Source: Candidatus Auribacterota bacterium | Lineage (GTDB): Bacteria > Auribacterota > Tritonobacteria > UBA1439 | Assembly (NCBI GenBank): GCA_026392035.1 | Contig: JAPLCX010000085.1 | Location: 1,335 to 65,334 of the forward strand | Direction: 5' to 3' | DNA length: 64,000 bases | Shown: positions 1-64,000 of the stretch, piece by piece | Layout of the letters: each line of letters starts with the position of its first letter | Numbering within the stretch: the stretch's first letter is position 1 | Position numbers and translations under genes: made by a program | Notes under the pieces: model-generated | The model's input: only the letters and a program-made list of their open reading frames with translations | Database searches by the model: none | Told to the model about the DNA's origin: nothing

Positions 1-1
1 G

Positions 2-310
2 TGCACCGTTTTTTTCGTCCCCATCACAGACCTCCACGACCGCGTGACCATAAGCCTCACCTGCCTCCTGTCCTGCATCGCCGCCCAGTTTGCGATCAGT
101 TTCAACCTGCCGAGAATTTCATACCTCACCCCCATCGACAAGCTCTACATGATCACGTACGTGTGTATCGCGCTCGGCGTCGCGGTCAGCGCCATTGAAT
201 ACTATTTCTACAAGAGGAATCACCGGCTGTTCACAAAGTGCAACAAACAGGCCCGGTGGTTCGTGCCGCTGCTGTACGTCATCCTCCTGGCAGCGGTGAT
301 ATTCGTGTAG
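2..310 (+). CDS. C-terminal transmembrane part (M1 end, M2, M3, M4) of a prokaryotic pentameric ligand-gated ion channel; 5' end lies outside the window
   Basis: Frame 2 is open from base 2: FFVP..DLHDRVTISLTCLLSCIAAQFAISFNLPRISYLTPIDK. This matches the pLGIC M2 and M2-M3 loop pattern (ELIC LPRLPYTT.ID) and is followed by two hydrophobic helices. Confidence 0.8.
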   Translation, partial: CTVFFVPITDLHDRVTISLTCLLSCIAAQFAISFNLPRISYLTPIDKLYMITYVCIALGVAVSAIEYYFYKRNHRLFTKCNKQARWFVPLLYVILLAAVIFV

Positions 311-402
311 ATGTTTGATATCAAACGTGCCGCTAAGAAGAGAGTTAGGACTGAAGAGGCATGGCGCCTTAAAGGGGGAGAACAGAAATTAGAAATACTT
401 CC

Positions 403-2472
403 ATGACCACAGCGGATTCACCTGTCAAATTGAGGTGGCATGCCATTTCAATGGCAATCATCATACTGGCCGGTATCGCCGCATATTCAAATAGTGTCCG
501 GGGCTCTTTTCACTTTGACGATCTCCCCACCATTGTTTTGAATCCCCACATAAGGAGCCTCAATCCCGCTGTCGTATGGGCCGGCAATAACCATTCCAGA
601 TTTCTGGGTTTCTACTCGTTCGCACTTAACTACTATTGGGGAGGATTGGCGCGGTTACAGGGATGGCATTATGTAAACATCGGCGCGCACATAATCTGCT
701 CCCTGATGCTGTATCTGGTTTTACTCTGCCTTGCCGAGGATACCCGCCTTGCCGGCAACAAGGTTCCGTTCATGGCCGCCCTTCTTTTTGCCGTGCACCC
801 CGTTTTCAGCGAACCGGTCAATTATATACAGGCAAGGCTTGTCCCGTTTTATACCCTGTTTTCCCTCACCGGCGTTTTCGCTGCTATTCTTTGCATGAGA
901 GCGCGGCGGTATGTTTCAAGGCTTTTAGCCGCGTTGTGCGTTCTCGCAAGCATTATTCTAGGAGGGTTATCCAAAGAGGTGGGGCTGTTTTATGCGTTGG
1001 GGGGTGTCGGGCTATATCTTTTTGCCTTTGGCGTAGAAGACAGGAAGGTTCGAAAAACTATTTTCATTATTCTCGCCTCTGTAGCCATTTCTATTGTTCT
1101 GATTATTACCGCAAAGGGGTATCTCTCGCTGATATTTCAGCGGGGCTACCATTTTAGGCTTGGAGAAACAACCTTTGTAACCCGCGTTCTTACGAATGCC
1201 GGGGTTTTCTGGAGATATATCTCTCTCATCATTCCCTCATCTCCGCGTTTGAATGCCGATCATTATGTAAGGGTCGTGAGCGTTGCGACGGCGCCTCAGA
1301 TACTGGCGGCCCTCATTCCTCTTATAGGTATGGGAGCGATTGTAGGCTTTGCTTTTATGATAAGGTCGCGAGAACCGCTTGTGTCCTTTCTGCTTCTCTG
1401 GGTCATCATGGGGGTTCTGCCGTACATGCCGGGTGCTGTTACAACAGAGCTCATGGTAGAGTATAAGTTTTATTTTCCTGCCATAGGGCTGGTGAGCCTC
1501 CTGGCATGGGCATTTGATAGGGCGTGTATTCTTGCGGCGCCGAGGCTGTCAAAACGTTTTGCAAATATTATTCTATGGACTCTGTTCGGGTTTCTGGCGG
1601 TTCATTGCGTCAAGGAGACGAGAGATCGGAACCGCGCATGGGTAAGCGAGCTCACTTTATGGAGCGACGCGGTAAAGAAATCTCCTCAAAAGTGCAGGAC
1701 ACACAGTAACCTCGGCGTCGCTCTAGCAAAGCAGGGAAGGCTTGATGAGGCTATCGCGCACTATCTCGAAGCCATACTGATTAGCCCGGCCTATGCGGAA
1801 GCGCGCAATAACTTGGGGGTCGCTCTAGCAAAGCAGGGGAGGCTTGATGAGGCTATTGCGCGCTATCTCGAGGCCCTACGGATCAACCCGGCCTATGCGG
1901 AAGCGCACAATAACCTGGGGGATGCATTGAAGAGGAAAGGGCAGCTTGATGATGCCATTGCGCATCTCTCGGAGGCGCTGCGGATTGAACCAGATTCGGC
2001 GATTGCGCACAATAACCTGGGACTCGCTCTGGCCGACAAGGGGAGGTTTGACGAGGCTATTGCGCACTCTCTCGAAGCCCTACGGATCAACCCGGCCGAT
2101 GCGGAAGCGCACAATAACCTGGGGGATATGTTATCCCGATTGGGGAATCTTGCCGATGCCATAGGCCATTATGCCGAGGCGTTGCGGATCAAGCCTGACT
2201 ATGCGAAAGCGCACAACAACATGGGAGTCGCTCTAGCAAAGCAGGGGAGGCTTGATGAAGCTATCGGCTATTTTTCGGAGGCGCTGCGGATTGAACCAGA
2301 TTCGGCGATTGCGCATAATAACCTGGGACTCGCTCTGGCCGACCAGGGGAGGCTTGATGAGGCTATCGCGCACTATCTCGAAGCCATACGGATTAGCCCG
2401 GCCTATGCGGAAGCGCACAATAACCTGGGGATTGCATTGAAGCGGAAGGGGCAGATGGATGGGGCAGACTGA
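403..2472 (+). CDS. Multi-pass membrane protein with C-terminal TPR array; TMTC-like GT-C glycosyltransferase
   Basis: N-terminal F-DD motif (FHFDDLPTIVLNP), many TM segments, and about seven 34-aa TPRs (AHNNLG.AL...GRLDEAI.HY.EA). Confidence 0.8.
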   Translation: MTTADSPVKLRWHAISMAIIILAGIAAYSNSVRGSFHFDDLPTIVLNPHIRSLNPAVVWAGNNHSRFLGFYSFALNYYWGGLARLQGWHYVNIGAHIICSLMLYLVLLCLAEDTRLAGNKVPFMAALLFAVHPVFSEPVNYIQARLVPFYTLFSLTGVFAAILCMRARRYVSRLLAALCVLASIILGGLSKEVGLFYALGGVGLYLFAFGVEDRKVRKTIFIILASVAISIVLIITAKGYLSLIFQRGYHFRLGETTFVTRVLTNAGVFWRYISLIIPSSPRLNADHYVRVVSVATAPQILAALIPLIGMGAIVGFAFMIRSREPLVSFLLLWVIMGVLPYMPGAVTTELMVEYKFYFPAIGLVSLLAWAFDRACILAAPRLSKRFANIILWTLFGFLAVHCVKETRDRNRAWVSELTLWSDAVKKSPQKCRTHSNLGVALAKQGRLDEAIAHYLEAILISPAYAEARNNLGVALAKQGRLDEAIARYLEALRINPAYAEAHNNLGDALKRKGQLDDAIAHLSEALRIEPDSAIAHNNLGLALADKGRFDEAIAHSLEALRINPADAEAHNNLGDMLSRLGNLADAIGHYAEALRIKPDYAKAHNNMGVALAKQGRLDEAIGYFSEALRIEPDSAIAHNNLGLALADQGRLDEAIAHYLEAIRISPAYAEAHNNLGIALKRKGQMDGAD

Positions 2473-2781
2473 GTTATTGCAGGGCAGTTCGATTAGCCGC
2501 AACACTATTGCACCACGGAGTCCCACGCGTAAACCAGTAGTCCCCTAACGAACGGATAAGGATTAATAGAGTTCAATTCAGCCCGAATCAAGATATAAAA
2601 CAGGAGCGCAAGCTATGAATGTTGTTAAAGTAATCGAACTTCGCCAGGTCTTCACCGCACGCCCTTTCGCAACCGCACCCCTATATTTTTCAGGCACTCC
2701 AAGCCCTCAATACCTTGAAAATAGCGCTCCGCGCAGCCCAGTTGCGAAAATCGGGCTAAGAGCGGGGAGGAGTTCCGCGTA

Positions 2782-3510
2782 CTACCGCGTGAGGACCGCG
2801 CACACGGCGGAGGCGCACGCGATCAGGAAACTCCCTGCGATGTCCGCCGGGGAGAGAAGGAACTTCTCAGGCTTGAACTTCTTGGCGCAGTGGTTTGCCA
2901 CCGGTAGACGGATGAGCATGACAGCCGGTACAAGCGCGAGATATGCATACCCCCCCACCATGAGCGCGAAGAGAATGCCGCGCTCAACAACTCCATAATA
3001 TTTTGAGAAGCCATCAGGCATGAGTGCGTATTCGGGAGCATGCAGAAGTGTGCGCTTGGCAGAATCGAGCAGGTAGACCCCACTGAACGTGGCCACGAGA
3101 AAAAATATGGAGGTGGTGATCACCCCCGCGCGATCGAGCCTCTGAATGATGCCCCCCTGCAGCTCGGGCAGCCCCGGGAGTGGGGTCATGAATACGGCTG
3201 CGATCACCGCGATGTGCATCGCCTGATCCAGGAGGAACGTCCCGAGATCATTCCGGGGGCCCAGGCGGTCGAGGAAGGCCACTTTAACATAATCCACCAT
3301 CAGATGAGCGCCCGCGACCACGGAGATGAAGCGCCAGAATGACCAAGAGCCGATGAGCGGGTAACCCGCGAGCGCCATTGTACCCAGGCAGATGAGGGCG
3401 TGTGGAATCTGTCCCGCGAGGTATCTTCTCTTCAACCGGTAGATATGCGCGGACTGCAGGGGAAAATCGGCGACCAGGTGCGCCAGGATCAGCAATTTAA
3501 AAAGCAGCAT
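2782..3510 (-). CDS. DUF3307-like membrane protein
   Basis: LAHLVADFPLQ, H..H..VD and F.LDQ.MH motifs; start moved to ATG 3510. Confidence 0.7.
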   Translation of the reverse strand: MLLFKLLILAHLVADFPLQSAHIYRLKRRYLAGQIPHALICLGTMALAGYPLIGSWSFWRFISVVAGAHLMVDYVKVAFLDRLGPRNDLGTFLLDQAMHIAVIAAVFMTPLPGLPELQGGIIQRLDRAGVITTSIFFLVATFSGVYLLDSAKRTLLHAPEYALMPDGFSKYYGVVERGILFALMVGGYAYLALVPAVMLIRLPVANHCAKKFKPEKFLLSPADIAGSFLIACASAVCAVLTR

Positions 3511-3519
3511 GGATATTTT

Positions 3520-3713
3520 GTAACTACTCAGGTAGTCAGAAGCCAGGAGCCAGAATCCAGAATGGATCGCGAATAAGCTTCCAGTAGCTTGCTGACCTCT
3601 TCGAGTAACTGCATTAACCCTGAATTCCGGCTCCTGAGCAGTAATGTCGCCGCTGGCGTCCTCATTCCAACTCCTGGCTCCTGACTCCTGAATTCTGGCT
3701 CCTGAGCAGTTAC
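3520..3713. mobile_element. Small TIR-bounded element holding a deleted four-helix-bundle gene remnant
   Basis: Ends GTAACTACTCAGG / CCTGAGCAGTTAC (13-bp IR, 1 mismatch); inverted heptamer arrays (CAGGAGC/CAGAATC); encodes MRTPAAT...LLEEVSKLLEAYSRSIL. Confidence 0.6.
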
Positions 3714-3715
3714 CA

Positions 3716-5167
3716 TTACATCTGCTCCAGGGCGAGGAGGCCGATGAACTCATCCGCGCTGATCGCGGACGGCGAGGCCATGTAGTGCGTTCCCAGGACG
3801 TCCCCGGCAACCGGGGTGATCGCCCCGCGCACCGCGCTGCCGGTGATCTGGAGCACCACGTCGATGGAACCGTCAGAGTAGTACGTCTTGGAAACCTCTT
3901 CTGCCCCCTGCACCACTCCCTTGACCGCGATATCGACCTGATCGTTCTGAACGGCGAAGTTTTTGAGCGTCGTCGAGGAGGTTACCACGGCGCCGTATAT
4001 CTTCTCGGCGAGCCGCCGGTACGCGTCCACCGTCGCCGCCCGCTCGGTGGTGGCGCGAATGAAGGCCCCGAAGGCGCCGGCGTATTCCGTGAGGGATACG
4101 GGGGTCACATTTTTCCAGACCAGCGCGATATCGCGATTGATTATTTTGCGCACTCGCTCGAGCGGGTACTCCAGCCGCAACGTCGCGCGGCGCTCGTTCT
4201 TCTGGTATTCCGATTTTATCACGTGGGCGTTGCCGGTGCTGTCGAGCAGCGCCTCACAGATTTTTGGATCCTTATTCATGAGGTCGCCGACCGTCTCCTC
4301 ACCCGAAAGCCTGATCATTTCGAGCTTATCGATGATCCCCTTCTGAGCCCGGTAGCGCGCCTCACCCATCGCCCAGCGCTCGGCTTCCCGGGGGTTTTCG
4401 ATCTCCGCGGGAGCGGTCACGCTCGCCTCGGCGCCGATGACGATGTTCCCGAGGCTCGGCTTCGGGCTCTTGAGGCGTTCCAGCAATCCCTGCGCATCCT
4501 TGAGCGGCACCTTCGGGTCGCCGAGCCTCTTGATCAGCAGCTCCTTTGGGGGCAGGCCGGTTCCCTTTGCCCTCAGCAGCGCCGCCGTCCACGGCGCCAC
4601 GGTGGTGCGCTGTTCGGGACTCACGTTGACATATTTCTGGGGCTCGCCGACCGCCATGACGTTCACCGTGCCGCTGGAGACTGCCACGCGCGTCGCCTGG
4701 GTTTCCCCCTCCGCACCGAACGAGAACGCGGTGCCGCGCACGGCGGCCACCGCGACAGGCGACTTCAAACTCAGGCGCGTCCCCGCGGGGAGCTTGTCCA
4801 GCTTGGCGATGATGTCCCCCTTCAGCAGGCCGAGGTCGGTCAATTTCATCACCGAGCCGTCGGGATCCTTCGACTCCTTGGAGAGCTGCTCGATCTTCAG
4901 GAGCGAGTTTTCCCTGAGCCGGAACTTGTTCGGCGGATCCAGCTGCATATCCGCATAGCAGTTGTTGGATGTCCTGAGCGAATCCGTCGCGACGAGCGAT
5001 GTCCCCACTCTCGCGGCCGACCATGCAGTCGACGGCGGCTTCAGGCACTCGGCATGGCGGTACACCTTGATGAGGGAGACCGACGGGCCCGTTTCTGAAC
5101 CTCCGTAGAGCGCGAAGGGGATGCACACCCCGAGTCCGATAACGAGCGCACGAGTAAGGGTGTTCAC
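3716..5167 (-). CDS. Exported FecR-domain protein with C-terminal LPP20/FlgT-N-like repeats
   Basis: Signal-like N-terminus, GTG start with GGAGG RBS, FecR core (KFRLRENSLLKI...SPVAVAAVRGTAF), and two A...A...A helical/beta repeats. Confidence 0.7.
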   Translation of the reverse strand: MNTLTRALVIGLGVCIPFALYGGSETGPSVSLIKVYRHAECLKPPSTAWSAARVGTSLVATDSLRTSNNCYADMQLDPPNKFRLRENSLLKIEQLSKESKDPDGSVMKLTDLGLLKGDIIAKLDKLPAGTRLSLKSPVAVAAVRGTAFSFGAEGETQATRVAVSSGTVNVMAVGEPQKYVNVSPEQRTTVAPWTAALLRAKGTGLPPKELLIKRLGDPKVPLKDAQGLLERLKSPKPSLGNIVIGAEASVTAPAEIENPREAERWAMGEARYRAQKGIIDKLEMIRLSGEETVGDLMNKDPKICEALLDSTGNAHVIKSEYQKNERRATLRLEYPLERVRKIINRDIALVWKNVTPVSLTEYAGAFGAFIRATTERAATVDAYRRLAEKIYGAVVTSSTTLKNFAVQNDQVDIAVKGVVQGAEEVSKTYYSDGSIDVVLQITGSAVRGAITPVAGDVLGTHYMASPSAISADEFIGLLALEQM

Positions 5168-5318
5168 GACAATTCCTCCCCGCCGAAACCGATGTAGTGA
5201 ATCGGCGATTGTTGTTAAGTTTCTATTGTCGGGAAGTGTATCACAGCACGCGCGCTCCAGCCAAGCCAATAGAGAATCGCGGACTATCCCCAGTTTTCAG
5301 AAAAGTAGCTTTGATGTT

Positions 5319-5439
5319 TTACCACGGAGGACACGGAGAATATACAGAGGTCACGGAGTAAAAATTCGTAGCGTGTTGTCACAATACTTGTTACTCAATC
5401 TCTGTGTTCTCCGTGTATCTCCGTGCGCTCCGTGGTGAG
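5319..5439. repeat. Inverted arrays of ~9-bp CACGGAG/CACAGAG units
   Basis: ccacggaggacacggagaatatacagag ... ctctgtgttctccgtgtatctccgtgcgctccgtgg. Confidence 0.7.
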
Positions 5440-5518
5440 ACATTATTGCTGCCGCGCTGCGATCAGCAATTGAATTATCCCACTATTATGTGTAGAATGC
5501 CACACGAGGATCGCACGC

Positions 5519-7480
5519 ATGAAAATGAGGTACATTGCCACCCTTTTAACGCTCCTGAGTTTGGTGCTGGTCACGCTCATGAGTCGGACCGGCGTGTTCA
5601 GGATGTATGAAGATAAGACGATTGACTCCCGATTCTCCTGGCGCCACAGGGTGCGGGGGCCGGTCTCGTGCCCCGATATCCGCATCATAGGGATTGATGA
5701 CCAGACGCTCATCGCGCTGGGCGGGCGGTGGCCGATCCCCTGGCGCTGGCACGCCCTCCTCTTCGAAGCGCTCTCCGACAACCTCCCCGCGGTGGCCGCT
5801 TACAATATTCTATTCCCCTCCGCCGAGGGGCAGGAGAAGAACGACGAAGAACAACTCGTGGAGGCGACGCAGCGGCTCGGCGATGTAGTTTATCCCTACT
5901 ATTTTGAATTTGCGGAAGCGGGACCCGCACGCGCCGAACCACCGGCTCCTTCTGCCGAGCGCGCGGCTGACAGGAAAATGCTGCAAAAATATGCGCTCAC
6001 CGACGTGGAGGGCGACGTTGGGTCGCTCCCACGAACGGCCGAGGTCACCATTCCGGTAGCGCCGCTCGCCGCACATGCCGCGCTCGGCTTTGCGAATGCG
6101 CAGGGGGACGAGGCAGACGGCGTGGTGCGGCGGATGCCGCTCGTCCTCGGCTTCGAGGGCAGGGTCTATCCCTCGTTCTGCCTCACGGCAGTCCTCCGCT
6201 ACTACAATATAGCGATCGAGGATGTCCATGTCGCGCTCGGCAATCGCGTTGAATTCGATGTCCCTGAGGGTCCTCACGTCTCGATCCCCATTGATACACA
6301 GGGGAGAATGTTCATCAACTTCACGGCCAACTACAATGAATTCAGCCACAGCGTATTCTCCCAGGTGGTGCAGTCCTTCGCCCGCCGCCAGAAAGGCCTG
6401 GGCGCGCCGCTCGACCTCTCAGATTTTGAGGGGAAGCTCGTGCTCGTAGGGCTCACGGCGACCGGCGTCATAGAAGCCTACACGAAGCCGACCCCGCTTG
6501 ATCCCGAGAGCCCCTTCCTCACCGCCCAGGCGAACGCGCTCAGTACGATCATCTCCCGCTCATTCCCCCGGCTTCCGGGGTTCTGGGCAGTGACCGGCCT
6601 CCTGCTTCTCCTGGGGGCTGCCGTGAGCCTGATCACCTCTTCAATGAAGGCCGCAACGAGTTTGGTACTCTCGGCGATCTGCCTCTGCATTTTCATCGCC
6701 ATCTCGTACTGGCTCTTCTTCTTCAAGACGATCATCCTGCCCCTCGTCTCCGGAGGATGCATGGCGGTCCTCACCTATACCTTCATCACCTCATACCGCT
6801 ATGCCACTGAGGAGCGGCAGAGGAGGTTCTACCGTGGCGTGCTGGGGAAGTACCTTTCACACAACGTAATGGAGACAATCCTACAACATCCCGCCGAGCT
6901 CAAACTCGGGGGGGAACGCAAGGATATGACCGTGCTCTTTGCTGACGTACGGGGCTTTACCAAATTCTGTGAACGGAGCCCCGTCGAGGAGATCGCCCCG
7001 CGGCTGAATGAGCTCCACGAGAAGATGACGCAGATCATCTGGAGGCACGATGGCACGCTGGACAAATACATGGGAGACGGGATCATGGCATTCTGGGGGG
7101 CGCCGCTCCCGCAGAAGGACCACGCGCGCAGGGCGGTCCTCGCGGCGATTGACATGATGGCGGAACTCACCCGGATGCGCCCCTCATGGGAATCGCGCGG
7201 GATAGAACCCTTCTCCATGGGGATAGGCATCAATACGGGGACAATGGTTGTCGGGAACATGGGATCGAACGAGTTCTGGAACTACACGGTTCTGGGAGAC
7301 GAGGTGAACCTCGCCGCCCGTCTCGAGGGTCTCACTAGAAGCTATCAGGTGGATGTGATAGTATCAGAATTCACCTATCGCCTCGTGCGCGACGTTGTGG
7401 AGGCCCGACTGCTCGGCGAGGTAACCGTGAAGGGGAAAGAAAAGCCGGTGGTGGTCTACGGGTTGACCGGGAAGAGGTGA
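5519..7480 (+). CDS. CHASE2-domain class III adenylate/guanylate cyclase
   Basis: CHASE2 (IRIIGIDD, DGVVRR, LVLVG), three TM helices, cyclase motifs FADVRGFT, DKYMGDGIMA, GDEVNLAARLE. Confidence 0.92.
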   Translation: MKMRYIATLLTLLSLVLVTLMSRTGVFRMYEDKTIDSRFSWRHRVRGPVSCPDIRIIGIDDQTLIALGGRWPIPWRWHALLFEALSDNLPAVAAYNILFPSAEGQEKNDEEQLVEATQRLGDVVYPYYFEFAEAGPARAEPPAPSAERAADRKMLQKYALTDVEGDVGSLPRTAEVTIPVAPLAAHAALGFANAQGDEADGVVRRMPLVLGFEGRVYPSFCLTAVLRYYNIAIEDVHVALGNRVEFDVPEGPHVSIPIDTQGRMFINFTANYNEFSHSVFSQVVQSFARRQKGLGAPLDLSDFEGKLVLVGLTATGVIEAYTKPTPLDPESPFLTAQANALSTIISRSFPRLPGFWAVTGLLLLLGAAVSLITSSMKAATSLVLSAICLCIFIAISYWLFFFKTIILPLVSGGCMAVLTYTFITSYRYATEERQRRFYRGVLGKYLSHNVMETILQHPAELKLGGERKDMTVLFADVRGFTKFCERSPVEEIAPRLNELHEKMTQIIWRHDGTLDKYMGDGIMAFWGAPLPQKDHARRAVLAAIDMMAELTRMRPSWESRGIEPFSMGIGINTGTMVVGNMGSNEFWNYTVLGDEVNLAARLEGLTRSYQVDVIVSEFTYRLVRDVVEARLLGEVTVKGKEKPVVVYGLTGKR

Positions 7481-7555
7481 CCTCTTGAACCAGTCTAGTG
7501 TCCCTAATGTTTCTCTATATTTGATTTTTGGTCACATGGTCTAGTTTTTGCATTC

Positions 7556-7646
7556 GTCATTCCCGTCCCGCTAAGCGGGAGGAATCCAGAATAGCAGATG
7601 GACTCCTGCTCCCCGATTTATCGAGGACAAGTTTCGCAGGAGTGAC
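7556..7646. repeat. Palindromic intergenic element (GTCATTCC...GGAGTGAC type)
   Basis: Terminal IR plus internal GGAATCCA/TGGACTCC arms and a nested GTCCCGCTAAGCGGGA palindrome. Confidence 0.6.
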
Positions 7647-7703
7647 ATAGCCAGTATCAGTAAATGTAAAGGCACGCATGAGAGAGTACACCAGCAGCGC
7701 GGC

Positions 7704-9059
7704 ATGGGGCAGCTGAAGGGTGACACGATGGGAGACGGTACCGCACTTATCAAGGAGAAGATCACTGAGCTCGGAGCCCTCCAAGATCAGCTCCGCGCGG
7801 CAAATCATAAGATCACCAGCCTGTCTGCCCTGGTCGAGATAAGCAAGATCATTAACTCGACCCTCGACCTGGACACCCTGCTCACCATGATCATGGAAAT
7901 CATCAAACAGGTGCTCAACGCCGAGAGCGGGTCGCTCCTCCTCATTGACGAGCGCGGCGACGAGCTGCTGTACAGGGTCGCCCTTGGCGCGAAGGGCAAG
8001 GAGCTGAAGGATAAGTTCAGGCTGAAGATGGGCCAGGGGATAGCCGGGTGGGTAGCGATGCACGCCGAACCGCTCCTCGTTCCCGACGTGAGCCAGGACA
8101 AGCGCTTCGACCCCACGACGGACGAAACACTGGGTCATAAAACGCGCTCCATCCTGTGCGTGCCGCTGCAGGTCCAGGGAAAGACGCTGGGGGTGCTCGA
8201 GGCGATCAATTCAAAGAGCCCGGGCGGTTTTTCACACGACGAGATGGAGTTGTTCCTGGCGTTCTCGAGCCAGGCGGCCGTCGCCCTGGAGAGCGCGCGC
8301 ATGCACGCGCGCCTTCTCGAAAAACAGCATTTCGAGCACGAGCTCCAGATCGCTCATCAGATTCAGCAAAACTTCCTCCCCTCGTCATTTCCGAAGATTC
8401 CCGGGGCGAAGCTCTACGCAAGGACCGTGCCCGCATGGGAAACGGGCGGTGATTTTTTCGATGTCGTGGAAATGGGAGGGGGTCGGATCGGCGCGGTGGT
8501 CGGCGACGTGTCGGGGAAGGGCGTGCCGGCGGCGCTCTACATGGTGAAGGCGCTGAGCGAGTTCCGTTTTCGCTCCCCGGGGACGCTGGGCATTGACAGG
8601 ATGCTCGAGGCGCTCAACGAGAGTCTCTTCGAGCACAGCACGAGCGGCATGTTCGTCACGCTCCTCTACGCCGTGGTGGACAGCGCCGCGCGCACACTCT
8701 CCTACGGCAGCGCCGGCCACCTGCCGATGATACGTAAGATTGGCGGAGCCGGCGCCATTGAGTTCCTCGACCAGGCAACGGGCATACCGCTCGGCATCAC
8801 CCGCGGCGCGCGCTATACGGTGCACACGTCAGCGCTTGAAAAAGGCGACCTGCTCTTTCTCTACACCGACGGTATCATTGAGGCGCGGGACAGGAAGGGG
8901 CATGAATTCGGCCTCGCGCGCCTGAAGCGTCTCCTCTCCTCTGAACGGGCAGCGGGGCCTGAGGAGATTGTGAAACGGGTGTTGCGGGGGGTTGAGCGCT
9001 TCGCAAAGGGGATGCCCCAGCACGATGACCTCACGGCAATGGCGATTAAGATCGGGTAG
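7704..9059 (+). CDS. GAF + PP2C (SpoIIE/RsbU-like) serine phosphatase
   Basis: GAF domain, then ELQIAHQIQ, GGDFFD, DVSGKG, YTDGI, HDDLT. Confidence 0.92.
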   Translation: MGQLKGDTMGDGTALIKEKITELGALQDQLRAANHKITSLSALVEISKIINSTLDLDTLLTMIMEIIKQVLNAESGSLLLIDERGDELLYRVALGAKGKELKDKFRLKMGQGIAGWVAMHAEPLLVPDVSQDKRFDPTTDETLGHKTRSILCVPLQVQGKTLGVLEAINSKSPGGFSHDEMELFLAFSSQAAVALESARMHARLLEKQHFEHELQIAHQIQQNFLPSSFPKIPGAKLYARTVPAWETGGDFFDVVEMGGGRIGAVVGDVSGKGVPAALYMVKALSEFRFRSPGTLGIDRMLEALNESLFEHSTSGMFVTLLYAVVDSAARTLSYGSAGHLPMIRKIGGAGAIEFLDQATGIPLGITRGARYTVHTSALEKGDLLFLYTDGIIEARDRKGHEFGLARLKRLLSSERAAGPEEIVKRVLRGVERFAKGMPQHDDLTAMAIKIG

Positions 9060-9062
9060 GCG

Positions 9063-9506
9063 ATGACCATGAAACAGATACCACAGGACATAATTTCAGT
9101 TACCATCCCGAGCAATCCAAAATACCTGCGGGCGATTCGTGCCCTCGTGGACGAGGTGACGTACGAGATGGGATTTTCGGCACAGGCGAGGAGCGAGGTG
9201 ATCCAGGCCGCCATCGAGGCATGCACGAATGTGATCAAACACAGCTACGAGGGGAATTTCCACAAAAAGATCATACTCATCCTCAAAGAGCTGCCCGACC
9301 GCCTTGAGGTTATCATCAAGGACCTCGGTAAAAAGGTGCACCCGGCGCGCATCAGGCATCGGGACCTCCATGACGTGAAACCCGGCGGTCTTGGCGTGTA
9401 CATCATCAAGTACTCCATGGATATGGTGTGGTACGACATGACTCCGAGGAAAGGGACAGAACTGAAGATGGTCAAATTCCTGAAGAAAGCGAAACATCCC
9501 CGCTGA
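9063..9506 (+). CDS. Anti-sigma factor Ser/Thr kinase (RsbW-like)
   Basis: EACTNVIKHSY, D.G, GGLGVYII, GT motifs of HATPase_c_2. Confidence 0.9.
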   Translation: MTMKQIPQDIISVTIPSNPKYLRAIRALVDEVTYEMGFSAQARSEVIQAAIEACTNVIKHSYEGNFHKKIILILKELPDRLEVIIKDLGKKVHPARIRHRDLHDVKPGGLGVYIIKYSMDMVWYDMTPRKGTELKMVKFLKKAKHPR

Positions 9507-9807
9507 GTCAGCGGCTCAGCGCGCGCTGAATCCTGCATTCCCCCTTCCTGATGATATTATTGAGGGAGCATTCCATTAAGAGGATTAGCCGCGGATTTAT
9601 ACCTTCAGTGGCAAAACAAACGCAGCCGCACTCGAGATCCGCGCACCTTTCCCCGCCGCATCCGAATCCCGCAATATTCGTAGGCTCACGCAAGAAAAGC
9701 AGCAAAATTTTTCATTGATTAAATAGATCGCTATTTGTCAATAATATCAAGGCGTCATATCACTCACAACCGCAATATATTACACAACAGATAAATTTCC
9801 AGCACTT

Positions 9808-9823
9808 TGGCATGGAAGTTGCT
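9808..9823 (+). promoter_or_regulatory. sigma54 (-24/-12) promoter
   Basis: TGGCATGGAAGTTGCT fits TGGCACG-N4-TTGC with exact GG/GC spacing, 23 nt before the ATG at 9847. Confidence 0.7.
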
Positions 9824-9846
9824 TCCTTATCCGGTAGGAGTTAGCC

Positions 9847-10035
9847 ATGAAAGAGATCTGTGAGTACTGCTTCAGCGAACTGGTAGTGGAAGACGAGAAA
9901 AGAGAAGGCAACCGCAAGTTCGTTTGGAAGAGATGTTCGAATGAGAACTGCGGGGAAACATTTCTCTTCGTGGAGTACCTCTGGCAACTGAACCTGGCGA
10001 ACTGCCAGTCCTTCCAGGTCGTCGCCAGCGGGTGA
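9847..10035 (+). CDS. Small zinc-ribbon protein (62 aa)
   Basis: CEYC ... CSNENC; AGGAG RBS. Confidence 0.6.
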   Translation: MKEICEYCFSELVVEDEKREGNRKFVWKRCSNENCGETFLFVEYLWQLNLANCQSFQVVASG

Positions 10036-10056
10036 TTCCCCGTGTAGCCCGCCCGC

Positions 10057-10252
10057 CTGCCTACGTCAGGCAAGTCCCAAACTTGCCCGCCAGAGGCGGG
10101 TGTCAAATGTCAAATAAATTCTAAATCCCAAATTCCAAAATTCAAACCATTTGCCTGCCTGCCGGCAGGCATGGATTTTGTCATTTGTCATTTTTTAGGA
10201 CGCTGCCCCTCTCCCTTCCCCCCTTTCGCAAAGGGGGGTTAGGGGGGGATTT
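10057..10252. repeat. Composite palindrome/heptamer repeat; near-copy at 41616-41816
   Basis: About 115 bp shared with 41616-41727: CCTGCC..GGCAGG, CCCGCCAGAGGCGGG, AAATCCC units, then a CCCCCTTT..AAAGGGGG hairpin. Confidence 0.8.
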
Positions 10253-10267
10253 GCTCAGGGTGCGCCC

Positions 10268-11041
10268 CTATTTTTCCCCTTTCTTCTTCCTGATCTCCCC
10301 AAGTGTGACCTCAAGAATCCCTCGCTCACGCAACGCCTCATTCGCCAGGGACTGATAATCCTCGCCCCTGCCCCTCCAATCATAGCAGATATTGATCGTC
10401 TTCCTGAGGAGCATGGCCTCATTCACAAGCTCCTCCGGGACGACCCGCTTAAATAGCCTTGCGTAGCGGCCGGAGACCAGATCCATAATGGTTGTCCCCT
10501 CCGCGAGGCGCCCTTCCCTGTTGATAAGCCCCCGGTCGAAAAGCTCTTTCAGGAGCGCCGGCATCCTGGGTTTTATCATCAATTTTTTTATAAAACCCTC
10601 TATCATACCTCCCACCCTCTTCTGAATCTCCTTATCCACTAAAGAAACAATAATGGCGCTGATCTCCTTCTGCATCTTTTCACTGTAGCGATGGGGCGCT
10701 TTCCCCGAGATGGTGTTTTTCAACACATCGACGGGGGAGATCTTTATCGGAAGCTTCATCATCTCCCTGCCCCGCTCCTTGATAATGTAATGCATTTCAA
10801 CGGTCACCCCTTCCAACTCCCTTATGAGCCTCTTCCTCTCCTCCGGCGCAACAGCGGCGATGACCTTCCGGCAATGCTTCTCCATATCGAGGAGGAGATT
10901 CAAAACAGCCGGTCCGAGTTGGGGGAAGAAAATGGATGAAAATTTGTAAAGCGCCGCGGCCTTGTCGCTGTCGAACAGATCTGAATTGACGTAGAGCGGC
11001 GAAAAAAGTTCGGCAGGAGCGTTCAATAGAGATGGTTTCAT
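10268..11041 (-). CDS. Hypothetical protein (257 aa)
   Basis: Long ORF with natural composition; no family recognised. Confidence 0.6.
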   Translation of the reverse strand: MKPSLLNAPAELFSPLYVNSDLFDSDKAAALYKFSSIFFPQLGPAVLNLLLDMEKHCRKVIAAVAPEERKRLIRELEGVTVEMHYIIKERGREMMKLPIKISPVDVLKNTISGKAPHRYSEKMQKEISAIIVSLVDKEIQKRVGGMIEGFIKKLMIKPRMPALLKELFDRGLINREGRLAEGTTIMDLVSGRYARLFKRVVPEELVNEAMLLRKTINICYDWRGRGEDYQSLANEALRERGILEVTLGEIRKKKGEK

Positions 11042-11071
11042 GGTTGATGCCGGAGTAAAGCATTATATGTT

Positions 11072-11094
11072 GTAACTGGCTCCTGAGCAGTTAC
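11072..11094. repeat. Collapsed GTAACTG...CAGTTAC element end
   Basis: GTAACTGGCTCCTGAGCAGTTAC; last 17 nt identical to 3697-3713. Confidence 0.65.
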
Positions 11095-11101
11095 GGGGAT
11101 T

Positions 11102-11728
11102 TTACACATTGTAAATATCCCCTATCTTTCTGAATGGCAGCCGATAGATAATATAGATGATAATAAAATCATCCTTGAGCAGCTCTTCCAGCCCGTGGCG
11201 CACCCCCATGAACACCAGCGGCGCCTCGCCATCCTGGAGCGTGCTCTTGATCCTCCCCGCGATAAACTCGTCCCGTTGTTTCATCAGTTCCGCACTCTCG
11301 GCCCTGTACCGCTCCAACGCCGCGGCATGATCATGGGCGGACGCGATAAACCTGGTGAGGCAATCATATTCCTTGATCAGCAACTGCTGATCCTCGGTGC
11401 CTTCGATCCGCGCCCCATTATTCAATAAATCAAGAATCAGTTGGTGATTCCGGCTCCCCTTCTCGGCAAGCTTCGACACAACCTCCCTCTCCATCCCGCA
11501 CACAGGCAGGCTGTCCTGGTAAATTCTCATAGAAGAAAAAACAACCTGGGTTTCATGAATCTTCTTGTATATCCCATCCCACATGTCTTTCACTGACTTG
11601 TCGTACTCGTTTCCCGGCTTATCCGCGTGTTTTCCGCCCCCGCTTGCTTTCAACGAGAAAACGATATCCTCGCTCTCCCGATGGGTATGAAGAACGGGAA
11701 CATATAAAAGATTGAACGGTTTGATCAT
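11102..11728 (-). CDS. Uncharacterised receiver-associated protein (paralogue of 47488-48126 and 46026-46412), possibly TraB/GumN-like fold
   Basis: Shared motifs YVPVLH, IYQDSLP, EGTED, RD.FIA.RI..TL, LVFMG..H. Confidence 0.75.
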   Translation of the reverse strand: MIKPFNLLYVPVLHTHRESEDIVFSLKASGGGKHADKPGNEYDKSVKDMWDGIYKKIHETQVVFSSMRIYQDSLPVCGMEREVVSKLAEKGSRNHQLILDLLNNGARIEGTEDQQLLIKEYDCLTRFIASAHDHAAALERYRAESAELMKQRDEFIAGRIKSTLQDGEAPLVFMGVRHGLEELLKDDFIIIYIIYRLPFRKIGDIYNV

Positions 11729-12129
11729 TGTTCGCCTTTTCTTTCGGACGCCAGGGCCTCGCTCACCACCCGCTTGACCGTTTCGATATTGAAAGGCTTG
11801 CTGATGTATTCATAGACATTCAAATCAGCCGCCTCTCTCGCCGTAAAGGCGCTGCCGTATGCGGTAAGGATTATCACTATAACATCTCTATCAACTTTCC
11901 TGATATTGCGAAGCGTCTCCATGCCGCCCATGCGCGGCATCTTCAGATCGAGAATGATCACATCCGGCTTGCTCTCGCCGTACCGCTCCAGCCCCTCAAG
12001 CCCGTCCTGAGCGGTAACGACGCCATATCCTTCATTGCCCAACAGTTCCTTAAATAACGAACATATGTCCGGTTCGTCATCTATTACAAGAACCTTATAC
12101 TCCTGTTTTTTATCTGCTTTCTTTTTCAT
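11725..12129 (-). CDS. Single-domain response regulator
   Basis: VLVIDD, D(LKMP), T(A), KPF. Confidence 0.92.
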   Translation of the reverse strand: MKKKADKKQEYKVLVIDDEPDICSLFKELLGNEGYGVVTAQDGLEGLERYGESKPDVIILDLKMPRMGGMETLRNIRKVDRDVIVIILTAYGSAFTAREAADLNVYEYISKPFNIETVKRVVSEALASERKGEQ

Positions 12130-14608
12130 AACCGCCTCTCTTTTCTATGGGTAACATAATGGTTACCGTTGTTCCCCTGCCTTCACCGTCGCTCTGAACG
12201 GTCATATCACCGTCGTGAGACTTGACTATGCCGACGCACACCGACAGCCCGAGCCCGGCGCCCTTCCCAACCTCCTTGGTGCTGAAGAACGGATCGAACA
12301 CCTTGTGCAAATCCTCTTTTTTTATCCCCACCCCACTGTCCTGGAATATAACGCGAAGCCAGTTGCCTTCCCTCGCCGTGGTAATTTTCAATACCCCCCT
12401 GCCATTCATGGCCTGGCAGGCATTGAGCGCCACATTTATAAAAACCTTCGATAACGCCTCCCGGTTAACAAAGACACAGGGGACATCCAATAAATAATCT
12501 TTTTTCAACGCTATGTGCTCAAGCGATGTCTGCCGCCCGGTTAACTCCATAGCCTCATCCACAACCTCATGCACATCCACTGGCGCCAACTGAAGGCTGT
12601 ATCCCCTCCCGCATGCAAGCAGGCTGCTCACAATCGCCCTGCAACGATCGGCGTTGCTCGCCACCTTCTCAAGCGCGTCCCTCAGTTCTTTGCGCTCGAA
12701 TTTGTCCTGCCCCAGCTTGCTCAACGCCAACTGGCTGAAACCGATCACACAGGCGAGCGGGTTATTGAGCTCGTGGCCGGCCCCCGCCACAAACGTGCCT
12801 ACGGCCGCCAGCCTCTCCGCTGTCATGAGCCGTCTCTCCATTCCCTTTTGCGTGGTAATGTCCCTTACCGTTGCCTGGACGATTACCTTTCCGTCTTGCT
12901 CCATCCTGGTCAGGAGTACGGTGGCGGGGAACTCCTCGCCGTCGAGGCGCTTATGCGTCCACTCGAAATAATTGGAGCCCTCGCGCATGGCTGTCTGGAT
13001 CATCTCCCTGGCCTTTTCGGCGGAAGCGCGCCCGTCCGGCTGCCGTTCGGGCGATAGATCCCACGGCCCCAGATTCGAGAATTCCTCCGCGTTCCTCGCC
13101 TTGAACATCTCCATCGTTGCACGGTTGCCGGAGGTGAACTTCCATGACGGAGGTTCAATGATCATGATAGCGTCACGGGAACTCTCGAAGAGGTTGCGGT
13201 ACTTGCTTTCACTTTCCCGCAGCGCCACTTGCATACGATACTGCTCTGTCACATCATGAAAGACCAGCACCACGCCGAGAATACGGCCGTCCTTATCGCG
13301 GATGGGTGCGGCGCTGTCGGCAATCAGATACTCCGTGCCGTCGCGGGCAATCAGCATGGTATCATTAGACAGTCCGATAATACCGGCTGTTTCCAGAACA
13401 CGCTTGACAGGATCCGGTGACGGCTGGCGAGTACGGGCATCTATAATGCGGAAAACATTGGACAGGGGACTCCCTTTAGATTCAAGCAGCGTCCAGCCAG
13501 TCATTTTCTCGGCCACGGGATTCATGCGCACGATCCTCCCATCGGTATCGACGGAGATGACCGCGTCGCCAATGGAATGCAAAGTAATGGCCATGTCTTC
13601 CTCACTCTTCCGCAACGCCTCCTCCGCATGGGACTGTTGGATGACAAGCGCAACGGCGCTGCTGAGTCCGTCCAGCATTTCGTCTTCAGCAGACCGCATG
13701 GGATGTTTGGAGAAAAGACTCAGAACACCTATCGCTTCACCGCCGGGAACCCTAAGCTGGTATCCTGCGAACGACACGAGTCCCAGATTGCGCGCCCATT
13801 CGTGGTTGTGGACATGGGGATCATGCTGCACGTCATTTGTCAGGAACTTGTGATCTTCGCCAGACGCGATGCGTCCGATTTTGTAACAGCCGAAGGGGAC
13901 GCGGTGGTGCGCTTTGCCGTCCAGGTGGGTGTAGCGGCCGGAGCTCGCCACCAAATGCAAACACCGGTCACGGTAGCGGCATACATGAGGCCCTTCTCTC
14001 ACTTCGGCATGGATGCAGTCCCGTTCACAAAGATCTCCGGGCCGAATCAGCCATATTCGACAAAAATCGGCGTCAAAGAGCCGGACAACGCCATCGGTTA
14101 TAGTTCTTAGTTTTTCATCAAGCAATGCCGGCGCAAGCAGCGAATGCTGGAGCACGCTGACACCATGCTGCCACAGCAACATTTTGCCATGTTCTTCCTC
14201 CAGCTTTTTCAGCTCGGTGATATCTTTGGCAATATGTACCGTGCCCGCTATCTCTCCCTTATCGTCAAATATAGGCGATACCGTAACCAAAAGAGGTATG
14301 CCTATATTTTTATCGTCCACCTCCTCGGTATGCGGCTTTTTGTCTCGCAGCGTCTTTTGATGCGGGCAATCGGGCCAAGGTTTATCGGACTTATGCAGGA
14401 TTTCATAACACTTCTTTCCTATCACCCCTTCGGCCTTTAAGTGTAATGCGCTTATAAGCGCCGTGTTGGCCTTAATTATCCTGCTTTCGTTATCCAAGAT
14501 GAAAACAAAATCCGAGATGGAGTTAAGTATGAGCTCCCACTCCTCGGCCTGCTGTTTGACTTTCTCCCCGGAATTTTTACGCTCGGTGACATCCATGAAA
14601 ACACCCAT
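12110..14608 (-). CDS. PAS-GAF-PAS-PAS sensor histidine kinase, probably 5'-truncated
   Basis: HELNNP H-box, N box, DSGVG, GLGL; begins abruptly at a PAC motif (GVFMDVTERK). Confidence 0.88.
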   Translation of the reverse strand: MGVFMDVTERKNSGEKVKQQAEEWELILNSISDFVFILDNESRIIKANTALISALHLKAEGVIGKKCYEILHKSDKPWPDCPHQKTLRDKKPHTEEVDDKNIGIPLLVTVSPIFDDKGEIAGTVHIAKDITELKKLEEEHGKMLLWQHGVSVLQHSLLAPALLDEKLRTITDGVVRLFDADFCRIWLIRPGDLCERDCIHAEVREGPHVCRYRDRCLHLVASSGRYTHLDGKAHHRVPFGCYKIGRIASGEDHKFLTNDVQHDPHVHNHEWARNLGLVSFAGYQLRVPGGEAIGVLSLFSKHPMRSAEDEMLDGLSSAVALVIQQSHAEEALRKSEEDMAITLHSIGDAVISVDTDGRIVRMNPVAEKMTGWTLLESKGSPLSNVFRIIDARTRQPSPDPVKRVLETAGIIGLSNDTMLIARDGTEYLIADSAAPIRDKDGRILGVVLVFHDVTEQYRMQVALRESESKYRNLFESSRDAIMIIEPPSWKFTSGNRATMEMFKARNAEEFSNLGPWDLSPERQPDGRASAEKAREMIQTAMREGSNYFEWTHKRLDGEEFPATVLLTRMEQDGKVIVQATVRDITTQKGMERRLMTAERLAAVGTFVAGAGHELNNPLACVIGFSQLALSKLGQDKFERKELRDALEKVASNADRCRAIVSSLLACGRGYSLQLAPVDVHEVVDEAMELTGRQTSLEHIALKKDYLLDVPCVFVNREALSKVFINVALNACQAMNGRGVLKITTAREGNWLRVIFQDSGVGIKKEDLHKVFDPFFSTKEVGKGAGLGLSVCVGIVKSHDGDMTVQSDGEGRGTTVTIMLPIEKRGGYEKESR

Positions 14609-14617
14609 CGTTTCTAT

Positions 14618-14656
14618 GTCACACCCAATCCAAGAGGCACACCCTGAATACTAACT
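14618..14656. repeat. Decayed arm(s) of the RAYT-associated repeat
   Basis: GTCACACCC at 14618 and GCACACCCTGAATACTAACT at 14637-14656, matching the 46416/47508 inverted repeats. Confidence 0.75.
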
Positions 14657-14707
14657 CCGCCATCTCACCAATCTCGGAATCAGTATTCGGGCGTTGGCCC
14701 TTTTCAT

Positions 14708-14971
14708 TCATGCCAGATTCTTTGCCCGTATAATAAGATCCGCGGTCTTCTGGCGTATGTACGCAATGAGATGACAATTCCTGCAATCGAATTTCTCATT
14801 ATCATGATCTTTGCAGGAGAGAAGGACGTCCACGGCCTTTTTCAGTTCCCCGGCGAACTCAGCCTTCTCCGCGGCCCCCTTGGCCGCGTTGATAGTATCC
14901 GTAATGCTCTTGATCGCATCCTCCTGCCTCTGAAACTTCCGGCAACTTATCGCCCTGGATTCCTTTTTCAT
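14708..14971 (-). CDS. Hypothetical protein with Cys motifs, last gene of the gvp block
   Basis: Directly after gvpK; C...C-x9-CRNC; GAGGGGG RBS before ATG 14971. Confidence 0.65.
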   Translation of the reverse strand: MKKESRAISCRKFQRQEDAIKSITDTINAAKGAAEKAEFAGELKKAVDVLLSCKDHDNEKFDCRNCHLIAYIRQKTADLIIRAKNLA

Positions 14972-14984
14972 GGCCTGCACCCCC

Positions 14985-15320
14985 TCACATTAGGTCTCCC
15001 AACGGCCCCAGGTTTATGTTGAGCTCCTCATCCTTGAGCCCAAAAATCCCTTTGAGCTCCTTTATCTTGTTCTCCAACTTCATCAGGGTCTCGCCAACCT
15101 GCTCAATCTGTTCGTCCGTCAGGCTGCCCCCTTCTATCCGCCGCAGCGCCTGTTTTTCAAGCAGCTTTCTGATCAATTCTACCAGCGTGAGCACCAGCTT
15201 CGCCAATCCCTTCTCCACGTTCTTTGGGTTCGCGTCAATTTTTTTGGGAAGGGCGTCCTGTATTTTATCAAGCTCGTTCATAAACAACTCAGGTGAATCA
15301 GTCTCGACTTTGCGCTTCAT
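14985..15320 (-). CDS. gvpK: Gas vesicle protein GvpK
   Basis: GLAKLVLTLVELIRKLLEKQALRR ... LNINLGPLG. Confidence 0.93.
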   Translation of the reverse strand: MKRKVETDSPELFMNELDKIQDALPKKIDANPKNVEKGLAKLVLTLVELIRKLLEKQALRRIEGGSLTDEQIEQVGETLMKLENKIKELKGIFGLKDEELNINLGPLGDLM

Positions 15321-15414
15321 GCAATACCTCACGTTAGCTTGCGCTAACTTAAATCCCAAATCCCAAAGTTATTGAAATTCCGAGGCTGCCAGTTAATCCC
15401 CCAGCCCAATTTTA

Positions 15415-16152
15415 TTAAAAGGGCGGATGAGGGGGGATTTTCACTCTCACAAAATTATACGGAGGCCAAGGGCCGCTGAATAAATATTTAAAATCACTGT
15501 GTTCTTTTTTAAAATGCTCAAACGCTTCCCGGAAATCTCCCGCCGCTCCTTTTTTTACAAGATAATTCGCGTCAAGAAGCAGATCGCAGCTTTTAAGCTT
15601 CTCCACCTTCTTTTCTGAAATGCAGTCTTTTAACACACTCTCCAGGGCAAGGATATGTTGTTCAGCTTCCTTTTCAAATGCCTTCTCTATTTCATGTTCC
15701 GCCAGCTTCTCCTTCATGTACCTTTTTGCCGGAGTGTCTCCCGACGCGCCTGACCCGGCCGTTGAACCCTTATGCGCGTGCGCGATGTTTTCTTTTATCA
15801 CTTCCCCCGGCCAGATAACCCTGACGCCGAATTCCACCTTGTCCCTGAGCCTGTTGATATTTTCCTTGAATTCACCGTAGTGTTTTTTAAGAATGCACAC
15901 AGCATCATCCCTTGTATTGAAGACCGTGTTGAATCTCATGGGCAGGACGACATAATTACCCATTTCTCTTTCCACCACCTCTTCGTGCCTGAGGACATCC
16001 GTTTTACCTGTATCCGTTATTCCCCTCCCTATTTCGCTCGAAATTAAACCGATATCGCGATGGGGAATATTATAGATAATCGCGCCATCCAGACCCTTTA
16101 TCCGGCCTTTGAGCTTATCACCGGAATCTATCACGCAATAGGTGTAGATCAC
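15415..16152 (-). CDS. GvpL/GvpF family protein
   Basis: YTYCVI, HEEVVE, VLPMRFNT, SGPWPPYNF; GTG start 16152. Confidence 0.9.
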   Translation of the reverse strand: MIYTYCVIDSGDKLKGRIKGLDGAIIYNIPHRDIGLISSEIGRGITDTGKTDVLRHEEVVEREMGNYVVLPMRFNTVFNTRDDAVCILKKHYGEFKENINRLRDKVEFGVRVIWPGEVIKENIAHAHKGSTAGSGASGDTPAKRYMKEKLAEHEIEKAFEKEAEQHILALESVLKDCISEKKVEKLKSCDLLLDANYLVKKGAAGDFREAFEHFKKEHSDFKYLFSGPWPPYNFVRVKIPPHPPF

Positions 16153-16155
16153 TTT

Positions 16156-16345
16156 AAATCCCAAATCCCAAACTCCAAATCCCAAATAAATCCCAAATCC
16201 CAAAATTTAATTGTCATTTGGCTTTTGTCATTCATCTGTCATTTGTCATTCTGCTGATTTGTCATTTGGCCTTTGTCATTCATTTGTCATTTGCCTGCCT
16301 GCCGGCAGGCAGGGATTTTTGTCATTTATTTGTCATTTGTCATTT
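16156..16345. repeat. AAATCCC heptamer array followed by TGTCATT array with a nested CCTGCCGGCAGG palindrome
   Basis: Visible 7-bp periodicity on both arms. Confidence 0.8.
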
Positions 16346-16346
16346 C

Positions 16347-16565
16347 CTATGTCGGCTCTTCCTGTCCCCCCGCAAACGGCGTCCCTCGCAGCTTCTCCAT
16401 GGTCTCGACCGAACTCAGCAACACCTTCAATCCCAGGTAAACAAGGTCCACATCAGCCACCGATATAACTATATCGCCGCTGATCACCACGCCCTTGTTC
16501 AACACCCGGTCGAGAACCTCGAGGAGCGTGACGTCCCTTGATTTTATTACGACTTTATCTACCAT
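16347..16565 (-). CDS. Minor GvpA-family protein (GvpJ/S/M-like)
   Basis: LLEVLDRVLNKGVVISGDIVISVADVDLVYLGLKVLLSSVET. Confidence 0.88.
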   Translation of the reverse strand: MVDKVVIKSRDVTLLEVLDRVLNKGVVISGDIVISVADVDLVYLGLKVLLSSVETMEKLRGTPFAGGQEEPT

Positions 16566-17379
16566 GCTGTTTCTCCGACAACGCGCAGAAGTTATACGGC
16601 GGCCATGGCCCGGTACAGTCAAATGAAAGACCGGAAGAAGAGAACCTATCTTTGAAATCATTTGTCGCATTGATAAAACCGCCCAGCTCATTCTTGTCCA
16701 CGAGGAAGGCGGCATTCAGGATCATATCATCGTTCCTCTCGGTAACTTCCCGCGGAAGCAGCTTGTTTATGCGCGCGCGCATGCTCAATGCGCACAGCCT
16801 GTCATACATCTCCTGACCATACTCGTTCAGCTTTTTATCAACCAGAACATCGAGCAACTCATCCCTTTTCTTTTTCAACAGAAAGCCCTTCCCAGCCGAG
16901 GAAGCGCCGATCTCTTTATCCATTTGCGCGACCTCTTTATCCTGTGTCCCGAGAAATGCCCGTAATTTACCGATATCGCAATAGAGCTTCAGCCCCCACT
17001 CCTCTTTTCCGTCGAGTTCGCTCAACAAATCCTTCAGTTCTTCCTCGTATTTCTCCAACCAGCCCCGGAGGTTCGCATCAGTTTTAAAAACAGTTCCCAA
17101 TTTGAACGGGACTACCGCGCCGGCTTCCATAACTCCCTCGATTACCTTGTTATGAATATTCGCCTTTACTTTGACCCACTCGAAATCAGAGAGATGCTTT
17201 TTCAGCCCCTCTTCTCCAAACTCCTCCCCTGTCACCGCGCTCACCACGGCGTAAAGACCGTGATGACACACCACGACCGGGGCCTTCGCGATCCCCGCCA
17301 CATGGCCTGGCGCAGGCTCCCTGTCGGTCACACAATACAGGTAGATAAGACCTTTCTCGCCACTTTCCGCATCGCTCAT
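16555..17379 (-). CDS. GvpL/GvpF family protein
   Basis: YLYCV, H..VI, VVPFKLGT, TGPWPPYNF. Confidence 0.9.
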   Translation of the reverse strand: MSDAESGEKGLIYLYCVTDREPAPGHVAGIAKAPVVVCHHGLYAVVSAVTGEEFGEEGLKKHLSDFEWVKVKANIHNKVIEGVMEAGAVVPFKLGTVFKTDANLRGWLEKYEEELKDLLSELDGKEEWGLKLYCDIGKLRAFLGTQDKEVAQMDKEIGASSAGKGFLLKKKRDELLDVLVDKKLNEYGQEMYDRLCALSMRARINKLLPREVTERNDDMILNAAFLVDKNELGGFINATNDFKDRFSSSGLSFDCTGPWPPYNFCALSEKQHGR

Positions 17380-17639
17380 TCGGATGACTCTTCCTCCTCT
17401 TTACGTCCGTACGACTGCACTTCCAGGTCGGCGCTGAGCTTGACCTTATAAATGTTCCTGTCCTGCACCTTGACCGGGAGCCCGATGGATTTCATAAAGG
17501 CGCTCTCCTCATACACCTCCGCCTCGGTCTCCCACCCGTCGCTCACCCGGGCAACCTTAATGACCTTGGCTTCTTTCGCGCTGAGCGCTTTCTTTAAAAA
17601 TTCGCTGACCGCTTTCCCCGCTTCCTGAATGGTTGCCAT
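17376..17639 (-). CDS. gvpO: Gas vesicle protein GvpO (copy 2)
   Basis: VIKVARVSDGWETEAEVYEE...YKVKL; paralogue of 27454-27711. Confidence 0.75.
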   Translation of the reverse strand: MATIQEAGKAVSEFLKKALSAKEAKVIKVARVSDGWETEAEVYEESAFMKSIGLPVKVQDRNIYKVKLSADLEVQSYGRKEEEESSE

Positions 17640-17663
17640 GACCGCACCTCCTCTCCATAAGGG

Positions 17664-17822
17664 AAATCCCAAATCCCAAACCCCAAATCCCAAAATTCAA
17701 ACCATTTGTCATTTTTTAGGACGTTGCCCCCTCCCCAAATCCCCCTCTGTCCCCCTTTTTCAAAGGGGGAGGAAATCCATCCCTCATTTCCCCCCTTTGT
17801 AAAGGGGGGTTGGGGGGGATTT
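17664..17822. repeat. Heptamer array plus CCCCCTTT..AAAGGGGG hairpins
   Basis: aaatcccaaatcccaaac..., then two hairpins of the G/C-tract type. Confidence 0.75.
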
Positions 17823-18045
17823 ACTTCCCTCTCGCCGCGTCCAATCGTTCCAGCAACTCCTTCTCCTGTCTGTTGTACTCCTCCTCATTTATCTCGTCCA
17901 GCTCGAACCTGAGCTGCAACTCCATCAGTTTCTCCTTTATCCTCCCCTCATCGGAGAACTCCTTCTGCGCGACCTCGTCGATCTTCCTCCCGAGCCAGAC
18001 AATCATCTTGAGAGGAGAGAGAAGTATATCGTCGATAAGGAACAT
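17821..18045 (-). CDS. gvpG: Gas vesicle protein GvpG
   Basis: DDILL.P...I.W....I...A..E..DE..I...L.ELQ...E..EI.EEEY...E.ELL.RL. Confidence 0.9.
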   Translation of the reverse strand: MFLIDDILLSPLKMIVWLGRKIDEVAQKEFSDEGRIKEKLMELQLRFELDEINEEEYNRQEKELLERLDAARGK

Positions 18046-18121
18046 ACCAAGACCACCTTGTTAATGACAAATGACAAATGCCAAAATCCAAATAAATGAC
18101 AAATGACAAAATCTAACTAGC

Positions 18122-18514
18122 TCAACCACTTTTTAGAGTCTTATTTATAATGCTGCTCAGGATAAGCAATAATTCTTCTGCCTCACCTAACTGCCAATCA
18201 AGTTCTCCTCTATCCTCCGGCTCCCTCACCAAATCCACCTTTTTTATCAAGCGCAGCCAGTGTCTTGACTCTCGCGCCTCCCTCCTGGCAATTCCCATTT
18301 TGTTCACAAAATCTTTCCTCGTAAGAGCTCCATCCGCTTCTTCCATATTCGCGCCGATCGAACCGCTTGCCCTGATTACCTGCTTCCCGTACTCTATCAA
18401 AGCCTGGCTTTTGTCCAACCTGCTTATCAGCCTCGCAACCCTCGCTGCAAACTCCAGGGCTCTATCATAAATGTCAAATTTTCTTCCTATTGTCATTTGT
18501 TTATCATTTGTCAT
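18122..18514 (-). CDS. Four-helix-bundle protein (TIGR02436/IVS-like) flanked by inverted heptamer arrays
   Basis: QVIRASGSIGANMEEA, F..K..IARREARES..WL; real start may be ATG 18496. Confidence 0.88.
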   Translation of the reverse strand: MTNDKQMTIGRKFDIYDRALEFAARVARLISRLDKSQALIEYGKQVIRASGSIGANMEEADGALTRKDFVNKMGIARREARESRHWLRLIKKVDLVREPEDRGELDWQLGEAEELLLILSSIINKTLKSG

Positions 18515-18576
18515 TCTAGTAGTTCGTCTCTTCCTGTGTCTCGACTCTTCTCCTGTTTGTCATTTGAAATTTGTCA

Positions 18577-19332
18577 TTAGTACTTGTCTGTCTTTATCAC
18601 CAGATTCACGAAATTGAACGGCGGGAGCGTGCCCACATATTTAAACTTAACAGCCTCGCCATATTTTTCCACAAGCCCTTCGACCGCCCTATCAAACTCC
18701 TCTTCGCGTTTTTCCTCAACCAGGAAGGCCGCATTCAGGATCATCCGCTCCCCATACGTGGCATTGGTCTTGGTCTCCAGCGCGACGGGTGTGAGAAATT
18801 CCATTATCTTCTCGCGATATGCCTCCCGCTCCTTCCCGAGCGCCTCCTCAACCATCCTGCCTATTTCCATGCGCTGATAATGGGTTTTATCCGCCGGCAG
18901 CGTCGCGATCTTCTCCTTGGTCCGCCGTATATGCTCATATTTTTCCAGAATGGACGGATAAATAAATTCTTCCTTGAACACCGCCTTGAGACCGAGCTCC
19001 TTTTTCCCCTCCATCTGCCGCAACATCTGCGCGAATCGGTCGTGCTCCTTCTCCAGTATCCTCCGCACCTTGTCCTCGCTCTCCGCGATGGTGCAGAACC
19101 TGACGGGCAGCACCGTGTGATGCTTCATTACCTCTTCGATCGCGCGCTCATGTGCGATCGTGTTTTCCCGCGATATCCTGTATTCCTTGACCGGGGAATT
19201 GCTGACCACGGCGGCGACGTCATTGACGCCGAAGCTCCGCACCTCATCCCCCCTGCCGCCGATCCCGACAGGGCCGAAGGCATCGGGCTCTCCAGCCGCG
19301 ATTATACAATAGATATACTTACCCTCTTTCAC
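18577..19332 (-). CDS. GvpL/GvpF family protein
   Basis: GKYIYCII, AHERAIE, VLPVRFCT, GTLPPFNF. Confidence 0.92.
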   Translation of the reverse strand: MKEGKYIYCIIAAGEPDAFGPVGIGGRGDEVRSFGVNDVAAVVSNSPVKEYRISRENTIAHERAIEEVMKHHTVLPVRFCTIAESEDKVRRILEKEHDRFAQMLRQMEGKKELGLKAVFKEEFIYPSILEKYEHIRRTKEKIATLPADKTHYQRMEIGRMVEEALGKEREAYREKIMEFLTPVALETKTNATYGERMILNAAFLVEEKREEEFDRAVEGLVEKYGEAVKFKYVGTLPPFNFVNLVIKTDKY

Positions 19333-19433
19333 CCCGCCCCCATTTATTTGTTATTTGTCATTCGGATTTTGTCATTTATTTGACATTTGCCCACCTGCCG
19401 GCAGGCAGGGATTTTGACATTTGTCATTGAATT

Positions 19434-20204
19434 CTATTTTTCCCATTCTTCCTGGTAGATGACGATATTCACAAAGTTGAACACCGGCAGCGGCCCGGCG
19501 TACATGAACGTCATTCTATCTTTGTATTTCCTGCCCAGGTCATCCATGATATTGTCAAATTCCTTCTCCCGCCCCTTGTCCACCAGGAAGGCGGCATTGA
19601 TGAACATCCTGTCGTCAGTGGTATTATTGAGCTTATGGTCGTAAGCAGTTCGCCGCAGCGCGTCCACCACCCTCTCCGCCTCCTGCCGCTTCTTTTTGGC
19701 CAGCGCCTGCTCAACCATCTTGCCCAGCTCGACCCGCTCCTCAATACCCCCATTGCCCTTCGATTTCCGCAGGGTCTCCTTGAGTTGCTTGATCTCCTTG
19801 TTCTTTTCGCCGATCTCCCGGTATATGACATCCATATCCTTCCACAGCCCCTTGACGCCAAGCTCGACCTTGTGATCCATATCCCTTAAGGCATGTTTGA
19901 ACTCCCTGTATCTTCTATCGAGCAGGTTGCGTATCTCATCGGCGTCCTCCGCGACGGTGCCGAAGCGCACCGGGAGCACGCCGTCGAACTCCTTCATCAC
20001 TTCCTCGATCACCTTCTCGTGCGCGAGCATATTGTCGCGATTGACCACAAACCGCGTCATGGGATGATTGCTCACCACCATGCTGAGGTTCTCATAGCCG
20101 ATCGTGAGAATCTCGTCGCCTCTCCCGCCTATGCCGATAGCTCCGAAATTTCTCTCCTGCTTTGTCCCGATGATGCAATAGATGTATTTGCCTTCTTTTT
20201 CCAT
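19434..20204 (-). CDS. GvpL/GvpF family protein
   Basis: GKYIYCII, AHEKVIE, VLPVRFGT, GPLPVFNF. Confidence 0.92.
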   Translation of the reverse strand: MEKEGKYIYCIIGTKQERNFGAIGIGGRGDEILTIGYENLSMVVSNHPMTRFVVNRDNMLAHEKVIEEVMKEFDGVLPVRFGTVAEDADEIRNLLDRRYREFKHALRDMDHKVELGVKGLWKDMDVIYREIGEKNKEIKQLKETLRKSKGNGGIEERVELGKMVEQALAKKKRQEAERVVDALRRTAYDHKLNNTTDDRMFINAAFLVDKGREKEFDNIMDDLGRKYKDRMTFMYAGPLPVFNFVNIVIYQEEWEK

Positions 20205-20205
20205 G

Positions 20206-21249
20206 TCACTCCCTCAGTCTGACGAGGATCGCGCTTCTCCGTATATCGCTCGCCTTAAATGACAGGTTCTCACTGTCCCCTCCCTGCTCCGACGCCCGGG
20301 CGTACTCTTCGAGAATCTTCCACGCTCTGGTGAGATCATCAAACACCTTCTCCATATCGGTTCCGTCAGGATTAGTGTCCGGATGCGATGAGAACGCTAA
20401 TTTCTGACGAATCTTCTTGATATCCGCCCGTGTGGCCGTGTCGCCCAGACTAAAAATCCGCCTCGCCCAATTGACCTCGTCGCTCCCCAGTTTTTTCACC
20501 TCAAGCGTGAAGAAACTGTACGGGGGGAGCGGTCCGATGCGCCGAAAATTCAGCTTCTCCTCAAACCGGGCATTGAGCTTATCCACCTTCGCATCGAATA
20601 TCTCTCGATTCTCACGCGAGACGAGGAACGCGCTGTTCATCACCATCGTGTCATCCATGAGCTCGTGGTCCCTGAACCCACAGCTCACCGCTGTAAGCTC
20701 ATGGTGAATAGCCGCCGCGCACGCTTTTCTCTGTTCATCCAGCGCCTTTTTAACAATAAGCCCTACCGTCATCTGATCCTGGGGAGTCACCCCGTTTGAA
20801 CTCGCGAGGACCTTTGCCTTGATATCCTGAACCTCTTTCCTCCCCCCGGTCTCTTTAAGCAACGCGTTAAAATCACTCCAGGTCACCGCGACGTCAATCT
20901 CCACCTTATCGGCGATTTTCTTAAATACCTCCCGCGCCAACTCATACCCCCGGGCGAGAACATCCTGCGCTTCGCTCATGCTCTCCGCATAGGTCCCCAC
21001 TCTCATCGGGATAACCGCGAATCGCCGCATCACGCTCTCGAGCACCTGCTGATGATGTATTAGTCGCCGCGCGACTTCGTCTTTTATCAGCGCGTTGTAG
21101 TCGTACAGCTCGGAGTTGCTCACCACCGCAGCGATATCCATATGGGGGATGGTGTACACCTGTTCCCCTCCTTCAATCCCGGGCTGCTCGAAGTAAAGCT
21201 CCTTATCAGATTCAATAATCCCATAGATATATTTGCCCTCCCGCTTCAT
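20206..21249 (-). CDS. GvpL/GvpF protein fused to a C-terminal J-domain
   Basis: GvpF core ending GPLPPYSF, then IKK..QKLAFSSHPDTNP...F..L..AW.IL with an intact HPD. Confidence 0.85.
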   Translation of the reverse strand: MKREGKYIYGIIESDKELYFEQPGIEGGEQVYTIPHMDIAAVVSNSELYDYNALIKDEVARRLIHHQQVLESVMRRFAVIPMRVGTYAESMSEAQDVLARGYELAREVFKKIADKVEIDVAVTWSDFNALLKETGGRKEVQDIKAKVLASSNGVTPQDQMTVGLIVKKALDEQRKACAAAIHHELTAVSCGFRDHELMDDTMVMNSAFLVSRENREIFDAKVDKLNARFEEKLNFRRIGPLPPYSFFTLEVKKLGSDEVNWARRIFSLGDTATRADIKKIRQKLAFSSHPDTNPDGTDMEKVFDDLTRAWKILEEYARASEQGGDSENLSFKASDIRRSAILVRLRE

Positions 21250-21260
21250 GATACCATTCC

Positions 21261-23423
21261 TCAAGCCTTGTGGCCGGCCGGCGACCGCGAATTCCGCGCG
21301 CTCTCGACCAACTTCATCGCTTCTTCGAAATGCCTCTTCTCAATGGTGGGCGAGTCCTTCCCCTTCGGTTTTCGTTCGATAAACTCCCGTATGGCAATCA
21401 TCGCCGCCTTGCGGCATATAAGCTCGATATCAGACCCCGACTTGCCCCCGGTGTCCCTGGCCAGCTTCCTTATATCAATGTCCGGGGCGAGGGGTTTGTT
21501 TTTGACATGGATCTTGAATATCTTTCCCCGCGCCGCTTCGTCGGGGATCGGCAGCTCGAGGAGCAGATCAAATCTGCCGCTCCTGAGCAGCGCCGGGTCA
21601 ACAAGGTCCAGCCTGTTGGTCGCCCCCAGCACCAGCACGCCCTTGAGCTCCTCTATCCCGTCCATTTCCGTCAGAAACTGGCTTATCACCCGCTCCGTCA
21701 CATGGGCGTCAGTGGAACTCGACCCCCGGAGGGGCACAATGCTGTCGATCTCGTCAAAGAAAAGGATGGTGGGAGACGCCTGTTTCGCCTTCTTGAAGAT
21801 CTCCCGGATGCCCCGCTCGCTCTCCCCGACGTATTTTGATATGAGGGAGGGCCCTTTCACCGAGATGAAGTTCACGCCGCTCTCGTTTGCCACCGCCTTC
21901 GCGAGGAGGGTTTTCCCCGTCCCCGGGGCTCCGTACAGGAGGATTCCCTTCGGAGGCGAGGTGTTTGTCTTTTTAAATATCTCCGAGTACTTCAACGGCC
22001 ACTCAACCGCCTCTTTCAACTCCTCCTTGATAGTATCCAACCCGCCCACATCCTCCCATGTGACATCCGGCACCTCCACGAACACCTCTCGTATGGCCGA
22101 TGGTTCGACCTCCTTCATCGCTTCCAGGAAATCATCCATCGTCACCTCGAGCTTCATGAGCGTCTCGTAGGGGATATCGGCCATTTCAAAGTCTATCTTC
22201 GGGAGGATCTTCCGCAACGCCGACATCGCCGCTTCCCGCGCAAGCGCCTCGAGATCGGCGCCCACGAAACCGTGGGTGATCCCCGCGAGTTTCTCCACGC
22301 TCACGTCCTGCGCCAGGGGCATGCCCCTCGTGTGGATATGAAGTATCTCAAGCCTGCCGTTTTTGTCCGGGATGGGAATGGCTATCTCCCGGTCGAAGCG
22401 CCCCGGCCGCCGCAGCGCCGGATCCACTATATTGGGGACGTTGGTCGCGGCCATGACGACCACATGCCCCCGTGACTCCAATCCGTCCATGAGCGCCAGG
22501 AGCTGGGCCACCACCCGTCGCTCAACCTGTTTCTCAGCCCCCATATCTTCTCTCTTGGGAGCGATTGATTCGATCTCATCAATGAATATGATTGCGGGGG
22601 CATGCGCCTTGGCCTCCTCAAAGAGGGACCGGATGCGCCCTTCCGATTCCCCGTAAAATTTTCCCATGCACTCAGGCCCGCTCATGCTGGTAAAGTACGC
22701 GTCCGTCTCGTGCGCCACCGCGCGCGCGATCAATGTCTTGCCGCACCCCGGCGGCCCGTGGAGGAACACGCCCTTGGGGGCGTCGATGCCGAGCCGCTCG
22801 AATACCTCGGGATAGCGCAGCGGCAGCTCCACCATCTCCCTGATGCGCTGGACCTGCGTGCCGAGACCGCCGATATCCTCGTACGAGACCTTCGCGGGCC
22901 CCTTCTCCGGCGCCTCCTTGGTCTTGATCCGTATCATCGTGGCGGTGCTCAACACCACCACGCCATCGGGACTCGTGTCGAGCACCTTGAAATCGCACGA
23001 TCTCGTGCCGAAGAGCACCGCCCGTATCCGGTCGCCCACCATCACCGGAAGCCCGTCAATGAGCGACCCGATATACTTGCTGTCCTTCTCCCGGTCCGCC
23101 AGGCCCGACATGGTCAACGGGGAAAGCGTCACGCTCCGCGCGGGTTTCGATTCCACCTTATGTATCTTTACCCGGTCATCGAGCCCCACCTGCGCGTTCT
23201 CGCGTAAGATCCCGTCCATCTGAATGATCTTCATGCCGCGATCCGGGGCGTAACAGGGCATCGCCTTTGCCGGCGTCTTCCGTTTCCCTTCAACCTCGAT
23301 GATCTCCCCCACTTCAACGCCGAGCTTCTTCATGTCATCGGGATCTATTCTCGCGATAGACCTCCCGACATCCTTGGATAAAGCCTCTTTCACTTTTAGC
23401 ATCACATAACCTCCGTCATTCAC
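21261..23423 (-). CDS. CDC48/p97/VAT-family AAA+ ATPase
   Basis: Double-psi N domain; D1 [22 protein letters not shown]; D2 [18 protein letters not shown]. Confidence 0.93.
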
Positions 23424-23428
23424 CGATT

Positions 23429-23595
23429 TAAGTTAGCTCGCTAACTTAAATCCCAAATGACAAAGCACAAATGTCAAATGAATGACAAATACCAAATGAG
23501 AGATGATAAATACCAAAGCATAAATGACAAAAATTTAAGGTTTTGTCATTGGGATTTTGTCATTTCTTTGTCATTTGAAATTTGACATTTGTCAT
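23429..23595. repeat. Gene-less inverted heptamer-array element with terminal palindrome
   Basis: TAAGTTAGC-TC-GCTAACTTA, AAATGAC-type array, then TGTCATT-type array. Confidence 0.8.
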
Positions 23596-23649
23596 TACTT
23601 ACAATCCGTGCTTTTCTGAAATTCCCTGCCTGCCGTCAGGCAGGTTTCT

Positions 23650-24588
23650 CTACGCGCCAAACAGCAAATGCCTGAAATTATCCAACGACTCGATTCCCCT
23701 CACCTCCACGGGCTGCAACGGCACCAGGGTAATCTCAAATGCGCCGAACTTTTCCTTTATCATTTTGATGTATCTTTCCTGCCCCTTCCTCCGCTCCCTG
23801 CAGAAATCGCAGTCGCTCGACCTCACCACATTATTGACCACCATCTGTCTTACGTTGATTCCCGCCACGCGCAGGCTGTTCACCAGCCGTTCCGTTTCCG
23901 CGATCGCCATCTCCTCCGGAATGGTCACCACGATGAATTGGCAGCCTTGACCATCGCGGAGCAAACCCTCGATCCGCTTTACCACCTTCTTCATTTCGAC
24001 GAGGAACTCATCTGCCCTGTCAGGCTTCGCCCGCCCCGAAAAGGCTTCAACCACTCGATGATACTTCCACCGCATCTTCGCGACCACCTTGATCCAGTCA
24101 TCGAGAATGCCGGGCAGCGTCAACAACCTCAAGGCGTGTCCGGTGGGCGCGGTGTCAACGATATACTTGTCGAATTTCCCCTCCTCCACAAGGTCGAGGA
24201 TCGTTTTGAACCCCATCACCTCGTCTATACCCGGAATAGAGAGCGCGAACACGGAATCTATGTCGGCCTTGTCAAGATAGGTCGAGCTGTCGAGAATCCA
24301 TCGTATCTCATCCCCGTACTCCGCCTTGAACCGGCAGAGCGCCTTGTCCGCGCTTACTTCAATCGCGCTCAGGTTCTGAACACCGTCAATCCCGGTTACG
24401 GCATCCCCGATGCTCTGGCCGAAACAGTCGGAAAGGGAATGGGCGGGATCGGTGGAAATAAGCAATGTCTTGTATTGCCCGGCCAAATAAAAACCTGTGC
24501 TGGATGCACAGGTCGTTTTTCCCACCCCGCCCTTTCCGCCGAATAAAATCAGCTTTAGCGCGTCATTATTTAATCCTGTGAGTGGCAT
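23650..24588 (-). CDS. ArsA/GET3-family ATPase
   Basis: GKGGVGKTT, STDPAHSL, DTAPTGH. Confidence 0.93.
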   Translation of the reverse strand: MPLTGLNNDALKLILFGGKGGVGKTTCASSTGFYLAGQYKTLLISTDPAHSLSDCFGQSIGDAVTGIDGVQNLSAIEVSADKALCRFKAEYGDEIRWILDSSTYLDKADIDSVFALSIPGIDEVMGFKTILDLVEEGKFDKYIVDTAPTGHALRLLTLPGILDDWIKVVAKMRWKYHRVVEAFSGRAKPDRADEFLVEMKKVVKRIEGLLRDGQGCQFIVVTIPEEMAIAETERLVNSLRVAGINVRQMVVNNVVRSSDCDFCRERRKGQERYIKMIKEKFGAFEITLVPLQPVEVRGIESLDNFRHLLFGA

Positions 24589-25118
24589 TTCATCACTTTG
24601 ATTTCCAGCATGCCGTTATTGTATTTTGAGCGGAGCGTATCCGCTTTAACCTTTGCCGGGAGCAGGATCTCCTTGCGGTATTTCCTTTCGCCGGATTTGG
24701 CTGAAATATCCAGGATATCCCCTTTCAAATCAACCTTGATATCCTTTTCATTCACCCCCGGCATTTCGGCGTACACCCGGATCTCTTCCTTCTCGTCAAA
24801 CACGTCGGTGATCGGTTCCCGTTCCTCCTCAACCTTCGGCCCCTGGGGAGTTTTTTTGATCTTGTGACCGAACGGCTCCACCTTGAACGGCTTTCCTCCC
24901 GTGGCAGTCCGCACGGAAAAACCGAACACCCCCTTCATGCCTTCCTTGAGCTGGCTCAGATCTATCTCGCCTTCTTTTTTGATCTCACCGCCTGATTCTT
25001 TCAGGGATTCCGCCAGGTCCACCAATTTTTCAAGCCCTTTGAACAACCCCCCCAGGCTGAATTGCCCCATACCGATGTCAAAATCCGCCCCTTCCTTTTT
25101 CTTCTTTTCCTTTGCCAT
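24570..25118 (-). CDS. Hsp20/alpha-crystallin protein (GvpH-like), copy 1
   Basis: EPITDVFDE, AEMPGV, YNNGMLEI. Confidence 0.88.
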   Translation of the reverse strand: MAKEKKKKEGADFDIGMGQFSLGGLFKGLEKLVDLAESLKESGGEIKKEGEIDLSQLKEGMKGVFGFSVRTATGGKPFKVEPFGHKIKKTPQGPKVEEEREPITDVFDEKEEIRVYAEMPGVNEKDIKVDLKGDILDISAKSGERKYRKEILLPAKVKADTLRSKYNNGMLEIKVMKCHSQD

Positions 25119-25181
25119 GGTTCCCTCCTCTCTTTATGAAATCTTGCAAGGCCTCAGTTTTTGGATCAATCCCCATGTTCC

Positions 25182-25242
25182 GTAGGGGCGTGATTTATCG
25201 CGCCCGATATAATTTCTCGGGTTCGATGAATCGAACCCCTAC
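25182..25242. repeat. GTAG-type REP doublet
   Basis: GTAGGGGCGTGATTTATCGCGCCC and inverted GGGTTCGATGAATCGAACCCCTAC. Confidence 0.8.
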
Positions 25243-25321
25243 AGTACTGTATTAACAAGCCTTTTAGTGATGGATTTGAAATCTTGTCTTTTTTTCTTCT
25301 CTGTGATATTATTCTAACAGG

Positions 25322-25558
25322 GTGACAAATATGAAAACTCAAAAAATCGAAACAATTCGTAAAAAGTTCCATAGAGAATGGCTTTTGATCGCATTAGATA
25401 AAATGGATGAAAGAAGAACCATACCATTGACCGGCAGACTTCTGGCTCATAGTCCCCATCGGGATGAGGTTTATGCAAAGTCCTCTCGTTATAGAGGACA
25501 CGCATTGGTTGTTTATTCTGAGGATGGTTTCCCAAAAGGTTACGCTGCTGCTTTTTAA
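25322..25558 (+). CDS. Small hypothetical protein (DUF5678-like) upstream of the protease
   Basis: EWLLI...G.LLAHS..R pattern; stop lies 1 nt before the next ATG. Confidence 0.65.
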   Translation: MTNMKTQKIETIRKKFHREWLLIALDKMDERRTIPLTGRLLAHSPHRDEVYAKSSRYRGHALVVYSEDGFPKGYAAAF

Positions 25559-25559
25559 T

Positions 25560-25955
25560 ATGGCCAAACAATCCCTGCAAAAGATAATTCTTAAAGAAGG
25601 GATAATCTCTATTTATGTTGTGCTCAAAGGCCATATTACTTCGCGTACTATAAAAATGGCTCTGGATACAGGAGCCACTTATACTATGATACCCATAGAA
25701 ATCGCCAGGGATATAGGTTACGATCCCACTCTTACCAAAAGACGAATTGAAATTTCTACTGCTAATGGATTGATTTTCGTACCTCTGATTACAGTCCTGG
25801 AAATAAGTTTTATGGGGCTCACCCTGAAAAGTATCGATGTAATCTGTCATAACTTACCTTCTGAAAGTCCGGTGGAAGGCCTGCTCGGTCTCAACTTTTT
25901 AATCCACCTGCCTGCATTTATTGAGTTTTATCAGAAAATCCATTCTCATATCTAA
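25560..25955 (+). CDS. Retropepsin-like (clan AA) aspartyl protease
   Basis: ALDTGATYT, TANG, GLLGLNFL; ATG 25560. Confidence 0.88.
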   Translation: MAKQSLQKIILKEGIISIYVVLKGHITSRTIKMALDTGATYTMIPIEIARDIGYDPTLTKRRIEISTANGLIFVPLITVLEISFMGLTLKSIDVICHNLPSESPVEGLLGLNFLIHLPAFIEFYQKIHSHI

Positions 25956-25980
25956 AACCATCCGTCTGTTTCCAGCCTCA

Positions 25981-26058
25981 GGGTCACACCCTGAATACTA
26001 ACTATGAATGCTCGTCCAAAACCTGCTATGGTCTAAGTCAGTATTCAGGGTGTGACCC
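25981..26058. mobile_element. 78-bp REPIN/MITE-like element, copy 1
   Basis: 23-bp inverted arms (GGGTCACACCCTGAATACTAACT, 1 mismatch in the right arm) around a 32-bp spacer. Confidence 0.85.
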
Positions 26059-26071
26059 CGAATGTGATCAT

Positions 26072-26650
26072 TTAATCCTGTGAGTGGCATTTCATCACTT
26101 TGATTTCCAGCATGCCGTTATTGTATTTTGAGCGAAGCGTATCCGCTTTAACCTTTGCCGGAAGCAGGATCTCCTTGCGGTATTTCCTTTCGCCTGATTT
26201 GGCTGAAATATCCAGGATATCCCCTTTCAAATCAACCTTGATATCCTTTTCATTCACCCCCGGCATTTCGGCATACACCCGGATCTCTTCCTTCTCGTCA
26301 AACACGTCGGTGATCGGTTCGCGTTCCTCCTCGACCCTCGGCCCCTGGGGAGTTTTTTTGATCTTGTGGCCAAACGGCTCAACAGAGACCGGCCTGCCTC
26401 CGAGCGCGGTTTTTACAGAGAAACCAAAAACCCCCTTCATCCCTTCCTTCAGATGACTCAGGTCTATCTCGCCCTCTTTTTTGATTTCGCCGCCTGATTC
26501 TTTCAGGGCTTCCGCCAGGTCCACCAATTTCTCAAGCCCTTTGAACAACCCCCCCAGGCTGAATTGCCCCATACCGATGTCAAAATCCGCCCCTTCCTTT
26601 TTTCCGCCATGGGCGGCTCCGCCTCCGGCGGGCTTCTTCCCCTTTATCAT
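26072..26650 (-). CDS. Hsp20/alpha-crystallin protein (GvpH-like), copy 2
   Basis: Nearly identical to 24570-25118 apart from the N-terminus. Confidence 0.88.
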   Translation of the reverse strand: MIKGKKPAGGGAAHGGKKEGADFDIGMGQFSLGGLFKGLEKLVDLAEALKESGGEIKKEGEIDLSHLKEGMKGVFGFSVKTALGGRPVSVEPFGHKIKKTPQGPRVEEEREPITDVFDEKEEIRVYAEMPGVNEKDIKVDLKGDILDISAKSGERKYRKEILLPAKVKADTLRSKYNNGMLEIKVMKCHSQD

Positions 26651-26675
26651 GGCTCTCTCCTCCTCTCTGGCCTCA

Positions 26676-26753
26676 GGGTCACACCCTGAATACTAACTAC
26701 GAATGCTCATCCAAAACCTGTTATGATCTAAGTTAGTATTTAGGGTGTGACCC
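26676..26753. mobile_element. 78-bp REPIN/MITE-like element, copy 2
   Basis: Same arms; spacer differs from copy 1 at 4 of 32 positions. Confidence 0.85.
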
Positions 26754-26756
26754 CAC

Positions 26757-27065
26757 TTAATAATTTATAGTTTCAATGTTCTGCAAAATCCTCTTTTTAT
26801 TCTCCTTAATCTTCTCTTGTGTCCTCTCTTTTCTTCTCTTGAGTTTAAGAAGCCAGCTCTTTTCTGTTATATCTTTACCTTGTTTTGTCAGGCTGCATAT
26901 TCCTTTAAAGGCATCAAAATCAACAAAACCATTTCTCTCTAACCCCTTGCAGATCACATACGCATAGTGAGAACTGATTCTTAATCCCTGGGCTATTAAA
27001 TAGTAATGAAGCCTATCCCCATTTTTAGCTATGACATCCAGGGTTTCCTGCTCCATGCCGGTCAT
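26757..27065 (-). CDS. Hypothetical protein, winged-helix-like N-terminus and basic tail
   Basis: IAQGLRISSHYAYVICKGLERNGFV...LTKQG pattern. Confidence 0.55.
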   Translation of the reverse strand: MTGMEQETLDVIAKNGDRLHYYLIAQGLRISSHYAYVICKGLERNGFVDFDAFKGICSLTKQGKDITEKSWLLKLKRRKERTQEKIKENKKRILQNIETINY

Positions 27066-27107
27066 TTCACCCCCATGCCGATTTTAAAATGGTTATCAAT
27101 GGGGTAA

Positions 27108-27404
27108 TTATTTTATCTTCGCCTCCAAACGCTCAAGCCTCTTCTTCAAAACCGCATTCTCCTTCTCGAACTCCTTTTCCCTCGCCTTCGTGGAAAGGTA
27201 CGCGTCCTGCTGCCACCAGTTGATCCCCATCTCCATGGCCTTATCAACGGAGGCGATCAGGAGCCTTATTTTGATATTGAGAAGGTCAATATCGGCGATC
27301 TGTATCTTGATGTCTCCGGCAATCACTATTCCCTTGTCCAGAACCCGTTCCAGTATATCCGCGAGATTGGTAGCCTGGATTGAATGCGCCAATTGCTCAA
27401 CCAT
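27108..27404 (-). CDS. gvpJ: Gas vesicle protein GvpJ
   Basis: NLADILERVLDKGIVIAGDI...IRLLIASVDKAMEMGINWW. Confidence 0.88.
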   Translation of the reverse strand: MVEQLAHSIQATNLADILERVLDKGIVIAGDIKIQIADIDLLNIKIRLLIASVDKAMEMGINWWQQDAYLSTKAREKEFEKENAVLKKRLERLEAKIK

Positions 27405-27453
27405 TTTCTACCTCCTGCATGCTCACGCTTATGTAAAATTATGTGTATGGCGG

Positions 27454-27711
27454 TTATCGCTCTTCCACCCTCTCTTCTTTTCGCGCGAAAGAGACCGCCT
27501 CCAAAGCATCAGTTAATGTAATCTCGTAAACATTTCTATCCTGAACTCGGGTAGGGAGACCTAAAGATTTGATAAATGAACTCTCCTCGTAAATCTCCGC
27601 TTCGCCTATCCATCCCTCCTGAGATCTGGCTATCTTTATTACTTTTGCGTCCCTACCAAGAGTCTTTTTAAAAAAATCTGTAATTGCCTTACCCACTTCT
27701 TCTATTTTCAT
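27454..27711 (-). CDS. gvpO: Gas vesicle protein GvpO (copy 1)
   Basis: VIKIARSQEGWIGEAEIYEE...YEITL. Confidence 0.75.
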   Translation of the reverse strand: MKIEEVGKAITDFFKKTLGRDAKVIKIARSQEGWIGEAEIYEESSFIKSLGLPTRVQDRNVYEITLTDALEAVSFARKEERVEER

Positions 27712-27728
27712 ACCCTCACCCTGGTTAT

Positions 27729-28106
27729 TTATCCTGCAACTACGCCTATCCCCCTGCATTTTGAACAGGGAAGACCGCATCCTTTCTCCCGGCCTCTTCC
27801 TTTGCAGGAAAGGCATACCTCAACCTTCTTGGTATGCACGTTTACAACGCCTTTTCCACGGCAGACAATACAGGCAAGGTCGGGATTCAGATGCGATTTC
27901 CCCGTACCATTACAATAAGCGCATATCACCGCAGGCGGTTGAATATTTATAGTCCCGACGCCTGAACAAACAAAACAGCTTGTGCTTTTCTTGGAAGGCA
28001 TAAACCCTCTTCCGCCACAAAATCCACATCTATAGACGTGTTTACTTAGGACTTCTCCTCTCCTGCCTGCCTTTTGACTTTTGAAATCAAAGGTTTTCCA
28101 CATCAT
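27729..28106 (-). CDS. Stand-alone DnaJ-type zinc-finger protein
   Basis: Six CxxCxGxG repeats. Confidence 0.85.
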   Translation of the reverse strand: MMWKTFDFKSQKAGRRGEVLSKHVYRCGFCGGRGFMPSKKSTSCFVCSGVGTINIQPPAVICAYCNGTGKSHLNPDLACIVCRGKGVVNVHTKKVEVCLSCKGRGREKGCGLPCSKCRGIGVVAG

Positions 28107-28138
28107 TATCTTGCCCGCCTATTAAATTAGGATTTTCT

Positions 28139-28453
28139 TTAATATTTTAGATGCATGGTCTTCCAGTCTTTGGATGGAGGCTTTTTGAATCCCCCGGGAT
28201 CTGCCTGGCTTCTTCTAGGTTCCGCTTCTTCTAGTTTTTTCATTTCCGCGTTAATCTCATCAATCCTTTTTTGCATACTCTTTTTTCTTTTATCTAAAAT
28301 ATAAGTTTCCTTTTCCAGCCTATCCTTCTCTTTTTTCAACATATATAAATCGAGATAGGTAGAGCTTTGCACTCTGGGGATTGATCTCTTTTTGGCGCTA
28401 TGCAGAGTCCTTACCTCTCTCAAACCGCTTAATTCCGTAACTCCTCTGACCAT
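28139..28453 (-). CDS. Hypothetical coiled-coil protein
   Basis: Heptad-like LYMLKKEKDRLEKE...IDEI; operon position and RBS. Confidence 0.65.
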   Translation of the reverse strand: MVRGVTELSGLREVRTLHSAKKRSIPRVQSSTYLDLYMLKKEKDRLEKETYILDKRKKSMQKRIDEINAEMKKLEEAEPRRSQADPGGFKKPPSKDWKTMHLKY

Positions 28454-28486
28454 TTTCCCCTCCCCATTAAGATCTCTAAAAAATCT

Positions 28487-28657
28487 CTATCTTGTCACCC
28501 CTCTTAAAGTAATCAGAACGCTCTTTTTCTTACTTGCTCCTATGATTTTCAGCTCAACCACCTGGCCTTCCTTAAAATCCGCCGCCCGCTGAATATTGCC
28601 GGGAAGTTTAATATTTCCTTCTTTATCCACCCTGGATAATGCCCGCATAAGTGTCAT
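28487..28657 (-). CDS. AbrB/MazE/SpoVT-type DNA-binding protein
   Basis: SRVDKEGNIKLP..IQRAADFKEGQVVEL; GGAGGTGA RBS. Confidence 0.75.
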   Translation of the reverse strand: MTLMRALSRVDKEGNIKLPGNIQRAADFKEGQVVELKIIGASKKKSVLITLRGVTR

Positions 28658-28696
28658 CTCATTCACCTCCAATGTCGCTTTGTTATTGCTCAAAAT

Positions 28697-29668
28697 CTAT
28701 ACTACAGAGGTTTCTTTCTCGGATTTCTGTCCAATCTTCTCTGCGCTCCTGGCCTTGCCAAGTTCCTTTTCCACAAGATCTCTGACTACTTCTTTCACCC
28801 TGGCTTGATTCGTCCTTGAGCCAACCCGGCTTGTCTCAGATGCCAGGATATCCTGACACATCTTCAGGAACCCATCTGAGTTGGAAGGAGTCATATTCTG
28901 GACTTTAAGCGTTTTTGCAATCATAATACAGCCGCGGATGGTTGGAGCGAATTCGCACTTTCCCGATTCCCTCAAGCCCCTGACAATATTAACTACCTTC
29001 TCGGCATGGTGTTTTGAGAGCTTGGATTTCGCCTGGGTTATTGCCAGCTCTGTCTCATAGTCAAAGTGCTCCAGGTCCATGGTAATCATTCTATCCCTTA
29101 GCGCATCCTGACTCCTGTGTACCCCGGCATATTCCTCAGGGTTGGAGGTAAAAACAGCGGTAAAATCAGGATCAACCCTTAAATATGGTTCTTCTCCACC
29201 TCTTCCCACCGGCAAATCCATCATCTTCTCCTGAAGGATGGAGAGGAGAATATTATTAGCTTCCGGGCGCGACCGGGTGAATTCGTCATAGATCAGCGTA
29301 AATCCGTACTTACAGGCAACGGTCAGCCGGTTATCCACCCATCTCTTTATCATATCCTCTTCTACCTTCAAAACCCTGGATACAAAGCGGTCAACCACCT
29401 TTCTGATTCGATAGCCATACTCGCCACCGACTAAATCAGAGGTGGTAAACTCTTCATCTCCATGAATCATCACCACCGGCCGTCCTATTTTACTCGCGAT
29501 ATGCATAGCCAACGTTGTCTTGCCGGTGCCGGATACCCCCCTGAAGTGAACCGGAAAGCCGGCCTTAATATAGGAAAGGCTCCTATCGGTAACATCCTTG
29601 ATATACTTGGTTTCCACAAAGTCCGGCAGAGGACTTGGCTCCAATACTGTGGTCATCTCATCAACCAT
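28697..29668 (-). CDS. gvpN: Gas vesicle AAA+ ATPase GvpN
   Basis: HFRGVSGTGKTTLA, YDEFTRS.PEANN.LL, TSNPEEYAGVH..QDAL.DR. Confidence 0.96.
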   Translation of the reverse strand: MVDEMTTVLEPSPLPDFVETKYIKDVTDRSLSYIKAGFPVHFRGVSGTGKTTLAMHIASKIGRPVVMIHGDEEFTTSDLVGGEYGYRIRKVVDRFVSRVLKVEEDMIKRWVDNRLTVACKYGFTLIYDEFTRSRPEANNILLSILQEKMMDLPVGRGGEEPYLRVDPDFTAVFTSNPEEYAGVHRSQDALRDRMITMDLEHFDYETELAITQAKSKLSKHHAEKVVNIVRGLRESGKCEFAPTIRGCIMIAKTLKVQNMTPSNSDGFLKMCQDILASETSRVGSRTNQARVKEVVRDLVEKELGKARSAEKIGQKSEKETSVV

Positions 29669-29674
29669 TTTATA

Positions 29675-30073
29675 TCACCCCTTTTCTGTTTGTCTGCCTG
29701 CCCGCCGAAGCCCTGGCGCAGGCAGGGAATTCGATTTCTTGCTTCTTAGAGTCTCATTCATTTTGTTCCAGGTTCTGCTTGCTTCAGCCAAATCTGCTTT
29801 TATTTCCTGCTCTTTCTTCTTAAAGTCTTTCCTCAGGGCATTGACATTTTTGATTAGCTCATCTCTCTTCCTTTGTAAATATGCTTTTTGCTCTTTAGCC
29901 ATTTCCTGATGAAACTTCCTGGAATCAGCTAAAAACTTCCTGGCATTATCTTGAACAGCGGCAGCTTGTTTCTTCAGCTCTCTGATGCCGCTCTTTCTAT
30001 CTTCGTGACCTGTTATAATATTTTCACAGATAGATTTCATGTCGCCTGATACATTCCCATGGACCAGCCTCAT
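29675..30073 (-). CDS. Helical GvpC-like protein (short paralogue)
   Basis: Related N-terminal I.E.II...E.R...I.EL motif and amphipathic helix; ATGA overlap with the upstream stop. Confidence 0.5.
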   Translation of the reverse strand: MRLVHGNVSGDMKSICENIITGHEDRKSGIRELKKQAAAVQDNARKFLADSRKFHQEMAKEQKAYLQRKRDELIKNVNALRKDFKKKEQEIKADLAEASRTWNKMNETLRSKKSNSLPAPGLRRAGRQTEKG

Positions 30074-30390
30074 TTGCGAACAACCCCTTTGCCCCCGCAT
30101 TTGATACAAGGTAACCCACTATCTATCTCTGCGCCAGTACCTTTACATTTAGGGCACTCTTCGGCAGCGCCTTTAACTGTGACCATACCTTTGCCATCAC
30201 ATACAGTGCAGGTAACCCGGGCATTATGAGGATAGACACCGGTTGCGTTACAAAAAGCGCATTTAATCGCCGGCTCCACAACCTCAACCTTACCTGTGCC
30301 TCCGCATACCTGACAGGTGGCAAGCTCGGATAGCAGATTAAACGGGTCTATACCTTTTCCTTTACAAAAAGCGCATCTTATTTTGCCCAA
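30070..30390 (-). CDS. Stand-alone DnaJ-type zinc-finger protein
   Basis: Six CxxCxGxG-type repeats. Confidence 0.85.
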   Translation of the reverse strand: MGKIRCAFCKGKGIDPFNLLSELATCQVCGGTGKVEVVEPAIKCAFCNATGVYPHNARVTCTVCDGKGMVTVKGAAEECPKCKGTGAEIDSGLPCIKCGGKGVVRK

Positions 30391-30414
30391 TTTCCACCTC
30401 CCCTCACCCTGGCC

Positions 30415-30795
30415 TTCCCCCCATCGTCTCCCCCTTTGGAAAAGGGGGTTAGGGGGGATTTTCCCCCTTCCGCCAATCCCCGGCTAAATCCCCCCTGCCC
30501 CCCTTTGCTAAAGGGGGGGGAATTGGAGGGCCTTCGCCACCTTCATTGCCTTCTCCCCCCGTTCCCCCTTTTGAAAAAGGGGGCTATGGGCACGGCCCCC
30601 TCTTTGGAAGATTTGCTCTCACCCTGTTCCCCCCTTTGAAAAGGGAACTATGAGGGCGGATCCCTCTTTGGCAGATCTGCTTTCACCCCGTTCCCCCCTT
30701 TGTTAAAGGGGGGGAGAATTGGAGGGCCTTCGCCACCTTCATTGCCTTCTCCCCTCGTTCCCCCCTTTGGAAAAGGGGGGTTAGGGGGGATTTGA
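30415..30795. repeat. Cluster of CCCCCTTT-N2-4-AAAGGGGG hairpins with an internal duplication
   Basis: About eight hairpins; GGAGGGCCTTCGCCACCTTCATTGCCTTCTCCCC appears twice (~30523 and ~30721). Confidence 0.85.
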
Positions 30796-30858
30796 GAAAT
30801 CTCCTCCACCACCGCCGCCTGCCGGTCCTTCAGACAGGCTTCCCAGTCAGGGGCGAGT

Positions 30859-31443
30859 TTATCCTCTCTTCTTTGGTCTTCCTCTTTTCTTTTTCGGCTT
30901 CGCGACAGCCTCTTCAACAGTCTTTACCCCAGCCCTGGCTTCGACCCCGATAGGCTTGCCGCCTCTTCTCTTTGCCATGGCAGCGGACATCGCCCACCAA
31001 TTTGCCGCCATCCTGCCGTTCTCATCCGCTAACCCCTTCAACATCTTCCTGGTGCCATTCACTAAATCCGCCGCAAACTTGGCAAGATCCTTCCTTTGTT
31101 CCTCGCTCATATCAGCGTGGGCGTCGGAAAACTCTTTCAGCTTGTTTCTGACGTGCGTCTCGATATCTTTAGTGTTCTTCGCGAGACTCTTTCTGAGGTC
31201 GTCGGTCATTTCCTTGTGATCTTTCTGAAACCCGCCAAGGAGATTTCCGACATTCTTGGTCAGATCTCCCACGAAGCCCCCCAGAAATTGAGCCTGTTCC
31301 GCGCTCATCTTCTTCCTATCGGACGTAAAGCCATTCAGCGTCTCATGAACATCGCCCACAAGTTGCCCGAGTGACTTTACCCTGAGATCATACGAGGATA
31401 TGATATCCTCAGTGATCCTCTTTATGCCATCTGCTATTCCCAT
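30859..31443 (-). CDS. GvpC-like 33-aa repeat protein
   Basis: Three exact 33-aa repeats starting FTSDRKKM, FQKDHKEM and FSDAHADM; basic tail KKRGRPKK. Confidence 0.65.
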   Translation of the reverse strand: MGIADGIKRITEDIISSYDLRVKSLGQLVGDVHETLNGFTSDRKKMSAEQAQFLGGFVGDLTKNVGNLLGGFQKDHKEMTDDLRKSLAKNTKDIETHVRNKLKEFSDAHADMSEEQRKDLAKFAADLVNGTRKMLKGLADENGRMAANWWAMSAAMAKRRGGKPIGVEARAGVKTVEEAVAKPKKKRGRPKKRG

Positions 31444-31466
31444 ATCATCCTCCTTTCCTTGTTCAC

Positions 31467-33376
31467 GGTACTGTCAAAATTTTTATCTTAAATATTGCCT
31501 AACTCACTAGAGTTAAGCATGTTGCTGCAAAATTAGCTTCCTCCCCCTATTTTCAGGGGTTTTTACCCTCTATTTCACCCCCAGGAGTTATCCACATGAG
31601 CCCGAGGCCGAGCGTTTCTGCAGAGCTCGGCTCGGCGAGGGTCCCGCCACGGCGGGATGGGTAACTCCGTGCTCTGAAATCCTTTTTCGCGTATAATTAC
31701 CGCATTGCCCTCTCTACAAAAGGAGCATGTCACCCATGAAAAAGCTCGATCGCTTTATCATCTGGATCTGCAGCAAGTTTAACCGCAAAGAAATCGAATT
31801 CATTGTCGCAGGCCTTGTCAGAATCCTCGTCGATCGTAACCCGGAAGTTAAACCGCGCGATGATTTCAAAGAGAAACATCCAAACTACCGCAACTTCTCC
31901 GTCGATCCCTTGCCGCCAATATCAGAACCCCTTAAAAAAAAGATCGAACTTGTTCTTGGAAAGAACTTCTTGCGCGATATCCCAAAGAACACGGCAAACC
32001 GTTAGAACCTGTTTCCCATCGATCTCAGAAACTTCTCGTCCCAAAACACATCAAATGCCCCTGCTGCAACGCCCCACATCGCTACCTCTACTACAACGAT
32101 GGCACTCGTCGTTCTCAAATCCGTTGCAAAGTCTGTTACACCCTCTCACAAATTGGCAAACACAAACGGCAACCCAAAACAGCCTTCTGGTGCCCCTACT
32201 GTCACAATGCGCTCTACCTCTGGAAACAAAAACCTCTCTTTACCATCTATAAGTGCTGCAACGATAACTGCCCCCGCTATCTCGAGAACCTCAACAAGCT
32301 CAACCCAAGCGAGAAAAAAGAACGTAGAAAGCGCGTATCTCAGTTTAAACTCTGCTACCAATACCGCGTCTATCACTTCAAAGATCAACAACTCGCTCCC
32401 TCTTCACCTATGCAACCGACAGTCGATTTAAGCCGCATCCATGCCCATCCCAGCCTCGTCGGCCTTATCCTTACCTTCCACATATCCTTTGCTCTCTCCG
32501 CCCGCAAAACCGCGCTCATGCTCAGACAGGTGTTCAATATCCGCATCTCTTATCAGACCGTCCTCAACTACTCCGAAGCCGCAGCCTATTGGTGCCACCG
32601 CTTCAATCGCAACTTCAAAGGCTCTATTGATACGATAGCTGCCATTGATGAAACATACATCAAGGTCGCGGGCAAATGGGCATTTACCTTCCTGGCTGTC
32701 GCCATCCGCTCACTTAAAATTATTGCCTATCATGTCGCGCATGATCGCTCTGTTCTTCCCGCCGTCTGCGCCCTTAAAGAAGCCATCAGAACCGCTCACC
32801 CCATGCAATCTCTTACTCTCGTCAGCGATGGCAACCCTTCTTATGGCGATGCCACCCATTTCGTCAACTCCTCCAAAAACGGCCACCCTCTCAAACACCG
32901 CAAGGTAATCGGCCTGCAAAACCTTGATCAGGAGTCAGAAACCTATCGCCCTTTCAAACAAATAATCGAACGCCTCATGCGTACTTACAAGTCCCATACC
33001 CGCTCAGCGTGTGGCTTTGACTCATTCTACGGCGCCATAATCCTCACCACTCTCGTCGTTACTCACTATAACTTCTTAAGACCGCACAGCAGCCTAGGCT
33101 ACAAAACACCTATCGTCATCGATGATCTTCAGTCTATACCCACCATCCAGGATCAGTGGTGTAAGATCATCGACATATCGATGAAGCTTGCTGCGTAGCT
33201 GATCCTCTTGTCAAAGAGCTTTACTCAACCTCAGGATAACTCTGCCTCTTACCTGCTTATTACCGCTCTCGTCCCGTACTTATCGCCTCGCAAAACCTCT
33301 GTTCCCCATACCTCCGCTATCGCTTACCCCTATATCTCGTCACTTCCTAACCTTTCATAGAACTTTTGACACTACC
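31467..33376 (+). mobile_element. IS6-family-like insertion sequence (1910 bp)
   Basis: TIRs GGTACTGTCAAAATTT and (reverse complement) GGTAGTGTCAAAAGTT; 8-bp TSD TTGTTCAC at 31459-31466 and 33377-33384. Confidence 0.9.
31727..33198 (+). CDS. DDE transposase with zinc-finger N-half, split by a -1 frameshift at an A8G tract
   Basis: Frame 2 from 31727; frame 1 is open from ~31939 to 33198 (CPCC, CKVC, CPYC; IDETYIK, SDG, IER). Confidence 0.85.
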
Positions 33377-33422
33377 TTGTTCACCGTTTAAAACCGCTTA
33401 TGTAAAAGAGCGGGGAGTATTC

Positions 33423-34163
33423 TTATCCTTTCTTACCCTTCCTCCTGCCTCCTTTCTTCCCAGGCTTTTTAACTGCATCTTCAACTGTGGTTACCTTCTC
33501 TCCAGCTTCAACCTTAACCAGCTTAGCTCCTTTTCTTTTGTCCATCGTAGCTGCCATGTCTTGCCAATTAGCAGCCATTTTCTCTCTTTCATCTGAAAAA
33601 CCACCTAGCAGTTTCTTTGTTTCACTGACAATACCAGCTACATACTTGGCCAACTCTTTCTTGAGCTCTTCGCTCATATCCGCATGCGCATCAGAGAATT
33701 CCTTGAGCTTGTTTTTAACGTGGGTCTCGATGTCCTTGATACCTTTTCTAATGTCCCCCATCATAGCCTTAAAGCCCTTAATTCTATCTGCTTCTCCTTT
33801 CTCAAGCCCTTCCTCAAGATTGTCAGCCATCTCTTTATGGGCCTTCGCTATTGCTTTCATCATGGTGCCAACATTTTTAGTGAGGTCTTTTACGAAGTCA
33901 GTCAAACTTTCTGATAACTCCTCACTCATTTCTTTATGCTCTTTCTGGAATCTTTTAAGCGTGCTTTCCACGTTTTTCGACAGATCCTCGACGAAATCGG
34001 CTAATGACTTAGCCTGTTCCGCGCTCATTCTCTTCCTGTCTTGCGTGAAGCCTTTTAAGGTCTTTTGGGTATCAGCCACCAGCTCACCGAGCGCCTTTAC
34101 CCGCAGATCATACGAGCCGATGATATCCTCGCCCAACCTTTTCATGCTATCTGCAATACCCAT
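33423..34163 (-). CDS. GvpC-like 33-aa repeat protein (long paralogue)
   Basis: 33-aa repeats FTQDRKRM, FQKEHKEM, IAKAHKEM, FSDAHADM; paralogue of 30859-31443. Confidence 0.65.
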   Translation of the reverse strand: MGIADSMKRLGEDIIGSYDLRVKALGELVADTQKTLKGFTQDRKRMSAEQAKSLADFVEDLSKNVESTLKRFQKEHKEMSEELSESLTDFVKDLTKNVGTMMKAIAKAHKEMADNLEEGLEKGEADRIKGFKAMMGDIRKGIKDIETHVKNKLKEFSDAHADMSEELKKELAKYVAGIVSETKKLLGGFSDEREKMAANWQDMAATMDKRKGAKLVKVEAGEKVTTVEDAVKKPGKKGGRRKGKKG

Positions 34164-34315
34164 AACTCCCTCCTTACTTTGTCTTTTCCTCTCTCCCCCT
34201 GCAAACAACCATCCGCGAGTGATACGAGTCTAGAAATCACCTATCTATATAAACCCCGGGAGGGTGATTTTTCTCTCTCCCGCTCCTCCCCCCGAGAGTA
34301 AATTACATTATGCAC

Positions 34316-34399
34316 GTTAGCTCGCTTTGGCTCGCTAATTAAAACCCTAAATCCTAAACCCGAAACTCTAAACAAATCCAAAACCCAAAAACCCAAACA
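34316..34399. repeat. GTTAGCTCGCT palindrome variant plus AAACCCT/AAATCC heptamer-like array
   Basis: Resembles the element ends at 15333 and 23429. Confidence 0.6.
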
Positions 34400-34430
34400 A
34401 AGACGCATGGACGATGAAAAAATTCCAAAG

Positions 34431-35114
34431 TTATTGTAATCCCGAGGCAGCAAAAGCATCTCCGGAACAAGTCCCCTGTGCTACCGAAGCGTACTCACTC
34501 CGATCACTGATCTGATCAGTCTCTTTCTGATACCGGAGCTGAATTTCCTGAACCGCCATCTTTAAATCTTTCACCTGAAGTTTATCACCCTTGGCCAGGA
34601 GACCCCTCAGGGATGCGAGAAGTTCCTGCTGTTCCTTCTCAAATTCATACAGCGCGCCCACAACCTCGTTCTTTCTCCGCTCTGTTTTTTCAAGAATCCG
34701 CCGTATCGTCTCCTGGAATTCTTTAACCCGCCGCGACTCCCCCCTGCCCAGAGAGCTCCTCAATTCATCAAGCTGTTCTCTCAACATCCTCGCCATCTCT
34801 CTCTGTTCGTCGAAATAACCATCCAGCAGATCGCGCACTTCCCTCTCCCGTTCCTCCTGCGCTGACACCACGCCATTCATCATCCCGTCAAAATCCCTCT
34901 TTCTTAGAGAACCGTTCTGGGCGAGAAGTTCGCGCAATTCCCCATTGGCATATTCGCGCTCCCTGTGTACATCAAGAAAAGATTCCTCAAAACCCTTGAG
35001 AAGCTGCTGCGTGGTGTCGCAAAGGGATTCAAACTCCCGTATGCGGGTGTCATAAGAGCCGAGCGCACTATCAATTATCGCTCGTACGTCACTGGATAGG
35101 GCTGCTTTTTTCAT
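34431..35114 (-). CDS. Coiled-coil protein, distant GvpC-like paralogue
   Basis: Directly downstream of gvpA; shares SYD.R...L with the repeat proteins. Confidence 0.55.
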   Translation of the reverse strand: MKKAALSSDVRAIIDSALGSYDTRIREFESLCDTTQQLLKGFEESFLDVHREREYANGELRELLAQNGSLRKRDFDGMMNGVVSAQEEREREVRDLLDGYFDEQREMARMLREQLDELRSSLGRGESRRVKEFQETIRRILEKTERRKNEVVGALYEFEKEQQELLASLRGLLAKGDKLQVKDLKMAVQEIQLRYQKETDQISDRSEYASVAQGTCSGDAFAASGLQ

Positions 35115-35157
35115 ATTGCACTTCGATTGGGTTGAACATCCTTGAAGGGTATTGCTT

Positions 35158-35198
35158 GGCGAGATATGCCCCGCCTTGCGGGGGATACCTCGGCAAGC
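35158..35198 (-). terminator. GC-rich hairpin after the second gvpA (terminator or mRNA-stabilising)
   Basis: CCCCGC-CTT-GCGGGG core with extended GAG.TAT..ATA.CTC arms. Confidence 0.4.
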
Positions 35199-35212
35199 AC
35201 CCTTTTCCCCGC

Positions 35213-35419
35213 TTACGCCGCTGACGCGGTAAGGCCGATCGCCTCGGCATACTTCAGGTACGTCTCGACTGATGCAACCACGACCCTGGCTTCAACAGCG
35301 AGCAGCTCAATACCCACCAACGACACTCTCACCCAGGCATCAACCACGATGCCCTTATCCAGTATCCGGTCGATAACCTCAACCAGGCTGGATGAACCGA
35401 TCGTTTTCTCTACTGCCAT
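35213..35419 (-). CDS. gvpA: Major gas vesicle protein GvpA (copy 2)
   Basis: [55 protein letters not shown]. Confidence 0.98.
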
Positions 35420-35523
35420 GTTAATTCACCTCCTTCCCTTATTGGATTTTTGCTGCAAACTCCTCGATGCCACTCACTCAAATCCCCCCTGCCCCCCTTT
35501 TCTAAAGGGGGAAAGAGGGGGAT

Positions 35524-35730
35524 TTACGCTGCCGACGCGGTCAGGCCGATTGCTTCGGCATACTTCAGGTACGTCTCGACTGATGCCGCCACGATTCTGG
35601 CTTCAACAGCGAGCAGCTCAATACCCACCAACGACACTCTCACCCAGGCATCAACCACGATGCCCTTGTCCAGTATCCGGTCGATAACCTCAACCAGGCT
35701 GGACGATCCGATCGTCTTTTCCACTGCCAT
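35524..35730 (-). CDS. gvpA: Major gas vesicle protein GvpA (copy 1)
   Basis: Same as copy 2 except I46/A48; GGAGGTGA RBS before ATG 35730. Confidence 0.98.
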
Positions 35731-35814
35731 TTGACTCACCTCCCTTCACTTAGTATTCCGCTTTGGACTGAGGAGCGGTCAACCCCGATTTTATACTCTT
35801 GATTCAATAGCGCG

Positions 35815-35841
35815 AACAAAACCCCCACCGAACCGGTGGGG
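35815..35841 (-). terminator. Intrinsic terminator-like hairpin inside the gvpA leader
   Basis: CCCCACCG-GTT-CGGTGGGG followed by GTTTTGTT on the minus strand. Confidence 0.55.
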
Positions 35842-35846
35842 TAGTT

Positions 35847-36005
35847 TCACCTATGCATTCCTTGAGACACTGACACTCTTTTGTGTGCTTCTGGTAATAA
35901 GCCTCTGCATACCATTGCGATCCACTCCTCGGGGCTTATATCCTCGCGTCTGCAACGCCTTAATATCTTCCCCATTTCCCTGAATATATGTTCTTGAGCT
36001 GTCAT
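35847..36005 (-). CDS. Small leader ORF (52 aa), absent from the supplied track
   Basis: MTAQEHIFREMGKILRRCRREDISPEEWIAMVCRGLLPEAHKRVSVSQGMHR; GGTGA 5 nt upstream. Confidence 0.45.
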   Translation of the reverse strand: MTAQEHIFREMGKILRRCRREDISPEEWIAMVCRGLLPEAHKRVSVSQGMHR

Positions 36006-36028
36006 TTCATTCACCGCCAATTAGAAAT

Positions 36029-36044
36029 AGCAATAATCATGCCA
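36029..36044 (-). promoter_or_regulatory. sigma54 (-24/-12) promoter of the gvp operon
   Basis: Minus strand TGGCATGATTATTGCT. Confidence 0.75.
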
Positions 36045-36176
36045 AACGCTATAGATTGATGAATGAATATTACCGAATTAACATATCGCTCTTGGGTCAA
36101 GTATATTACGAATATGCAGATCGTTCAGATTAGACATTAAGAAATGTTGTAGACACAGAGGGGGGCCTGAAAGAGT

Positions 36177-36214
36177 GGGACATTTTTGGGACGGAACAGG
36201 ACAGAATCGGGACA
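36177..36214. promoter_or_regulatory. Putative enhancer (UAS): four phased GGGACA-like boxes
   Basis: GGGACA 36177, GGGACG 36188, AGGACA 36198, GGGACA 36209. Confidence 0.45.
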
Positions 36215-36551
36215 GTAAATATATGGTATCGTTCAAAAGGTTAGGCATTTCAGCGTTACTAACAATTTCCTCCCCCTCCGAAGGGGGAGGACAGGTGGGG
36301 GTGAAAAGTAATTACCCGTATCTCTTACTGGTTGAGCAAGAACGAGTAAGTACGGCAGAGCCCCCTCCCCTTCATCCCCTCCCACGGCGGGGAGGGGGAA
36401 TATTGGTTATGGCCTTTGCCGAGACTTTTGAACGATATCAAGTTTTTAAGGAGTGAAGGGTATGGGTGAGGGGTTCAATACAATGAACACCCCGAGACTG
36501 AGAAGGTGTGAAAAAATCCAGTTTTCGGCTTATGTATGTGATATCAGAATA

Positions 36552-36656
36552 TTGTCATTGCGAGCGGAGCGAAGCAATCTCTTGTTCCGCAATGAGTTGA
36601 GATTGCCACGTCCGCCTCGTCCCGCTTAGCGGGACTCGGCGTCCTCGCAATGACAA
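36552..36656. repeat. TTGTCATTGCGAG...CTCGCAATGACAA palindromic element
   Basis: 13-bp TIR, internal GAAGCAATCT/AGATTGC arms, nested GTCCCGCTTAGCGGGAC. Confidence 0.85.
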
Positions 36657-36662
36657 TGTAAC

Positions 36663-36965
36663 CTATTTTGTGCTCCCCGTAATATATGTGCTTTGGTCCT
36701 CGGGTGAAAGATAGGCGAGGACGGTATCCTTGAATTGTCTGAATCCGATTTCAAATACATTCTCAGAGGCCCTGACCAGTTCGGCTCTGTTTATTTTAAT
36801 ATCCCTGTCTTCGGCGCGCTCATACTGTGAACATAAAATATACAGGTCGAATACGTCTCTCGCCTGAATAACGGCCCTTGTGCCGAGAGCCTTTATTTTT
36901 TGCGATATTGCAGATTCGATGGGATAGTGCGGGATGGGGAAGGGAAGCAATTTGTATGTCCGCAA
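36663..36965 (-). pseudogene. C-terminal fragment of an AbiEii-like nucleotidyltransferase toxin
   Basis: QKIKALGTR...ARDVFDL motif with no N-terminal catalytic half. Confidence 0.55.
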
Positions 36966-37074
36966 CAGCGCCTCCCGGGCCCCCTACCATAAATGATTCA
37001 TTACCTGTTTCCTTCAAGCGATAAAATATATTTTTCATATGGAGCCAGGTTATTGTATAATTGTATCAGAATTT

Positions 37075-37101
37075 GAAGCGATTAGACTGTTTAATCGCTT
37101 C
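37075..37101 (+). promoter_or_regulatory. Operator-like 10-bp inverted repeat downstream of TATAAT (37056) before the Fic gene
   Basis: GAAGCGATTA-N7-TAATCGCTTC. Confidence 0.5.
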
Positions 37102-37114
37102 TGGAGGGATATAG

Positions 37115-38236
37115 ATGAAATACATCTGGGAGCGCAGAAATTGGTTTGATTTTAAATATGACGATGCCGTCTTGCTCAAGCCCTTGAGCCATCTGCGAGT
37201 CTTGCAGGGGAAATTATTGGGCCGCATTGCCTCTCTTGATATTAAGCTCGAGACCGAAGCTCAGGGGGCTATTCTGGTTGAAGAAGCCGTCCGCACCGCA
37301 GAAATAGAAGGACAAAAGCTTAATCGGGACGCAGTTCGCTCATCGGTGGCTGTAAGGCTTGGCTTGCCGCGCGGTATTGGTACTCACGATAGGAATGTTG
37401 ACGGCCTTGTGGATGTTTTGCTTGATGCCGTTTGTTTTCACGATAAGCCTTTGACGCTGGAGCGACTTAATGGCTGGCATGCGGCATTGTTTCCTTCGGG
37501 TTACTCCGGTTTAAAAAAAATAATTGCAGGGGAACCACGGGGTAATGCGCCTATGCAGATAGTTTCCGGCCCCATCGGTAAAGAAAGGGTGCATTTTGAA
37601 GCGTTGCCGGGGGAGCACCTCGATGAAGAAATGCGTCTCTTTGTAAAATGGTGGGATTTGTCGCCAGGCCGCATGGATGGCATATTGCGCGCGGCCGCTG
37701 CCCATCTGCGTTTTGTGACAATTCACCCTTACGAAGATGGTAATGGCCGTTTGGCAAGGGCTTTAACGGACATGGCTTTGGCGCAAGACGAAAAATTAAA
37801 AGTCAGGTTTTACAGTGTCTCGTCTGAGATTATGCGCTCAAGAGACGAATATTATAAAATCCTTGAGGATGTGCAAAGATGCCGTCTCGATGCCACGAAA
37901 TGGTTTATATGGTTTATCAAATGCGTCACGGCATCCATTGAGCATTCCAGAGATATCATCGCCAACGTATTCATACGATTTGACTTTTGGAATCAGCACA
38001 CCCAGACACAACTTAACGAGCGTCAGAAAAAAGTTCTAAACCGCATCCTGGATGCCGGGCCCGGCAATTTTGCCGGCGGTCTGACAACGCGCAAATACGT
38101 AAGTATTGCCAGGGTCAGCCGCTCCACCGCTTTTCGTGAAATCGCAGATATGCTCGATAAAAATGTCCTGCGCCAATTACCCGGCAAGGGCCGTAGCGTT
38201 CATTACGATTTGGTTTGGCCAAGGATGGACAAGTAG
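37115..38236 (+). CDS. Fic-family protein (DUF4172-Fic-HTH type)
   Basis: HPYEDGNGRLAR; C-terminal SRSTAFREI..ML HTH. Confidence 0.92.
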   Translation: MKYIWERRNWFDFKYDDAVLLKPLSHLRVLQGKLLGRIASLDIKLETEAQGAILVEEAVRTAEIEGQKLNRDAVRSSVAVRLGLPRGIGTHDRNVDGLVDVLLDAVCFHDKPLTLERLNGWHAALFPSGYSGLKKIIAGEPRGNAPMQIVSGPIGKERVHFEALPGEHLDEEMRLFVKWWDLSPGRMDGILRAAAAHLRFVTIHPYEDGNGRLARALTDMALAQDEKLKVRFYSVSSEIMRSRDEYYKILEDVQRCRLDATKWFIWFIKCVTASIEHSRDIIANVFIRFDFWNQHTQTQLNERQKKVLNRILDAGPGNFAGGLTTRKYVSIARVSRSTAFREIADMLDKNVLRQLPGKGRSVHYDLVWPRMDK

Positions 38237-38259
38237 GCAAAATTATAGGCACTTTAGAT

Positions 38260-38330
38260 GTAACTGCTCAGGAGCAAGAATTCAGGAGTCAGGAGCCAGG
38301 AATTGGAATGAGGACGCCAGCGGCGACATT
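38260..38330 (+). repeat. Left end of the GTAACTGCTCAGG element with a four-helix-bundle N-terminal stub
   Basis: 71 bp, 2 mismatches to the reverse complement of 3643-3713; reads MRTPAATFEDL and then breaks off. Confidence 0.75.
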
Positions 38331-38390
38331 TGAGGACTTGGGATACGGCGATGTTTCCGAGTTATTACGGGGAGCATAAAATACTTTACA

Positions 38391-38489
38391 TGTCATTGCG
38401 AGGAGCGCAGCGACGAAGCAATCTCAACTCTATGCGCAGCAGGAGATTGCTTCTCCCGCTTTGCGGGACTCGGCCTCCTCGCAATGACA
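38391..38489. repeat. TGTCATTGCGAG...CTCGCAATGACA palindromic element
   Basis: Same family as 36552-36656. Confidence 0.85.
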
Positions 38490-38810
38490 ACCTTAATGCT
38501 GATTTTTTCACACCTTCTGACCCCTTACGTTTTTATCAATGTCATTCGTTATCTGTGCTTGCTCAAGCCACATATTCCAATAGGCAATGAGTTCCTCTTC
38601 AGATAAATTGCGAAGATCAAGGTCTTCTTCGCTTGGAAATTCATCTCTGATTCTGTCCATAATCGGGTAAACCTTCAACCTGAAACGGCAATATCCCATC
38701 AGCCTTGTCAACGATAATATTATGCGCCTCGATAAGCGAATGGCCGGCCGTTTCCCTCTGGACATCGGGCCATATCGCCAACCATTCCTCCGCCGCCTTC
38801 GCGTACGCCA

Positions 38811-39044
38811 TCAGTCTTCTTTCATTGGCATGAATACGCCGACTTCATCATCCACTGCCATCGAAATCTCTCCATAATACTTAAAAAAATGCCTGGGGTT
38901 TATTCCACTCACCGCCAAATCAATGTCGCGCGCCGTTACAACATTATCAATGCACGAACCGAATAGCACTATTTTCCCCGCTCCGTACGTCTTGCTTATC
39001 TCCACGATCCTGCTTAATTCCTTTTCAAGACTCTTTTTATTCAT
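38811..39044 (-). pseudogene. Truncated minimal nucleotidyltransferase (MNT antitoxin-like)
   Basis: VLFGS...RDIDLAV; ends before the usual third Asp region and C-terminal helix. Confidence 0.6.
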
Positions 39045-39098
39045 TATGCCCCTTCGCAATACCCTTCGGAATTTCCGGCAGGCTTCTCCTCATTACCC

Positions 39099-40505
39099 TC
39101 ATTCTATTCCTTCACCATTGATAGATATACCCAGCTTCTTCATTTTCCGGTACAGCGCCTTCCTGTTCATCTGCAACATCTTCGCCGCTTTGACCTTGTT
39201 GCCTCCCGCCAGCGCGATTGCCTTTGTGATAAGACTCCTTTCAACCCTCCCCCTGATTTCCTCAAAGGAGGCGCCCTCGTTCAGATCCACCTTCAATTCC
39301 AGGCTTTCTTCCACATCGTTAACCGCCTCCAGCGGCGCCCCCGGCGCATCAGGGGACATGTACTCCGGTTCAATAACCCCCCCGCCGGCCATCAGGACGG
39401 CTCTTCTCACCATGTTCCTGAGCTCCCGCACATTACCCGGGTAACCATACTCAAGCAAATATCCAACCGCCGCTTTAGAAAAACCTTCCGCCTTTTTTCC
39501 GAACTCCTCATTCGCCTCTTTTAGAAAATGGTCGGCGAGCATGACAATATCGTCTTTCCTCTGACGGAGGGGAGGAAGCGCGATGCAAAACTCATTGAGG
39601 CGGTGGAAGAGGTCCTGCCGGAACTTCCCCCGTTTTACCCATTCCGTCAAATTGACGTTTGTCGCCACAATCACCCTCACATCAACATCCACACCCCTTC
39701 TCCCCCCCAGATGTTGTATCCTGCGTTCCTGAAGCGCCCGGAGCAGTTTCACCTGCACATTTTCGGTGAGATTGCCTACCTCATCCAGAAAGATGCTGCC
39801 TCCCTGCGCCTGCTCGAATTTACCCTCCTTCAGGGCATCCGCGCCCGTGAAGGCTCCCCGCTCATGGCCGAAGAGCTCGCTCTCTACCAGCGTCTCAGGG
39901 ATCGCTCCACAGTCAACTGCGACGAACGGCTTGTCCTTCCGCGGGCTGCTCTCATGAATCATCTGCGCGAGCAGTTCCTTGCCGGTTCCGCTCTCACCCT
40001 GGATCAGAACGGTCATAGTGGTCGGCGCGACAATTTTGGCCTGGCTTATCACGCGCATAATCACACTGCTTTTCCCCATTGACTGCTCCAGGGCGGTCTT
40101 CTCCCCCAATCTCTTCCTCAGTATCTCCACCTCTCTGCTCAGATAGTGCGACTGGAGCGCTTTCCTGATCACAAGGACCAGCTCCTCGTTATCGAACGGC
40201 TTCGTAATGTAATCGAACGCGCCCAATTTCATTGCTCGCACCGCGTCTTTCACCTCGCCGAACGCGGTAAGCATTATGATGATAAGATTCTTATCAATCC
40301 TCTTCATCTCCTCTAAAAGCTCAACCCCATCCATCCCGGGTAGCTTGATGTCCAGCAAGGCCAGGTCCGGCCTGACCTTCTTGACCTTTTTAATCGCGGC
40401 TTTCCCATCTTCAACAGCGAACGTGTCAAACCCTTCTTCCCTCAGGATATCAGAGAGGGTCATGCGCAAATCGGCGTTATCGTCTACAATTAAAATGGAT
40501 TCCAT
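39099..40505 (-). CDS. sigma54-dependent NtrC/AtoC-family response regulator
   Basis: REC, GESGTGKE, GAFTGA, LDEVG, PGNVREL, Fis-type HTH. Confidence 0.96.
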   Translation of the reverse strand: MESILIVDDNADLRMTLSDILREEGFDTFAVEDGKAAIKKVKKVRPDLALLDIKLPGMDGVELLEEMKRIDKNLIIIMLTAFGEVKDAVRAMKLGAFDYITKPFDNEELVLVIRKALQSHYLSREVEILRKRLGEKTALEQSMGKSSVIMRVISQAKIVAPTTMTVLIQGESGTGKELLAQMIHESSPRKDKPFVAVDCGAIPETLVESELFGHERGAFTGADALKEGKFEQAQGGSIFLDEVGNLTENVQVKLLRALQERRIQHLGGRRGVDVDVRVIVATNVNLTEWVKRGKFRQDLFHRLNEFCIALPPLRQRKDDIVMLADHFLKEANEEFGKKAEGFSKAAVGYLLEYGYPGNVRELRNMVRRAVLMAGGGVIEPEYMSPDAPGAPLEAVNDVEESLELKVDLNEGASFEEIRGRVERSLITKAIALAGGNKVKAAKMLQMNRKALYRKMKKLGISINGEGIE

Positions 40506-40623
40506 GGTTTAATCACCCTCCCCGCCTGCCTGTCGGCAGGCAAATCCCCCTCCATCCCCCTTTTTCAAAGGGGGAAGAAATCCCCTCTATTCCCCCCCTT
40601 TCGCAAAGGGGCTCTCTCAAAAC

Positions 40624-40724
40624 CGTCATTGCGAGAAGTCCCGCTGAGCGGGACGACGAAGCAATCTAGCATTTCCCGCGTAAAAGCGAGATTGCCACGC
40701 TCCCTGCGGTCGCTCGCAATGACG
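40624..40724. repeat. CGTCATTGCGAG...CTCGCAATGACG element inserted among CCCCCTTT hairpins
   Basis: Third copy, nested GTCCCGCTGAGCGGGAC; flanked by 40544-40612 and 40752-40768 G/C-tract repeats. Confidence 0.85.
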
Positions 40725-40769
40725 CAGTGAGCATTTTTGAGACAGCCTCCAAATGGGGAAGGGGGGATT

Positions 40770-40994
40770 TTAATAAACAGGCACAGGGATAAGCTTCTTG
40801 GGCTTAAGTTTTCCCTGAATAGCCCGATCCATTCGCTCGGCAATGCTGCCAGGAATCCAGATTTCGCCACATCGGCCGCAAACCTGGACGGATACATTTT
40901 CAAAAAGGTAAAGATGCCCCTTTACCAAGCGATCAATGGACGTTTTTTGCCTCCGCAGTTTTCCACCGCACACAGCGCACAAAGAATCTTTCAT
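40770..40994 (-). CDS. YgiT-type zinc-finger protein
   Basis: CAVCGG...ENV....CGRCGE. Confidence 0.85.
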   Translation of the reverse strand: MKDSLCAVCGGKLRRQKTSIDRLVKGHLYLFENVSVQVCGRCGEIWIPGSIAERMDRAIQGKLKPKKLIPVPVY

Positions 40995-41299
40995 GGCATT
41001 TTTTCCCTTCTGGTTTTAGGATCTAGCCACTTGCCAGGATCAAGCCAATGGACAGTAATAATATGAACAAGTTCTCCCACCGCGCAGAGAATATAAAGGG
41101 GCCTGCCATTGCGAACATAGCCTAGAATAAGACAGCTTGGATAAGGAGAATCCTTTGGATATGTTTCGATAATCTCACCTTCGGTGATGACTTTCTTTAT
41201 CTCTTTAAGTAAAATGCCTCGACCATCACAACGCCTTTGGCAGTGTTTAGTAATTTGATATTTGCCTTCGTTAATCTTTTGGCGAATGAGTTCAATCAT
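40991..41299 (-). CDS. DUF4258-domain protein (toxin-like partner of the YgiT finger)
   Basis: T.HC..R...R.I, GEIIE.YP.D.PYPSCLILG, IITV; 4-nt overlap with the finger gene. Confidence 0.8.
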   Translation of the reverse strand: MIELIRQKINEGKYQITKHCQRRCDGRGILLKEIKKVITEGEIIETYPKDSPYPSCLILGYVRNGRPLYILCAVGELVHIITVHWLDPGKWLDPKTRREKMP

Positions 41300-41544
41300 A
41301 GGGCATAGCCACAAAGCCAGATAAGCACTTCGCTCCGCTCGCGCTATCACCCTTCGGGCAGCCCTTTTTACAAAAGGGCTGGGTCGTCTCGGTGGTGTGC
41401 CTATCTGGTCCAGCCTCTTAAGTCGAAGGCTAAGGGGCTGTTGGAATTTCGATTTATTGAAATTCCGAGACGATGATTTATATCACATTTTGACAGGATC
41501 GACATCAGCAATCACCCCAACCTCAGAATCCTTGAGCGGATATA

Positions 41545-41816
41545 CTGCCCCCCTTTTGCATGGGGGAAGGGCAAATCCCCCTCCCTGCCTGCCTGTCGGC
41601 AGGCAAATCCCAAACCTGCCTACGGCAGGCAAGTCCCAAACCTGCCCGCCAGAGGCGGGTGTCAAATGCCAAATAAATTCCAAATTCCAAAATTCAAACC
41701 ATTTGCCCGCCTGCCTGTCGGCAGGCAAATCCCCCTCTGTCCCCCTTTTCCAAAGGGGGAAGAAATCCCATCCCACATCCTCCCCCCCTTTCGCAAAGGG
41801 GGGCAGGGGGGATTTA
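41545..41816. repeat. Composite palindrome/heptamer repeat cluster
   Basis: See 10057-10252. Confidence 0.8.
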
Positions 41817-41817
41817 T

Positions 41818-42429
41818 CTACCTTTGAAGCTGTCGTATGACTTTAAATATCTCTCTATCGGTGAATGGCTTGTCAATAAACACATAAGCGCCTTTGCGCC
41901 TTGCTTCCTCTCTTCTGTCTGCGCTTCCATATGCTGAGATAATAGCCGGGATTGTCTTAGGATTGCTCTTCCGCATTTGAGAGAGAACTGACATTCCATC
42001 ACCATCCGGCAGATTCAAATCCAGGAATACCAGGTCCGGGGAGTTTTTCTTCAAATAATTAATGCCTTCTCTCCTTGTGCGGGCGGTTTTTACATTATAG
42101 CCCTTACTGACCAGGGATTCAGATAAGAGAGCGCATATATCCTTTTCGTCCTCTATGAGCAATATATTTTTTATCTGCTTTTTCGAGGGCGGCATGCGTC
42201 TTACTCTTTCCCTTTTCCGCTCCTCCAACTGGCCTTTCTCCCACCGTTCGAAAAACGGCCTTAACTCATCGAGTTCTTCGGGCCTCCGCCAGCCGGAGAA
42301 GCCGCTCTTCCAGACAAGCACCTCCCCCTTTTTTATTTTTCCTGTGGAAATCCAATTCTTCAATCTTCCATCATACACCGTTCTATATATCTCCGCTCCC
42401 CTCCTGATGTCCCATTTTATTTCCGCCAT
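41818..42429 (-). CDS. GYF_2/DUF4339-like domain fused to a response-regulator receiver
   Basis: G.I.....VWK.G...W motif, then ILLIEDE, DLNLP, KPF. Confidence 0.75.
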   Translation of the reverse strand: MAEIKWDIRRGAEIYRTVYDGRLKNWISTGKIKKGEVLVWKSGFSGWRRPEELDELRPFFERWEKGQLEERKRERVRRMPPSKKQIKNILLIEDEKDICALLSESLVSKGYNVKTARTRREGINYLKKNSPDLVFLDLNLPDGDGMSVLSQMRKSNPKTIPAIISAYGSADRREEARRKGAYVFIDKPFTDREIFKVIRQLQR

Positions 42430-42468
42430 GATTTCCCTCCTTATTTTGCTGGCACGACCAGGTTTTAT

Positions 42469-43575
42469 TTACTCAGGTACAACTTCCCGGAACCTCGGCA
42501 GGGATATTGTAAACGTTGAGCCCTGCCGGGGCTTGCTCTCCACCTCTATAGTCCCGCCGTGACTCACGATGATCCCATAGCATACAGTCAGTCCCAAGCC
42601 CACGCCCTCCTTTTTAGTGCTGAAGAAAGGATCAAACAACCTGATAATATCGTTCTCCGGAATTCCCCTCCCTGTATCCTGTATCATCATCATGAAAGTC
42701 TCGTCGCTGCATTCGGTTGCGATAGTCAATATTCCCCTTCTTGGCATGGCCTCAACAGCATTTTTTATTATATTCAGAAAGACACGCTCGATATATTCCC
42801 TATCAACACTGATCTTTAACAGACCCGGGGTGAACTTTTTAACCACCTTTATATTCTGCGATTTTATCTTTGGCCTGACAGATTCCAGCGCGCTATGCAA
42901 TATCTTATGCGGATCATGCAAGCGAAGGTCCAGTTTGGACGGCCTTGCGCAATTGAGCAGCTCCGTGATCAGGAAGTTAATCCTTTCCGTATTTCTCACA
43001 ATTACTTCAATATATCTGGATGCAGCACCTCCCGGTTTAAGGGCCTTCTCAAGCGCTCTCACAGACATGGCAACATTCGTGAGAGGGTTTCTTATCTCAT
43101 GGGCAATGTTAGCGGAGATGCGGCCTGTGAACGCGAGTTTCTCGGATTTTACAAGTTCATCCTTCTTGTCACGCAGCTCCGCGTAAGATTTTTCGAGCTC
43201 TTCCCTGGACCCTGTGAGTTCTCTGATCAGTTCCTTTATTTTCCTGATGTTCCTGGCAACCAAAATAACATCTGATATCAGCTCTTCCCCTTTTTTAGCG
43301 GCGGACACATTAACACTCACGGGGATTTCATTATTCCGCCTGTCCCGATATATCATCTCACAATCCCTGATCGGGACTTTTTCCATAATCCCGGCGAGAG
43401 AAAAATCCTTGCACACCTTTCTCATCGGCCTGTTCAACAAGGCCTTCCTGTCATATGCCAGAAGATCCAGGGCCGCGCGGTTGATTTCTCTGATCCTCCC
43501 CTCCCTGTCCAAAATAATCACGCTGTCAATCAACTCTTCAATAGAGATGCATTGCTTCCCAGGATCATTCATCAT
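42469..43575 (-). CDS. PAS sensor histidine kinase
   Basis: AHEIRNPL, N box, DTGRG, G.GLGL. Confidence 0.93.
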   Translation of the reverse strand: MMNDPGKQCISIEELIDSVIILDREGRIREINRAALDLLAYDRKALLNRPMRKVCKDFSLAGIMEKVPIRDCEMIYRDRRNNEIPVSVNVSAAKKGEELISDVILVARNIRKIKELIRELTGSREELEKSYAELRDKKDELVKSEKLAFTGRISANIAHEIRNPLTNVAMSVRALEKALKPGGAASRYIEVIVRNTERINFLITELLNCARPSKLDLRLHDPHKILHSALESVRPKIKSQNIKVVKKFTPGLLKISVDREYIERVFLNIIKNAVEAMPRRGILTIATECSDETFMMMIQDTGRGIPENDIIRLFDPFFSTKKEGVGLGLTVCYGIIVSHGGTIEVESKPRQGSTFTISLPRFREVVPE

Positions 43576-43618
43576 AACCTGCTCCCTCTAGAGTATTATT
43601 CCGGCAACTCCCCATGAG

Positions 43619-45769
43619 CTATATCCGCCTCAGCCGCAACCTGTTGCGGGGGGGGGGGGGGGGGGGGGTAACCGGCAGCCTTACCGTGACCGTGGTACCC
43701 TTCCCCACCTCGCTGTGCACATCTATAGAGCCATTGTGTTGGCTGATAATCTGGTGGGCAAGGCTTAAGCCCAGCCCGACGCCCTCCCTCTTGGTGGAGA
43801 AGAACGGATTGAATATCTTCGGCAGTTCAGCCTCCGGAATACCCTTGCCGGTATCGGCGATGGTGATGACAATCTCTTTTCTGTCCGGGTCCGACTCAGC
43901 CGTTACGATAAGCGTTCCCCCCTGCGGCATCGCGTCAATCGCGTTGATCATGAAATTCATGAGCGCCTGTCCTATCCGCTCAGGGTCCATGAGCGCCGAT
44001 GGCAGACGTCTTGCCAACCTTCTCCGGACACGCACGCGATTCACCGAGCACCGCGGTTTAATGAGCTCACAGGTATTTTTGATTACCTCTCTCACAAAGC
44101 ACATTCTAAACGATGTCGAGTGCGGCTTTGCGAACTCCAGCAGATCCTTGATGATGCTATTTGCGCTCTCGGAATTTCTCACAATGACATCCATGTGTTT
44201 CCGCACTGGTTTATCCAGCTCATACTTGCCGAGGCAATACTGGGCCGTCGCGGATATATTTGCGAGCGGATTTCGTATCTCATGGGCGACGCCCGAAGCC
44301 AGCTTCCCAACCGCCGCCAGCTTTTCAGACTGCAGCGCTTTCTTCTCCACCTTTTTCTTTTCAGTAATATCCTTTGAGATATGGACAAAACCTGTGATCT
44401 CATTTTTTTCGTCGCGGAAAGGAGAGGCGACGACTTCCAGGTAGCGCCCCAGCCTCGGCTCAAAGTATTCCGTCCTCACCGCTTCCCCTCGCTCAACCGC
44501 TTCTTCCCCCGGGCACTTCAAATGAGGTCCTTTCGTCTCATGAAATAACTCATACCAGGTTCGCCCGATAAGTTCAGCTGGTTTCATGCCGAAAGCGGAT
44601 GCAAAGGCCATGTTCACCCTTGTTATTCTATAGCTCAAGTCGTGTATGGAGATCATGTCGGAGATAGAGTCAAAGGTGTTTCTCCATTCCGCGGCGGCAT
44701 GCTCAATCTTTTCACGCATATGTTTTGCTTCGGTGAAATCGCGGGCGATACCGGCGGTGCCCACTATCCTCCCTTCTCCGTTAACGACGGGCGTCTTGAT
44801 CGTCTCAATCCACGTGGTAGTTCCATCTGCATTCGCCAACGGCTCCTCGACACGCTGACGGACACCAGATCTCATAACCGCTTTGTCATCACGCCTATAT
44901 CTATCCGCAAGCTCCCGCGGCCAGATATCCAGGTCAGTTTTGCCTGTCAGGTCCTCAGGCCGCACACCGCATGCCTTCCCGAACGCTTCATTTACCACGA
45001 TAAACCTGCTATCCCTATCTTTTAACCACGCAATGTCAGGGATGTTATTAAGTATCGCTTGCTGTTGCTTCCCGGCCTGCAGCAGATGTTGTTCCATCGA
45101 CTCGCGCTCGCTGTTATCCACAAGCGCCCACCTGCCCTCTCTTCTTATAAGAATGAACCGATGGCTGCTTACCATATCTATAATTTCCGCTACGTCGTTT
45201 CTCTCAAGCGCGTAGCTGCACAGAGCAAGCATTTTGTGCTCGCCGATGGCGTTACTCATCGCTCGCTCACAATTGATAAAATCCTTCCAACCTTTTTCCC
45301 CCACCCAAGCCATATCACCGGTGGCTCTCATCCCATCATAACCACTTGCCAGGGCTTTGTCATGCTTTCTAGTCCAGGCAGCAAGCACCTTTCTCGGATC
45401 GAATCTTCCTTCACTGAGATACCACTCACTATCTGGGATAATCTCTATCTGCCCTTTTTTAAGATAACCATCGAAATCGGCAATCCTCTTTGCCAACCCC
45501 GCTTTCGCCTCCTCGATCCTCAGAGGAGCAGATACAATCCATATGCAAAACTCGTTGCTTTCGAGCCCCGCTTGGAAATAGGGTAAGAGCATCTCAAGCA
45601 AATCATCTTTAGTCTGATGGAACAGGCAGAAATGCGAACCCCATGGGATATCACCGAGAACATTTATCCCTGATTTTCTAATATGCGCTGTCATGCTCTT
45701 ACCACTCCCTTCCCTTTGCATCGCAGGCATGGAAGCACGCGACCCCTCGCTCTCCCTCTTCCTCCACAA
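43619..45769 (-). CDS. MEDS-PAS-PAS sensor histidine kinase
   Basis: MEDS (SG...LGDIPWGSHFCLF), two PAS/PAC domains, AHEIRNP; poly-Pro tail encoded by a G21 tract. Confidence 0.9.
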   Translation of the reverse strand: MWRKRESEGSRASMPAMQREGSGKSMTAHIRKSGINVLGDIPWGSHFCLFHQTKDDLLEMLLPYFQAGLESNEFCIWIVSAPLRIEEAKAGLAKRIADFDGYLKKGQIEIIPDSEWYLSEGRFDPRKVLAAWTRKHDKALASGYDGMRATGDMAWVGEKGWKDFINCERAMSNAIGEHKMLALCSYALERNDVAEIIDMVSSHRFILIRREGRWALVDNSERESMEQHLLQAGKQQQAILNNIPDIAWLKDRDSRFIVVNEAFGKACGVRPEDLTGKTDLDIWPRELADRYRRDDKAVMRSGVRQRVEEPLANADGTTTWIETIKTPVVNGEGRIVGTAGIARDFTEAKHMREKIEHAAAEWRNTFDSISDMISIHDLSYRITRVNMAFASAFGMKPAELIGRTWYELFHETKGPHLKCPGEEAVERGEAVRTEYFEPRLGRYLEVVASPFRDEKNEITGFVHISKDITEKKKVEKKALQSEKLAAVGKLASGVAHEIRNPLANISATAQYCLGKYELDKPVRKHMDVIVRNSESANSIIKDLLEFAKPHSTSFRMCFVREVIKNTCELIKPRCSVNRVRVRRRLARRLPSALMDPERIGQALMNFMINAIDAMPQGGTLIVTAESDPDRKEIVITIADTGKGIPEAELPKIFNPFFSTKREGVGLGLSLAHQIISQHNGSIDVHSEVGKGTTVTVRLPVTPPPPPPRNRLRLRRI

Positions 45770-46050
45770 TCACTGCAGTGCTTCACTTTTGAAGTCTGTA
45801 TACTCACCACCCCTTTGCCGAGGCATACGAGACAAGTGATATTCGAGCCAGGCGGTGATTGCCCGCTCCCTTTGCAATATACGCACTTGATCGCCGGCGC
45901 TTCTGTCATGACAACTCCTCTCCCCCTGCAAATATAGCACCGGACATTTTTTCTCCCCCTGATGACACCGATACCCCCACAAAAACCACAATTAAACATT
46001 GATCTCTTATAAATCCGCACCTTCTTCATTTGGGGTCGGGTAAGCTCCAT
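45691..46050 (-). CDS. Stand-alone DnaJ-type zinc-finger protein (third paralogue)
   Basis: Six CxxCxGxG repeats. Confidence 0.82.
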   Translation of the reverse strand: MELTRPQMKKVRIYKRSMFNCGFCGGIGVIRGRKNVRCYICRGRGVVMTEAPAIKCVYCKGSGQSPPGSNITCLVCLGKGVVSIQTSKVKHCSDCGGRGRARGRVLPCLRCKGKGVVRA

Positions 46051-46412
46051 TTTAGGGTCGCATCTTCCAGACCTTCTTTGAAAAGCAATCCGTATATGAG
46101 ATAGGTGATCTTCAGCCCTTCTAAATAATTATGTACCGCATGCTCCATCCCGATAAAAAGGAGGCCAATTTCACCATCTGACAGGGTATGCTTTATCCGC
46201 TCGCTGATGAACACATCCCGCTTTATAAGTAACTCCCTCTCTGTATCCTTATAGCGCTGCACAGCCGCCGATCTCTCTTTAACGCCGGAAGCCTGGTAAA
46301 GGCGCTTCAGATTGTTGTATTCCTCAAGCAATAATGATGGATCCTCCGTACCTTCAATCATTGCTCCCATTTCGAGAAGATCCATGACGAGCCTATAGTT
46401 CGTGAATCCCAC
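46026..46412 (-). pseudogene. C-terminal half of a receiver-associated paralogue, cut at the RAYT repeat
   Basis: Aligns to 47488-48126 from about GSPNH onward; N-terminal ~85 aa absent. Confidence 0.75.
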
Positions 46413-46415
46413 CTG

Positions 46416-47508
46416 GGGTCACACCCTGAATACTAACTTTGATACTTTTGGAGACTCCATATTATTCTCGTAATACGATTGCTCAGCACTTCGTCTATTT
46501 TGATCCTATTTTTAATCCGGTTATGTATTTTTGTAATTGCTTCCCCACTAATCCCACCCAATTCAATGCCCATCTCGCGAAGGTTTTTCTTTCTTAGGTT
46601 CAACCTGTGGCTAATTTCTAATAGTACCTGCCTCGCCTCTCGGGACTTAGACCTACTCTTAATTATGTCATCGGCTCTAACTCCATACTCCTTTGCCACC
46701 TCCGCGGCGATTTCCTCGATAGGAACTGCCCTATTAATCGACTTCAAATGAGTATAATCCCTAGGATTTGGTGCTCTATGTGCCACGAAGTTCTCATTTG
46801 CCCAGGATATAAAATTATCAGAACCTAATATCGCATTGGCCTTTGTTTCCTTTAAGGGACTCAACAATTCTTTTTCGAGCCCTTCCCAGACAAACTGCCA
46901 GTATCTCTCCCTCCCTTTCTTATCATCTCCACCCATATAGCCCAATACTTCACCATATTGCATAAAATCATCTCTGTATTTTAAGCGAATATAACCGCAC
47001 AAGCTGCTCCATTGATAATTTTTCAACACTTTCGCCTTTTCTTCTGGCGGAAAATATTTATATTTCGCGAGTCTCACAGGATTTAGATGTATATACCGGC
47101 TCAGTTGCAATAAATATTCATCTGCATCCACCAGTATGGCCTTGAAACGTCCCTGGTAAAGGTGCCCATGCCGCTGATGGCGCAAGTTGAAATAGGTAGT
47201 ATATGCCGTGCTGAATCGCTGCATAAATCGGCTCAGATTCGCTTCCAATGTCTTTAATAAAAAATGGAAGTGATTGGTCATCAAAACATAGCAATGCAGT
47301 TGCACCTTAAATAGCTTCAAGCTTTCCGTCAAGACCTGGAGAAAGTGCTTGCGATCGTTGTCGTCACGAAAAATGACAACTCCCTCATTACCTCGGGAGG
47401 TAACGTGATACCAAGCATTGCTATATTCTATTCTCAATGACCTGGCCATAAATAAATTCTACCAAAACCCATGTCGAAAGGCAAAAGTTAGTATTCAGGG
47501 TGTGACCC
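46416..47508. mobile_element. RAYT element bounded by 25-bp perfect inverted repeats
   Basis: GGGTCACACCCTGAATACTAACTTT at 46416-46440 and its reverse complement at 47484-47508. Confidence 0.85.
46433..47449 (-). CDS. REP-associated tyrosine (Y1/HUH) transposase with C-terminal DnaA-C-like HTH
   Basis: YHVTSRGN, YVLMTNHFH (HUH), QGRFKAI, YIHLNPV; stop codon falls within the left IR. Confidence 0.92.
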   Translation of the reverse strand: MARSLRIEYSNAWYHVTSRGNEGVVIFRDDNDRKHFLQVLTESLKLFKVQLHCYVLMTNHFHFLLKTLEANLSRFMQRFSTAYTTYFNLRHQRHGHLYQGRFKAILVDADEYLLQLSRYIHLNPVRLAKYKYFPPEEKAKVLKNYQWSSLCGYIRLKYRDDFMQYGEVLGYMGGDDKKGRERYWQFVWEGLEKELLSPLKETKANAILGSDNFISWANENFVAHRAPNPRDYTHLKSINRAVPIEEIAAEVAKEYGVRADDIIKSRSKSREARQVLLEISHRLNLRKKNLREMGIELGGISGEAITKIHNRIKNRIKIDEVLSNRITRIIWSLQKYQS

Positions 47509-48126
47509 TGAAGTTCTTCCTGAGAGACTTTCCTTGAAAGGGAGTCTATATATGAGGTACGTGATCTTCGTTCCGCCCAGGTACTTGTTCACAGCATGCT
47601 GCATGCCAATAAACAGAAGCCCGACCTCATTCTGAGCCAGGGTTCGGTCTATCCTCCGGGCCATATACCTGTCACGCTTGACCAGCAGCTCCCCGGCAAC
47701 TTGCTTAAAATCCTGGATGGCCTTCAGCTTCTCTTTTACGGTTGAGGCCTGGTACAGCTTCTTCAGGCCGTTATATTCCTGCATCAGGAGGCCCGGGTCT
47801 TCCGTCCCCTCCAGTTTCGCCCCCCTCTCAATCAGATCCAGAACAATCTTATGGTTCGGACTCCCCTTCCCTGCTATATCCCGCACTATCTCCAGCTCCT
47901 TGCCGCAGATCGGGAGGCCATCCTGATATATCCTCAACCTCTCATACGGTAAGTCCATGCTGAATATCTTCTCGCGCAGGCCATCCCACATCTCCCTGAT
48001 TACCCTCTTATGAAGCTCCCATTTCTTCTTCCCGTATTTAGCTATATACTCTCTTCCCGCAGATTCCGACAGGCTTCCCATGTCAACTTCCGTATGCACA
48101 ACGGGGGCGTAGATCAGCTCTCTCAT
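47488..48126 (-). CDS. Uncharacterised receiver-associated protein
   Basis: YAPVVH, IYQDGLP, EGTED, RDRYMARRI, LLFIGMQH; C-terminus (GSHPEY*) is supplied by the right IR. Confidence 0.78.
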   Translation of the reverse strand: MRELIYAPVVHTEVDMGSLSESAGREYIAKYGKKKWELHKRVIREMWDGLREKIFSMDLPYERLRIYQDGLPICGKELEIVRDIAGKGSPNHKIVLDLIERGAKLEGTEDPGLLMQEYNGLKKLYQASTVKEKLKAIQDFKQVAGELLVKRDRYMARRIDRTLAQNEVGLLFIGMQHAVNKYLGGTKITYLIYRLPFKESLSGRTSGSHPEY

Positions 48127-48522
48127 CTATCTCTGCCTTCTTGTCGCTTTCCCGGGAGCTGATTTCAACAACGCCTCTCTGACGACTGCCTTTATCAGAT
48201 CCATGTCGTATGGTTTGGTGATGTAATCGAATGCGCCCAATTTCATGGCTTCCCGGGCCGTATCAACGTCGGCATGGGCGGTTATCATAACAACAGCTAT
48301 CTTTTTATCCCTTTGCTTTACCCGCTTGAGCAGCTCTATCCCGTCCATCCCCGGCATCTTGATGTCCAGGAGGACGAGGTCCGGCTTTTTCTTCTTGATC
48401 CTGGCCAATGCCGACCGGCTGCTGAGCGATGCGGACGTGTCATAGCCGTCATCGGTCAGGATATCCCGGAGAACATCACACGAATCTACCTTATCGTCCA
48501 CTATCAATATCTTTTTCTTCAT
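48127..48522 (-). CDS. Single-domain response regulator
   Basis: ILIVDD, DIKMP, ITAH, KPY. Confidence 0.92.
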   Translation of the reverse strand: MKKKILIVDDKVDSCDVLRDILTDDGYDTSASLSSRSALARIKKKKPDLVLLDIKMPGMDGIELLKRVKQRDKKIAVVMITAHADVDTAREAMKLGAFDYITKPYDMDLIKAVVREALLKSAPGKATRRQR

Positions 48523-48834
48523 GCCGTACGGACTCCTCTTCCAACAGACCGATCCCCGGCCCTGCGTCAATTTTTCCGACTCTCGCATTGTTCGCGTGCG
48601 TGTGTTGTAACTTATTTACATTTTATCAACAGATTCAAAACGAATCAAATATAAAGCTTGTTCGAAGCCTGTTCGAAGTGGAATTGTTAAAAATTTCGCT
48701 GCCGGATTTGCATTCTCATAAGATATGTGCGATGTTTCAAGCAGCTAATCAGTGAACAGTCATTCACACATTCACATCATGAGGAACAATTTTCCGGCAT
48801 TTCTGCCGGGTCGGCAACCAGGAGACTATTCCAA

Positions 48835-49335
48835 ATGCAGAAACGATATCAACATATTAGCAGCGCCGCTCGGTTAAGGCTGGAGATGATCAGCATGATC
48901 ATGCTCGCCCTGTACGTTCCTCCGCAGGCTCACGCAGGCCTCGCAATCAACATGAAAGTTATACAATCTATCGAATCGAACGGCGACCCCTTTGCCTTTA
49001 ACCCACAGACAAAGTGCTATGGCCTTTATCAGATCTCGGAATACTGTTTAGTGGAGTTCAACCGGGCACATGGGACACGCTACATGCCAAACGATTTATT
49101 CAATCCGCGTATCAATGAAATGATCGCAGTGTGGTACTTCGCACGACTACAGCAACTCCCCGATTCTTATAATATCCCGATTTCAATTACTACAATCATC
49201 GCCCTGTACAACTGGGGGATCGGGAACGTGGTGAGGTGGCATAGAAATGGTGCGTCATTTGAGGATTTGCCCGAACCCACGCAATTGTATATCGAACGTT
49301 ACTACAGGCTGGCGGCGGTGATGATCTCAGAATAG
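48835..49335 (+). CDS. Lytic transglycosylase (SLT-like), exported
   Basis: IES (catalytic Glu), GLYQI, LFNP..N, YNWG.G; AGGAGA RBS. Confidence 0.8.
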   Translation: MQKRYQHISSAARLRLEMISMIMLALYVPPQAHAGLAINMKVIQSIESNGDPFAFNPQTKCYGLYQISEYCLVEFNRAHGTRYMPNDLFNPRINEMIAVWYFARLQQLPDSYNIPISITTIIALYNWGIGNVVRWHRNGASFEDLPEPTQLYIERYYRLAAVMISE

Positions 49336-49371
49336 AGTAGCTGCACCCCTGTAACCGCCGCACCGTAGCAT

Positions 49372-49632
49372 CTATCCGGCGGCCATGATCGGCACGATGG
49401 CAATGTGGTCCCCGTCTTTCAAGGTGTGACTTAAATCGATACATCCTCTGCCGTTCACGAAAAGCATGGTGTATTTCTGCGCGGTAAAATCGAACTGGTA
49501 TCGCGCCTTGATATATTCCAGCAGCTCGCTCACGGTGGAGCACGTCAATTCCAGTTTAACTTCTCCGCTGCCAAAGTGGTGCGCTAATTCACTGACCGTC
49601 TGGAGTGTGACTCTCAATCGCCTTTCCCCCAT
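49372..49632 (-). CDS. MoaD/ThiS-family ubiquitin-like sulfur carrier
   Basis: beta-grasp pattern, VNGR, LKDGD.IAIVP; ends AAG, not GG. Confidence 0.8.
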   Translation of the reverse strand: MGERRLRVTLQTVSELAHHFGSGEVKLELTCSTVSELLEYIKARYQFDFTAQKYTMLFVNGRGCIDLSHTLKDGDHIAIVPIMAAG

Positions 49633-49690
49633 TGAACGCAGGTGGATCCCCGAGCGCGTTCAACTGGCCCCGTAAATAACCCTGCGCCAC

Positions 49691-50605
49691 TCATGAAGGG
49701 GCGAGGTCTATCTCGGACATCCTGCTCTCATCGAGATCGAGATAGAGGAGCTTATTCCGGATGAGCTCCCCTCTTCCCGTAATCAGCTTGACCGCCTCCA
49801 TGGCCTGCAGCGCGGCGGTAACCGCGGGAGTTACTGAGGGCGTGCCCAGCTCAACCTCGATGCCGGCGCGGGGGATATGCTGACCCCCCTCGTAAAAAAC
49901 CGCCAGCCCCCCATCTCCCGGGCATACCGTCATTATCTCCCCTACGAATCCAGCGACCGCGCCGTGGACAAATGGCACCCCGAGCCGCCCCGCCGCCTCC
50001 TGGAGGATGAGGCGCACGGGTATGCTGTCCAGCGCGTCAATCACCAGGCAGCATCCCATGATGAGGGCATCAATGTTATCCCTGCGAATAAACACATTAT
50101 GTATCTCCACCTCCACTGCCGAGTTTATCTGGCACACGCGCTGCCGTGCTGCTTCGACCTTGCTCCTGCCTACCCATGCTTCGGCGCAGAGGATTTGCCG
50201 GTTGAGATTATCCTCGGTGAACGTCTCTCCATCGATCAGCACCAGCGTGCCTATGCCCAGCCTCGCCAGGAGTTCGATGATGAGCCCCCCAAGCCCGCCT
50301 GCGCCTACAACCGCCACCCGGGCACGGCGCAGCTTCAATTGCCCCTCGATCCCCAGGCTCCCGATATTGCGCTGGTACCTCAAAGGGATAACCCCCTCCT
50401 CAAGCGCCGCGATCTCAACGTCCCTCCTGCTCACCCCCATCGCCGAGGATATCGTCTCCACCGCGCTGAGGGAGAGACCACGGAACTCCTTCCCCGAAGG
50501 CGCGATCCCGCCCTCTGCCAGGCGGTTGATTCTCTCAATGAGAGATCCCTTCGTTTCCATGACGCTCCTCACCCATCCCACCTGCTCGACCCCGAATACA
50601 GGCAC
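49691..50605 (-). CDS. HesA/MoeB/ThiF-family E1-like adenylyltransferase
   Basis: RYQRN, VVGAGGLG, D...F...NLNRQ, DALD; start may be ATG 50560. Confidence 0.9.
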   Translation of the reverse strand: MPVFGVEQVGWVRSVMETKGSLIERINRLAEGGIAPSGKEFRGLSLSAVETISSAMGVSRRDVEIAALEEGVIPLRYQRNIGSLGIEGQLKLRRARVAVVGAGGLGGLIIELLARLGIGTLVLIDGETFTEDNLNRQILCAEAWVGRSKVEAARQRVCQINSAVEVEIHNVFIRRDNIDALIMGCCLVIDALDSIPVRLILQEAAGRLGVPFVHGAVAGFVGEIMTVCPGDGGLAVFYEGGQHIPRAGIEVELGTPSVTPAVTAALQAMEAVKLITGRGELIRNKLLYLDLDESRMSEIDLAPS

Positions 50606-50637
50606 CTATTCCACCTCGTCGGTGGACATGCGGTCCG

Positions 50638-50862
50638 CTATACCGCCTCCACCCGCTTCACCTCCGGCACCTTGGCCTTTATGGCGTTCTCCACCACATG
50701 GGCCAATGTCATCCGGGCGCCGGGGCAGCCGGCGCACGCCCCTGACAGCCTCACCCTCACGACGCCGTCCTCCGTAACCTCGACGAGCTCCGCGCTCCCA
50801 CCGTGCATTGCGAGCATCGGCGTCACCTCCTCGTTGAGCACCTTCTCGATTTTATCGCGCAT
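50638..50862 (-). CDS. NifU C-terminal domain (Nfu-type) Fe-S carrier
   Basis: P.L..HGG..EL, L.GAC.GCP. Confidence 0.9.
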   Translation of the reverse strand: MRDKIEKVLNEEVTPMLAMHGGSAELVEVTEDGVVRVRLSGACAGCPGARMTLAHVVENAIKAKVPEVKRVEAV

Positions 50863-50895
50863 CGTCCCTCCCTAGGGCGGCCTACGGCCGCAACC

Positions 50896-50919
50896 AAATC
50901 CCAAATCCCAAATCCCAAA
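50896..50919. repeat. (AAATCCC)3 heptamer array
   Basis: Perfect tandem units. Confidence 0.7.
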
Positions 50920-50957
50920 CTTCTATGCAAAATGAGAAGAAGTTATGATGTAAGAAC

Positions 50958-51293
50958 CTAACGCACTCTCACTTCCTTGTCTAGCCACTTGAGATAATCC
51001 CGGTTTCCCCCGACAATGGGCAGGGCGATAATTTCGGGCACTTCATAGCTATGGATCGCCTTCACCTCGCTGATCAAACGGGGGAGCGACGAGGCGCGAG
51101 TCTTTGCGATCAGGAGGTATTCACGGGACCTCTCCACGACGCCCTTCCACCAGTACAAGGACTCACCGCGAGGGTAAATGCTCACGCAGGCCGCTCTCCT
51201 CGCGCGGAGGAGCCTCTTCGCGATCGCCGCCGCCTCCCCTTTTTTGTCGCACGTCATGAATACTATCACCTGCTGATCCGACTTCGGTTTCAT
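50958..51293 (-). CDS. cutA: Divalent-cation tolerance protein CutA
   Basis: AACV, S.Y.W.G.V, H.YEVPEII. Confidence 0.92.
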   Translation of the reverse strand: MKPKSDQQVIVFMTCDKKGEAAAIAKRLLRARRAACVSIYPRGESLYWWKGVVERSREYLLIAKTRASSLPRLISEVKAIHSYEVPEIIALPIVGGNRDYLKWLDKEVRVR

Positions 51294-51304
51294 ATTATTC
51301 GCAC

Positions 51305-51500
51305 CACAGTCGACAGATGGATAACCACTGAAAACACTGAATACAGTCACTCCTTGAACATTCCGCTTCGCACTTTTAATTGCTGAAATAATCCGCGTTC
51401 ATCCGCGAAATCTGTGGTTCCAAACCTCGAGCCATTGAGAACAGTGAATATACCGAATTATTGCTATTTTTTCAGTGAATTCAGTGCCTTCAGTGGTTCA
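51305..51500. repeat. Nested inverted ~9-bp arrays (CCACAGA/ATCTGTGG and CCACTGAA/TTCAGTGG)
   Basis: Same style as 5319-5439. Confidence 0.55.
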
Positions 51501-52052
51501 TTTGTATTCTTTCAAGCCGATGAGGTTCAGGAACTCCATCCGGGTCTCCTGTCGGCTGCGAAAACAGCCGAGCATGGCGGAGGTTACGGCGCGGCAGTGC
51601 TGCTTCTCGACGCCCTTGAGCACCATGCAGAGGTGGTGCGCCTCGATCACTACCCCCACTCCCTTTGGTTTCAGGTGGTGCTGGATAGACTCCGCGATCT
51701 GCGTGGTGAGGCGCTCCTGTATCTGCAAGCGCCGCGAGTACGCATCGACGACCCTGGCGATCCTGCCCAGGCCGACCATCGCCCGGTCGGGGAGATAGGC
51801 GATATGGCAGCGGCCATAAAAGGGCAGGAAGTGGTGCTCGCAAACGCTGAGCAGCTCGATATCCCTGAGCACCACCATTTCATCGCAGATGTCCGCACTG
51901 ATATCAGCGCTCAGGATGGCTCCTACGTCCTCCCTGTAGCCGCTCGTGAGAAACGACCAGGCCTCACGGAGACGCTCGGGCGTCCTGCGGAGGCCTTCGC
52001 GGTCGGGGTCCTCCCCGATCGAGGTGAGCCACTCCCTGAGTAACTCCTTCAT
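51498..52052 (-). CDS. folE: GTP cyclohydrolase I
   Basis: GL.RTP.R, S.CEHH.LPF.G, RLQIQERLT, H.CM. Confidence 0.96.
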   Translation of the reverse strand: MKELLREWLTSIGEDPDREGLRRTPERLREAWSFLTSGYREDVGAILSADISADICDEMVVLRDIELLSVCEHHFLPFYGRCHIAYLPDRAMVGLGRIARVVDAYSRRLQIQERLTTQIAESIQHHLKPKGVGVVIEAHHLCMVLKGVEKQHCRAVTSAMLGCFRSRQETRMEFLNLIGLKEYK

Positions 52053-52058
52053 GGGGCG

Positions 52059-52316
52059 CTAGTGCCTCTTCTTTTTAAACAAGCCGATCCGCTCAGCAAT
52101 CTCACCAAACTCATCCATCGAGACCGTATCGAGGGTCTTTTTCCTCTTCTCGAGTTCCTCATTTATTTTGATCGCCTTCTCCTGCATCTCCCCGTGTGTG
52201 TCCTCCGAGCCGCCGAAGAGGTGGAAGTTGTCCCCGCGGGTGACACGCCAGATGCCATCCTTGCAGTCAAACCCGAGACCCAGCAGAAGCCTTTTGAGGA
52301 ATCCTTTATCTTTCAT
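52059..52316 (-). CDS. Hypothetical protein
   Basis: LLGLGFD..DG..R.T.G.NF.L.GGS...H..MQEKA; overlaps the folE RBS region. Confidence 0.65.
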   Translation of the reverse strand: MKDKGFLKRLLLGLGFDCKDGIWRVTRGDNFHLFGGSEDTHGEMQEKAIKINEELEKRKKTLDTVSMDEFGEIAERIGLFKKKRH

Positions 52317-52345
52317 AATACCCAAGATGTCCGAAATTAGGCTAA

Positions 52346-52478
52346 AAATCCAAACTGCAAAATCCAAACTTCAAAACAAATCCCAACCACAAACTGCAAA
52401 ATCCGAAACCTGTCTATGCGCTATGCTCCCGGTGTTATCCTGCATCCTGTCTTAAATTGGCATTTGGGATTTGATTTT
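52346..52478. repeat. Inverted heptamer-like arrays (AAATCCA/AAACTGC ... ATTTGGG)
   Basis: Visible periodicity. Confidence 0.55.
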
Positions 52479-52681
52479 CACATGCTCAAGCTCCCCGCCC
52501 GGGAACCCATGCTGGACATCTTGCCCTGGAATTTCTTATTGATTTTGTCCATGCGGTCATTATTCTTCTCGTCTATGGTCTTCCCCTTGTAGTCATAGTA
52601 TTCATACCGGTACGCGGTCGAACATGACGAGAGGGACAGGCCGCTCAGCAGGATAACTATCGCACACGTCACTCTGCGCAT
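52478..52681 (-). CDS. Small predicted lipoprotein
   Basis: MRR + hydrophobic stretch + LSSC lipobox. Confidence 0.6.
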   Translation of the reverse strand: MRRVTCAIVILLSGLSLSSCSTAYRYEYYDYKGKTIDEKNNDRMDKINKKFQGKMSSMGSRAGSLSM

Positions 52682-53361
52682 GTAAATGTCCCGAACTCCT
52701 CCGGATTCAAAACGCCACCCCAGTAGGCGCCGTATACCGCCTCCCCGATCTCCCTGAGGACGGTAATGCTCTGGGGGCTGAGCAGCGCCGCAATCCTGAG
52801 GCCTCCCAGATTCACCAATCCGGAGGGCGCATGTATTATCTCAAAATGGAGCTGGTATTGAAACTCCTTTGGCACGCGCATCGCGTTGCCGCTCCTGCCC
52901 ACCGTGCCGATCCGCTGTCCGGCGTCAACCCACTCGCCGATGGCGCGCGGCGACTCTTTCTTCAAGTGGGCATGGAGTGTATAGAAGTTATTCAAGTGAT
53001 CGATGATGACCGTGTAGCCATAGCCCCAGTCAGCGCCGCCGTTCATCTCGTTATAGCAGATGACCCCCGCCGCCGCCGCCCTCACGGCGGTCCCGGGGGG
53101 CGCAATGAAATCAATCCCCTTGTGATAGCTGATGCCGCTCCTCCGGACAGCCCCGAACTCGCCCTCACCCCTCCTGATCGCTCCCCCGCGCACAGGTTCT
53201 GCCGCGAGGCGGAACCCCCGGGCCTCCCTCGCCGCCTCAGCGGAGTCGCGCGGCCGCCAGTCGAACGCCCAGATCCGTTTCACAATCGAAGGATCTACTT
53301 CGGATGGGACTGGATTCGCTGCAACGAGCATGCAGAGAAAAAACTGAATCCACGCAGTCAT
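52669..53361 (-). CDS. M23-family metallopeptidase
   Basis: HKGID, GYG..V.I.H, HAHL, HFE. Confidence 0.9.
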   Translation of the reverse strand: MTAWIQFFLCMLVAANPVPSEVDPSIVKRIWAFDWRPRDSAEAAREARGFRLAAEPVRGGAIRRGEGEFGAVRRSGISYHKGIDFIAPPGTAVRAAAAGVICYNEMNGGADWGYGYTVIIDHLNNFYTLHAHLKKESPRAIGEWVDAGQRIGTVGRSGNAMRVPKEFQYQLHFEIIHAPSGLVNLGGLRIAALLSPQSITVLREIGEAVYGAYWGGVLNPEEFGTFTCAE

Positions 53362-53392
53362 TCAACCTTGCACTTTCGACTTTAGACCGTTG

Positions 53393-54157
53393 TCACCGCC
53401 CCCGCGCCAGCGTACAGACGTCAACCGCACGGGCGCCGCCCCTGAGGAGGACCCGCACGCACTCTCCAATCGTCGCGCCGGTGGTGAACACATCGTCAAT
53501 GAGGAGGAAATGCCTCCCCTCCACCAGATTTTCCCGTTCGACCGCGAACGCGCCCCTGACATTTCTCAATCGCGCTGCCCTCGTGAGCGTGATCTGAGAA
53601 TCGCGCTCCTCAACCCGGTTGAGCGCCCGATGCGCGACGGGCACTCCCATGCGGGCGCCCAGCTTGCGGGCCAGCGCCTCCGCTTGGTTAAAACCGCGCG
53701 CGCGGAGTTTTGCCCGGTGGAGCGGCACGGGCACGAGGCCGTCGAACGCGATCCCGCAGAATTCCCGCGCGGCACACTCAGCCATGAGCAGACCGAGGGG
53801 GCCTGCGAGCTCGCGTTTCCCTCCGTATTTAAATAGGTGGATGCACTGCATGAGGCCGTCCTCGTACAACCCAGCCGAGCGGCAGATGCCGAAGCGCGGC
53901 GGGGTAAGCCTGCACTCACCGCAGCGTGTATCAAAAGGAACCACCGCCTGGCCGGGGATGGGCCTCCCGCACCGGGGACAGAACGGCTGGCGCAGTCGCG
54001 GCAATTCGCTCCAGCATATATCGCAGAGACAGAGGGCGTGCCCCGGGTCAAGGGGTTTCATGCACAGGGCGCAATGTGCCGGAAACACAAGGCTCAAGAT
54101 TCCGCGCCACAGGGCTGCAAAAAGAGATTGGGTATTGCCCGCGCTCATAGCTGCCAA
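53393..54157 (-). CDS. comF: ComF family (double zinc ribbon + PRPP-binding fold)
   Basis: CALC, CDIC, CPRC, CGEC; VP.PL, RGFNQ, IDDVFTTG.T. Confidence 0.88.
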   Translation of the reverse strand: MAAMSAGNTQSLFAALWRGILSLVFPAHCALCMKPLDPGHALCLCDICWSELPRLRQPFCPRCGRPIPGQAVVPFDTRCGECRLTPPRFGICRSAGLYEDGLMQCIHLFKYGGKRELAGPLGLLMAECAAREFCGIAFDGLVPVPLHRAKLRARGFNQAEALARKLGARMGVPVAHRALNRVEERDSQITLTRAARLRNVRGAFAVERENLVEGRHFLLIDDVFTTGATIGECVRVLLRGGARAVDVCTLARGR

Positions 54158-54208
54158 CGCCCACAGCTCAAACCAAGGTATGCTTGAGCCTTAGGCTTTG
54201 GGCTGTAG

Positions 54209-55495
<1,287 letters not shown>

Positions 55496-55522
55496 CTAAT
55501 ATGCAATCTGCTCATTGCAAAT

Positions 55523-56689
55523 TCACAGTCCTGCTTCTCTCCTCAAGAGCGCCGCCTTGTCGGTCTTCTCCCAGGTGAACGCGGGCCCCCGGCGCCCGAA
55601 ATGGCCGTGCCGCGCGGTCTCTTTGTAGATCGGCCTCCTGAGCTTCAGGTGGTTAATCATCCCAGCGGGTGTGAGCGGGAAGTGCCTGCGGATGAGCGCG
55701 CTGATCTTCGACTCGGGAATCTTGCCGGTCCCCTCCGTATTCACAAAGATAGAGAGCGGTTCGGCGACCCCGATGGCATAGGAGAGCTGCACCTCGCACC
55801 TGTCAGCGAGTCCCGCCGCGACAACGTTCTTGGCGATGTAGCGGGCCATGTAGCTCGCGCTCCGGTCAACCTTCGTGGGATCCTTTCCGGAAAACGCCCC
55901 GCCGCCATGACATCCCCTCCCCCCGTAGGTGTCCACGATGATCTTGCGCCCCGTCACGCCGGTATCACCGGAGGGCCCGCCGATGACGAAGCGGCCCGTC
56001 GGATTGACGTGGTAGATCGTCTTCCGGTCAAGCATGCCTTTTGGCATGACAGGTTTTATCACCTTGTTGATTATCTCTTTCCGTATGACGGCGTGGGGAA
56101 TCCCGTCCCTGTGCTGCGTGGCGATGACCACCGTATGGACACGGACAGGCCTGCCGTCCTCGTACTCCACCGTGACCTGAGATTTGCCGTCCGGCCTCAG
56201 CCAGGGGATGATCCCCTTCTGCCGCGCGAACGCCAGGCGCTCGACCAGACGGTGGGCGAGGTGGATGGGGAGCGGCATAAGCTCAGGGGTCTCACGGCAG
56301 GCATAGCCAAACATGAGTCCCTGGTCGCCTGCCCCCGCCTCCTTGTGCAACCCCTTCCCGGCGGTGACGCCCTGCGAGATGTCGGGTGACTGCTTGTGTA
56401 CGGAAACGAGCACCGCGCAGTTCTTGTAATCGAATCCCATCTCCCCGCTCGTATAACCGATCTCCTTGATCGTCTGCCGCGCTATCTCCTGGTAGTCAAT
56501 CTCCGCGCTCGTGGTGATCTCGCCCGCGATCAGCACGAGCCCCGTGGTGAGGAGAGTCTCGCACGCGACCCTCCCGTACGGATCCTTGGCGTACACGGCG
56601 TCCAGGATCGCGTCGGATATCTGGTCCGCGATCTTATCCGGGTGACCCATCGTGACCGATTCCGAAGTGAATAGGTATTTTCTAGCCAC
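55523..56689 (-). CDS. metK: S-adenosylmethionine synthetase
   Basis: [26 protein letters not shown]; GTG start 56689. Confidence 0.97.
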
Positions 56690-56759
56690 AGCAACCTCCA
56701 TTCTTTCTCTGCCTGCCGCGCTAACTCTAACGCATCCAACCGCACACTGTCAATAAAGC

Positions 56760-56850
56760 AAACTCGAAACACGAGATTCCAAATCCTCAATAAATTCAAA
56801 ACCGCCAGTTCAATAATTTGAGTTTGTTTAGAGTTCAGGGTTTAGTGTTT
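56760..56850. repeat. Degenerate inverted heptamer arrays
   Basis: aaactcgaaac...aaatcc / ttagagttcagggtttagtgtttc. Confidence 0.45.
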
Positions 56851-57594
56851 CTCTCTTTTCGCTGTATACAGTGCGTCCGCCCTCCTGTACATCTCCAGGT
56901 CCCCGATATCATACCAGACGCCGCTGAACACGCAGGCGTACACGGGCTCTCGCTGATACAACCATTTGATGAAGTAACCTGGCGCGTCCATCTTATTACC
57001 CTCTTCCGCGTATACTCGAAAGAGCCCCAGTTTTTCCCTCGGGAACAGGTACATGCCGATCGCGGCGAGTGTCGAGGGGGGATCCGAGGGTTTCTCCTTG
57101 AAATCCACAACCCGGGAGTTCCTGTCCACTGCCAGGATGCCGTAGAGTTTGGCAGTCTCCCTGTCACGCACGTCGTATGCCGCAACGGTGGCGCCCTTGT
57201 CCCTGAAAAACGTCACGATATCCTTGAGGTCAAGACCAAACAGATTATCACCCAGCACCACGAGGAGATCATCGTCAACGCGCTCCCGCTCGAGTACAAA
57301 TCTGATGTCGCCAATCGCGCCGAGCTTGTCGTCGTCCGAGACCGTCCCGTCATCAATGACCTCGATCGGCGCGCGCATGCCCTTCTTCCGCGCCCCGGCC
57401 CACTCCCTGAAGGATGCGGAGAACCTGCTGTTCGTCACCACATAAATACGGTCTATCTCCTTAACGGCATCCAGGGCATCGGTGATGTAATCTATGATCG
57501 GTTTCCCGGCGATGGGTAACAGCGGTTTGGCCCTATCCTTCGTCAGAGGGTAGAGCCGCGTCGCGTACCCCGCCGCCATGATGAGCGCCTTCAT
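56842..57594 (-). CDS. NDP-sugar pyrophosphorylase-family nucleotidyltransferase
   Basis: AAGYATRL.P.T...KPL, GDNL, EKP, W.DIG. Confidence 0.92.
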   Translation of the reverse strand: MKALIMAAGYATRLYPLTKDRAKPLLPIAGKPIIDYITDALDAVKEIDRIYVVTNSRFSASFREWAGARKKGMRAPIEVIDDGTVSDDDKLGAIGDIRFVLERERVDDDLLVVLGDNLFGLDLKDIVTFFRDKGATVAAYDVRDRETAKLYGILAVDRNSRVVDFKEKPSDPPSTLAAIGMYLFPREKLGLFRVYAEEGNKMDAPGYFIKWLYQREPVYACVFSGVWYDIGDLEMYRRADALYTAKREKH

Positions 57595-57648
57595 ACGATA
57601 CCTCCCGTAGATTCCCGCGCGGGATGCCCCGTTCCCCGGTGATCTTCT

Positions 57649-57679
57649 AAAAAAAAAGAACCCACAATTGCCCGGGTTC
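57649..57679 (-). terminator. Intrinsic terminator in the 5' leader of the nucleotidyltransferase-metK-ahcY operon
   Basis: GAACCC-N10-GGGTTC followed by T9 on the minus strand. Confidence 0.6.
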
Positions 57680-57709
57680 CCTCACGGATCAGGATCACAG
57701 ACCGCACAT

Positions 57710-57738
57710 AGTATACGGAACGTGGTGCGGGCCGGCAA
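57710..57738 (-). promoter_or_regulatory. sigma70-type promoter
   Basis: TTGCCG-N17-TATACT on the minus strand. Confidence 0.65.
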
Positions 57739-57837
57739 GGATATTTTCACGCGCTGTGGGCTCAGACCCGAGATGCTGAGCGGCGCCTGCTGAGCAGGAA
57801 CTCCCATGCCGACTCCATTGCACTCATGTGGAGCCTC

Positions 57838-58785
57838 TCATCCCCCGAGGGCATACATCCCGTACCGTGAGAGTTTCATATCCAGATTGTGCCCCTCGGG
57901 TTTCGCGCTCACCGCCTTTACAATCAATTCAGCGACTGGGTGCCCGCGCCTCAGGGGGCCGCGCAGGTCAATCCCCTCGCGGGAGAACAGACAGGGGAGA
58001 AGCATGCCGTCGGCAGTGAGGCGGAGCCGATTGCACGCCGCGCAAAATGGCTCCGTGCGGGAGAGAATGAACCCGATGCTGCTCCCGCCATTCCGATGCC
58101 TGAAACTCTTCGCCGGCCCCCCTCCCGTTTCCCTGGAGGGCTCGATCCCCTCCCGCTCATTCATCGATTCGACAACCGGTGTGAGCGAAACGAAGAGGTC
58201 CTCGCCGCACACAGGCATGTACTCAATGAATCTGACATCGAGCCGCTCACGCCGCCCCCAGGCGATGAAATCATTTATTTCGTCGTCATTGACGCCGCGC
58301 ATGACCACCACATTCACCTTTACCGACCGTATCCCCTCTCCACGCGCCGCTTCGATCCCGCAAAACACCTCGCCGAGCCCTCCGGCACCCGTGATCCGAC
58401 GAAACGTATCCCCGTCGAGCGTATCCAGCCCCACGTTGATCCTCTTCAACCCCGCCCCCTTCAGCTCCCTCGCGAACCGCCGGAGCAAAAGCCCGTTGGT
58501 GGTGAGTGAGCAGTCCACGCCTCTCTCTGAGAGCGCATTGAGAAACCAGATGATGCCGCGGCGCACGAGCGGCTCCCCACCGGTAATGCGAAACCTGCTG
58601 AATCCGAGGAGACGCGCCGCGTCGATCACCGCGAGGATTTCCTCATAGCGCAGGATCTCCTCGTGAGGGATTGAGGTGACTCCCTCCCCGGGCATGCAGT
58701 AGAAGCAGCGCAAGTTACAGCGATCGGTAACGGAAATACGCAGGTAATCAACCGCCCTGCCGTATGTATCAACGAGAGGCTTCAT
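57838..58785 (-). CDS. moaA: GTP 3',8-cyclase (radical SAM)
   Basis: YLRISVTDRCNLRCFYCMP, TGGEP, C..CNRLR.T.DG...CL, C-terminal GG. Confidence 0.96.
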   Translation of the reverse strand: MKPLVDTYGRAVDYLRISVTDRCNLRCFYCMPGEGVTSIPHEEILRYEEILAVIDAARLLGFSRFRITGGEPLVRRGIIWFLNALSERGVDCSLTTNGLLLRRFARELKGAGLKRINVGLDTLDGDTFRRITGAGGLGEVFCGIEAARGEGIRSVKVNVVVMRGVNDDEINDFIAWGRRERLDVRFIEYMPVCGEDLFVSLTPVVESMNEREGIEPSRETGGGPAKSFRHRNGGSSIGFILSRTEPFCAACNRLRLTADGMLLPCLFSREGIDLRGPLRRGHPVAELIVKAVSAKPEGHNLDMKLSRYGMYALGG

Positions 58786-58895
58786 TGTCTCACCCCCTTG
58801 TATTCCCAGTGGGTAAGGCCTCGGTTATGAAGGGTTGAAACGGAATTTCCGTAAGGGGTCACTTATAGAGGGGGGCCACAGATCCCGCTAAGCGG

Positions 58896-58980
58896 GACGG
58901 ATTATGACGGATATTCACAGATGAAAAGAAAGCTTCATCTGCGGCCATCCGTGTGGTTATCCGTGAAAATCCGTGGCGAA
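58896..58980. repeat. Inverted ACGGA/ACAGAT ~9-bp arrays next to a GATCCCGCTAAGCGGGAC palindrome
   Basis: gacggattatgacggatattcacagat ... atctgcggccatccgtgtggttatccgtgaaaatccgtgg. Confidence 0.6.
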
Positions 58981-59117
58981 CATCATTTACCGTTACCCCT
59001 GCAAAACTGACCCATTACGAATTTCCGGAGCCGGGACTGGAAGGTTATGCGCGCGGCGCGGCGAAGCATTTTCGCCCCCTCATACGATCAGCCAAGAGAC
59101 ATTCCCGCCGGGCGCCG

Positions 59118-59222
59118 CTACTTAACCACCGGCTGAACCTGTGCTTTGACCTTCAGTCTCTTTCTCTTGAGGTATTTCTTCCTGCGTATCCTCTTCTCAC
59201 TCACACGATGCGGCTTTGACAT
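59118..59222 (-). CDS. Very small basic protein (34 aa), absent from the supplied track
   Basis: MSKPHRVSEKRIRRKKYLKRKRLKVKAQVQPVVK with an AGGAGG RBS. Confidence 0.55.
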   Translation of the reverse strand: MSKPHRVSEKRIRRKKYLKRKRLKVKAQVQPVVK

Positions 59223-59278
59223 GCGACCTCCTCTATACAGTATTATTCCACTCCTCGATTAGCATTCCTTCCCACAAC

Positions 59279-59698
59279 TCAGGGGTGCTCACCGAACAGC
59301 AACGCGATTTCTCTCTCCGCTTCTTCTCCATTCGCAGACGCGTGCACGAGATTCCGCTCGATATGAAGCCGGTCAATCCCAAGGGCGCCGCGAATCGTCC
59401 CGGCCTCAGCGAGGCGCGGATCCTTGTTGCCCACGAGACCTCTCACGCGCCGTGCCACGTCACCGTCCCCCGCCAGGATGAACAGGCCGACCTCACCGCT
59501 CAGGAGAAAATTGACGTTCACCTCGAAAAACGGCTTGCCCCGATGCTCCCCGTAGAGCCCTTCGACCTCCTCGCGGGAGAGCCGTCTCCGCGTCGAGCGC
59601 ACCACCCTCATGCCCGCGGAAGCGACTCTCTCAAGAATGGTTTTCTCGAGCCCCCTCCGGTAGGCATCCGGCTTGATCATCAGCAGTGTCCTGCCCAT
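59279..59698 (-). CDS. ndk: Nucleoside diphosphate kinase
   Basis: TL.MIKPDA, Y.EH.GKPFF, GTIRG, N.VHAS. Confidence 0.92.
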   Translation of the reverse strand: MGRTLLMIKPDAYRRGLEKTILERVASAGMRVVRSTRRRLSREEVEGLYGEHRGKPFFEVNVNFLLSGEVGLFILAGDGDVARRVRGLVGNKDPRLAEAGTIRGALGIDRLHIERNLVHASANGEEAEREIALLFGEHP

Positions 59699-59818
59699 AG
59701 TTCTGGAAGAACCTCCTCATTGTAACAAATGGCACACCGTGATCACATCAGATCTTCGGGAGAAGGTTCACCCGGTCCGGCGGGTCATTCGCACCGCACA
59801 CCCGGAGATACACCAGCC

Positions 59819-60133
59819 TCACAGCAAACGGCCGTCGAGGATCTTTCGTATTCTCGGGGAAAGTTCACTGAGTGTGAACGGCTTCCGTATGAAATCACTC
59901 GCCTCTTTCTCAAGGATATGCCGCCAGCCCCTGTCCGGGATATATCCGGTACATATGATGACCGGGAGAGAGCGCGCGGATTCCCGTATCCGCTTAAATG
60001 CCTGTACCCCACCCATCCCCTTCATCACCATATCGAGGATGACTAGGTTTGCCCCCATGATCGTTCCCGTTGCCTCTTACGAGCCTTCATAAACGACAAC
60101 CCTGTTCCTTCCGGTCTCCTTCGCATTATACAT
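59819..60133 (-). pseudogene. Deletion scar: GGDEF C-terminal tail followed by an N-terminally truncated receiver
   Basis: 60077-60133 reads MYNAKETGRNRVVVY; the receiver begins at LVILD and lacks beta1. Confidence 0.6.
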
Positions 60134-60182
60134 AAGGGGAACCACGATCACAAGCGCGCGCTCATCCACTTCTTCTCAACGC

Positions 60183-61325
60183 TTGCCCGCAGTGGTACAA
60201 TACAGCATTATGCGCCTCCTGATGCTCCTCATACTCGCGGTATGGATCAAGCGTTATTTCGATTCCCTCAGGCTCGATAGAATGAACCATTTCACCGACC
60301 CTGAGCTGCGAATCCCCATGCCCGATCCGCCCCGCGTGTCCGTCATCGTGGCGGCGAGAAATGAAGCGCGCGTAATAGAAAATTGCCTGCACGCACTCAC
60401 CCGCCAGCGCTATCCGAACTATGAAATAATCGTCGCCGATGACCGCTCGACTGATTCCACGGCCGAGATCATCAGAGAGAAATTCCCCTCGGTGCGCTAC
60501 GTCAGAATACCTTCTCTCCCCGATGGGTACGCGGGGAAAAGTCACGCCCTCTTCGTCGCCCAGAAAGAGGCCACGGGGGAGTGGCTCCTCTTCACCGACG
60601 CCGACACGATACACTCGGAGCACTCAATACTGACTCCGCTCAACTACGCGCTGAAAAATCGCGTTCAGATGCTCACGCTGCTCTCACAGCCCCTCAGCGT
60701 GAGTTTCTGGGAGAAACTGATCCAGCCGATCACTGGCTTCATGCTCTTCATGTTGTTTCCCGTCGAGCGTATAAACAAGCCTGGGGGCCGCGTCGCGTTC
60801 GGGAACGGGCAGTACATTCTGATTCAGCGCAGCGCCTACGACCTGATCGGCGGGCACGGCCGGCTGCTCACCTTCCCGCTGGAGGATATCGCCATGGCGC
60901 AGAACGCAAAGAGAAAGAACGTGCGCTTCGAACTCCTCTATGGGGGCGATGTGCTGAAGTGCAGAATGTACAGCTCGCTCCGCGAACTCTGGAGCGGATG
61001 GGAGCGGATTTTCTTCCTGATCTTCAGCGACCGGATCTGGCTCCTCCCCGCGATCATCGCGGTCATCATCACGCTCTCACTGCTGCCCTACGCCGGCATC
61101 TTTTTCTCCCCCCGCCTCGCGCTGGCGCAGCTGCTCTTCGTGCATCTATCATCCGAACGAGCCTTTGCGTTCATCCATGCCGACAGGCGGTACGTCGTCG
61201 CCCACCCCTTCGGCTGTGCGATCCTCATCGGAATCCTCTGGAGCGCGTTTTGGAAGAAGATATGCGGTGGGGGCGTGTCCTGGAAGGGCAGACACTATTA
61301 CCAGCAGAATTTTCTCAACCGATAG
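60183..61325 (+). CDS. Membrane GT2 glycosyltransferase (HpnB/CrtQ-like architecture)
   Basis: SVIVAARNE, DDRS.D, GK..AL, FTDAD, GQY, EDI. Confidence 0.88.
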   Translation: MPAVVQYSIMRLLMLLILAVWIKRYFDSLRLDRMNHFTDPELRIPMPDPPRVSVIVAARNEARVIENCLHALTRQRYPNYEIIVADDRSTDSTAEIIREKFPSVRYVRIPSLPDGYAGKSHALFVAQKEATGEWLLFTDADTIHSEHSILTPLNYALKNRVQMLTLLSQPLSVSFWEKLIQPITGFMLFMLFPVERINKPGGRVAFGNGQYILIQRSAYDLIGGHGRLLTFPLEDIAMAQNAKRKNVRFELLYGGDVLKCRMYSSLRELWSGWERIFFLIFSDRIWLLPAIIAVIITLSLLPYAGIFFSPRLALAQLLFVHLSSERAFAFIHADRRYVVAHPFGCAILIGILWSAFWKKICGGGVSWKGRHYYQQNFLNR

Positions 61326-61360
61326 CGCTGGCGATATACTCGGTGAAGGAGGCAGCGGAG

Positions 61361-61558
61361 ATGAAATACAAGGTCAGGCTCACACAGGTTTCTTCAGGAC
61401 GGCTCATCGCGTACTGCGACGAGCCCAAATGCAGCACGGGGGCACCGACACGTCAGGAGGCCCTTGATAAGATCAAGGAGGAGATCAGGTATCGTTTGGA
61501 GTACTGTCCCTGCAGCGCGGTGAGGGAAGGAGATATCGAGATCGAGGTAGTCTCCTGA
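61361..61558 (+). CDS. Small HicB-like-fold protein
   Basis: GA.T..EAL..I.E.I pattern; GGAGG RBS. Confidence 0.55.
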   Translation: MKYKVRLTQVSSGRLIAYCDEPKCSTGAPTRQEALDKIKEEIRYRLEYCPCSAVREGDIEIEVVS

Positions 61559-61588
61559 GCATCCCCGGGCCCGCGTGCTCATTCCCGC

Positions 61589-63253
61589 TCATTGAGATGA
61601 CCCGGCGCGGAGAAGGAGCTGCGTGGTGCGCTTCAGCTTAGACCGCGCGGCAATCTCCACAGAGGGGGGAATGAGGTTCTGCGCGCGCAACGTCAGGTAC
61701 ATCTTCTCGGCAATGAGGAGGTGGTTTCCTGATCCGGGCTGGAGTACCGCGGCGAGTTCGTCAGGGGTTTGAATCACCGGGACGGTTCTCTTCAGGTGGA
61801 AACAGACCAGACCCAGTTCCTGTTCCCCCGAGCCATAGATGTAGAGCGTAACACCTCCCTTGATCTGTTCATCCAGCATCCCTTCAAAATCGGCGTATCC
61901 CTTTCCCTTTTCAGTCACTGCCCAGAGAGAGGGTGACAGCACCGCCCCGTACGCGAGGATGAGGAGCGCAATTGAAATCTCCGCCAGCCGCTCCCCGCGG
62001 GTGCGCAGCGCGTACGCAACTGCTGCGCAGGCCGCAAGGACGCTCGCCGCGGTACCGATCGAAGCAACGAGGACGCCGCTCCTCTGAACGATTGCGTAGT
62101 ACCATGCGGCTCCCCAGCTCCCCACAGGGAGTACCGCAAAGAGGCTGAGCCCGATCCTTTGCCAGAGCGATTCCCACCTCGCGCGCCCCGCCGACCGCGA
62201 TTCGGCAATCCACGCCGCGAGCAAAATCGCGAAACCGGGCAGCAGCGGGAGGAGGTACAGGTGCCGTTTTCCGCTCGCGATCGAGAGCACGATGAACGGC
62301 ACCGCAATCACGGCCATGAGGTACTGGCGGCCGCTGTCCGTGATACTCTTCTCGCCGGAGCGGCGGAACAGCCTGAGGGCCGCGGGGGGCAGGAAAATTA
62401 CCCACGGCAATAAAACTTCAGGAAGGATCAGCAAGTAGTACCATGGCGCGTGGGCATGATCTGCGGTGGACGAGATAAAGCGGAGGACCTGGTTGTCCCA
62501 GGCGAACACGCGGAGCGCGCCAGTCCCCTCCCGCGCCCACAGCGCGATCACCCATGAGAACGGCACCGCGACACACGCAGCCACATTCCACGGAGCAATG
62601 AGGCGGGCGAGCTCGCGCCATTCCCGGCGCCACGCCAGGAAAACGACAATCGCCGAGCACGGTATGATGACCCCCACCATTCCCTTTGCCATGAATGCCC
62701 CGCCCACGGCCAATGAGCAGCCGAGGTATCCCATCCCTTTCTGCCCGCCGCTTGACCTATAGCCATGCCAGAAGAGCGCGAGCGAGAGCGCGACGCAGGC
62801 AGCGAGGGGCACGTCAACGAGGAGGTGGTGTGTGATATAGAGCCACTCACCGCACGTGGCGAGGATGAGCGCGGCGAGCAGCCCCGCGGTACGGCCGGCG
62901 AGCATGCCGCCGAGCCAGGCCGTGGCGAGCGCTCCGATGAGTCCCCAGGCGGCGGAAGGAATACGACACACTGACTCTGAGGGCTTCCCCGCTGCGTGGA
63001 AGGCAAGCGCAGCCCCCCAGTACGCAAGGGGAGGCTTTTCGAGAAATGCCTGCCCGTTGAGACGCGGCACCACCCAATCGCCGGATGCATGGATCTCGCG
63101 GGAGATCTCGGCTTCGCGCGGCTCGTCGTTGCCCCAGAGGCCATGCCGCTGACCGGCACCAAAGAGCAGGAGGAGCGCCAGCAGCCACCAGAGGCTCAGG
63201 CCTCCTCGCCGAGGGGTCTTCTGGGACATCTCAATTCCGTGGATAGTTTCCAT
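61589..63253 (-). CDS. ArnT/GT83-family (PMT_2) GT-C glycosyltransferase
   Basis: DEPR.A...RE, WVVP.LNG..FLEKPPL.YW, F..KG, PW.Y. Confidence 0.9.
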   Translation of the reverse strand: METIHGIEMSQKTPRRGGLSLWWLLALLLLFGAGQRHGLWGNDEPREAEISREIHASGDWVVPRLNGQAFLEKPPLAYWGAALAFHAAGKPSESVCRIPSAAWGLIGALATAWLGGMLAGRTAGLLAALILATCGEWLYITHHLLVDVPLAACVALSLALFWHGYRSSGGQKGMGYLGCSLAVGGAFMAKGMVGVIIPCSAIVVFLAWRREWRELARLIAPWNVAACVAVPFSWVIALWAREGTGALRVFAWDNQVLRFISSTADHAHAPWYYLLILPEVLLPWVIFLPPAALRLFRRSGEKSITDSGRQYLMAVIAVPFIVLSIASGKRHLYLLPLLPGFAILLAAWIAESRSAGRARWESLWQRIGLSLFAVLPVGSWGAAWYYAIVQRSGVLVASIGTAASVLAACAAVAYALRTRGERLAEISIALLILAYGAVLSPSLWAVTEKGKGYADFEGMLDEQIKGGVTLYIYGSGEQELGLVCFHLKRTVPVIQTPDELAAVLQPGSGNHLLIAEKMYLTLRAQNLIPPSVEIAARSKLKRTTQLLLRAGSSQ

Positions 63254-63281
63254 GGGGGTTTATGACGCCGCTCCTCCGCCA

Positions 63282-63629
63282 TCAGGCGAATGTAGATTTG
63301 CGAAAAGATCTGATAAACTCCCTCCGGGCAAAATCGGTCACCCTCGCGTGATACCGCTCGTACTGCTCCACGAACTGTTCCGCGAATGGCGTGAGTGCCG
63401 TGCCGCCGCGCATCGCGCCCCCGATCCTCCTCACCAGGATTTTTGTGCCGAGCTTTCTCTCCAGCCGGTTGAGGATCCTCAGCGCCTTCACATAGGACAT
63501 GCCCATGTCCTCCGCCGCTCTGCGTATGGAGCCGAATTTCTGAATTCTCCTGATCAACCACACAAGCCCTATCCCCATAAAAGGCTCCTGGCGCGTGTCG
63601 GTGAGACTGATTCTTACTTTAACATTCAT
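63282..63629 (-). CDS. ModE N-terminal-type winged-helix regulator
   Basis: G.G...L...I...GSIRRAA..MGMSY, L....GG...GG..LT. Confidence 0.85.
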   Translation of the reverse strand: MNVKVRISLTDTRQEPFMGIGLVWLIRRIQKFGSIRRAAEDMGMSYVKALRILNRLERKLGTKILVRRIGGAMRGGTALTPFAEQFVEQYERYHARVTDFARREFIRSFRKSTFA

Positions 63630-63681
63630 GGATGTCATGAGGACGGCGCACCATACTGGCGGCACGACCGGACGCGCGCAT

Positions 63682-63897
63682 TCAGCCGCGACCGGTCCCG
63701 CCTTTTCCCATCCGCACCCCCCACCCGATCCGAAAGCGGCCATGGCAGTTGGGGCAGATGAGGTAAATCTCCGCGGACTCACTTTTCTCTTTGAAGGAAA
63801 ATGACACATGAAACCCATCCGTATATCCGCATGCCGGGCAACGGTAGATTTCCCCCTCCGGAGCGATAGTCATGATCTTTTTTGCCGCGCCCATCAC
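63682..63897 (-). CDS. Small zinc-ribbon protein
   Basis: CPACG.TDGFH ... ICPNC. Confidence 0.65.
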   Translation of the reverse strand: MMGAAKKIMTIAPEGEIYRCPACGYTDGFHVSFSFKEKSESAEIYLICPNCHGRFRIGWGVRMGKGGTGRG

Positions 63898-64000
63898 CCT
63901 AGGATTCCCTCCTCACGCAGTGTGTTATTTCTCACAATGCATTAGACCTCGGCGAGAAACATGTTCGATCACATTCTATAAATATCCGGCACCCGAGTCA

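What the first reader, a model, noticed from the sequence alone, without database searches (positions are those of the whole stretch)
25981..26058. RAYT with matching non-autonomous 78-bp elements
Seen: the 23-bp arms are the same sequence as the IRs enclosing the RAYT gene (46416-47508); each arm begins with a GGGT-CAC-ACCC mini-hairpin; two full elements and one decayed arm are present. Known: RAYTs mobilise REPINs, mainly described for GTAG/CGTC REPs. Here the arms look like long TIRs closely enclosing the gene, suggesting that the RAYT unit itself moves (inference).
Basis: partly seen in the sequence, partly recalled or inferred. Interest (0 to 1): 0.7.

Follow-up and report, generated by a model that had tools for sequence, protein, structure and literature searches.

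The report
TIR-flanked tyrosine transposase with mini-elements
The 78-bp hairpin element is a miniature, gene-less copy of the two ends of a nearby tyrosine-transposase gene unit; this kind of unit (a "TIRtron") was described in 2013 but has never been tested biochemically, so this is a clear new example, not a new kind of system.

Summary
A 22-23 nt arm (GGGTCACACCCTGAATACTAAC) occurs seven times in the window, against none expected by chance. It forms two 78-bp inverted dimers (25981-26058 and 26676-26753, 72/78 identical), one decayed 67-bp dimer (14634-14700), and perfect 25-bp terminal inverted repeats around a 338-aa gene (46433..47449, minus strand).

The protein has a Y1 HUH transposase domain whose best structural match is E. 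coli RAYT (4ER8). It also has a C-terminal domain like DnaA domain IV. The arms carry the published GGGGWSAS motif. This places it in the TIRYT/TIRtron class (Di Nocera 2013; subclass 2.1 of Quentin 2018), not among classical GTAG-REP RAYTs.

In 57 of 75 testable related loci the gene has equivalent GGGTCA-initial repeats. In metagenome contigs that include the Ca. Euphemobacter frigidus (Auribacterota) locus, near-identical arm cores bound 133-182 bp mini-elements at 21 or more different sites. Whole units also occur as diverged, frameshifted or internally deleted copies.

A related genome has the same gene neighbourhood without the unit. In the window's own population, however, the unit and element B are fixed, and no movement was seen. 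Mobilisation by the encoded enzyme is inferred.

Verdict: new member of a known kind; moderate interest.

The parts
25981..26058 (.). Element A: a 78-bp TIR dimer (non-autonomous, MITE-like). Arms are 25981-26003 and 26036-26058, with a 32-nt spacer. The copy unit shared with B extends to 25975-26059 (GCCTCA on the left, C on the right).
   Evidence: (D16). As ssDNA it folds into one long hairpin of -22 to -26 kcal/mol, z -6.6 to -8.0. No Rfam family reaches threshold.
26676..26753 (.). Element B: the second 78-bp TIR dimer, 72/78 identical to A. It lies 3 nt downstream of the stop of gene 26757..27065(-) and 25 nt upstream of hsp20 copy 2.
   Evidence: ssDNA fold -23.4 kcal/mol, z -8.3. Present in all four independent contigs that cover the site.
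14634..14700 (.). Decayed TIR dimer of 67 bp. The left arm matches 21/23 and the right arm 16/23. The 21-nt spacer is unrelated to that of A and B. It lies just upstream of histidine-kinase gene 12110..14608(-).
   Evidence: Weak hairpin of -10.9 kcal/mol, z -2.7.
46416..47508 (-). TIRtron: the complete 1093-bp unit, made of two perfect 25-bp terminal inverted repeats and the transposase gene.
   Evidence: Absent from the syntenic locus of a related genome (L159/L160).
46416..46440 (+). Downstream TIR (3' of the gene). With the preceding G it reads GGGGTCAC, which fits GGGGWSAS. It overlaps the last two codons and the stop codon of the transposase gene.
   Evidence: The same 3' overlap is seen in relatives and is described as '3'ov' in PMC3733652.
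47484..47508 (-). Upstream TIR (5' of the gene). It is preceded by TCA, which gives an 8-bp stem/3-nt loop palindrome TTCAGGGT-CAC-ACCCTGAA (47494-47512). The flanking ACTTCA plus this arm supply the last 8 codons and the stop (TSGSHPEY*) of the neighbouring 212-aa gene.
46433..47449 (-). TIRYT gene, 338 aa. It has an N-terminal Y1 HUH domain (H60-F-H62, Y119 in YIHLNP), a conserved middle region (W147-S-S149) and a C-terminal DnaA-domain-IV-like helix-turn-helix (about residues 240-333).
   Evidence: Pfam and NCBIfam; alignments; PDB profile search 8btg 9.5e-9 and 1j1v 3.8e-7; AlphaFold model with pLDDT 86.9; Foldseek 4er8_A TMt 0.70 and 1j1v TMt 0.88.
47456..47484 (-). Promoter-like site TTGCCT-17-TAGAAT, with TG before the -10. 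It starts at the inner edge of the upstream TIR, and the -10 ends 6 nt before the ATG, so a leaderless mRNA is inferred.
   Evidence: The same layout occurs in close relatives and in 24/76 family loci against 3.6 in shuffles, with the 6-nt distance in 15 of those 24.
47488..48126 (-). Flanking 212-aa gene of unknown function. The unit replaced its native C-terminus.
   Evidence: Homologues are about 205-210 aa, and similarity stops about 13 codons before the end.
46026..46412 (-). N-terminally truncated paralogue (128 aa, 58% identical to residues 88-205 of the 212-aa protein). It abuts the downstream TIR and is absent from the syntenic locus in L159.
26064..26677 (-). Duplicated hsp20 segment (copy 2, about 93% identical to 24562-25157). 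It includes the first 9 codons of the ArsA-like gene. Its limits coincide with the facing ends of elements A (5 nt away) and B (0 nt away).

Best explanation
The window holds a TIRtron, that is, a RAYT-like Y1 (HUH) tyrosine transposase gene of the TIRYT class (subclass 2.1, with a C-terminal DnaA-domain-IV-like DNA-binding domain) enclosed by perfect 25-bp terminal inverted repeats that start with the class motif GGGGWSAS. It also holds three gene-less derivatives made of two such repeats facing each other: two intact 78-bp dimers and one decayed dimer.

Proposed mechanism (inferred). The enzyme recognises the arms and cuts and rejoins one DNA strand at or a few bases outside the GGGTCAC ends, using His60/His62 and Tyr119 in the way IS608 TnpA and E. 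coli TnpA-REP do. Recognition would be through the hairpin formed in single-stranded DNA, or through the helix-turn-helix domain on duplex DNA. The enzyme would thereby move the mini-elements in trans and, at least in some lineages, the whole unit. No target duplication is made.

The upstream repeat also carries the gene's promoter, so binding there would autoregulate expression.

In this particular population the unit itself appears settled at one locus.
For: Shown:
- Identical arms on the gene unit and on the dimers, none expected by chance.
- Intact catalytic motifs and domain architecture.
- The arm fits GGGGWSAS, and the gene-to-repeat distances match the published class.
- 57 of 75 testable related loci, from many phyla, have GGGTCA-initial inverted repeats at the same positions.
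- Closer relatives (59-61% identical), one of them Auribacterota, the phylum suggested for the host by MetK, keep the core TCAGGGTCACACCC.
- In metagenome contigs that include the Ca. Euphemobacter frigidus locus, 45 convergent dimers of 133-182 bp with conserved interiors lie in 21 or more distinct flanks. Unit-sized copies are intact, frameshifted (93% identical) or internally deleted (937 bp), in different flanks.
- A Planctomycetia contig has three units at 97-99% identity whose similarity ends at the repeats.
- The syntenic locus in L159/L160 lacks the unit, and the arm supplies a new stop codon to the neighbouring gene.
- No target-site duplication is seen, as expected for Y1 enzymes.

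Inferred: cleavage position, strand, the trans-mobilisation itself, and autoregulation.
Against: - No movement is seen in this organism. The unit is at one locus in 14 contigs, and B is present in all four contigs that cover it.
- Only three dimers are visible. The host genome is not in the searchable DNA collections, so no genome-wide count was possible.
- A and B lie 695 bp apart on either side of one duplicated gene, so a local rearrangement could have produced the second copy instead of transposition.
- The 32-nt spacer is not clearly derived from the interior of the unit.
- The hairpin is strong only at TCA-preceded ends and is not conserved family-wide.
- No TIRYT has been assayed biochemically in the literature I could search.
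Confidence: 0.75

Rival explanations
1. This is a domesticated RAYT/REPIN-type system in the strict sense. The gene is an immobile, vertically inherited single-copy host gene that only disperses the 78-bp doublets (REPINs). The repeats around it are simply the nearest REPIN halves, not the ends of a mobile unit.
For: There is one gene copy in 64 kb and it sits at the same locus in all 14 contigs. The relatives P0014 and P0023 also sit at one locus across many samples and strain variants. The best structural match is E. coli RAYT bound to a REP hairpin. RAYTs are typically single-copy (PMC5581495).
Against: - The arms are exactly one per side, perfect over 25/25, at class-conserved distances, and they overlap the stop codon.
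- There is no GTAG/CGTC tag.
- NCBIfam REP_Tyr_transpos scores 56 bits against a cut-off of 80.
- Whole units are multi-copy with boundaries at the repeats in L040, and diverged or decayed copies occur in different flanks in the metagenome contigs found with the arm pattern.
- A syntenic site lacks the unit.
Confidence: 0.15
2. The arms are protein-binding or transcription-control sites, not transposon ends. The helix-turn-helix domain would bind them as operators, and the 78-bp hairpins placed just after stop codons would act as terminators or mRNA stabilisers. On this view their copies arose by local duplication.
For: The upstream arm abuts a promoter-like site. A and B sit 13 and 3 nt after stop codons and fold strongly. 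A and B flank one duplicated gene.
Against: - No T-tract follows the hairpins.
- A and B share only 6+1 nt of flank, so they were not copied as part of a larger segment.
- The catalytic HUH and Tyr residues are invariant across 106 homologues.
- Related mini-elements occupy 21 or more unrelated flanks.
- A secondary regulatory effect is still possible alongside mobility.
Confidence: 0.07
3. The repeats are chance matches or assembly artefacts.
For: None found beyond the fact that short-read contigs break near A and B.
Against: Zero matches are expected by chance against 7 found. The same sequences appear in independent assemblies from several samples at 99.7-100% identity.
Confidence: 0.01

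Closest known systems
TIRtron / TIRYT (TIR-associated tyrosine transposase), Di Nocera, De Gregorio & Rocco 2013, BMC Genomics 14:522 (PMC3733652)
   Same: A RAYT-like Y1 gene flanked by terminal inverted repeats that share GGGGWSAS. The repeats lie at a fixed distance upstream and overlap the 3' end of the gene. In some genomes the repeats also occur elsewhere as singles, dimers or clusters.
   Different: The host lineage, probably Ca. Auribacterota, is not among the published examples as far as I could see. Here the dimers are compact (78 bp). In relatives they have conserved interiors and conserved bases outside the arms, which the paper did not analyse.
TnpA-REP-like subclass 2.1 (2.1.2) of Quentin et al. 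2018, BMC Genomics 19:475 (PMC6006769)
   Same: A long (about 335 aa) Y1 protein with a C-terminal Bac_DnaA_C-like helix-turn-helix. The paper equates this subclass with the TIRYTs.
   Different: That study found no REP-like repeats near subclass 2.1 genes. Here the flanking repeats clearly recur as dispersed dimers. Placement in their tree was not tested.
RAYT/REPIN systems (E. coli TnpA-REP, PDB 4ER8; Pseudomonas fluorescens REPINs; Nunvar 2010, Bertels & Rainey 2011)
   Same: A Y1 HUH fold (best structural match), a gene bracketed by inverted copies of its cognate repeat, repeat doublets that form long hairpins, an extragenic location, and a single gene copy fixed in the population.
   Different: There is no GTAG/CGTC-tagged palindrome. 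The protein is twice as long, with an added DNA-binding domain, and scores below the NCBIfam RAYT cut-off. Whole units are multi-copy in some relatives.
IS200/IS605 family (IS608, ISDra2 TnpA)
   Same: The same catalytic fold and motifs, no target duplication, and conserved asymmetric bases outside the recognised structure in relatives (AAAAAATCA ... TGATGGTAY). These recall cleavage sites set apart from the hairpins.
   Different: IS200/IS605 elements have no terminal inverted repeats and different left and right hairpins. Their TnpA is about 130-150 aa with no extra domain.
MITEs (miniature inverted-repeat transposable elements)
   Same: Short, non-coding, with ends identical to those of a coding element. 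Relatives show an internally deleted intermediate (937 bp).
   Different: There is no target-site duplication. The partner enzyme is a single-strand Y1 transposase, not a DDE enzyme.

Membership tests
TIRYT / TIRtron | Encoded protein is RAYT-like, with the HUH motif and a catalytic tyrosine | tested here: met
   H60-F-H62 and Y119 are invariant in 106 homologues. Pfam Y1_Tnp 6.8e-11. Foldseek 4er8_A E 7.6e-5, TMt 0.70.
TIRYT / TIRtron | Gene flanked by terminal inverted repeats instead of REP palindromes | tested here: met
   25/25 complementary arms at 46416-46440 and 47484-47508.
TIRYT / TIRtron | Repeat carries the motif GGGGWSAS at its outer end | tested here: met
   The downstream arm reads GGGGTCAC (8/8) and the upstream arm AGGGTCAC (7/8). 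The motif is taken from PMC3733652.
TIRYT / TIRtron | Repeats at conserved distances from the gene, with overlap of its 3' end | tested here: met
   The upstream arm starts 59 nt before the ATG; the commonest distance in relatives is 52-53 nt. The downstream arm overlaps the stop codon, as in most of the 57 related loci.
TIRYT / TIRtron | Repeats may recur in the genome as singles, dimers or clusters | tested here: met
   Two intact dimers and one decayed dimer in the window. No genome-wide count was possible.
TnpA-REP-like subclass 2.1.2 (Quentin 2018) | C-terminal Bac_DnaA_C / HTH domain | tested here: met
   Pfam gives a weak hit. The profile search against PDB DnaA gives 9.5e-9. The model matches 1j1v with TMt 0.88, rmsd 1.7.
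TnpA-REP-like subclass 2.1.2 (Quentin 2018) | Placement inside the subclass in their phylogeny, and their serine motif | not tested
   Their tree and profiles are not available here. Invariant S117 and S149 exist but I could not map them to their motif.
Classical RAYT / REPIN | Protein reaches the curated RAYT model | tested here: not met
   NCBIfam NF047646 REP_Tyr_transpos scores 56.4 bits against a cut-off of 80.
Classical RAYT / REPIN | Flanking repeats are 20-40 nt imperfect palindromes with a GTAG or CGTC tag | tested here: not met
   No such tag is present. A stable palindrome exists only at TCA-preceded ends.
Classical RAYT / REPIN | Doublets are abundant (tens to hundreds) in extragenic space | not testable with these tools
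   The host genome is absent from the DNA collections. There are three in 64 kb.
Classical RAYT / REPIN | Single-copy gene, vertically inherited | tested here: inconclusive
   One copy, at the same locus in 14 contigs. But a syntenic relative lacks it, and other relatives are multi-copy.
IS200/IS605 | No terminal inverted repeats, distinct subterminal hairpins, TnpA of about 130-150 aa | tested here: not met
   Perfect 25-bp repeats and a 338-aa three-part protein.
MITE | Short non-coding element whose ends match an autonomous element | tested here: met
MITE | Target-site duplication | tested here: not met
   There are no direct repeats flanking A, B or the unit. This is expected for a Y1 enzyme.

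The most novel reading that the evidence does not exclude
The arms may do more than move themselves. They may delimit host DNA that the enzyme copies.

In the window, the duplicated hsp20 segment (26064-26677) is exactly the DNA lying between the facing outer ends of elements A and B. Its arm-free twin (24562-25157) begins and ends at TCA and carries the same GCCTCA that precedes A and B. Likewise, a truncated paralogue fragment abuts the unit's downstream repeat.

This would fit 'inside-out' or one-ended action of a Y1 transposase that duplicates host genes.
Probability: 0.12. Interest if true: 0.65.

Novelty: new member of a known kind. Interest (0 to 1): 0.35.

Why it matters
TIRYTs are very common: more than 6500 homologues were found in the protein collection, and more than 590 loci in one-genome-per-species data. 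In the literature I could search they are covered by only two comparative papers, and no enzyme has been assayed.

This locus, together with relatives that include Auribacterota, gives a compact and well-defined substrate set: an intact enzyme, perfect 25-bp ends, 78-bp and 133-bp mini-elements, candidate cleavage flanks, and an empty site. That would make the open question directly testable, namely whether these enzymes act on hairpins like RAYTs and IS608, or on duplex repeats through the DnaA-like domain.

It does not change the current picture of bacterial mobile DNA.

Tried and rejected
- **Arm scans of public DNA.** Scanning one-genome-per-species contigs and JGI metagenomes for the exact arm found nothing. 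The host genome could therefore not be counted. A relaxed pattern found only relatives.
- **Sequence-only PDB search.** The N-terminal domain gave only spurious hits. The fold search was needed.
- **Origin of the spacer.** I tried to derive the 32-nt spacer of A and B from the interior of the unit. Both orientations align about equally through a shared TTTTGG/CCAAAA motif, so the result is ambiguous.
- **Rfam.** Only sub-threshold generic hairpin (miRNA precursor) hits.
- **Insertion polymorphism.** Look-ups through neighbouring proteins showed B always present. hsp20 copy 1 is not on record. P0003's contig has no DNA held.
- **L122/L137/L154.** The 1094-bp arm-bounded stretch has no TIRYT hit and no convincing gene. 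I treat it as the space between two separate elements.
- **Arm-adjacent duplications in L142 and L137.** These turned out to include part or all of an element, so they are ordinary segmental duplications and do not support the capture idea.
- **The 71-bp indel next to the arm in L103.** It contains no arm sequence.

Full report
**1. Observation**

The reported 78-bp stretch (25981-26058) is two 23-nt arms in inverted orientation around a 32-nt spacer. The arm GGGTCACACCCTGAATACTAAC, allowing up to 3 mismatches, occurs seven times in the window against none in 100 shuffles:
- two copies in element A;
- two in a second element B (26676-26753);
- two enclosing ORF 46433..47449 on the minus strand;
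- one at 14634.

A and B are 72/78 identical including the spacer. They share only 6 nt (GCCTCA) beyond the left arm and 1 nt beyond the right arm. The arms around the ORF are 25/25 complementary, and the unit is 1093 bp.

The site at 14634 is a decayed whole dimer of 67 bp. Its second arm matches 16/23 in the right orientation, 22 nt away.

As single strands, A and B fold into long hairpins of -22 to -26 kcal/mol, z -6.6 to -8.3. No Rfam family reaches threshold.

**2. The gene**

The 338-aa product matches Pfam Y1_Tnp (6.8e-11) and, weakly, Bac_DnaA_C. It scores 56 bits on NCBIfam's RAYT model, below the 80-bit cut-off.

More than 6500 homologues exist, and most are about 335 aa and alignable over their full length. 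Invariant residues include H60, H62 (the HUH motif), Y119 (in YIHLNP), S117, S149 and R273.

A profile of the family matches DnaA domain IV in the PDB (8btg 9.5e-9, 1j1v 3.8e-7).

An AlphaFold model (mean pLDDT 86.9) matches E. coli TnpA-REP bound to a REP hairpin best (4er8_A, TMt 0.70). ISDra2 and IS608 TnpA come next. The C-terminus matches DnaA domain IV (1j1v, TMt 0.88, rmsd 1.7).

In the alignment, DnaA's GGRDHTTV stretch aligns with GGISGEAI. From my knowledge of the DnaA-DNA structure (Fujikawa 2003), D433, H434 and T435 make base contacts. Their replacement here suggests a DNA target other than the DnaA box. This is an inference.

**3. What is known**

Di Nocera et al. 2013 (PMC3733652) named RAYT-like genes flanked by terminal inverted repeats 'TIRtrons', and their proteins 'TIRYTs'. 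Many of these repeats share GGGGWSAS, sit at similar distances from the gene, and in some genomes recur as singles, dimers or clusters.

Quentin et al. 2018 (PMC6006769) placed 20 of the 26 TIRYTs in subclass 2.1, which has a C-terminal Bac_DnaA_C/HTH domain. They found no REP-like repeats near those genes.

The window's downstream arm, with its preceding base, reads GGGGTCAC, an exact fit. The upstream arm reads AGGGTCAC. In the searchable library only these two papers use the terms, and I found no biochemical study.

**4. Family-wide anatomy**

In the 80 loci kept, 75 were testable. In 57 of those the gene is bracketed by inverted repeats that begin GGGTCA, usually preceded by G.

The upstream repeat most often starts 52-53 nt before the start codon; here it is 59 nt. 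The downstream repeat overlaps or abuts the stop codon, as it does here.

Many upstream repeats end in TTGACA. In 24 of 76 loci there is a sigma-70-like promoter matching at least 9/12, against 3.6 in shuffles. Its -10 ends exactly 6 nt before the start codon in 15 of those 24. The window has TTGCCT-17-TAGAAT-6-ATG, and two closer relatives have TTTGAC-17-TATAGT-6-ATG. I infer that the upstream repeat carries the -35 of a promoter for a leaderless mRNA.

The GGGT-CAC-ACCC hairpin is kept only in the closest relatives, as TCAGGGTCACACCC in P0014 and P0023. It is not family-wide. In the window it is stable only where TCA precedes the arm, which gives a 7-8 bp stem.

**5. Evidence on mobility**

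*In this organism.* All 14 contigs that encode the identical protein show the same neighbours. A 98.9%-identical strain variant also has the unit at this locus. Element B is present in all four contigs covering its site. No polymorphism was seen. The exact arm is absent from the public genome and metagenome DNA collections, so no genome-wide count was possible.

*In relatives.*
- A Planctomycetia contig (L040) has three units at 97-99% identity. Their similarity begins 2 nt before one repeat and ends 7 nt after the other, and the flanks differ.
- MetK suggests the host is Ca. Auribacterota (86-88% identity to 'Candidatus Aureabacteria' proteins). Ca. Euphemobacter frigidus, which carries relative P0023, belongs to that phylum.
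- A relaxed arm pattern found 48 metagenome contigs. Two of them are the P0023 locus itself.
- Those contigs hold 45 convergent dimers of 133, 152-158 or 182 bp in 21 or more distinct flank contexts, with conserved interiors.
- They also hold unit-sized copies: 1083 and 1139 bp (intact), 1115 and 1129 bp (93% identical, frameshifted) and 937 bp (internally deleted). These lie in different flanks.
- The 133-bp family also keeps about 9 conserved bases outside each arm (AAAAAATCA ... TGATGGTAY). The mobile unit is therefore slightly longer than the inverted repeat and is asymmetric, as in IS200/IS605 elements.
- No target duplication is evident anywhere.

**6. An empty site**

The 212-aa gene next to the unit has homologues of about 205-210 aa. 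In a related genome (L159/L160, protein 71% identical) the order is response regulator, 209-aa gene, MEDS-PAS kinase, kinase, response regulator. The first two genes are separated from the kinase by only 70 bp of non-aligning DNA.

In the window, about 1.86 kb (47535..45680) takes the place of those 70 bp. It contains the unit, a 128-aa N-terminally truncated paralogue of the 212-aa gene (58% identical) and a DnaJ-type zinc-finger gene.

Similarity to the relative stops about 13 codons before the end of the 212-aa gene. Its last eight codons and stop (TSGSHPEY*) are encoded by ACTTCA plus the arm.

This fits arrival of the unit at the 3' end of that gene. The paralogue fragment on the other side shows that the history was more than a simple insertion.

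**7. Elements A and B and the hsp20 duplication**

A and B bracket a second copy of an Hsp20-type gene in a gas-vesicle cluster. The duplicated DNA (24562-25157 versus 26064-26677, about 93% identical) starts 5 nt from A's right arm and ends exactly at B's left arm.

The arm-free copy has GGCCTCAG followed by unrelated sequence at the position where copy 2 has GGCCTCA followed by element B. A is also preceded by GCCTCA, and the unit's upstream repeat by ACTTCA.

This suggests a preferred TCA-ending target or cleavage context. It also leaves open that the arms played a part in the duplication (see the novel case). I could not resolve this.

One contig (L156) joins B and the copy-2 N-terminus to a body 100% identical to copy 1 over 324 nt. 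This is either a deletion allele lacking A or an assembly chimera.

**8. Conclusion**

The finding is a genuine and well-preserved TIRtron with matching TIR-dimer mini-elements. It is a new member of a known but little-studied class, probably in Ca. Auribacterota.

That the enzyme mobilises the dimers, and in some lineages the whole unit, is the best-supported explanation (0.75). It rests on anatomy and comparative evidence, not on observed movement in this genome.

The strict 'domesticated RAYT' reading (0.15) and a purely regulatory reading (0.07) remain possible, and both are compatible with parts of the data.

Noticed in passing
window 24562-25157 and 26064-26677: The Hsp20-type gene is duplicated (about 93% identity), together with the first 9 codons of the ArsA-like gene. 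The limits of copy 2 coincide with the facing ends of elements A and B. Copy 1 has the same GCCTCA motif at its boundary but no element.
   Followed up: partly
L156 (sample ERR11260133) versus window 26279-27363 and 24777-25100: This contig joins element B and the N-terminus of hsp20 copy 2 to a body 100% identical to copy 1 over 324 nt. It is either a recombinant or deletion allele lacking element A, or an assembly chimera between the paralogues.
   Followed up: no
window 45680-47535 versus L159 1818-1887: Relative to a syntenic locus in a related genome, the window has about 1.86 kb extra. This comprises the TIRtron, a truncated paralogue of the 212-aa gene and a DnaJ-type CXXCXGXG zinc-finger gene (45691..46050). 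A second such zinc-finger gene lies in the gas-vesicle cluster (27729..28106).
   Followed up: partly
window about 23650-29700: A gas-vesicle gene cluster: a GvpA-like gene (27108..27404, Pfam Gas_vesicle in L155), a GvpN-like AAA_5 ATPase (28697..29668), Hsp20/GvpH-like genes, an ArsA-like ATPase (23650..24588) and a CDC48-type AAA ATPase (21261..23423).
   Followed up: no
window 10100-10250, 16150-16360, 17650-17820, 18060-18110, 19345-19420, 23440-23600, 30410-30800, 35475-35525, 40500-40615, 41570-41815, 50894-50923: At least three other intergenic repeat families occur. They are arrays of TTTGTCATTTG / CAAATCCCAAA-type units, CCCCCCTTT(N4-5)AAAGGGGGG palindromes, and GCCTGCCTG(C/T)CGGCAGGCAGG palindromes, often side by side. 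Short-read contigs L001 and L002 end at such repeats (about 50899 and 41708).
   Followed up: no
window 3643-3713 and 38260-38330: A 71-nt inverted repeat, 97% complementary, with arms 34.5 kb apart. Its nature is unknown. There are no tRNA genes in the window.
   Followed up: no
window 35213-35441 and 35524-35752: A 229-nt direct repeat at about 91% identity, 311 nt apart. Not examined.
   Followed up: no
L087/L088 upstream of the gene (L088 about 6790-6840): In Ca. Euphemobacter frigidus the upstream repeat is preceded by stuttered partial copies of its own outer end (GTAAGATCAGT GTAAGATCAGGGTCAT GTAAGATCAGGGTCACACCC). These may be footprints of repeated end processing.
   Followed up: no
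L084 9754-9899 and 10915-11171; also L019, L025, L036, L049, L079: In several distant relatives extra arms are stacked in direct orientation next to the gene, up to 4 upstream and 5 downstream at spacings of about 30-100 bp. They do not form dispersed inverted dimers.
   Followed up: partly
L103 6582-6756 versus L102 7072-7175: A 71-bp insertion/deletion polymorphism lies immediately beside the downstream repeat of relative P0014. It is flanked by a TGTATTTTC duplication and contains no arm sequence.
   Followed up: no
window 25464-25955 (+): A clan AA aspartic-protease-like ORF (TIGR02281, 1.2e-11, below cut-off) lies between the two hsp20 copies on the opposite strand and ends 20 nt before element A's extended left end.
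   Followed up: no

What the first reader, a model, noticed from the sequence alone, without database searches (positions are those of the whole stretch)
29675..35114. Divergent GvpC-like family with exact 33-residue periodicity and basic, AT-hook-like tails
Seen: three consecutive 33-aa repeats in 30859-31443, four in 33423-34163, a related N-terminal motif in four paralogues, and tails KKRGRPKKRG and KKGGRRKGKKG. Known: cyanobacterial GvpC has 33-aa helical repeats that bind the GvpA shell; RGRP is the AT-hook core. Inference: shell-strengthening proteins of different lengths whose tails may tether vesicles to DNA or other polyanions.
Basis: partly seen in the sequence, partly recalled or inferred. 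Interest (0 to 1): 0.7.

Follow-up and report, generated by a model that had tools for sequence, protein, structure and literature searches.

The report
GvpC-like gas-vesicle proteins, DNA-binding tails
Four related helical-repeat genes between gvpA and gvpN of a gas-vesicle operon belong to a large, unnamed family from uncultured anaerobes; its 33-residue repeats line up in register with those of the shell-strengthening protein GvpC, and its C-termini carry interchangeable nucleic-acid-binding modules, which hints that these cells tie their gas vesicles to DNA.

Summary
B (30859-31443) has four and C (33423-34163) five in-register 33-residue units; C's third unit carries an 18-residue insert. 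All four paralogues share an N-terminal head, and both basic tails are present. The genes lie on the minus strand in a large gvp cluster. The order gvpA, D, C (one or two copies), Zn-finger, A, gvpN is nearly invariant in 34 loci from many phyla, all uncultured. The family has about 1,350 clusters at 50% identity and no Pfam or NCBIfam model.

It does not match the GvpC model PF01304. However, a cyclic profile comparison of the 33-mers finds one register (p about 2e-4). In it, the GvpC residues that contact GvpA fall on the family's most conserved, chemically similar positions.

The AT-hook reading fails: RGRP occurs in 1 of 53 basic tails. The broader idea is strengthened. Close relatives replace the polybasic tail with a winged-helix domain (AF2 pLDDT 95). 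A few carry histone-H1-like PAKK repeats or a helix-hairpin-helix.

Best reading: these are GvpC-like shell binders with a nucleic-acid-binding end, analogous to the phasin PhaF. Nothing is experimentally shown. Novelty: new variant of a known kind.

The parts
35524..35739 (-). gvpA copy 1 (71 aa), first gene of the operon
   Evidence: The reading frame was found. Its DNA is 90% identical over 229 nt to copy 2 (repeat D1). Copy 2 is the one scanned against the protein-family libraries.
35213..35419 (-). gvpA copy 2 (68 aa). Helix alpha2, the docking site of GvpC, is conserved.
   Evidence: Pfam Gas_vesicle E 6e-16 and NCBIfam GvpA E 3e-39. phmmer E 5.5e-32 to A. flos-aquae GvpA (8GBS), 59 of 68 aligned residues identical. 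The stretch [12 protein letters not shown](I/V)GLT, with E52 and E59, is retained.
34431..35114 (-). Paralogue D (227 aa): shared head motif, then a 58-residue repeat, no basic tail. It always sits directly after gvpA.
   Evidence: hhalign to the family profile gives probability 97%, E 1e-10. A D-type gene follows gvpA in 30 of the 34 loci, all those that include gvpA. Lag 58 is the top lag in 25/30 orthologues.
33423..34163 (-). Paralogue C (246 aa): head 34059-34163, five repeat units 33510-34058 (33, 33, 51, 33, 33 residues), polybasic tail 33426-33470.
   Evidence: Shine-Dalgarno AAGGAGG lies before the ATG at 34163. There are 383 homologues at E<=1e-3. AF2 predicts all-helix for residues 3-210 and a disordered tail, at low confidence (pLDDT 57).
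31464..33379 (+). IS element inserted between C and B. It has 23-nt terminal inverted repeats and an IS6-like DDE transposase (32410-33198).
   Evidence: Inverted repeats 31464-31486 and 33357-33379. DDE_Tnp_IS240 E 4e-10; NCBIfam IS6 at 84 bits, below its cut-off. In other loci with two full-length C-type genes these are close together: about 60 bp apart in L003 and about 55 bp in L008.
30859..31443 (-). Paralogue B (194 aa): head 31339-31443, four 33-residue units 30943-31338, polybasic tail 30862-30900 that contains RGRP.
   Evidence: B is 47-50% identical to C.
30070..30390 (-). DnaJ-type CXXCXGXG zinc-finger protein (106 aa), a conserved neighbour (ZnF1).
   Evidence: Pfam DnaJ_CXXCXGXG E 2e-12. 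It follows the C-type gene in most loci.
29675..30040 (-). Paralogue A (121 aa from MKSICEN): shared head plus about two helical units, with a mildly basic end.
   Evidence: hhalign to the family profile gives probability 92.5%, E 5e-7. Orthologues of 106-107 aa lie between ZnF1 and gvpN in 8 loci, with shorter relics in others.
28697..29668 (-). gvpN (AAA+ ATPase), the downstream boundary of the block.
   Evidence: NCBIfam TIGR02640 E 5e-99.

Best explanation
B and C, and more distantly D and A, belong to a widespread, unnamed family of accessory gas-vesicle proteins. They work like GvpC.

Proposed mechanism:
1. After a conserved 35-residue head comes a long amphipathic helix built of 33-residue units, in some units extended to 51 residues.
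2. This helix lies along the ribs of the GvpA shell. Each 33-mer spans about four GvpA subunits and contacts GvpA helix alpha2 through one conserved hydrophobic/H-R stripe.
3. Copy number (2-5 units) sets how many subunits are bridged.
4. The C-terminus is a separate module that projects from the vesicle and binds a polyanion, most likely nucleic acid without sequence specificity.
5. In B and C that module is a disordered K/R/G tail. In close relatives it is a winged-helix domain, and in some distant ones histone-H1-like PAKK repeats or a helix-hairpin-helix.
6. The protein would therefore coat or strengthen the vesicle and also couple it to the nucleoid, as the phasin PhaF couples PHA granules.

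Shown here: the repeats, the family, the synteny, the register-specific similarity to GvpC, the winged-helix fold of the alternative C-terminus, and the module swapping.

Inferred: shell binding (my estimate about 0.7), nucleic-acid binding (about 0.55), and any physiological role of a tether.
For: Position.
- The order gvpA, D, C (1-2 copies), ZnF, (A), gvpN is nearly invariant in 34 loci. The bins are labelled Nitrospirota, Omnitrophota, Planctomycetota, Latescibacter, Cloacimonetes, Elusimicrobia, delta proteobacteria/Thermodesulfobacteriota and others.
- No canonical GvpC is present. tblastn of Anabaena GvpC against the window and all loci gives only five weak hits, and all five lie inside C-type genes.

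Geometry.
- The period is exactly 33, or 33+18.
- Copy number is 2-5 units.
- The hydrophobic-moment peak at 98.5 degrees (3.65 residues per turn) is coherent over 200 residues, so the units stay on one helix face.
- Huber et al. 2023 (PMC9994262) report that one 33-residue GvpC repeat spans four GvpA subunits, 49.5 A against 50.8 A.

Target surface. This GvpA matches A. flos-aquae GvpA at 59 of 68 residues, with helix alpha2, E52 and E59 conserved.

Register-specific similarity to GvpC.
- One best cyclic shift scores 12.4; the next best scores -0.4.
- Column-permutation and hydrophobic-pattern-preserving nulls each give p about 2e-4.
- The reversed GvpC profile scores at best -2.2.
- The seven contact or conserved GvpC residues map to L/I, M/L, L, H/R, L/Q, L and F/Y.
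- hhalign of natural tandem units finds the same register (P 0.001), as does the best whole-protein local alignment.

C-terminal module.
- Among 120 close homologues, at least 53 have polybasic tails and at least 45 have a 57-residue domain.
- That domain folds at pLDDT 94.7 as helix-strand-helix-helix-strand-strand.
- It superposes on Z-alpha, MarR, IclR and FtsK-gamma winged helices at TM 0.85-0.94.
- MarR_2 is matched by 17 of 26 members, best E 7e-7; EutK_C by 8 of 26.
- Distant members carry PAKKPAPK repeats (Pfam HC2 E 1e-3) or a GIGP helix-hairpin-helix (HHH_5 E 8e-3).
- Tail type switches at least 20 times on a tree of the shared core, and C's nearest relatives (64-70% identity) include both kinds.
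- The tail of C is predicted to be disordered.
Against: - No match to PF01304 among the hits returned at E<=1 for A, B and D, or among the 25 of 101 families shown for C. The fragment scan at E<=10 likewise returned none. Whole-protein hhalign to GvpC gives only 5.8%.
- The unit-level similarity is small in absolute terms. The GvpC profile rests on 13 mostly Nostocales-type units.
- Any long hendecad amphipathic helix could bind other surfaces. Weak hits to apolipoprotein, phasin and SF-assemblin models show how generic the composition is.
- The AF2 model of C has low confidence (pLDDT 57), so no fold argument is available for the repeats.
- All Pfam hits for the C-terminal modules are below the gathering thresholds.
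- The winged-helix domain has net charge about -1 and follows an acidic linker. Winged helices can also mediate protein-protein contacts.
- Every source is a MAG, a SAG or a metagenome contig, so there is no microscopy, proteomics or genetics.
- D, which sits nearest gvpA and is always present, has no basic module. It could be the real shell binder, leaving B and C with another role.
Confidence: 0.45

Rival explanations
1. The proteins bind the shell, but the basic end does not bind DNA. It binds the acidic outer face of the same or a neighbouring vesicle, or polyphosphate, RNA or anionic lipid. It would then increase affinity or bundle vesicles into clusters.
For: The tails are generic K/R/G-rich and disordered, with no conserved motif. 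The GvpA outer helix alpha2 displays glutamates E52 and E59. Histone-H1-like AlgP is reported to space polyphosphate granules (PMC9239181), so polyphosphate is a plausible partner for such tails.
Against: The tail is repeatedly exchanged for folded modules whose known relatives bind nucleic acid: winged helix and helix-hairpin-helix. This is hard to explain by simple charge attraction to the shell.
Confidence: 0.17
2. They are soluble, phasin- or apolipoprotein-like chaperones or scaffolds. They shield hydrophobic GvpA during assembly or nucleate vesicles, and are not stable components of the mature shell.
For: There are weak profile hits to PhaP_Bmeg, apolipoprotein and apolipophorin-III. The cluster is rich in chaperone-type genes: two Hsp20, ArsA, Cdc48-type AAA, DnaJ zinc fingers and a GvpF-DnaJ fusion. 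Several paralogues with different periods (33, 47, 58 residues) suggest different partners.
Against: An exact 33-residue period with whole-unit copy-number variation, and a single preferred register against GvpC, are expected for a lattice binder rather than a chaperone. A nucleic-acid-binding end has no obvious use in a chaperone.
Confidence: 0.15
3. They are coiled-coil transcription regulators of the gvp operon, and the C-terminal module is a conventional DNA-binding domain.
For: Relatives have a winged-helix C-terminus of MarR/IclR type.
Against: More than half of the family, including B and C, has only a low-complexity basic tail with no specificity element. Paralogues D and A have none. 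The repeats vary in copy number. The cluster lies near its own NtrC-type sigma-54 activator.
Confidence: 0.07
4. They are true, very divergent GvpC orthologues that only strengthen the shell. The C-terminal modules are lineage-specific decorations with no common function.
For: Same operon slot, same period and same register as GvpC.
Against: At least 110 of 120 close homologues, and most intact distant ones, carry one of a small set of nucleic-acid-type modules at the same point after the conserved VKTVEEAV motif. This argues for selection on a shared property.
Confidence: 0.1

Closest known systems
Cyanobacterial GvpC (Pfam PF01304, Gas_vesicle_C)
   Same: - Gene lies downstream of gvpA and upstream of gvpN.
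- All-helical, with tandem 33-residue repeats of variable number.
- Hydrophobic stripe on one helix face.
- One preferred register places GvpC's GvpA-contact residues on conserved, similar residues.
- The GvpA helix alpha2 that GvpC docks on is conserved here.
   Different: - No significant sequence-profile match.
- A distinct, conserved 35-residue head shared by three orthologous groups.
- 18-residue inserts give 51-residue units.
- The stripe is more hydrophobic (F, M, L where GvpC has T, Q, Q).
- A conserved C-terminal region ends in a nucleic-acid-type module that GvpC lacks.
- Three to four paralogues per cluster.
PhaF of Pseudomonas putida (and PhaM of Ralstonia): phasins with a histone-H1-like DNA-binding C-terminus
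   Same: Two-part design: an N-terminal amphipathic helix that coats an intracellular inclusion, and a basic, disordered, lysine-rich C-terminus. PhaF is described as interacting with the nucleoid and contributing to granule segregation (PMC3574117 and PMC7590123, found). Some members of the present family have PAKK-type repeats like PhaF and AlgP.
   Different: The organelle is different (a protein-shelled gas vesicle, not a polyester granule). There is no sequence relationship beyond weak phasin-like composition. PhaM's properties are from my own knowledge, not checked here.
EutK, a bacterial microcompartment shell protein with a C-terminal helix-turn-helix domain
   Same: A protein of a proteinaceous organelle shell carries a small winged-helix-type domain. 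Pfam EutK_C is matched by 8 of 26 C-terminal domains, best E 1.6e-5, and PDB 3i71 appears in the profile search.
   Different: The shell-binding part is unrelated (BMC domain versus helical repeats). The ligand of the EutK domain is itself not established (from my own knowledge).
AT-hook (Pfam PF02178)
   Same: B's tail contains RGRP flanked by K/R.
   Different: The core is absent from C and from 52 of 53 basic-tailed homologues. No Pfam hit was returned. The conserved feature is charge, not the motif.
Apolipoprotein / apolipophorin-III / PhaP_Bmeg / YtxH (COG 'GvpP') type 11-residue amphipathic repeats
   Same: Hendecad-based amphipathic helices and weak profile hits. Some JGI records call homologues 'gas vesicle protein', probably through such a hit.
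   Different: All but two isolated hits are below the curated thresholds: SF-assemblin for C (31.2 vs 30.6 bits) and ApoLp-III for the distant member P0262 (38.8 vs 36.3). The proteins have no transmembrane anchor, a strict 33-residue super-period, and are encoded inside gvp operons.

Membership tests
GvpC (PF01304 Gas_vesicle_C) | Significant match to the family's sequence profile | tested here: not met
   PF01304 was not among the hits returned for A, B and D at E<=1, or among the 25 of 101 families shown for C. It was also absent for two repeat fragments of C at E<=10 (25 of 32 families shown for one fragment). The same scan scored Anabaena GvpC at E 1e-75 as a positive control. hhalign of the family against GvpC gives probability 5.8%.
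GvpC (PF01304 Gas_vesicle_C) | Tandem 33-residue alpha-helical repeats | tested here: met
   B has 4 units and C has 5, one with an 18-residue insert. Lag-33 z is 6.7 and 9.4. The family-wide top lag is 33 or 51. AF2 secondary structure is all-helix.
GvpC (PF01304 Gas_vesicle_C) | Conserved one-face residues L4, F11, L12, R19, Q26, L30, F33 that contact GvpA (Huber et al. 2023) | tested here: inconclusive
   In the single best cyclic register these map to L/I, M/L, L (0.80), H (0.67)/R (0.30), L/Q (0.33), L (0.90) and F/Y. p is about 2e-4 against two nulls, and the reversed control is negative. The result is compatible with remote homology or with convergence. The GvpC profile is built from only 13 units.
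GvpC (PF01304 Gas_vesicle_C) | Gene in a gvp cluster next to gvpA, before gvpN | tested here: met
   Seen in the window and in 34 related loci.
GvpC (PF01304 Gas_vesicle_C) | Binds the outside of the GvpA shell and raises the critical collapse pressure | not testable with these tools
   This needs purified vesicles. It is the decisive experiment.
AT-hook (PF02178) | R-G-R-P core in a basic context, conserved among orthologues | tested here: not met
   RGRP is present in B only. It occurs in 1 of 53 basic-tailed homologues, and no Pfam AT_hook hit was returned.
Winged-helix DNA-binding domains (MarR/IclR/Z-alpha-like); applies to relatives' C-termini, not to B or C themselves | Helix-strand-helix-helix-strand-wing-strand fold with a basic recognition helix and wing | tested here: met
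   AF2 pLDDT is 94.7 with H3-12, H20-27, H31-43, E47-50, E53-56. Foldseek TM is 0.85-0.94 to Z-alpha, MarR, IclR and FtsK-gamma. MarR_2 is matched by 17/26 members. The wing lysines K46 and K49 are nearly invariant. No such domain is encoded in the window in any frame.
Winged-helix DNA-binding domains (MarR/IclR/Z-alpha-like) | Actual nucleic-acid binding | not testable with these tools
   The Z-alpha specificity residues Asn173 and Tyr177 (identified from my own knowledge of ADAR1) align with G and K in the profile alignment. So this is a generic winged helix, not a Z-DNA binder. EMSA is needed.
PhaF-type phasins (functional analogue, not a sequence family claim) | N-terminal inclusion-binding amphipathic helix plus a C-terminal lysine-rich histone-H1-like DNA-binding tail | tested here: inconclusive
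   The architecture matches: helical repeats plus a disordered K/R tail. True PAKK repeats occur only in distant members P0134 and P0251 (Pfam HC2 E 1.4e-3, below threshold). PhaP_Bmeg hits are below threshold.

The most novel reading that the evidence does not exclude
Gas vesicles of many uncultured anaerobic bacteria are physically tethered to the nucleoid by a GvpC-like shell protein. Its C-terminus is an interchangeable non-specific DNA-binding module: polybasic tail, winged helix, H1-like repeats or helix-hairpin-helix. This would give these cells a built-in system for positioning and equal inheritance of a buoyancy organelle, a principle so far described for PHA and polyphosphate granules and carboxysomes but not for gas vesicles. 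No paper combining 'gas vesicle', 'nucleoid' and 'tether' in that sense was found.
Probability: 0.33. Interest if true: 0.8.

Novelty: new variant of a known kind. Interest (0 to 1): 0.62.

Why it matters
- GvpC is the only well-understood accessory shell protein of gas vesicles. It is also the handle used to tune and functionalise vesicles as acoustic reporters.
- A second, much larger and more diverse family would broaden that toolbox. This one has about 1,350 clusters at 50% identity across many phyla, the same 33-residue ruler, a different head, variable unit lengths (33, 51, 58, 47) and modular C-termini.
- It would also test the idea that the 33-residue period is dictated by the GvpA lattice (four subunits per unit).
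- If the C-terminal modules bind DNA, gas vesicles would join the inclusions that bacteria hitch to the chromosome for partitioning.
- How vesicles are positioned and inherited is essentially unaddressed, and this would give that question a concrete candidate.
- These genes are currently 'hypothetical protein' in every source examined, so the work also supplies an annotation.

Tried and rejected
- Full-length AF2 model of C: pLDDT 57, helices only, no trustworthy tertiary structure, so it was not used for fold search.
- AT-hook: rejected because RGRP is not conserved.
- Z-DNA binder: Z-alpha domains top the sequence and fold searches, but the Z-alpha specificity residues are not conserved in the alignment. 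I treat the domain as a generic winged helix.
- Frameshift idea: I asked whether basic tails are frameshifted versions of the acidic linker plus winged helix, or whether a hidden winged helix lies downstream. tblastn finds winged-helix coding sequence only in the 10 loci where it is in frame, and none in the window.
- Stand-alone 102-aa protein at 26757-27065: I asked whether it is the detached winged helix. hhalign gives 10%, so this is not supported.
- Homology to haloarchaeal or plasmid-borne gvpC: tblastn of C against 72,556 plasmids gave no match. The IS region had no DNA match there either.
- Close homologues of D by word-indexed search: only 5 besides itself, so D orthologues were taken from the syntenic loci instead.
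- Source organism: only a Logan contig from run ERR15302223 was found. There is no rRNA, tRNA or Rfam hit in the window.
- Sigma-70 promoter and terminator scans were at background level.
- Commensurability of 51 and 58 residues with six and seven GvpA subunits: noted only as arithmetic, not used as evidence.

Full report
**Setting.** The finding lies on the minus strand inside a gas-vesicle (gvp) cluster that runs from about 35.7 kb down to about 14.7 kb.
- The gene order is two gvpA copies (35524-35739, 35213-35419), D (34431-35114), C (33423-34163), an inserted IS element, B (30859-31443), a DnaJ-type zinc-finger gene (30070-30390), A (29675-30040) and gvpN (28697-29668).
- Downstream follow small ORFs, a second zinc-finger gene, a GvpA/J-like gene, two Hsp20 genes, ArsA, a Cdc48-type AAA ATPase, a GvpF-DnaJ fusion, four further GvpF/L genes, GvpO, a second GvpA/J-like gene and GvpK.
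- B and C each have AAGGAGG 6-7 nt before their ATG. Homologues start at the same MGIAD, which fixes the start of C at 34163 rather than at the upstream TTG.

- Against 300 shuffles, lag 33 is the strongest self-similarity in B (z 6.7) and C (z 9.4).
- Written in rows from residue 36, B is four in-register 33-mers. C is five units, and its third carries an 18-residue insert, making it 51 residues.
- The hydrophobic moment peaks at 98.5 degrees (3.65 residues per turn) and is coherent over 200 residues. This is an 11/3 hendecad pattern that keeps successive units on the same helix face. The family median is the same.
- B and C are 47-50% identical.
- D and A are distant relatives: hhalign of the family profile gives 97% (E 1e-10) for D and 92.5% (E 5e-7) for A, through the shared head (..DI..SYD.R...L......L.GF) and first units.
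- D-type orthologues repeat at 58 residues (25 of 30) and A-type at 47 (7 of 8). The exact 33-residue period therefore belongs to the B/C type only.
- The tails read as reported.

**The family.**
- A word-indexed search with C found 383 homologues, nearly all unnamed.
- An exhaustive profile search found 1,350 cluster representatives at E<=1e-3, 600 at E<=1e-10 and 134 at E<=1e-30.
- No Pfam or NCBIfam model covers them. All but two isolated hits fall below the curated thresholds, and all are to generic amphipathic-helix families such as apolipoprotein, PhaP_Bmeg, SF-assemblin and SpiroCoCo.
- A scan of one genome per GTDB species returned 34 loci, all MAGs or SAGs. The bins are labelled Nitrospirota, Omnitrophota, Planctomycetota/Pirellulales, Ca. 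Latescibacter, Cloacimonetes/Ca. Celaenobacter, Elusimicrobia, delta proteobacteria/Thermodesulfobacteriota, Syntrophorhabdus, Chrysiogenales and others.
- Mapping the window's proteins onto them shows a nearly invariant order: gvpA, D, C (one or two copies), ZnF1, (A), gvpN, o68, o104, ZnF2, Hsp20, ArsA, Cdc48, GvpF.
- D, C and A are thus three conserved orthologous groups occupying the slot where cyanobacteria keep gvpC.
- I found no paper describing them.

**Relationship to GvpC.**
- Membership by sequence profile fails. PF01304 was not among the hits returned for A-D (for C only the best 25 of 101 families were shown) or for two repeat fragments of C.
- In the same scan Anabaena GvpC, written from memory, scored 1e-75. 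Long stretches of that sequence were later found verbatim in database proteins carrying PF01304.
- Whole-protein hhalign against GvpC gives 5.8%.
- Both proteins are 33-periodic, so I compared them as cyclic profiles: 349 unique family units against 13 GvpC units, all 33 rotations, ungapped.
- One rotation stands out at 12.4. The next best is -0.4, and rotations by whole helical turns score -3 to -9.
- Permuting GvpC columns, taking the maximum over rotations, gives -5.1 +/- 3.5 (p about 2e-4).
- A null that keeps the hydrophobic pattern fixed also gives p about 2e-4. The reversed GvpC profile reaches only -2.2.
- Huber et al. (PMC9994262) identified GvpC residues that are conserved and contact GvpA. 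In the best register they map as follows:

| GvpC residue | Family column, main residues (frequency) |
|---|---|
| L4 | L/I |
| F11 | M/L |
| L12 | L (0.80) |
| R19 | H (0.67) / R (0.30) |
| Q26 | L/Q (0.33) |
| L30 | L (0.90) |
| F33 | F/Y |

- hhalign on natural tandem pairs finds the same register (P 0.001, probability 22%). So does the best local whole-protein alignment.
- The only tblastn hits of GvpC in the window plus 34 loci (five, best E 0.008) all fall inside C-type genes.
- I read this as either very remote homology or convergence on the same surface. The data cannot separate the two.

**Why a GvpC-like mechanism is plausible.**
- Huber et al. infer that one 33-residue GvpC repeat spans four GvpA subunits along a rib (49.5 A against 50.8 A), docking on helix alpha2 with Glu52 and Glu59.
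- The GvpA encoded here matches A. flos-aquae GvpA (8GBS) at 59 of 68 aligned residues. It keeps [12 protein letters not shown](I/V)GLT, including both glutamates.
- Copy number varies from 2 to 5 units among homologues, by whole units, as is known for GvpC.
- This step remains inference. No binding has been shown, and the AF2 model of C is only a set of low-confidence helices (residues 3-76, 81-122, 124-159, 165-210) with a disordered tail.

**The C-terminus.**
- The AT-hook reading does not survive. RGRP occurs in one of 53 basic-tailed homologues, a near-copy of B.
- After the conserved ...MAANWQ..A.MAKRRGGKP..V.AG..VKTVEEAV.. motif, homologues end in one of two ways. One is a K/R/G-rich tail (at least 53 of 120). 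The other is an acidic linker plus a 57-residue domain, consensus LE.KVL.FI..HP.GVKVGDMEEPLGV.R.RLG.IAK.LL.EGKVRKEENLYFPL (at least 45 of 120).
- That domain folds with pLDDT 94.7 as helix-strand-helix-helix-hairpin.
- It superposes on Z-alpha, MarR, IclR, TtgV and FtsK-gamma winged helices at TM 0.85-0.94.
- By sequence, 17 of 26 members touch MarR_2 (best E 7e-7) and 8 touch EutK_C. The PDB profile search lists ADAR1 Z-alpha, IclR and EutK.
- The Z-alpha specificity residues are not conserved, so it is a generic winged helix. Its wing lysines are nearly invariant.
- In the 34 loci, every locus with a complete C-type gene has at least one copy ending in a basic tail or a winged helix. One locus (L008) has one copy of each.
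- Among 140 more diverse representatives I counted about 48 polybasic, 16 moderately basic and 42 winged-helix-like. Two have PAKKPAPK histone-H1-like repeats (Pfam HC2 E 1.4e-3) and one has a GIGP helix-hairpin-helix (HHH_5 E 8e-3). The rest are truncated or different.
- On a neighbour-joining tree of the shared core, winged helix versus non-winged-helix needs at least 20 changes among 117 proteins (random labels need 31-37). C's closest relatives (64-70% identity) include both types.
- No out-of-frame winged-helix remnant follows basic-tail genes.
- Repeated exchange among modules whose known relatives bind nucleic acid is the main argument that the conserved property is polyanion binding, probably DNA. 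All Pfam hits involved are sub-threshold, and the inference is indirect.

**Most likely mechanism and rivals.**
- I favour a two-part protein. A GvpC-like helical ruler lies on the GvpA ribs, and a projecting nucleic-acid-binding end couples vesicles to the nucleoid.
- The closest functional analogue is the phasin PhaF. It has an N-terminal granule-binding amphipathic helix and a C-terminal histone-like tail, and is described as interacting with the nucleoid and aiding granule segregation (PMC3574117, PMC7590123). AlgP on polyphosphate granules is similar (PMC9239181).
- EutK, a microcompartment shell protein with a winged-helix tail, is a structural precedent.
- My estimates are shell binding about 0.7, nucleic-acid binding about 0.55, and both together about 0.45.
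- Rivals:
  - the basic end binds the acidic vesicle surface, polyphosphate or RNA and clusters vesicles (0.17);
  - the proteins are phasin-like assembly chaperones in a chaperone-rich cluster (0.15);
  - they are plain GvpC orthologues with incidental decorations (0.10);
  - they are transcription regulators (0.07).
- D lacks any basic module and always follows gvpA, so it may be the constitutive shell binder. B and C would then be the tethering versions.

**Verdict.** This is a new variant of a known kind, a large unannotated family of GvpC-like proteins with modular nucleic-acid-binding ends. It is of real interest to gas-vesicle biology and engineering, and directly testable with vesicle rebinding, collapse-pressure and EMSA assays.

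Noticed in passing
window 31464-33379: An IS element of about 1.9 kb sits in the short spacer between paralogues C and B. It has 23-nt terminal inverted repeats and an IS6-like DDE transposase on the opposite strand (32410-33198). Inside a minus-strand operon it may be polar on B, ZnF1, A, gvpN and everything downstream.
   Followed up: partly
window 30412-30796 and 35475-35524: Clustered REP-like palindromes (CCCCCTTTGGAAAAGGGGG with GGGGGGATTT flanks) fill the 470-bp gap after B and the spacer between the two gvpA copies. They give rise to spurious ORFs that translate as PPF.KGG.
   Followed up: partly
window 36030-36044 (-) and 39099-40505 (-): A sigma-54-like -24/-12 element (TGGCAT-N5-TTGC, one mismatch) lies about 290 bp upstream of the first gvpA on the coding strand. 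An NtrC-type sigma-54 activator (receiver + Sigma54_activat + HTH_8) is encoded 3 kb further upstream. The motif count in the window is not above chance (6 found, 4 expected).
   Followed up: partly
window 20206-21264 (-): A GvpF/L protein is fused to a DnaJ J-domain (GvpL_GvpF E 3e-56 plus DnaJ E 2e-7). Two stand-alone DnaJ-type CXXCXGXG zinc-finger proteins lie at 30070-30390 and 27729-28106. Together these suggest that an Hsp70 co-chaperone function is distributed over the cluster.
   Followed up: no
window 21261-26650 (-): Two Hsp20 paralogues whose domain also matches ArsA_HSP20, an ArsA/Get3-type ATPase and a Cdc48-type double AAA ATPase sit in the gvp cluster. They are syntenic in most of the 34 related loci. 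This looks like a chaperone/insertase set for hydrophobic GvpA.
   Followed up: partly
window 26757-27065 (-): A 102-aa protein has a weak MarR_2-like N-terminus and a basic coiled-coil end. It is also present in the Ca. Celaenobacter locus L023. It is not detectably related to the winged-helix C-terminus of the family (hhalign 10%).
   Followed up: partly
window 34431-35114 and 29675-30040; D/A orthologues in L001-L034: The D-type paralogue has a conserved 58-residue repeat and the A-type a 47-residue repeat. Both are built from the same L.GF...H..M and KGE.DR.K.F modules as the 33- and 51-residue units of B and C. The meaning of the different periods is unknown.
   Followed up: partly
protein P0136 (distant family member, not in the window): Its C-terminus reads C-x9-C-x11-C-x2-H within a lysine-rich stretch (..KCAGTTKSGKNCKGKSVKGSKFCAVHKR). 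This may be a small zinc-binding module, yet another kind of C-terminal end in the family. No Pfam hit.
   Followed up: no
window 18122-18514 (-) and 37115-38236 (+): A 23S-rRNA-intervening-sequence-type four-helix-bundle protein gene sits inside the gvp cluster. A Fic/DOC-domain protein with DUF4172 lies just upstream of it.
   Followed up: no

What the first reader, a model, noticed from the sequence alone, without database searches (positions are those of the whole stretch)
57649..57738. Short terminator-containing leader before the nucleotidyltransferase-metK-ahcY operon: candidate new riboswitch or attenuator
Seen: TTGCCG-N17-TATACT, then about 25 nt (GGUCUGUGAUCCUGAUCCGUGAGG) overlapping a hairpin + U9, ending ~55 nt before the ATG. 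Known: metK and ahcY are typical targets of SAM/SAH riboswitches, but I see no match to SAM-I/II/III or SAH consensus. Inference: an unrecognised compact switch, or an independent small RNA.
Basis: partly seen in the sequence, partly recalled or inferred. Interest (0 to 1): 0.6.

Follow-up and report, generated by a model that had tools for sequence, protein, structure and literature searches.

The report
Conserved terminator in a sugar-nucleotidyltransferase leader
A promoter followed about 30 bases later by a hairpin-plus-U9 terminator sits in front of a sugar-phosphate nucleotidyltransferase gene and recurs in 13 related uncultured Auribacterota, so it is a real leader attenuator, but nothing supports a SAM/SAH or other riboswitch.

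Summary

The module recurs upstream of the orthologous NTP-transferase gene in 13 loci of one Auribacterota family. It is single-copy per genome and was not found in the rest of the phylum.

It is not just the moaA terminator. Three lineages have a divergent upstream gene. Four lineages leave only 23-31 nt between the U-run and the start codon, so read-through is the only route to expression. That makes it a leader attenuator.

A riboswitch is not supported:
- No Rfam match in the window or in 12 relatives' loci.
- The 5' ~23 nt are not conserved.
- RNAalifold finds only the terminator helix.
- 12 of 13 nascent RNAs fold into the terminator with no competing antiterminator.

metK also has its own conserved promoter (TTGACAG-N17/18-TAnAGT), so the leader chiefly governs the nucleotidyltransferase, not metK-ahcY.

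Also rejected: a leader peptide, a BglG-type antiterminator and a NusG paralogue. How read-through is set is unresolved. Candidates are a constitutive leak, UTP kinetics or an unknown factor. Modest interest.

The parts
57733..57738 (-). -35 hexamer TTGCCG, preceded by an A-rich GAAAAT stretch that is shared by several relatives
   Evidence: scan. TTGCC/TTGGG/TTGGA/TTGCG/TTGTCG occupies the same place in 11 relatives with the promoter visible.
57710..57715 (-). -10 hexamer TATACT
   Evidence: It is invariant in 11 of 11 relatives that show the promoter. TTGnnn-N16-18-TATACT occurs 53 times in this genome, and by eye several hits (e.g. C6, C10, C57, C76, C106, C118) are followed within ~25-60 nt by an SD and start codon.
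57680..57703 (-). 5' leader of about 23 nt. The TSS is inferred near 57703, about 7 nt after the -10, and has not been mapped.
   Evidence: Its sequence is not conserved, but the -10-to-hairpin distance is constant at 27-30 nt. There is no consensus structure.
57658..57679 (-). Terminator hairpin: GAACCC(G) / (U)GGGUUC arms around an 8-10-nt loop
   Evidence: dG -10 to -13 kcal/mol here, -8 to -19 in relatives. Six core pairs are paired in 13 of 13 sequences, with one compensatory A-U<->G-C pair.
57649..57657 (-). U9 tract
   Evidence: Relatives have 6-9 T (mg200 has T4CT; G005 has TCT5).
57595..57648 (-). Spacer with SD GGGAGG (57606-57601) before the ATG
   Evidence: The spacer is 23-54 nt in most relatives, 113-115 nt in the G002 clade, and 261 nt in mg116 because of an insertion.
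56842..57594 (-). Sugar-1-phosphate nucleotidyltransferase, 250 aa: the gene behind the leader
   Evidence: PF00483 at 7.9e-39. It falls below every NCBIfam equivalog cut-off. The nearest solved structures are UTP-glucose-1-P uridylyltransferase and RmlA.
56724..56753 (-). Separate metK promoter, TTGACA-N18-TAGAGT
   Evidence: (A)TTGACAG-N17/18-TAnAGT is conserved in 11 of 12 family members, including genomes that lack the leader element.
54209..56701 (-). metK (56701-55523) and ahcY (55483-54209)
   Evidence: NTPase-metK(-ahcY) synteny holds across the phylum.
57838..58785 (-). moaA, the upstream same-strand gene. No terminator of its own was predicted before the leader hairpin.
   Evidence: TIGR02666 at 320.7 bits, above its cut-off. 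The scan found no other terminator-like site downstream of its stop.

Best explanation
This is a promoter-proximal intrinsic terminator, i.e. a leader attenuator, for the sugar-1-phosphate nucleotidyltransferase gene. It is not a riboswitch. A sigma70-type promoter typical of this organism starts an RNA near 57703 (inferred). After ~23 unconserved nucleotides the RNA forms the conserved GAACCC/GGGUUC hairpin followed by U9, so many polymerases should release a ~55-nt RNA (inferred from the anatomy). Only polymerases that read through reach the SD and the gene. In this genome the same hairpin is also the first terminator after moaA. There is no RNA sensor and no antiterminator fold. Read-through is therefore set either constitutively, by a moderate and leaky hairpin with a large loop, or from outside the leader. 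The candidate I favour among regulated options is kinetic sensitivity of termination to NTP (UTP) supply at the long U-run. That would match an enzyme whose nearest structural relatives use UTP or dTTP. An unknown factor recognising the sequence-conserved stem is the other option. metK-ahcY are transcribed mainly from their own promoter. The confidence figure covers only the core claim (leader attenuator, not a riboswitch); the UTP-kinetic idea is conjecture.
For: Shown: the anatomy. Shown: the module precedes the orthologous gene in 13 loci of one family, with unalignable leader sequence but a fixed -10-to-hairpin distance of 27-30 nt. Shown: the hairpin is 100% paired in 13 sequences, with one compensatory pair and four invariant pairs. 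Shown: it is single-copy per genome and confined to family f1 among 79 phylum genomes. Shown: the upstream gene is divergent in G004/mg203 (bactofilin) and mg200 (beta-propeller), so it is not simply an upstream gene's terminator. Shown: only 23-31 nt separate the U-run from the start codon in G005, G004, mg203 and G007, which leaves no room for a second promoter. Shown: the promoter type is common in this genome. Shown: hairpin-plus-T-run motifs occur elsewhere in the genome, several with long stems, 7 of 46 within 150 nt after a proxy ORF stop. Shown: the terminator is the MFE fold of the nascent RNA in 12 of 13 cases. Shown: metK has its own conserved promoter. Inferred: the TSS position, actual termination, and any dependence on NTPs or a factor.
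Against: No transcript ends are available; the metatranscriptome contigs found do not cover the leader. Hairpin covariation is thin, with one compensatory pair; shuffles reach the observed score in 8 of 500 and the slide controls are only moderately lower. Sequence-level conservation of the stem is unusual for a plain terminator and hints at something more specific that I could not identify. The element is absent from the same-genus relative G001, from G003 and from three metagenome contigs. There the gene follows moaA or a 34-aa gene directly, so it is dispensable. The UTP-kinetic idea has no direct support, and the enzyme's nucleotide specificity is unknown.
Confidence: 0.6

Rival explanations
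1. A new compact riboswitch. The ~23-nt leader plus the hairpin binds a metabolite (SAM, SAH, a sugar nucleotide or an NTP), and binding changes termination.
For: The genomic setting next to metK/ahcY. The constant leader length and the sequence-conserved stem suggest constraint beyond simple termination.
Against: No Rfam match in the window or in 12 relatives' loci. No conserved nucleotides in the leader or in the loop. RNAalifold predicts only the terminator helix. There is no competing fold in 12 of 13 nascent RNAs. metK has its own promoter.
Confidence: 0.07
2. An independent small RNA gene of ~55 nt with its own promoter and terminator that acts in trans. Read-through into the nucleotidyltransferase gene would be incidental.
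For: A consensus-like promoter with an A-rich upstream stretch and a canonical terminator delimit a discrete short transcript. Work in E. coli suggests extensive regulation by premature termination in 5' UTRs (PMC7815308 abstract); that such fragments can act in trans is my recollection of that paper, not read here.
Against: The 5' part that would carry a seed is not conserved even between genera of one family. The module always sits directly before the same gene and travels with it when the neighbourhood changes. Several relatives have no room for another promoter, so the downstream gene depends on read-through.
Confidence: 0.13
3. The inverted repeat G[A/G]ACCC-N7-11-GGGT[T/C]C acts at the DNA level, as an operator for a repressor sitting at about +23 to +44 as a roadblock.
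For: The half-sites are conserved in sequence and lie at a fixed distance from the promoter. The compensatory change also preserves DNA symmetry.
Against: The T-run directly after the repeat is conserved in all 13 loci, which an operator would not need. Half-site spacing varies from 7 to 11 bp. There are no further sites in the genome: 11 loose matches against 23 in the reversed-sequence control.
Confidence: 0.05
4. The hairpin is only the moaA operon's terminator, and the promoter-like sequence upstream of it is fortuitous or drives nothing relevant.
For: In this genome moaA lies upstream on the same strand and has no other predicted terminator.
Against: The promoter is conserved with an invariant -10 at a fixed distance. 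The module persists where the upstream gene is divergent. In relatives without the module the gene follows moaA by only 16-45 nt with no terminator.
Confidence: 0.04
5. Leader-peptide (pyrBI/trp-like) attenuation: a short ORF is translated across the hairpin, and a closely following ribosome prevents termination.
For: In 7 of 10 leaders the frame that ends in the TGA overlapping the start codon is open across the hairpin.
Against: That frame is interrupted in mg198, mg200 and mg116. The frame relative to the identical hairpin differs between G000 and mg115. G004 has no start codon in it. The TGA follows automatically from the conserved Met-Lys start.
Confidence: 0.02

Closest known systems
Premature intrinsic termination in bacterial 5' UTRs (attenuators mapped by 3'-end sequencing; PMC7815308, PMC5314783)
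   Same: Promoter, short leader, hairpin plus U-run before the SD of the regulated gene. A short terminated RNA is expected as a product.
   Different: The riboregulators defined in PMC5314783 have two mutually exclusive folds (terminator and antiterminator). No alternative fold or sensor is detectable here.
E. coli pyrBI attenuator and other NTP-sensitive leaders
   Same: A U-rich intrinsic terminator in the leader of a nucleotide-consuming pathway gene. Control without an aptamer.
   Different: pyrBI needs a translated leader ORF and UTP-sensitive pause sites upstream. No conserved leader ORF exists here, and no U-rich pause region precedes the hairpin.
SAM and SAH riboswitch classes (Rfam SAM-I to SAM-VI, SAM/SAH, SAH)
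   Same: Genomic neighbourhood with metK and ahcY. A terminator that could serve as an expression platform.
   Different: No covariance-model match and no conserved aptamer. metK starts from its own promoter with a ~30-nt UTR.
Factor-dependent read-through of leader terminators: lambda Q at PR'-tR', RfaH/LoaP NusG paralogues, BglG/SacY RAT systems (from my own knowledge)
   Same: A constitutive promoter followed by a nearby terminator, as in systems that need a factor to be passed. LoaP and RfaH act on polysaccharide or sugar-nucleotide operons.
   Different: There is one NusG gene per genome in all 8 family genomes. No CAT_RBD protein was found although the controls were positive. No phage context.

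Membership tests
SAM/SAH riboswitches (Rfam SAM-I, II, III, IV, V, VI, SAM/SAH, SAH) | Match to the family covariance model | tested here: not met
   cmscan at E<=10 over window 53000-60000 gave only two chance hits elsewhere. Twelve relatives' loci at E<=1 gave none in the leaders.
SAM/SAH riboswitches (Rfam SAM-I, II, III, IV, V, VI, SAM/SAH, SAH) | Sits in the 5' UTR of the SAM-cycle gene that it controls | tested here: not met
   metK has its own conserved TTGACAG-N17/18-TAnAGT promoter in the NTPase-metK spacer. The leader precedes the nucleotidyltransferase gene.
Riboswitch or terminator-antiterminator riboregulator (any class) | Conserved aptamer nucleotides or structure upstream of the terminator | tested here: not met
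   Right-anchored alignment of 13 leaders shows no conserved column in the 5' 23 nt. RNAalifold finds only the terminator helix.
Riboswitch or terminator-antiterminator riboregulator (any class) | A mutually exclusive antiterminator fold | tested here: not met
   The terminator is the MFE of the nascent RNA in 12 of 13 sequences, with no shared competitor.
Intrinsic (Rho-independent) terminator | G+C-rich hairpin immediately followed by a U-run | tested here: met
   a 6-8-bp core, dG -8 to -19 kcal/mol; a T-run of 6-9 in 11 of 13 (mg200 T4CT, G005 TCT5).
Intrinsic (Rho-independent) terminator | Pairing maintained in relatives | tested here: met
   78 of 78 cells are paired, one pair carries compensatory changes and four are invariant. 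Covariation support is thin.
Intrinsic (Rho-independent) terminator | RNA 3' ends at the U-run; release of RNA polymerase | not testable with these tools
   Only Logan contigs of four metatranscriptomes were available, and none covers 57549-57949.
Leader-peptide attenuation (trp, pyrBI type) | Conserved translatable leader ORF overlapping the terminator | tested here: not met
   The frame is interrupted in 3 of 10 leaders, shifts between close relatives, and lacks a start codon in G004.
BglG/SacY-type RAT antitermination | A CAT_RBD (PF03123) antiterminator protein encoded in the genome | tested here: not met
   0 of 8 family genomes, while the control genomes rang in 4.
RfaH/LoaP/UpxY-type specialised NusG antitermination | A second NusG (PF02357) paralogue | tested here: not met
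   Exactly one match per genome in 8 of 8.
ANTAR two-hairpin antitermination | An ANTAR (PF03861) protein encoded in the genome | tested here: inconclusive
   No hits, but the control genomes did not ring either.
Independent trans-acting sRNA gene | Own promoter and own terminator delimiting a short transcript | tested here: met
Independent trans-acting sRNA gene | Conserved single-stranded seed; the neighbouring gene expressed independently | tested here: not met
   The leader is not conserved. A 23-31-nt spacer leaves no room for another promoter in four lineages.

The most novel reading that the evidence does not exclude
The sequence-conserved GAACCC/GGGUUC terminator, held at a fixed ~23 nt from the transcript's 5' end, is the sensor itself. 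It would be a minimal attenuator whose read-through is set directly by UTP/NTP kinetics at the long U-run or by a still-unknown RNA-binding factor. That would couple sugar-nucleotide synthesis to nucleotide supply in Auribacterota without any aptamer or alternative fold.
Probability: 0.15. Interest if true: 0.55.

Novelty: new member of a known kind. Interest (0 to 1): 0.33.

Why it matters
It gives a first, clade-specific cis-regulatory element for an uncultured PVC-related phylum in which nothing is known about gene control. It also shows that a metK/ahcY neighbourhood does not by itself imply a SAM or SAH riboswitch. Here metK has its own conserved promoter and a short, unstructured UTR. 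If termination at this leader proved to respond to UTP or to a factor that reads the conserved stem, it would be a very small, aptamer-free attenuator worth biochemical study. If it is only a leaky terminator, it is an ordinary expression-setting device.

Tried and rejected
**Expression data.** Four metatranscriptome runs held small shares of the region. Their Logan contigs cover parts of moaA, the NTPase gene, metK and ahcY, the ahcY-metK junction, and (in a relative) the NTPase-metK spacer. None covers 57549-57949, so they say nothing about the leader.

**Leader peptide across the terminator.** Rejected.

**Helix between the 5' leader and the region after the U-run.** Duplex energies are no better than shuffles (Fisher p = 0.16).

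**Pseudoknot between loop and leader.** Inspected by eye. It is plausible only in G005 and is not shared.

**Regulon of the palindrome in the genome.** 11 loose matches against 23 in the reversed control. The strict hairpin-plus-T pattern is single-copy in each of four genomes.

**Covariance model R1 over 79 phylum genomes.** Only the known sites were found, plus one generic GAACCCC/GGGGUUC terminator inside a repeat array in G063. That hit lacks the promoter and leader module.

**Trans-acting factor families.** BglG-type antiterminators and NusG paralogues were not found. The ANTAR search is uninformative because the controls were silent.

**Plus-strand promoter reading.** The -35 position would be GGATCA and is not conserved. 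This was checked by eye.

**pyrG-like reiterative transcription.** There is no conserved initially transcribed sequence.

**Pfam on the ORF inside the mg116 insertion.** No family.

**Earlier scan notes by sequence.** Nothing found.

Full report
**What is there**

The finding lies on the minus strand. The gene order on that strand is:
- moaA (58785-57838; TIGR02666 above its cut-off)
- the leader
- a 250-aa PF00483 sugar-phosphate nucleotidyltransferase (57594-56842)
- metK (56701-55523)
- ahcY (55483-54209)
- a ComF-like gene

Searches confirm the leader features:
- TTGCCG-N17-TATACT at 57738-57710
- 30 nt to the base of a hairpin, with GAACCC at 57679-57674 pairing with GGGUUC at 57663-57658 around an 8-10-nt loop
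- U9 at 57657-57649
- 54 nt to the ATG, with GGGAGG as the SD

By itself this is not more than chance. The scan expects about one promoter-like and two terminator-like sites per 2.5 kb. The whole leader also folds no better than shuffles.

**Who has it**

Record titles place the genome in Candidatus Auribacterota. BLAST of the leader DNA against 60 relatives matched only the first codons of the gene. I therefore fetched the orthologous genes and read their upstream regions. Sources were 30 loci from the phylum, metagenome contigs and contigs that encode close homologues.

Thirteen loci carry the same module:
- GTDB genomes: G000, G002, G004, G005, G006, G007
- metagenome contigs: mg115, mg116, mg198, mg200, mg202, mg203, mg205

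All belong to one family, at 68-93% protein identity. The module consists of:
- a TTGnnn -35, often behind a GAAAAT stretch
- an invariant TATACT -10
- 27-30 nt of unalignable sequence
- G[A/G][A/G]CCC ... GGGU[U/C]C
- a T-run of 6-9 in 11 of them (mg200 has T4CT, G005 TCT5)

This is shown. The module is absent in:
- the same-genus genome G001
- G003
- contigs L195, L197 and L204

In those, the gene follows moaA or a 34-aa gene by 16-100 nt. Other families of the phylum have ptsI directly upstream and no module. The strict hairpin-plus-T pattern is single-copy in each genome tested. A covariance model built from six leaders found only these sites in 79 phylum genomes. Its one extra hit was an unrelated terminator in a repeat array.

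**Why it is a leader attenuator and not just moaA's terminator**

- In G004 and mg203 the upstream gene is a divergently oriented bactofilin. In mg200 it is a divergent beta-propeller gene. The module is intact in all three.
- The distance from the U-run to the start codon is only 23-31 nt in G005, G004, mg203 and G007. That cannot hold another promoter, so transcripts must pass the hairpin to express the gene.
- TTGnnn-N16-18-TATACT occurs 53 times in this genome, and by eye several hits are followed within 25-60 nt by an SD and start codon. The promoter call is therefore reasonable.
- Hairpin-plus-T6 motifs are rare (46 strict hits in 2.8 Mb, only 7 within 150 nt after a proxy ORF stop) but several have long stems. 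One, 23 nt after a stop, has nearly the same GGGGAACCC/GGGUUCCCC stem.
- In G000 no other terminator follows moaA, so the hairpin probably also ends moaA transcripts.

**Structure**

After model-based realignment, all 78 cells of the six core pairs are paired. One pair shows A-U to G-C compensation in three sequences and G-U in one, one pair has a single A-U to G-U change, and four pairs never vary. Shuffles reach the observed covariation score in 8 of 500. RNAalifold predicts this helix and nothing else. Support for the helix is therefore real but thin, and it rests mostly on sequence invariance.

**Why it is not a riboswitch**

- Rfam 15 gives nothing relevant at E<=10 over 53000-60000 or at E<=1 over 12 relatives' loci of about 50 kb.
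- The 5' 23 nt and the loop have no conserved positions.
- The nascent RNA folds into the terminator as its MFE in 12 of 13 cases, with no shared competitor. The two-state design that defines such riboregulators (PMC5314783) is therefore missing.
- The SAM/SAH argument is weakened further by metK's own promoter. The NTPase-metK spacer holds (A)TTGACAG-N17/18-TAnAGT about 35-45 nt before metK in 11 of 12 family members. These include genomes without the leader module (56753-56724 in the window).
- NTPase-metK(-ahcY) synteny is nevertheless conserved across the phylum and in some Omnitrophota. Some co-transcription is therefore likely.

**Other mechanisms tested**

- Leader peptide. A frame ending in the TGA that overlaps the start codon is open across the hairpin in several leaders. 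It is broken in mg198, mg200 and mg116, shifts relative to the identical hairpin between G000 and mg115, and has no start codon in G004. Rejected.
- Leader pairing with the region after the U-run. No better than shuffled.
- DNA operator. The palindrome has no other copies in the genome. Its half-site spacing varies from 7 to 11 bp, and the conserved T-run would be unexplained.
- BglG-type antiterminators. None in 8 family genomes, with working controls.
- Specialised NusG paralogues. Each genome has exactly one NusG.
- ANTAR. The search was uninformative.

**What remains**

Two features go beyond a plain terminator and are unexplained. First, the stem is conserved in sequence although its flanks are saturated. 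Second, the hairpin keeps a fixed distance from the promoter while the downstream spacer varies from 23 to 115 nt.

The enzyme is a generic sugar-1-phosphate nucleotidyltransferase. Its nearest solved relatives are UTP-glucose-1-P uridylyltransferase and RmlA, and it falls below every NCBIfam equivalog cut-off.

My working model is a moderate, leaky terminator that sets or limits expression from a strong promoter. Termination efficiency may be sensitive to UTP supply at the long U-run. That termination depends on elongation rate and NTP concentration is established knowledge that I recall; I did not check it here. An unknown factor that reads the stem is the alternative. Neither could be tested.

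**Expression data**

Public runs that hold this DNA are freshwater and pond sediment metagenomes. Four metatranscriptomes held small shares. Their contigs do not cover the leader.

**Verdict**

The element is a real, family-restricted leader attenuator of the nucleotidyltransferase gene. It is not in Rfam, and no paper I searched describes it. The riboswitch reading is unsupported. The element is a new member of a known kind and of modest interest.

Noticed in passing
window 56724-56753 (-) and the NTPase-metK spacers of L007, L010, L011, L012, L115, L116, L195, L198, L200, L009: metK has a near-consensus promoter, (A)TTGACAG-N17/18-TAnAGT, conserved in 11 of 12 family members. It is followed by a ~30-nt UTR partly conserved as GCGCGGCAGGCAAAGAAAGAACGGAGG. 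No riboswitch precedes metK or ahcY in this family.
   Followed up: partly
loci L013-L034, L038-L050, L119, L123-L124: The gene order nucleotidyltransferase-metK(-ahcY), with 20-150-nt spacers, is conserved across Auribacterota and in some Omnitrophota-labelled MAGs. In most other families it sits directly after ptsI. The enzyme's substrate and the reason for this linkage are unknown.
   Followed up: partly
L116 2740-2950: In a 91%-identical metagenome relative, a ~210-nt insert bounded by ~40-nt inverted repeats and T-runs on both sides sits exactly after the leader's U-run. Its 68-aa ORF has no Pfam match.
   Followed up: partly
L115 100-190; L012/L037 upstream of the promoter; L007 NTPase-metK spacer; window 56770-56790: Short GGGATTT / CCCAAATCC repeat runs recur in the intergenic spacers around this operon in several family members. 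In L115 they replace the promoter region. They look like remnants or ends of a small mobile or repeat element.
   Followed up: no
L195 2405-2460: In a relative that lacks moaA and the leader module, a perfect 25-bp inverted repeat with a 3-nt loop and no T-run lies between the 34-aa gene and the nucleotidyltransferase gene.
   Followed up: no
G000 contig C118 104542-104570 (+): A hairpin-plus-T6 motif 23 nt after a proxy ORF stop has almost the same stem as the leader hairpin (GGGGAACCC-GCAA-GGGTTCCCC-T6). Overall only 46 strict hairpin-plus-T6 motifs occur in the 2.8-Mb genome.
   Followed up: partly
L195 2291-2395, L197 1292-1396; window ~59118-59222: The 34-aa Lys/Arg-rich gene after ndk that the scan noted earlier is also called as a gene in relatives' contigs, in the order ndk, 34-aa gene, (moaA), nucleotidyltransferase.
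   Followed up: partly
L218 (G063:C333) 1-340: An array of repeated GAACCCCGTTGGGGTTC and GGACCCCAAAGGGGTCC hairpins in another Auribacterota family. It was picked up by the covariance model as a false relative.
   Followed up: no
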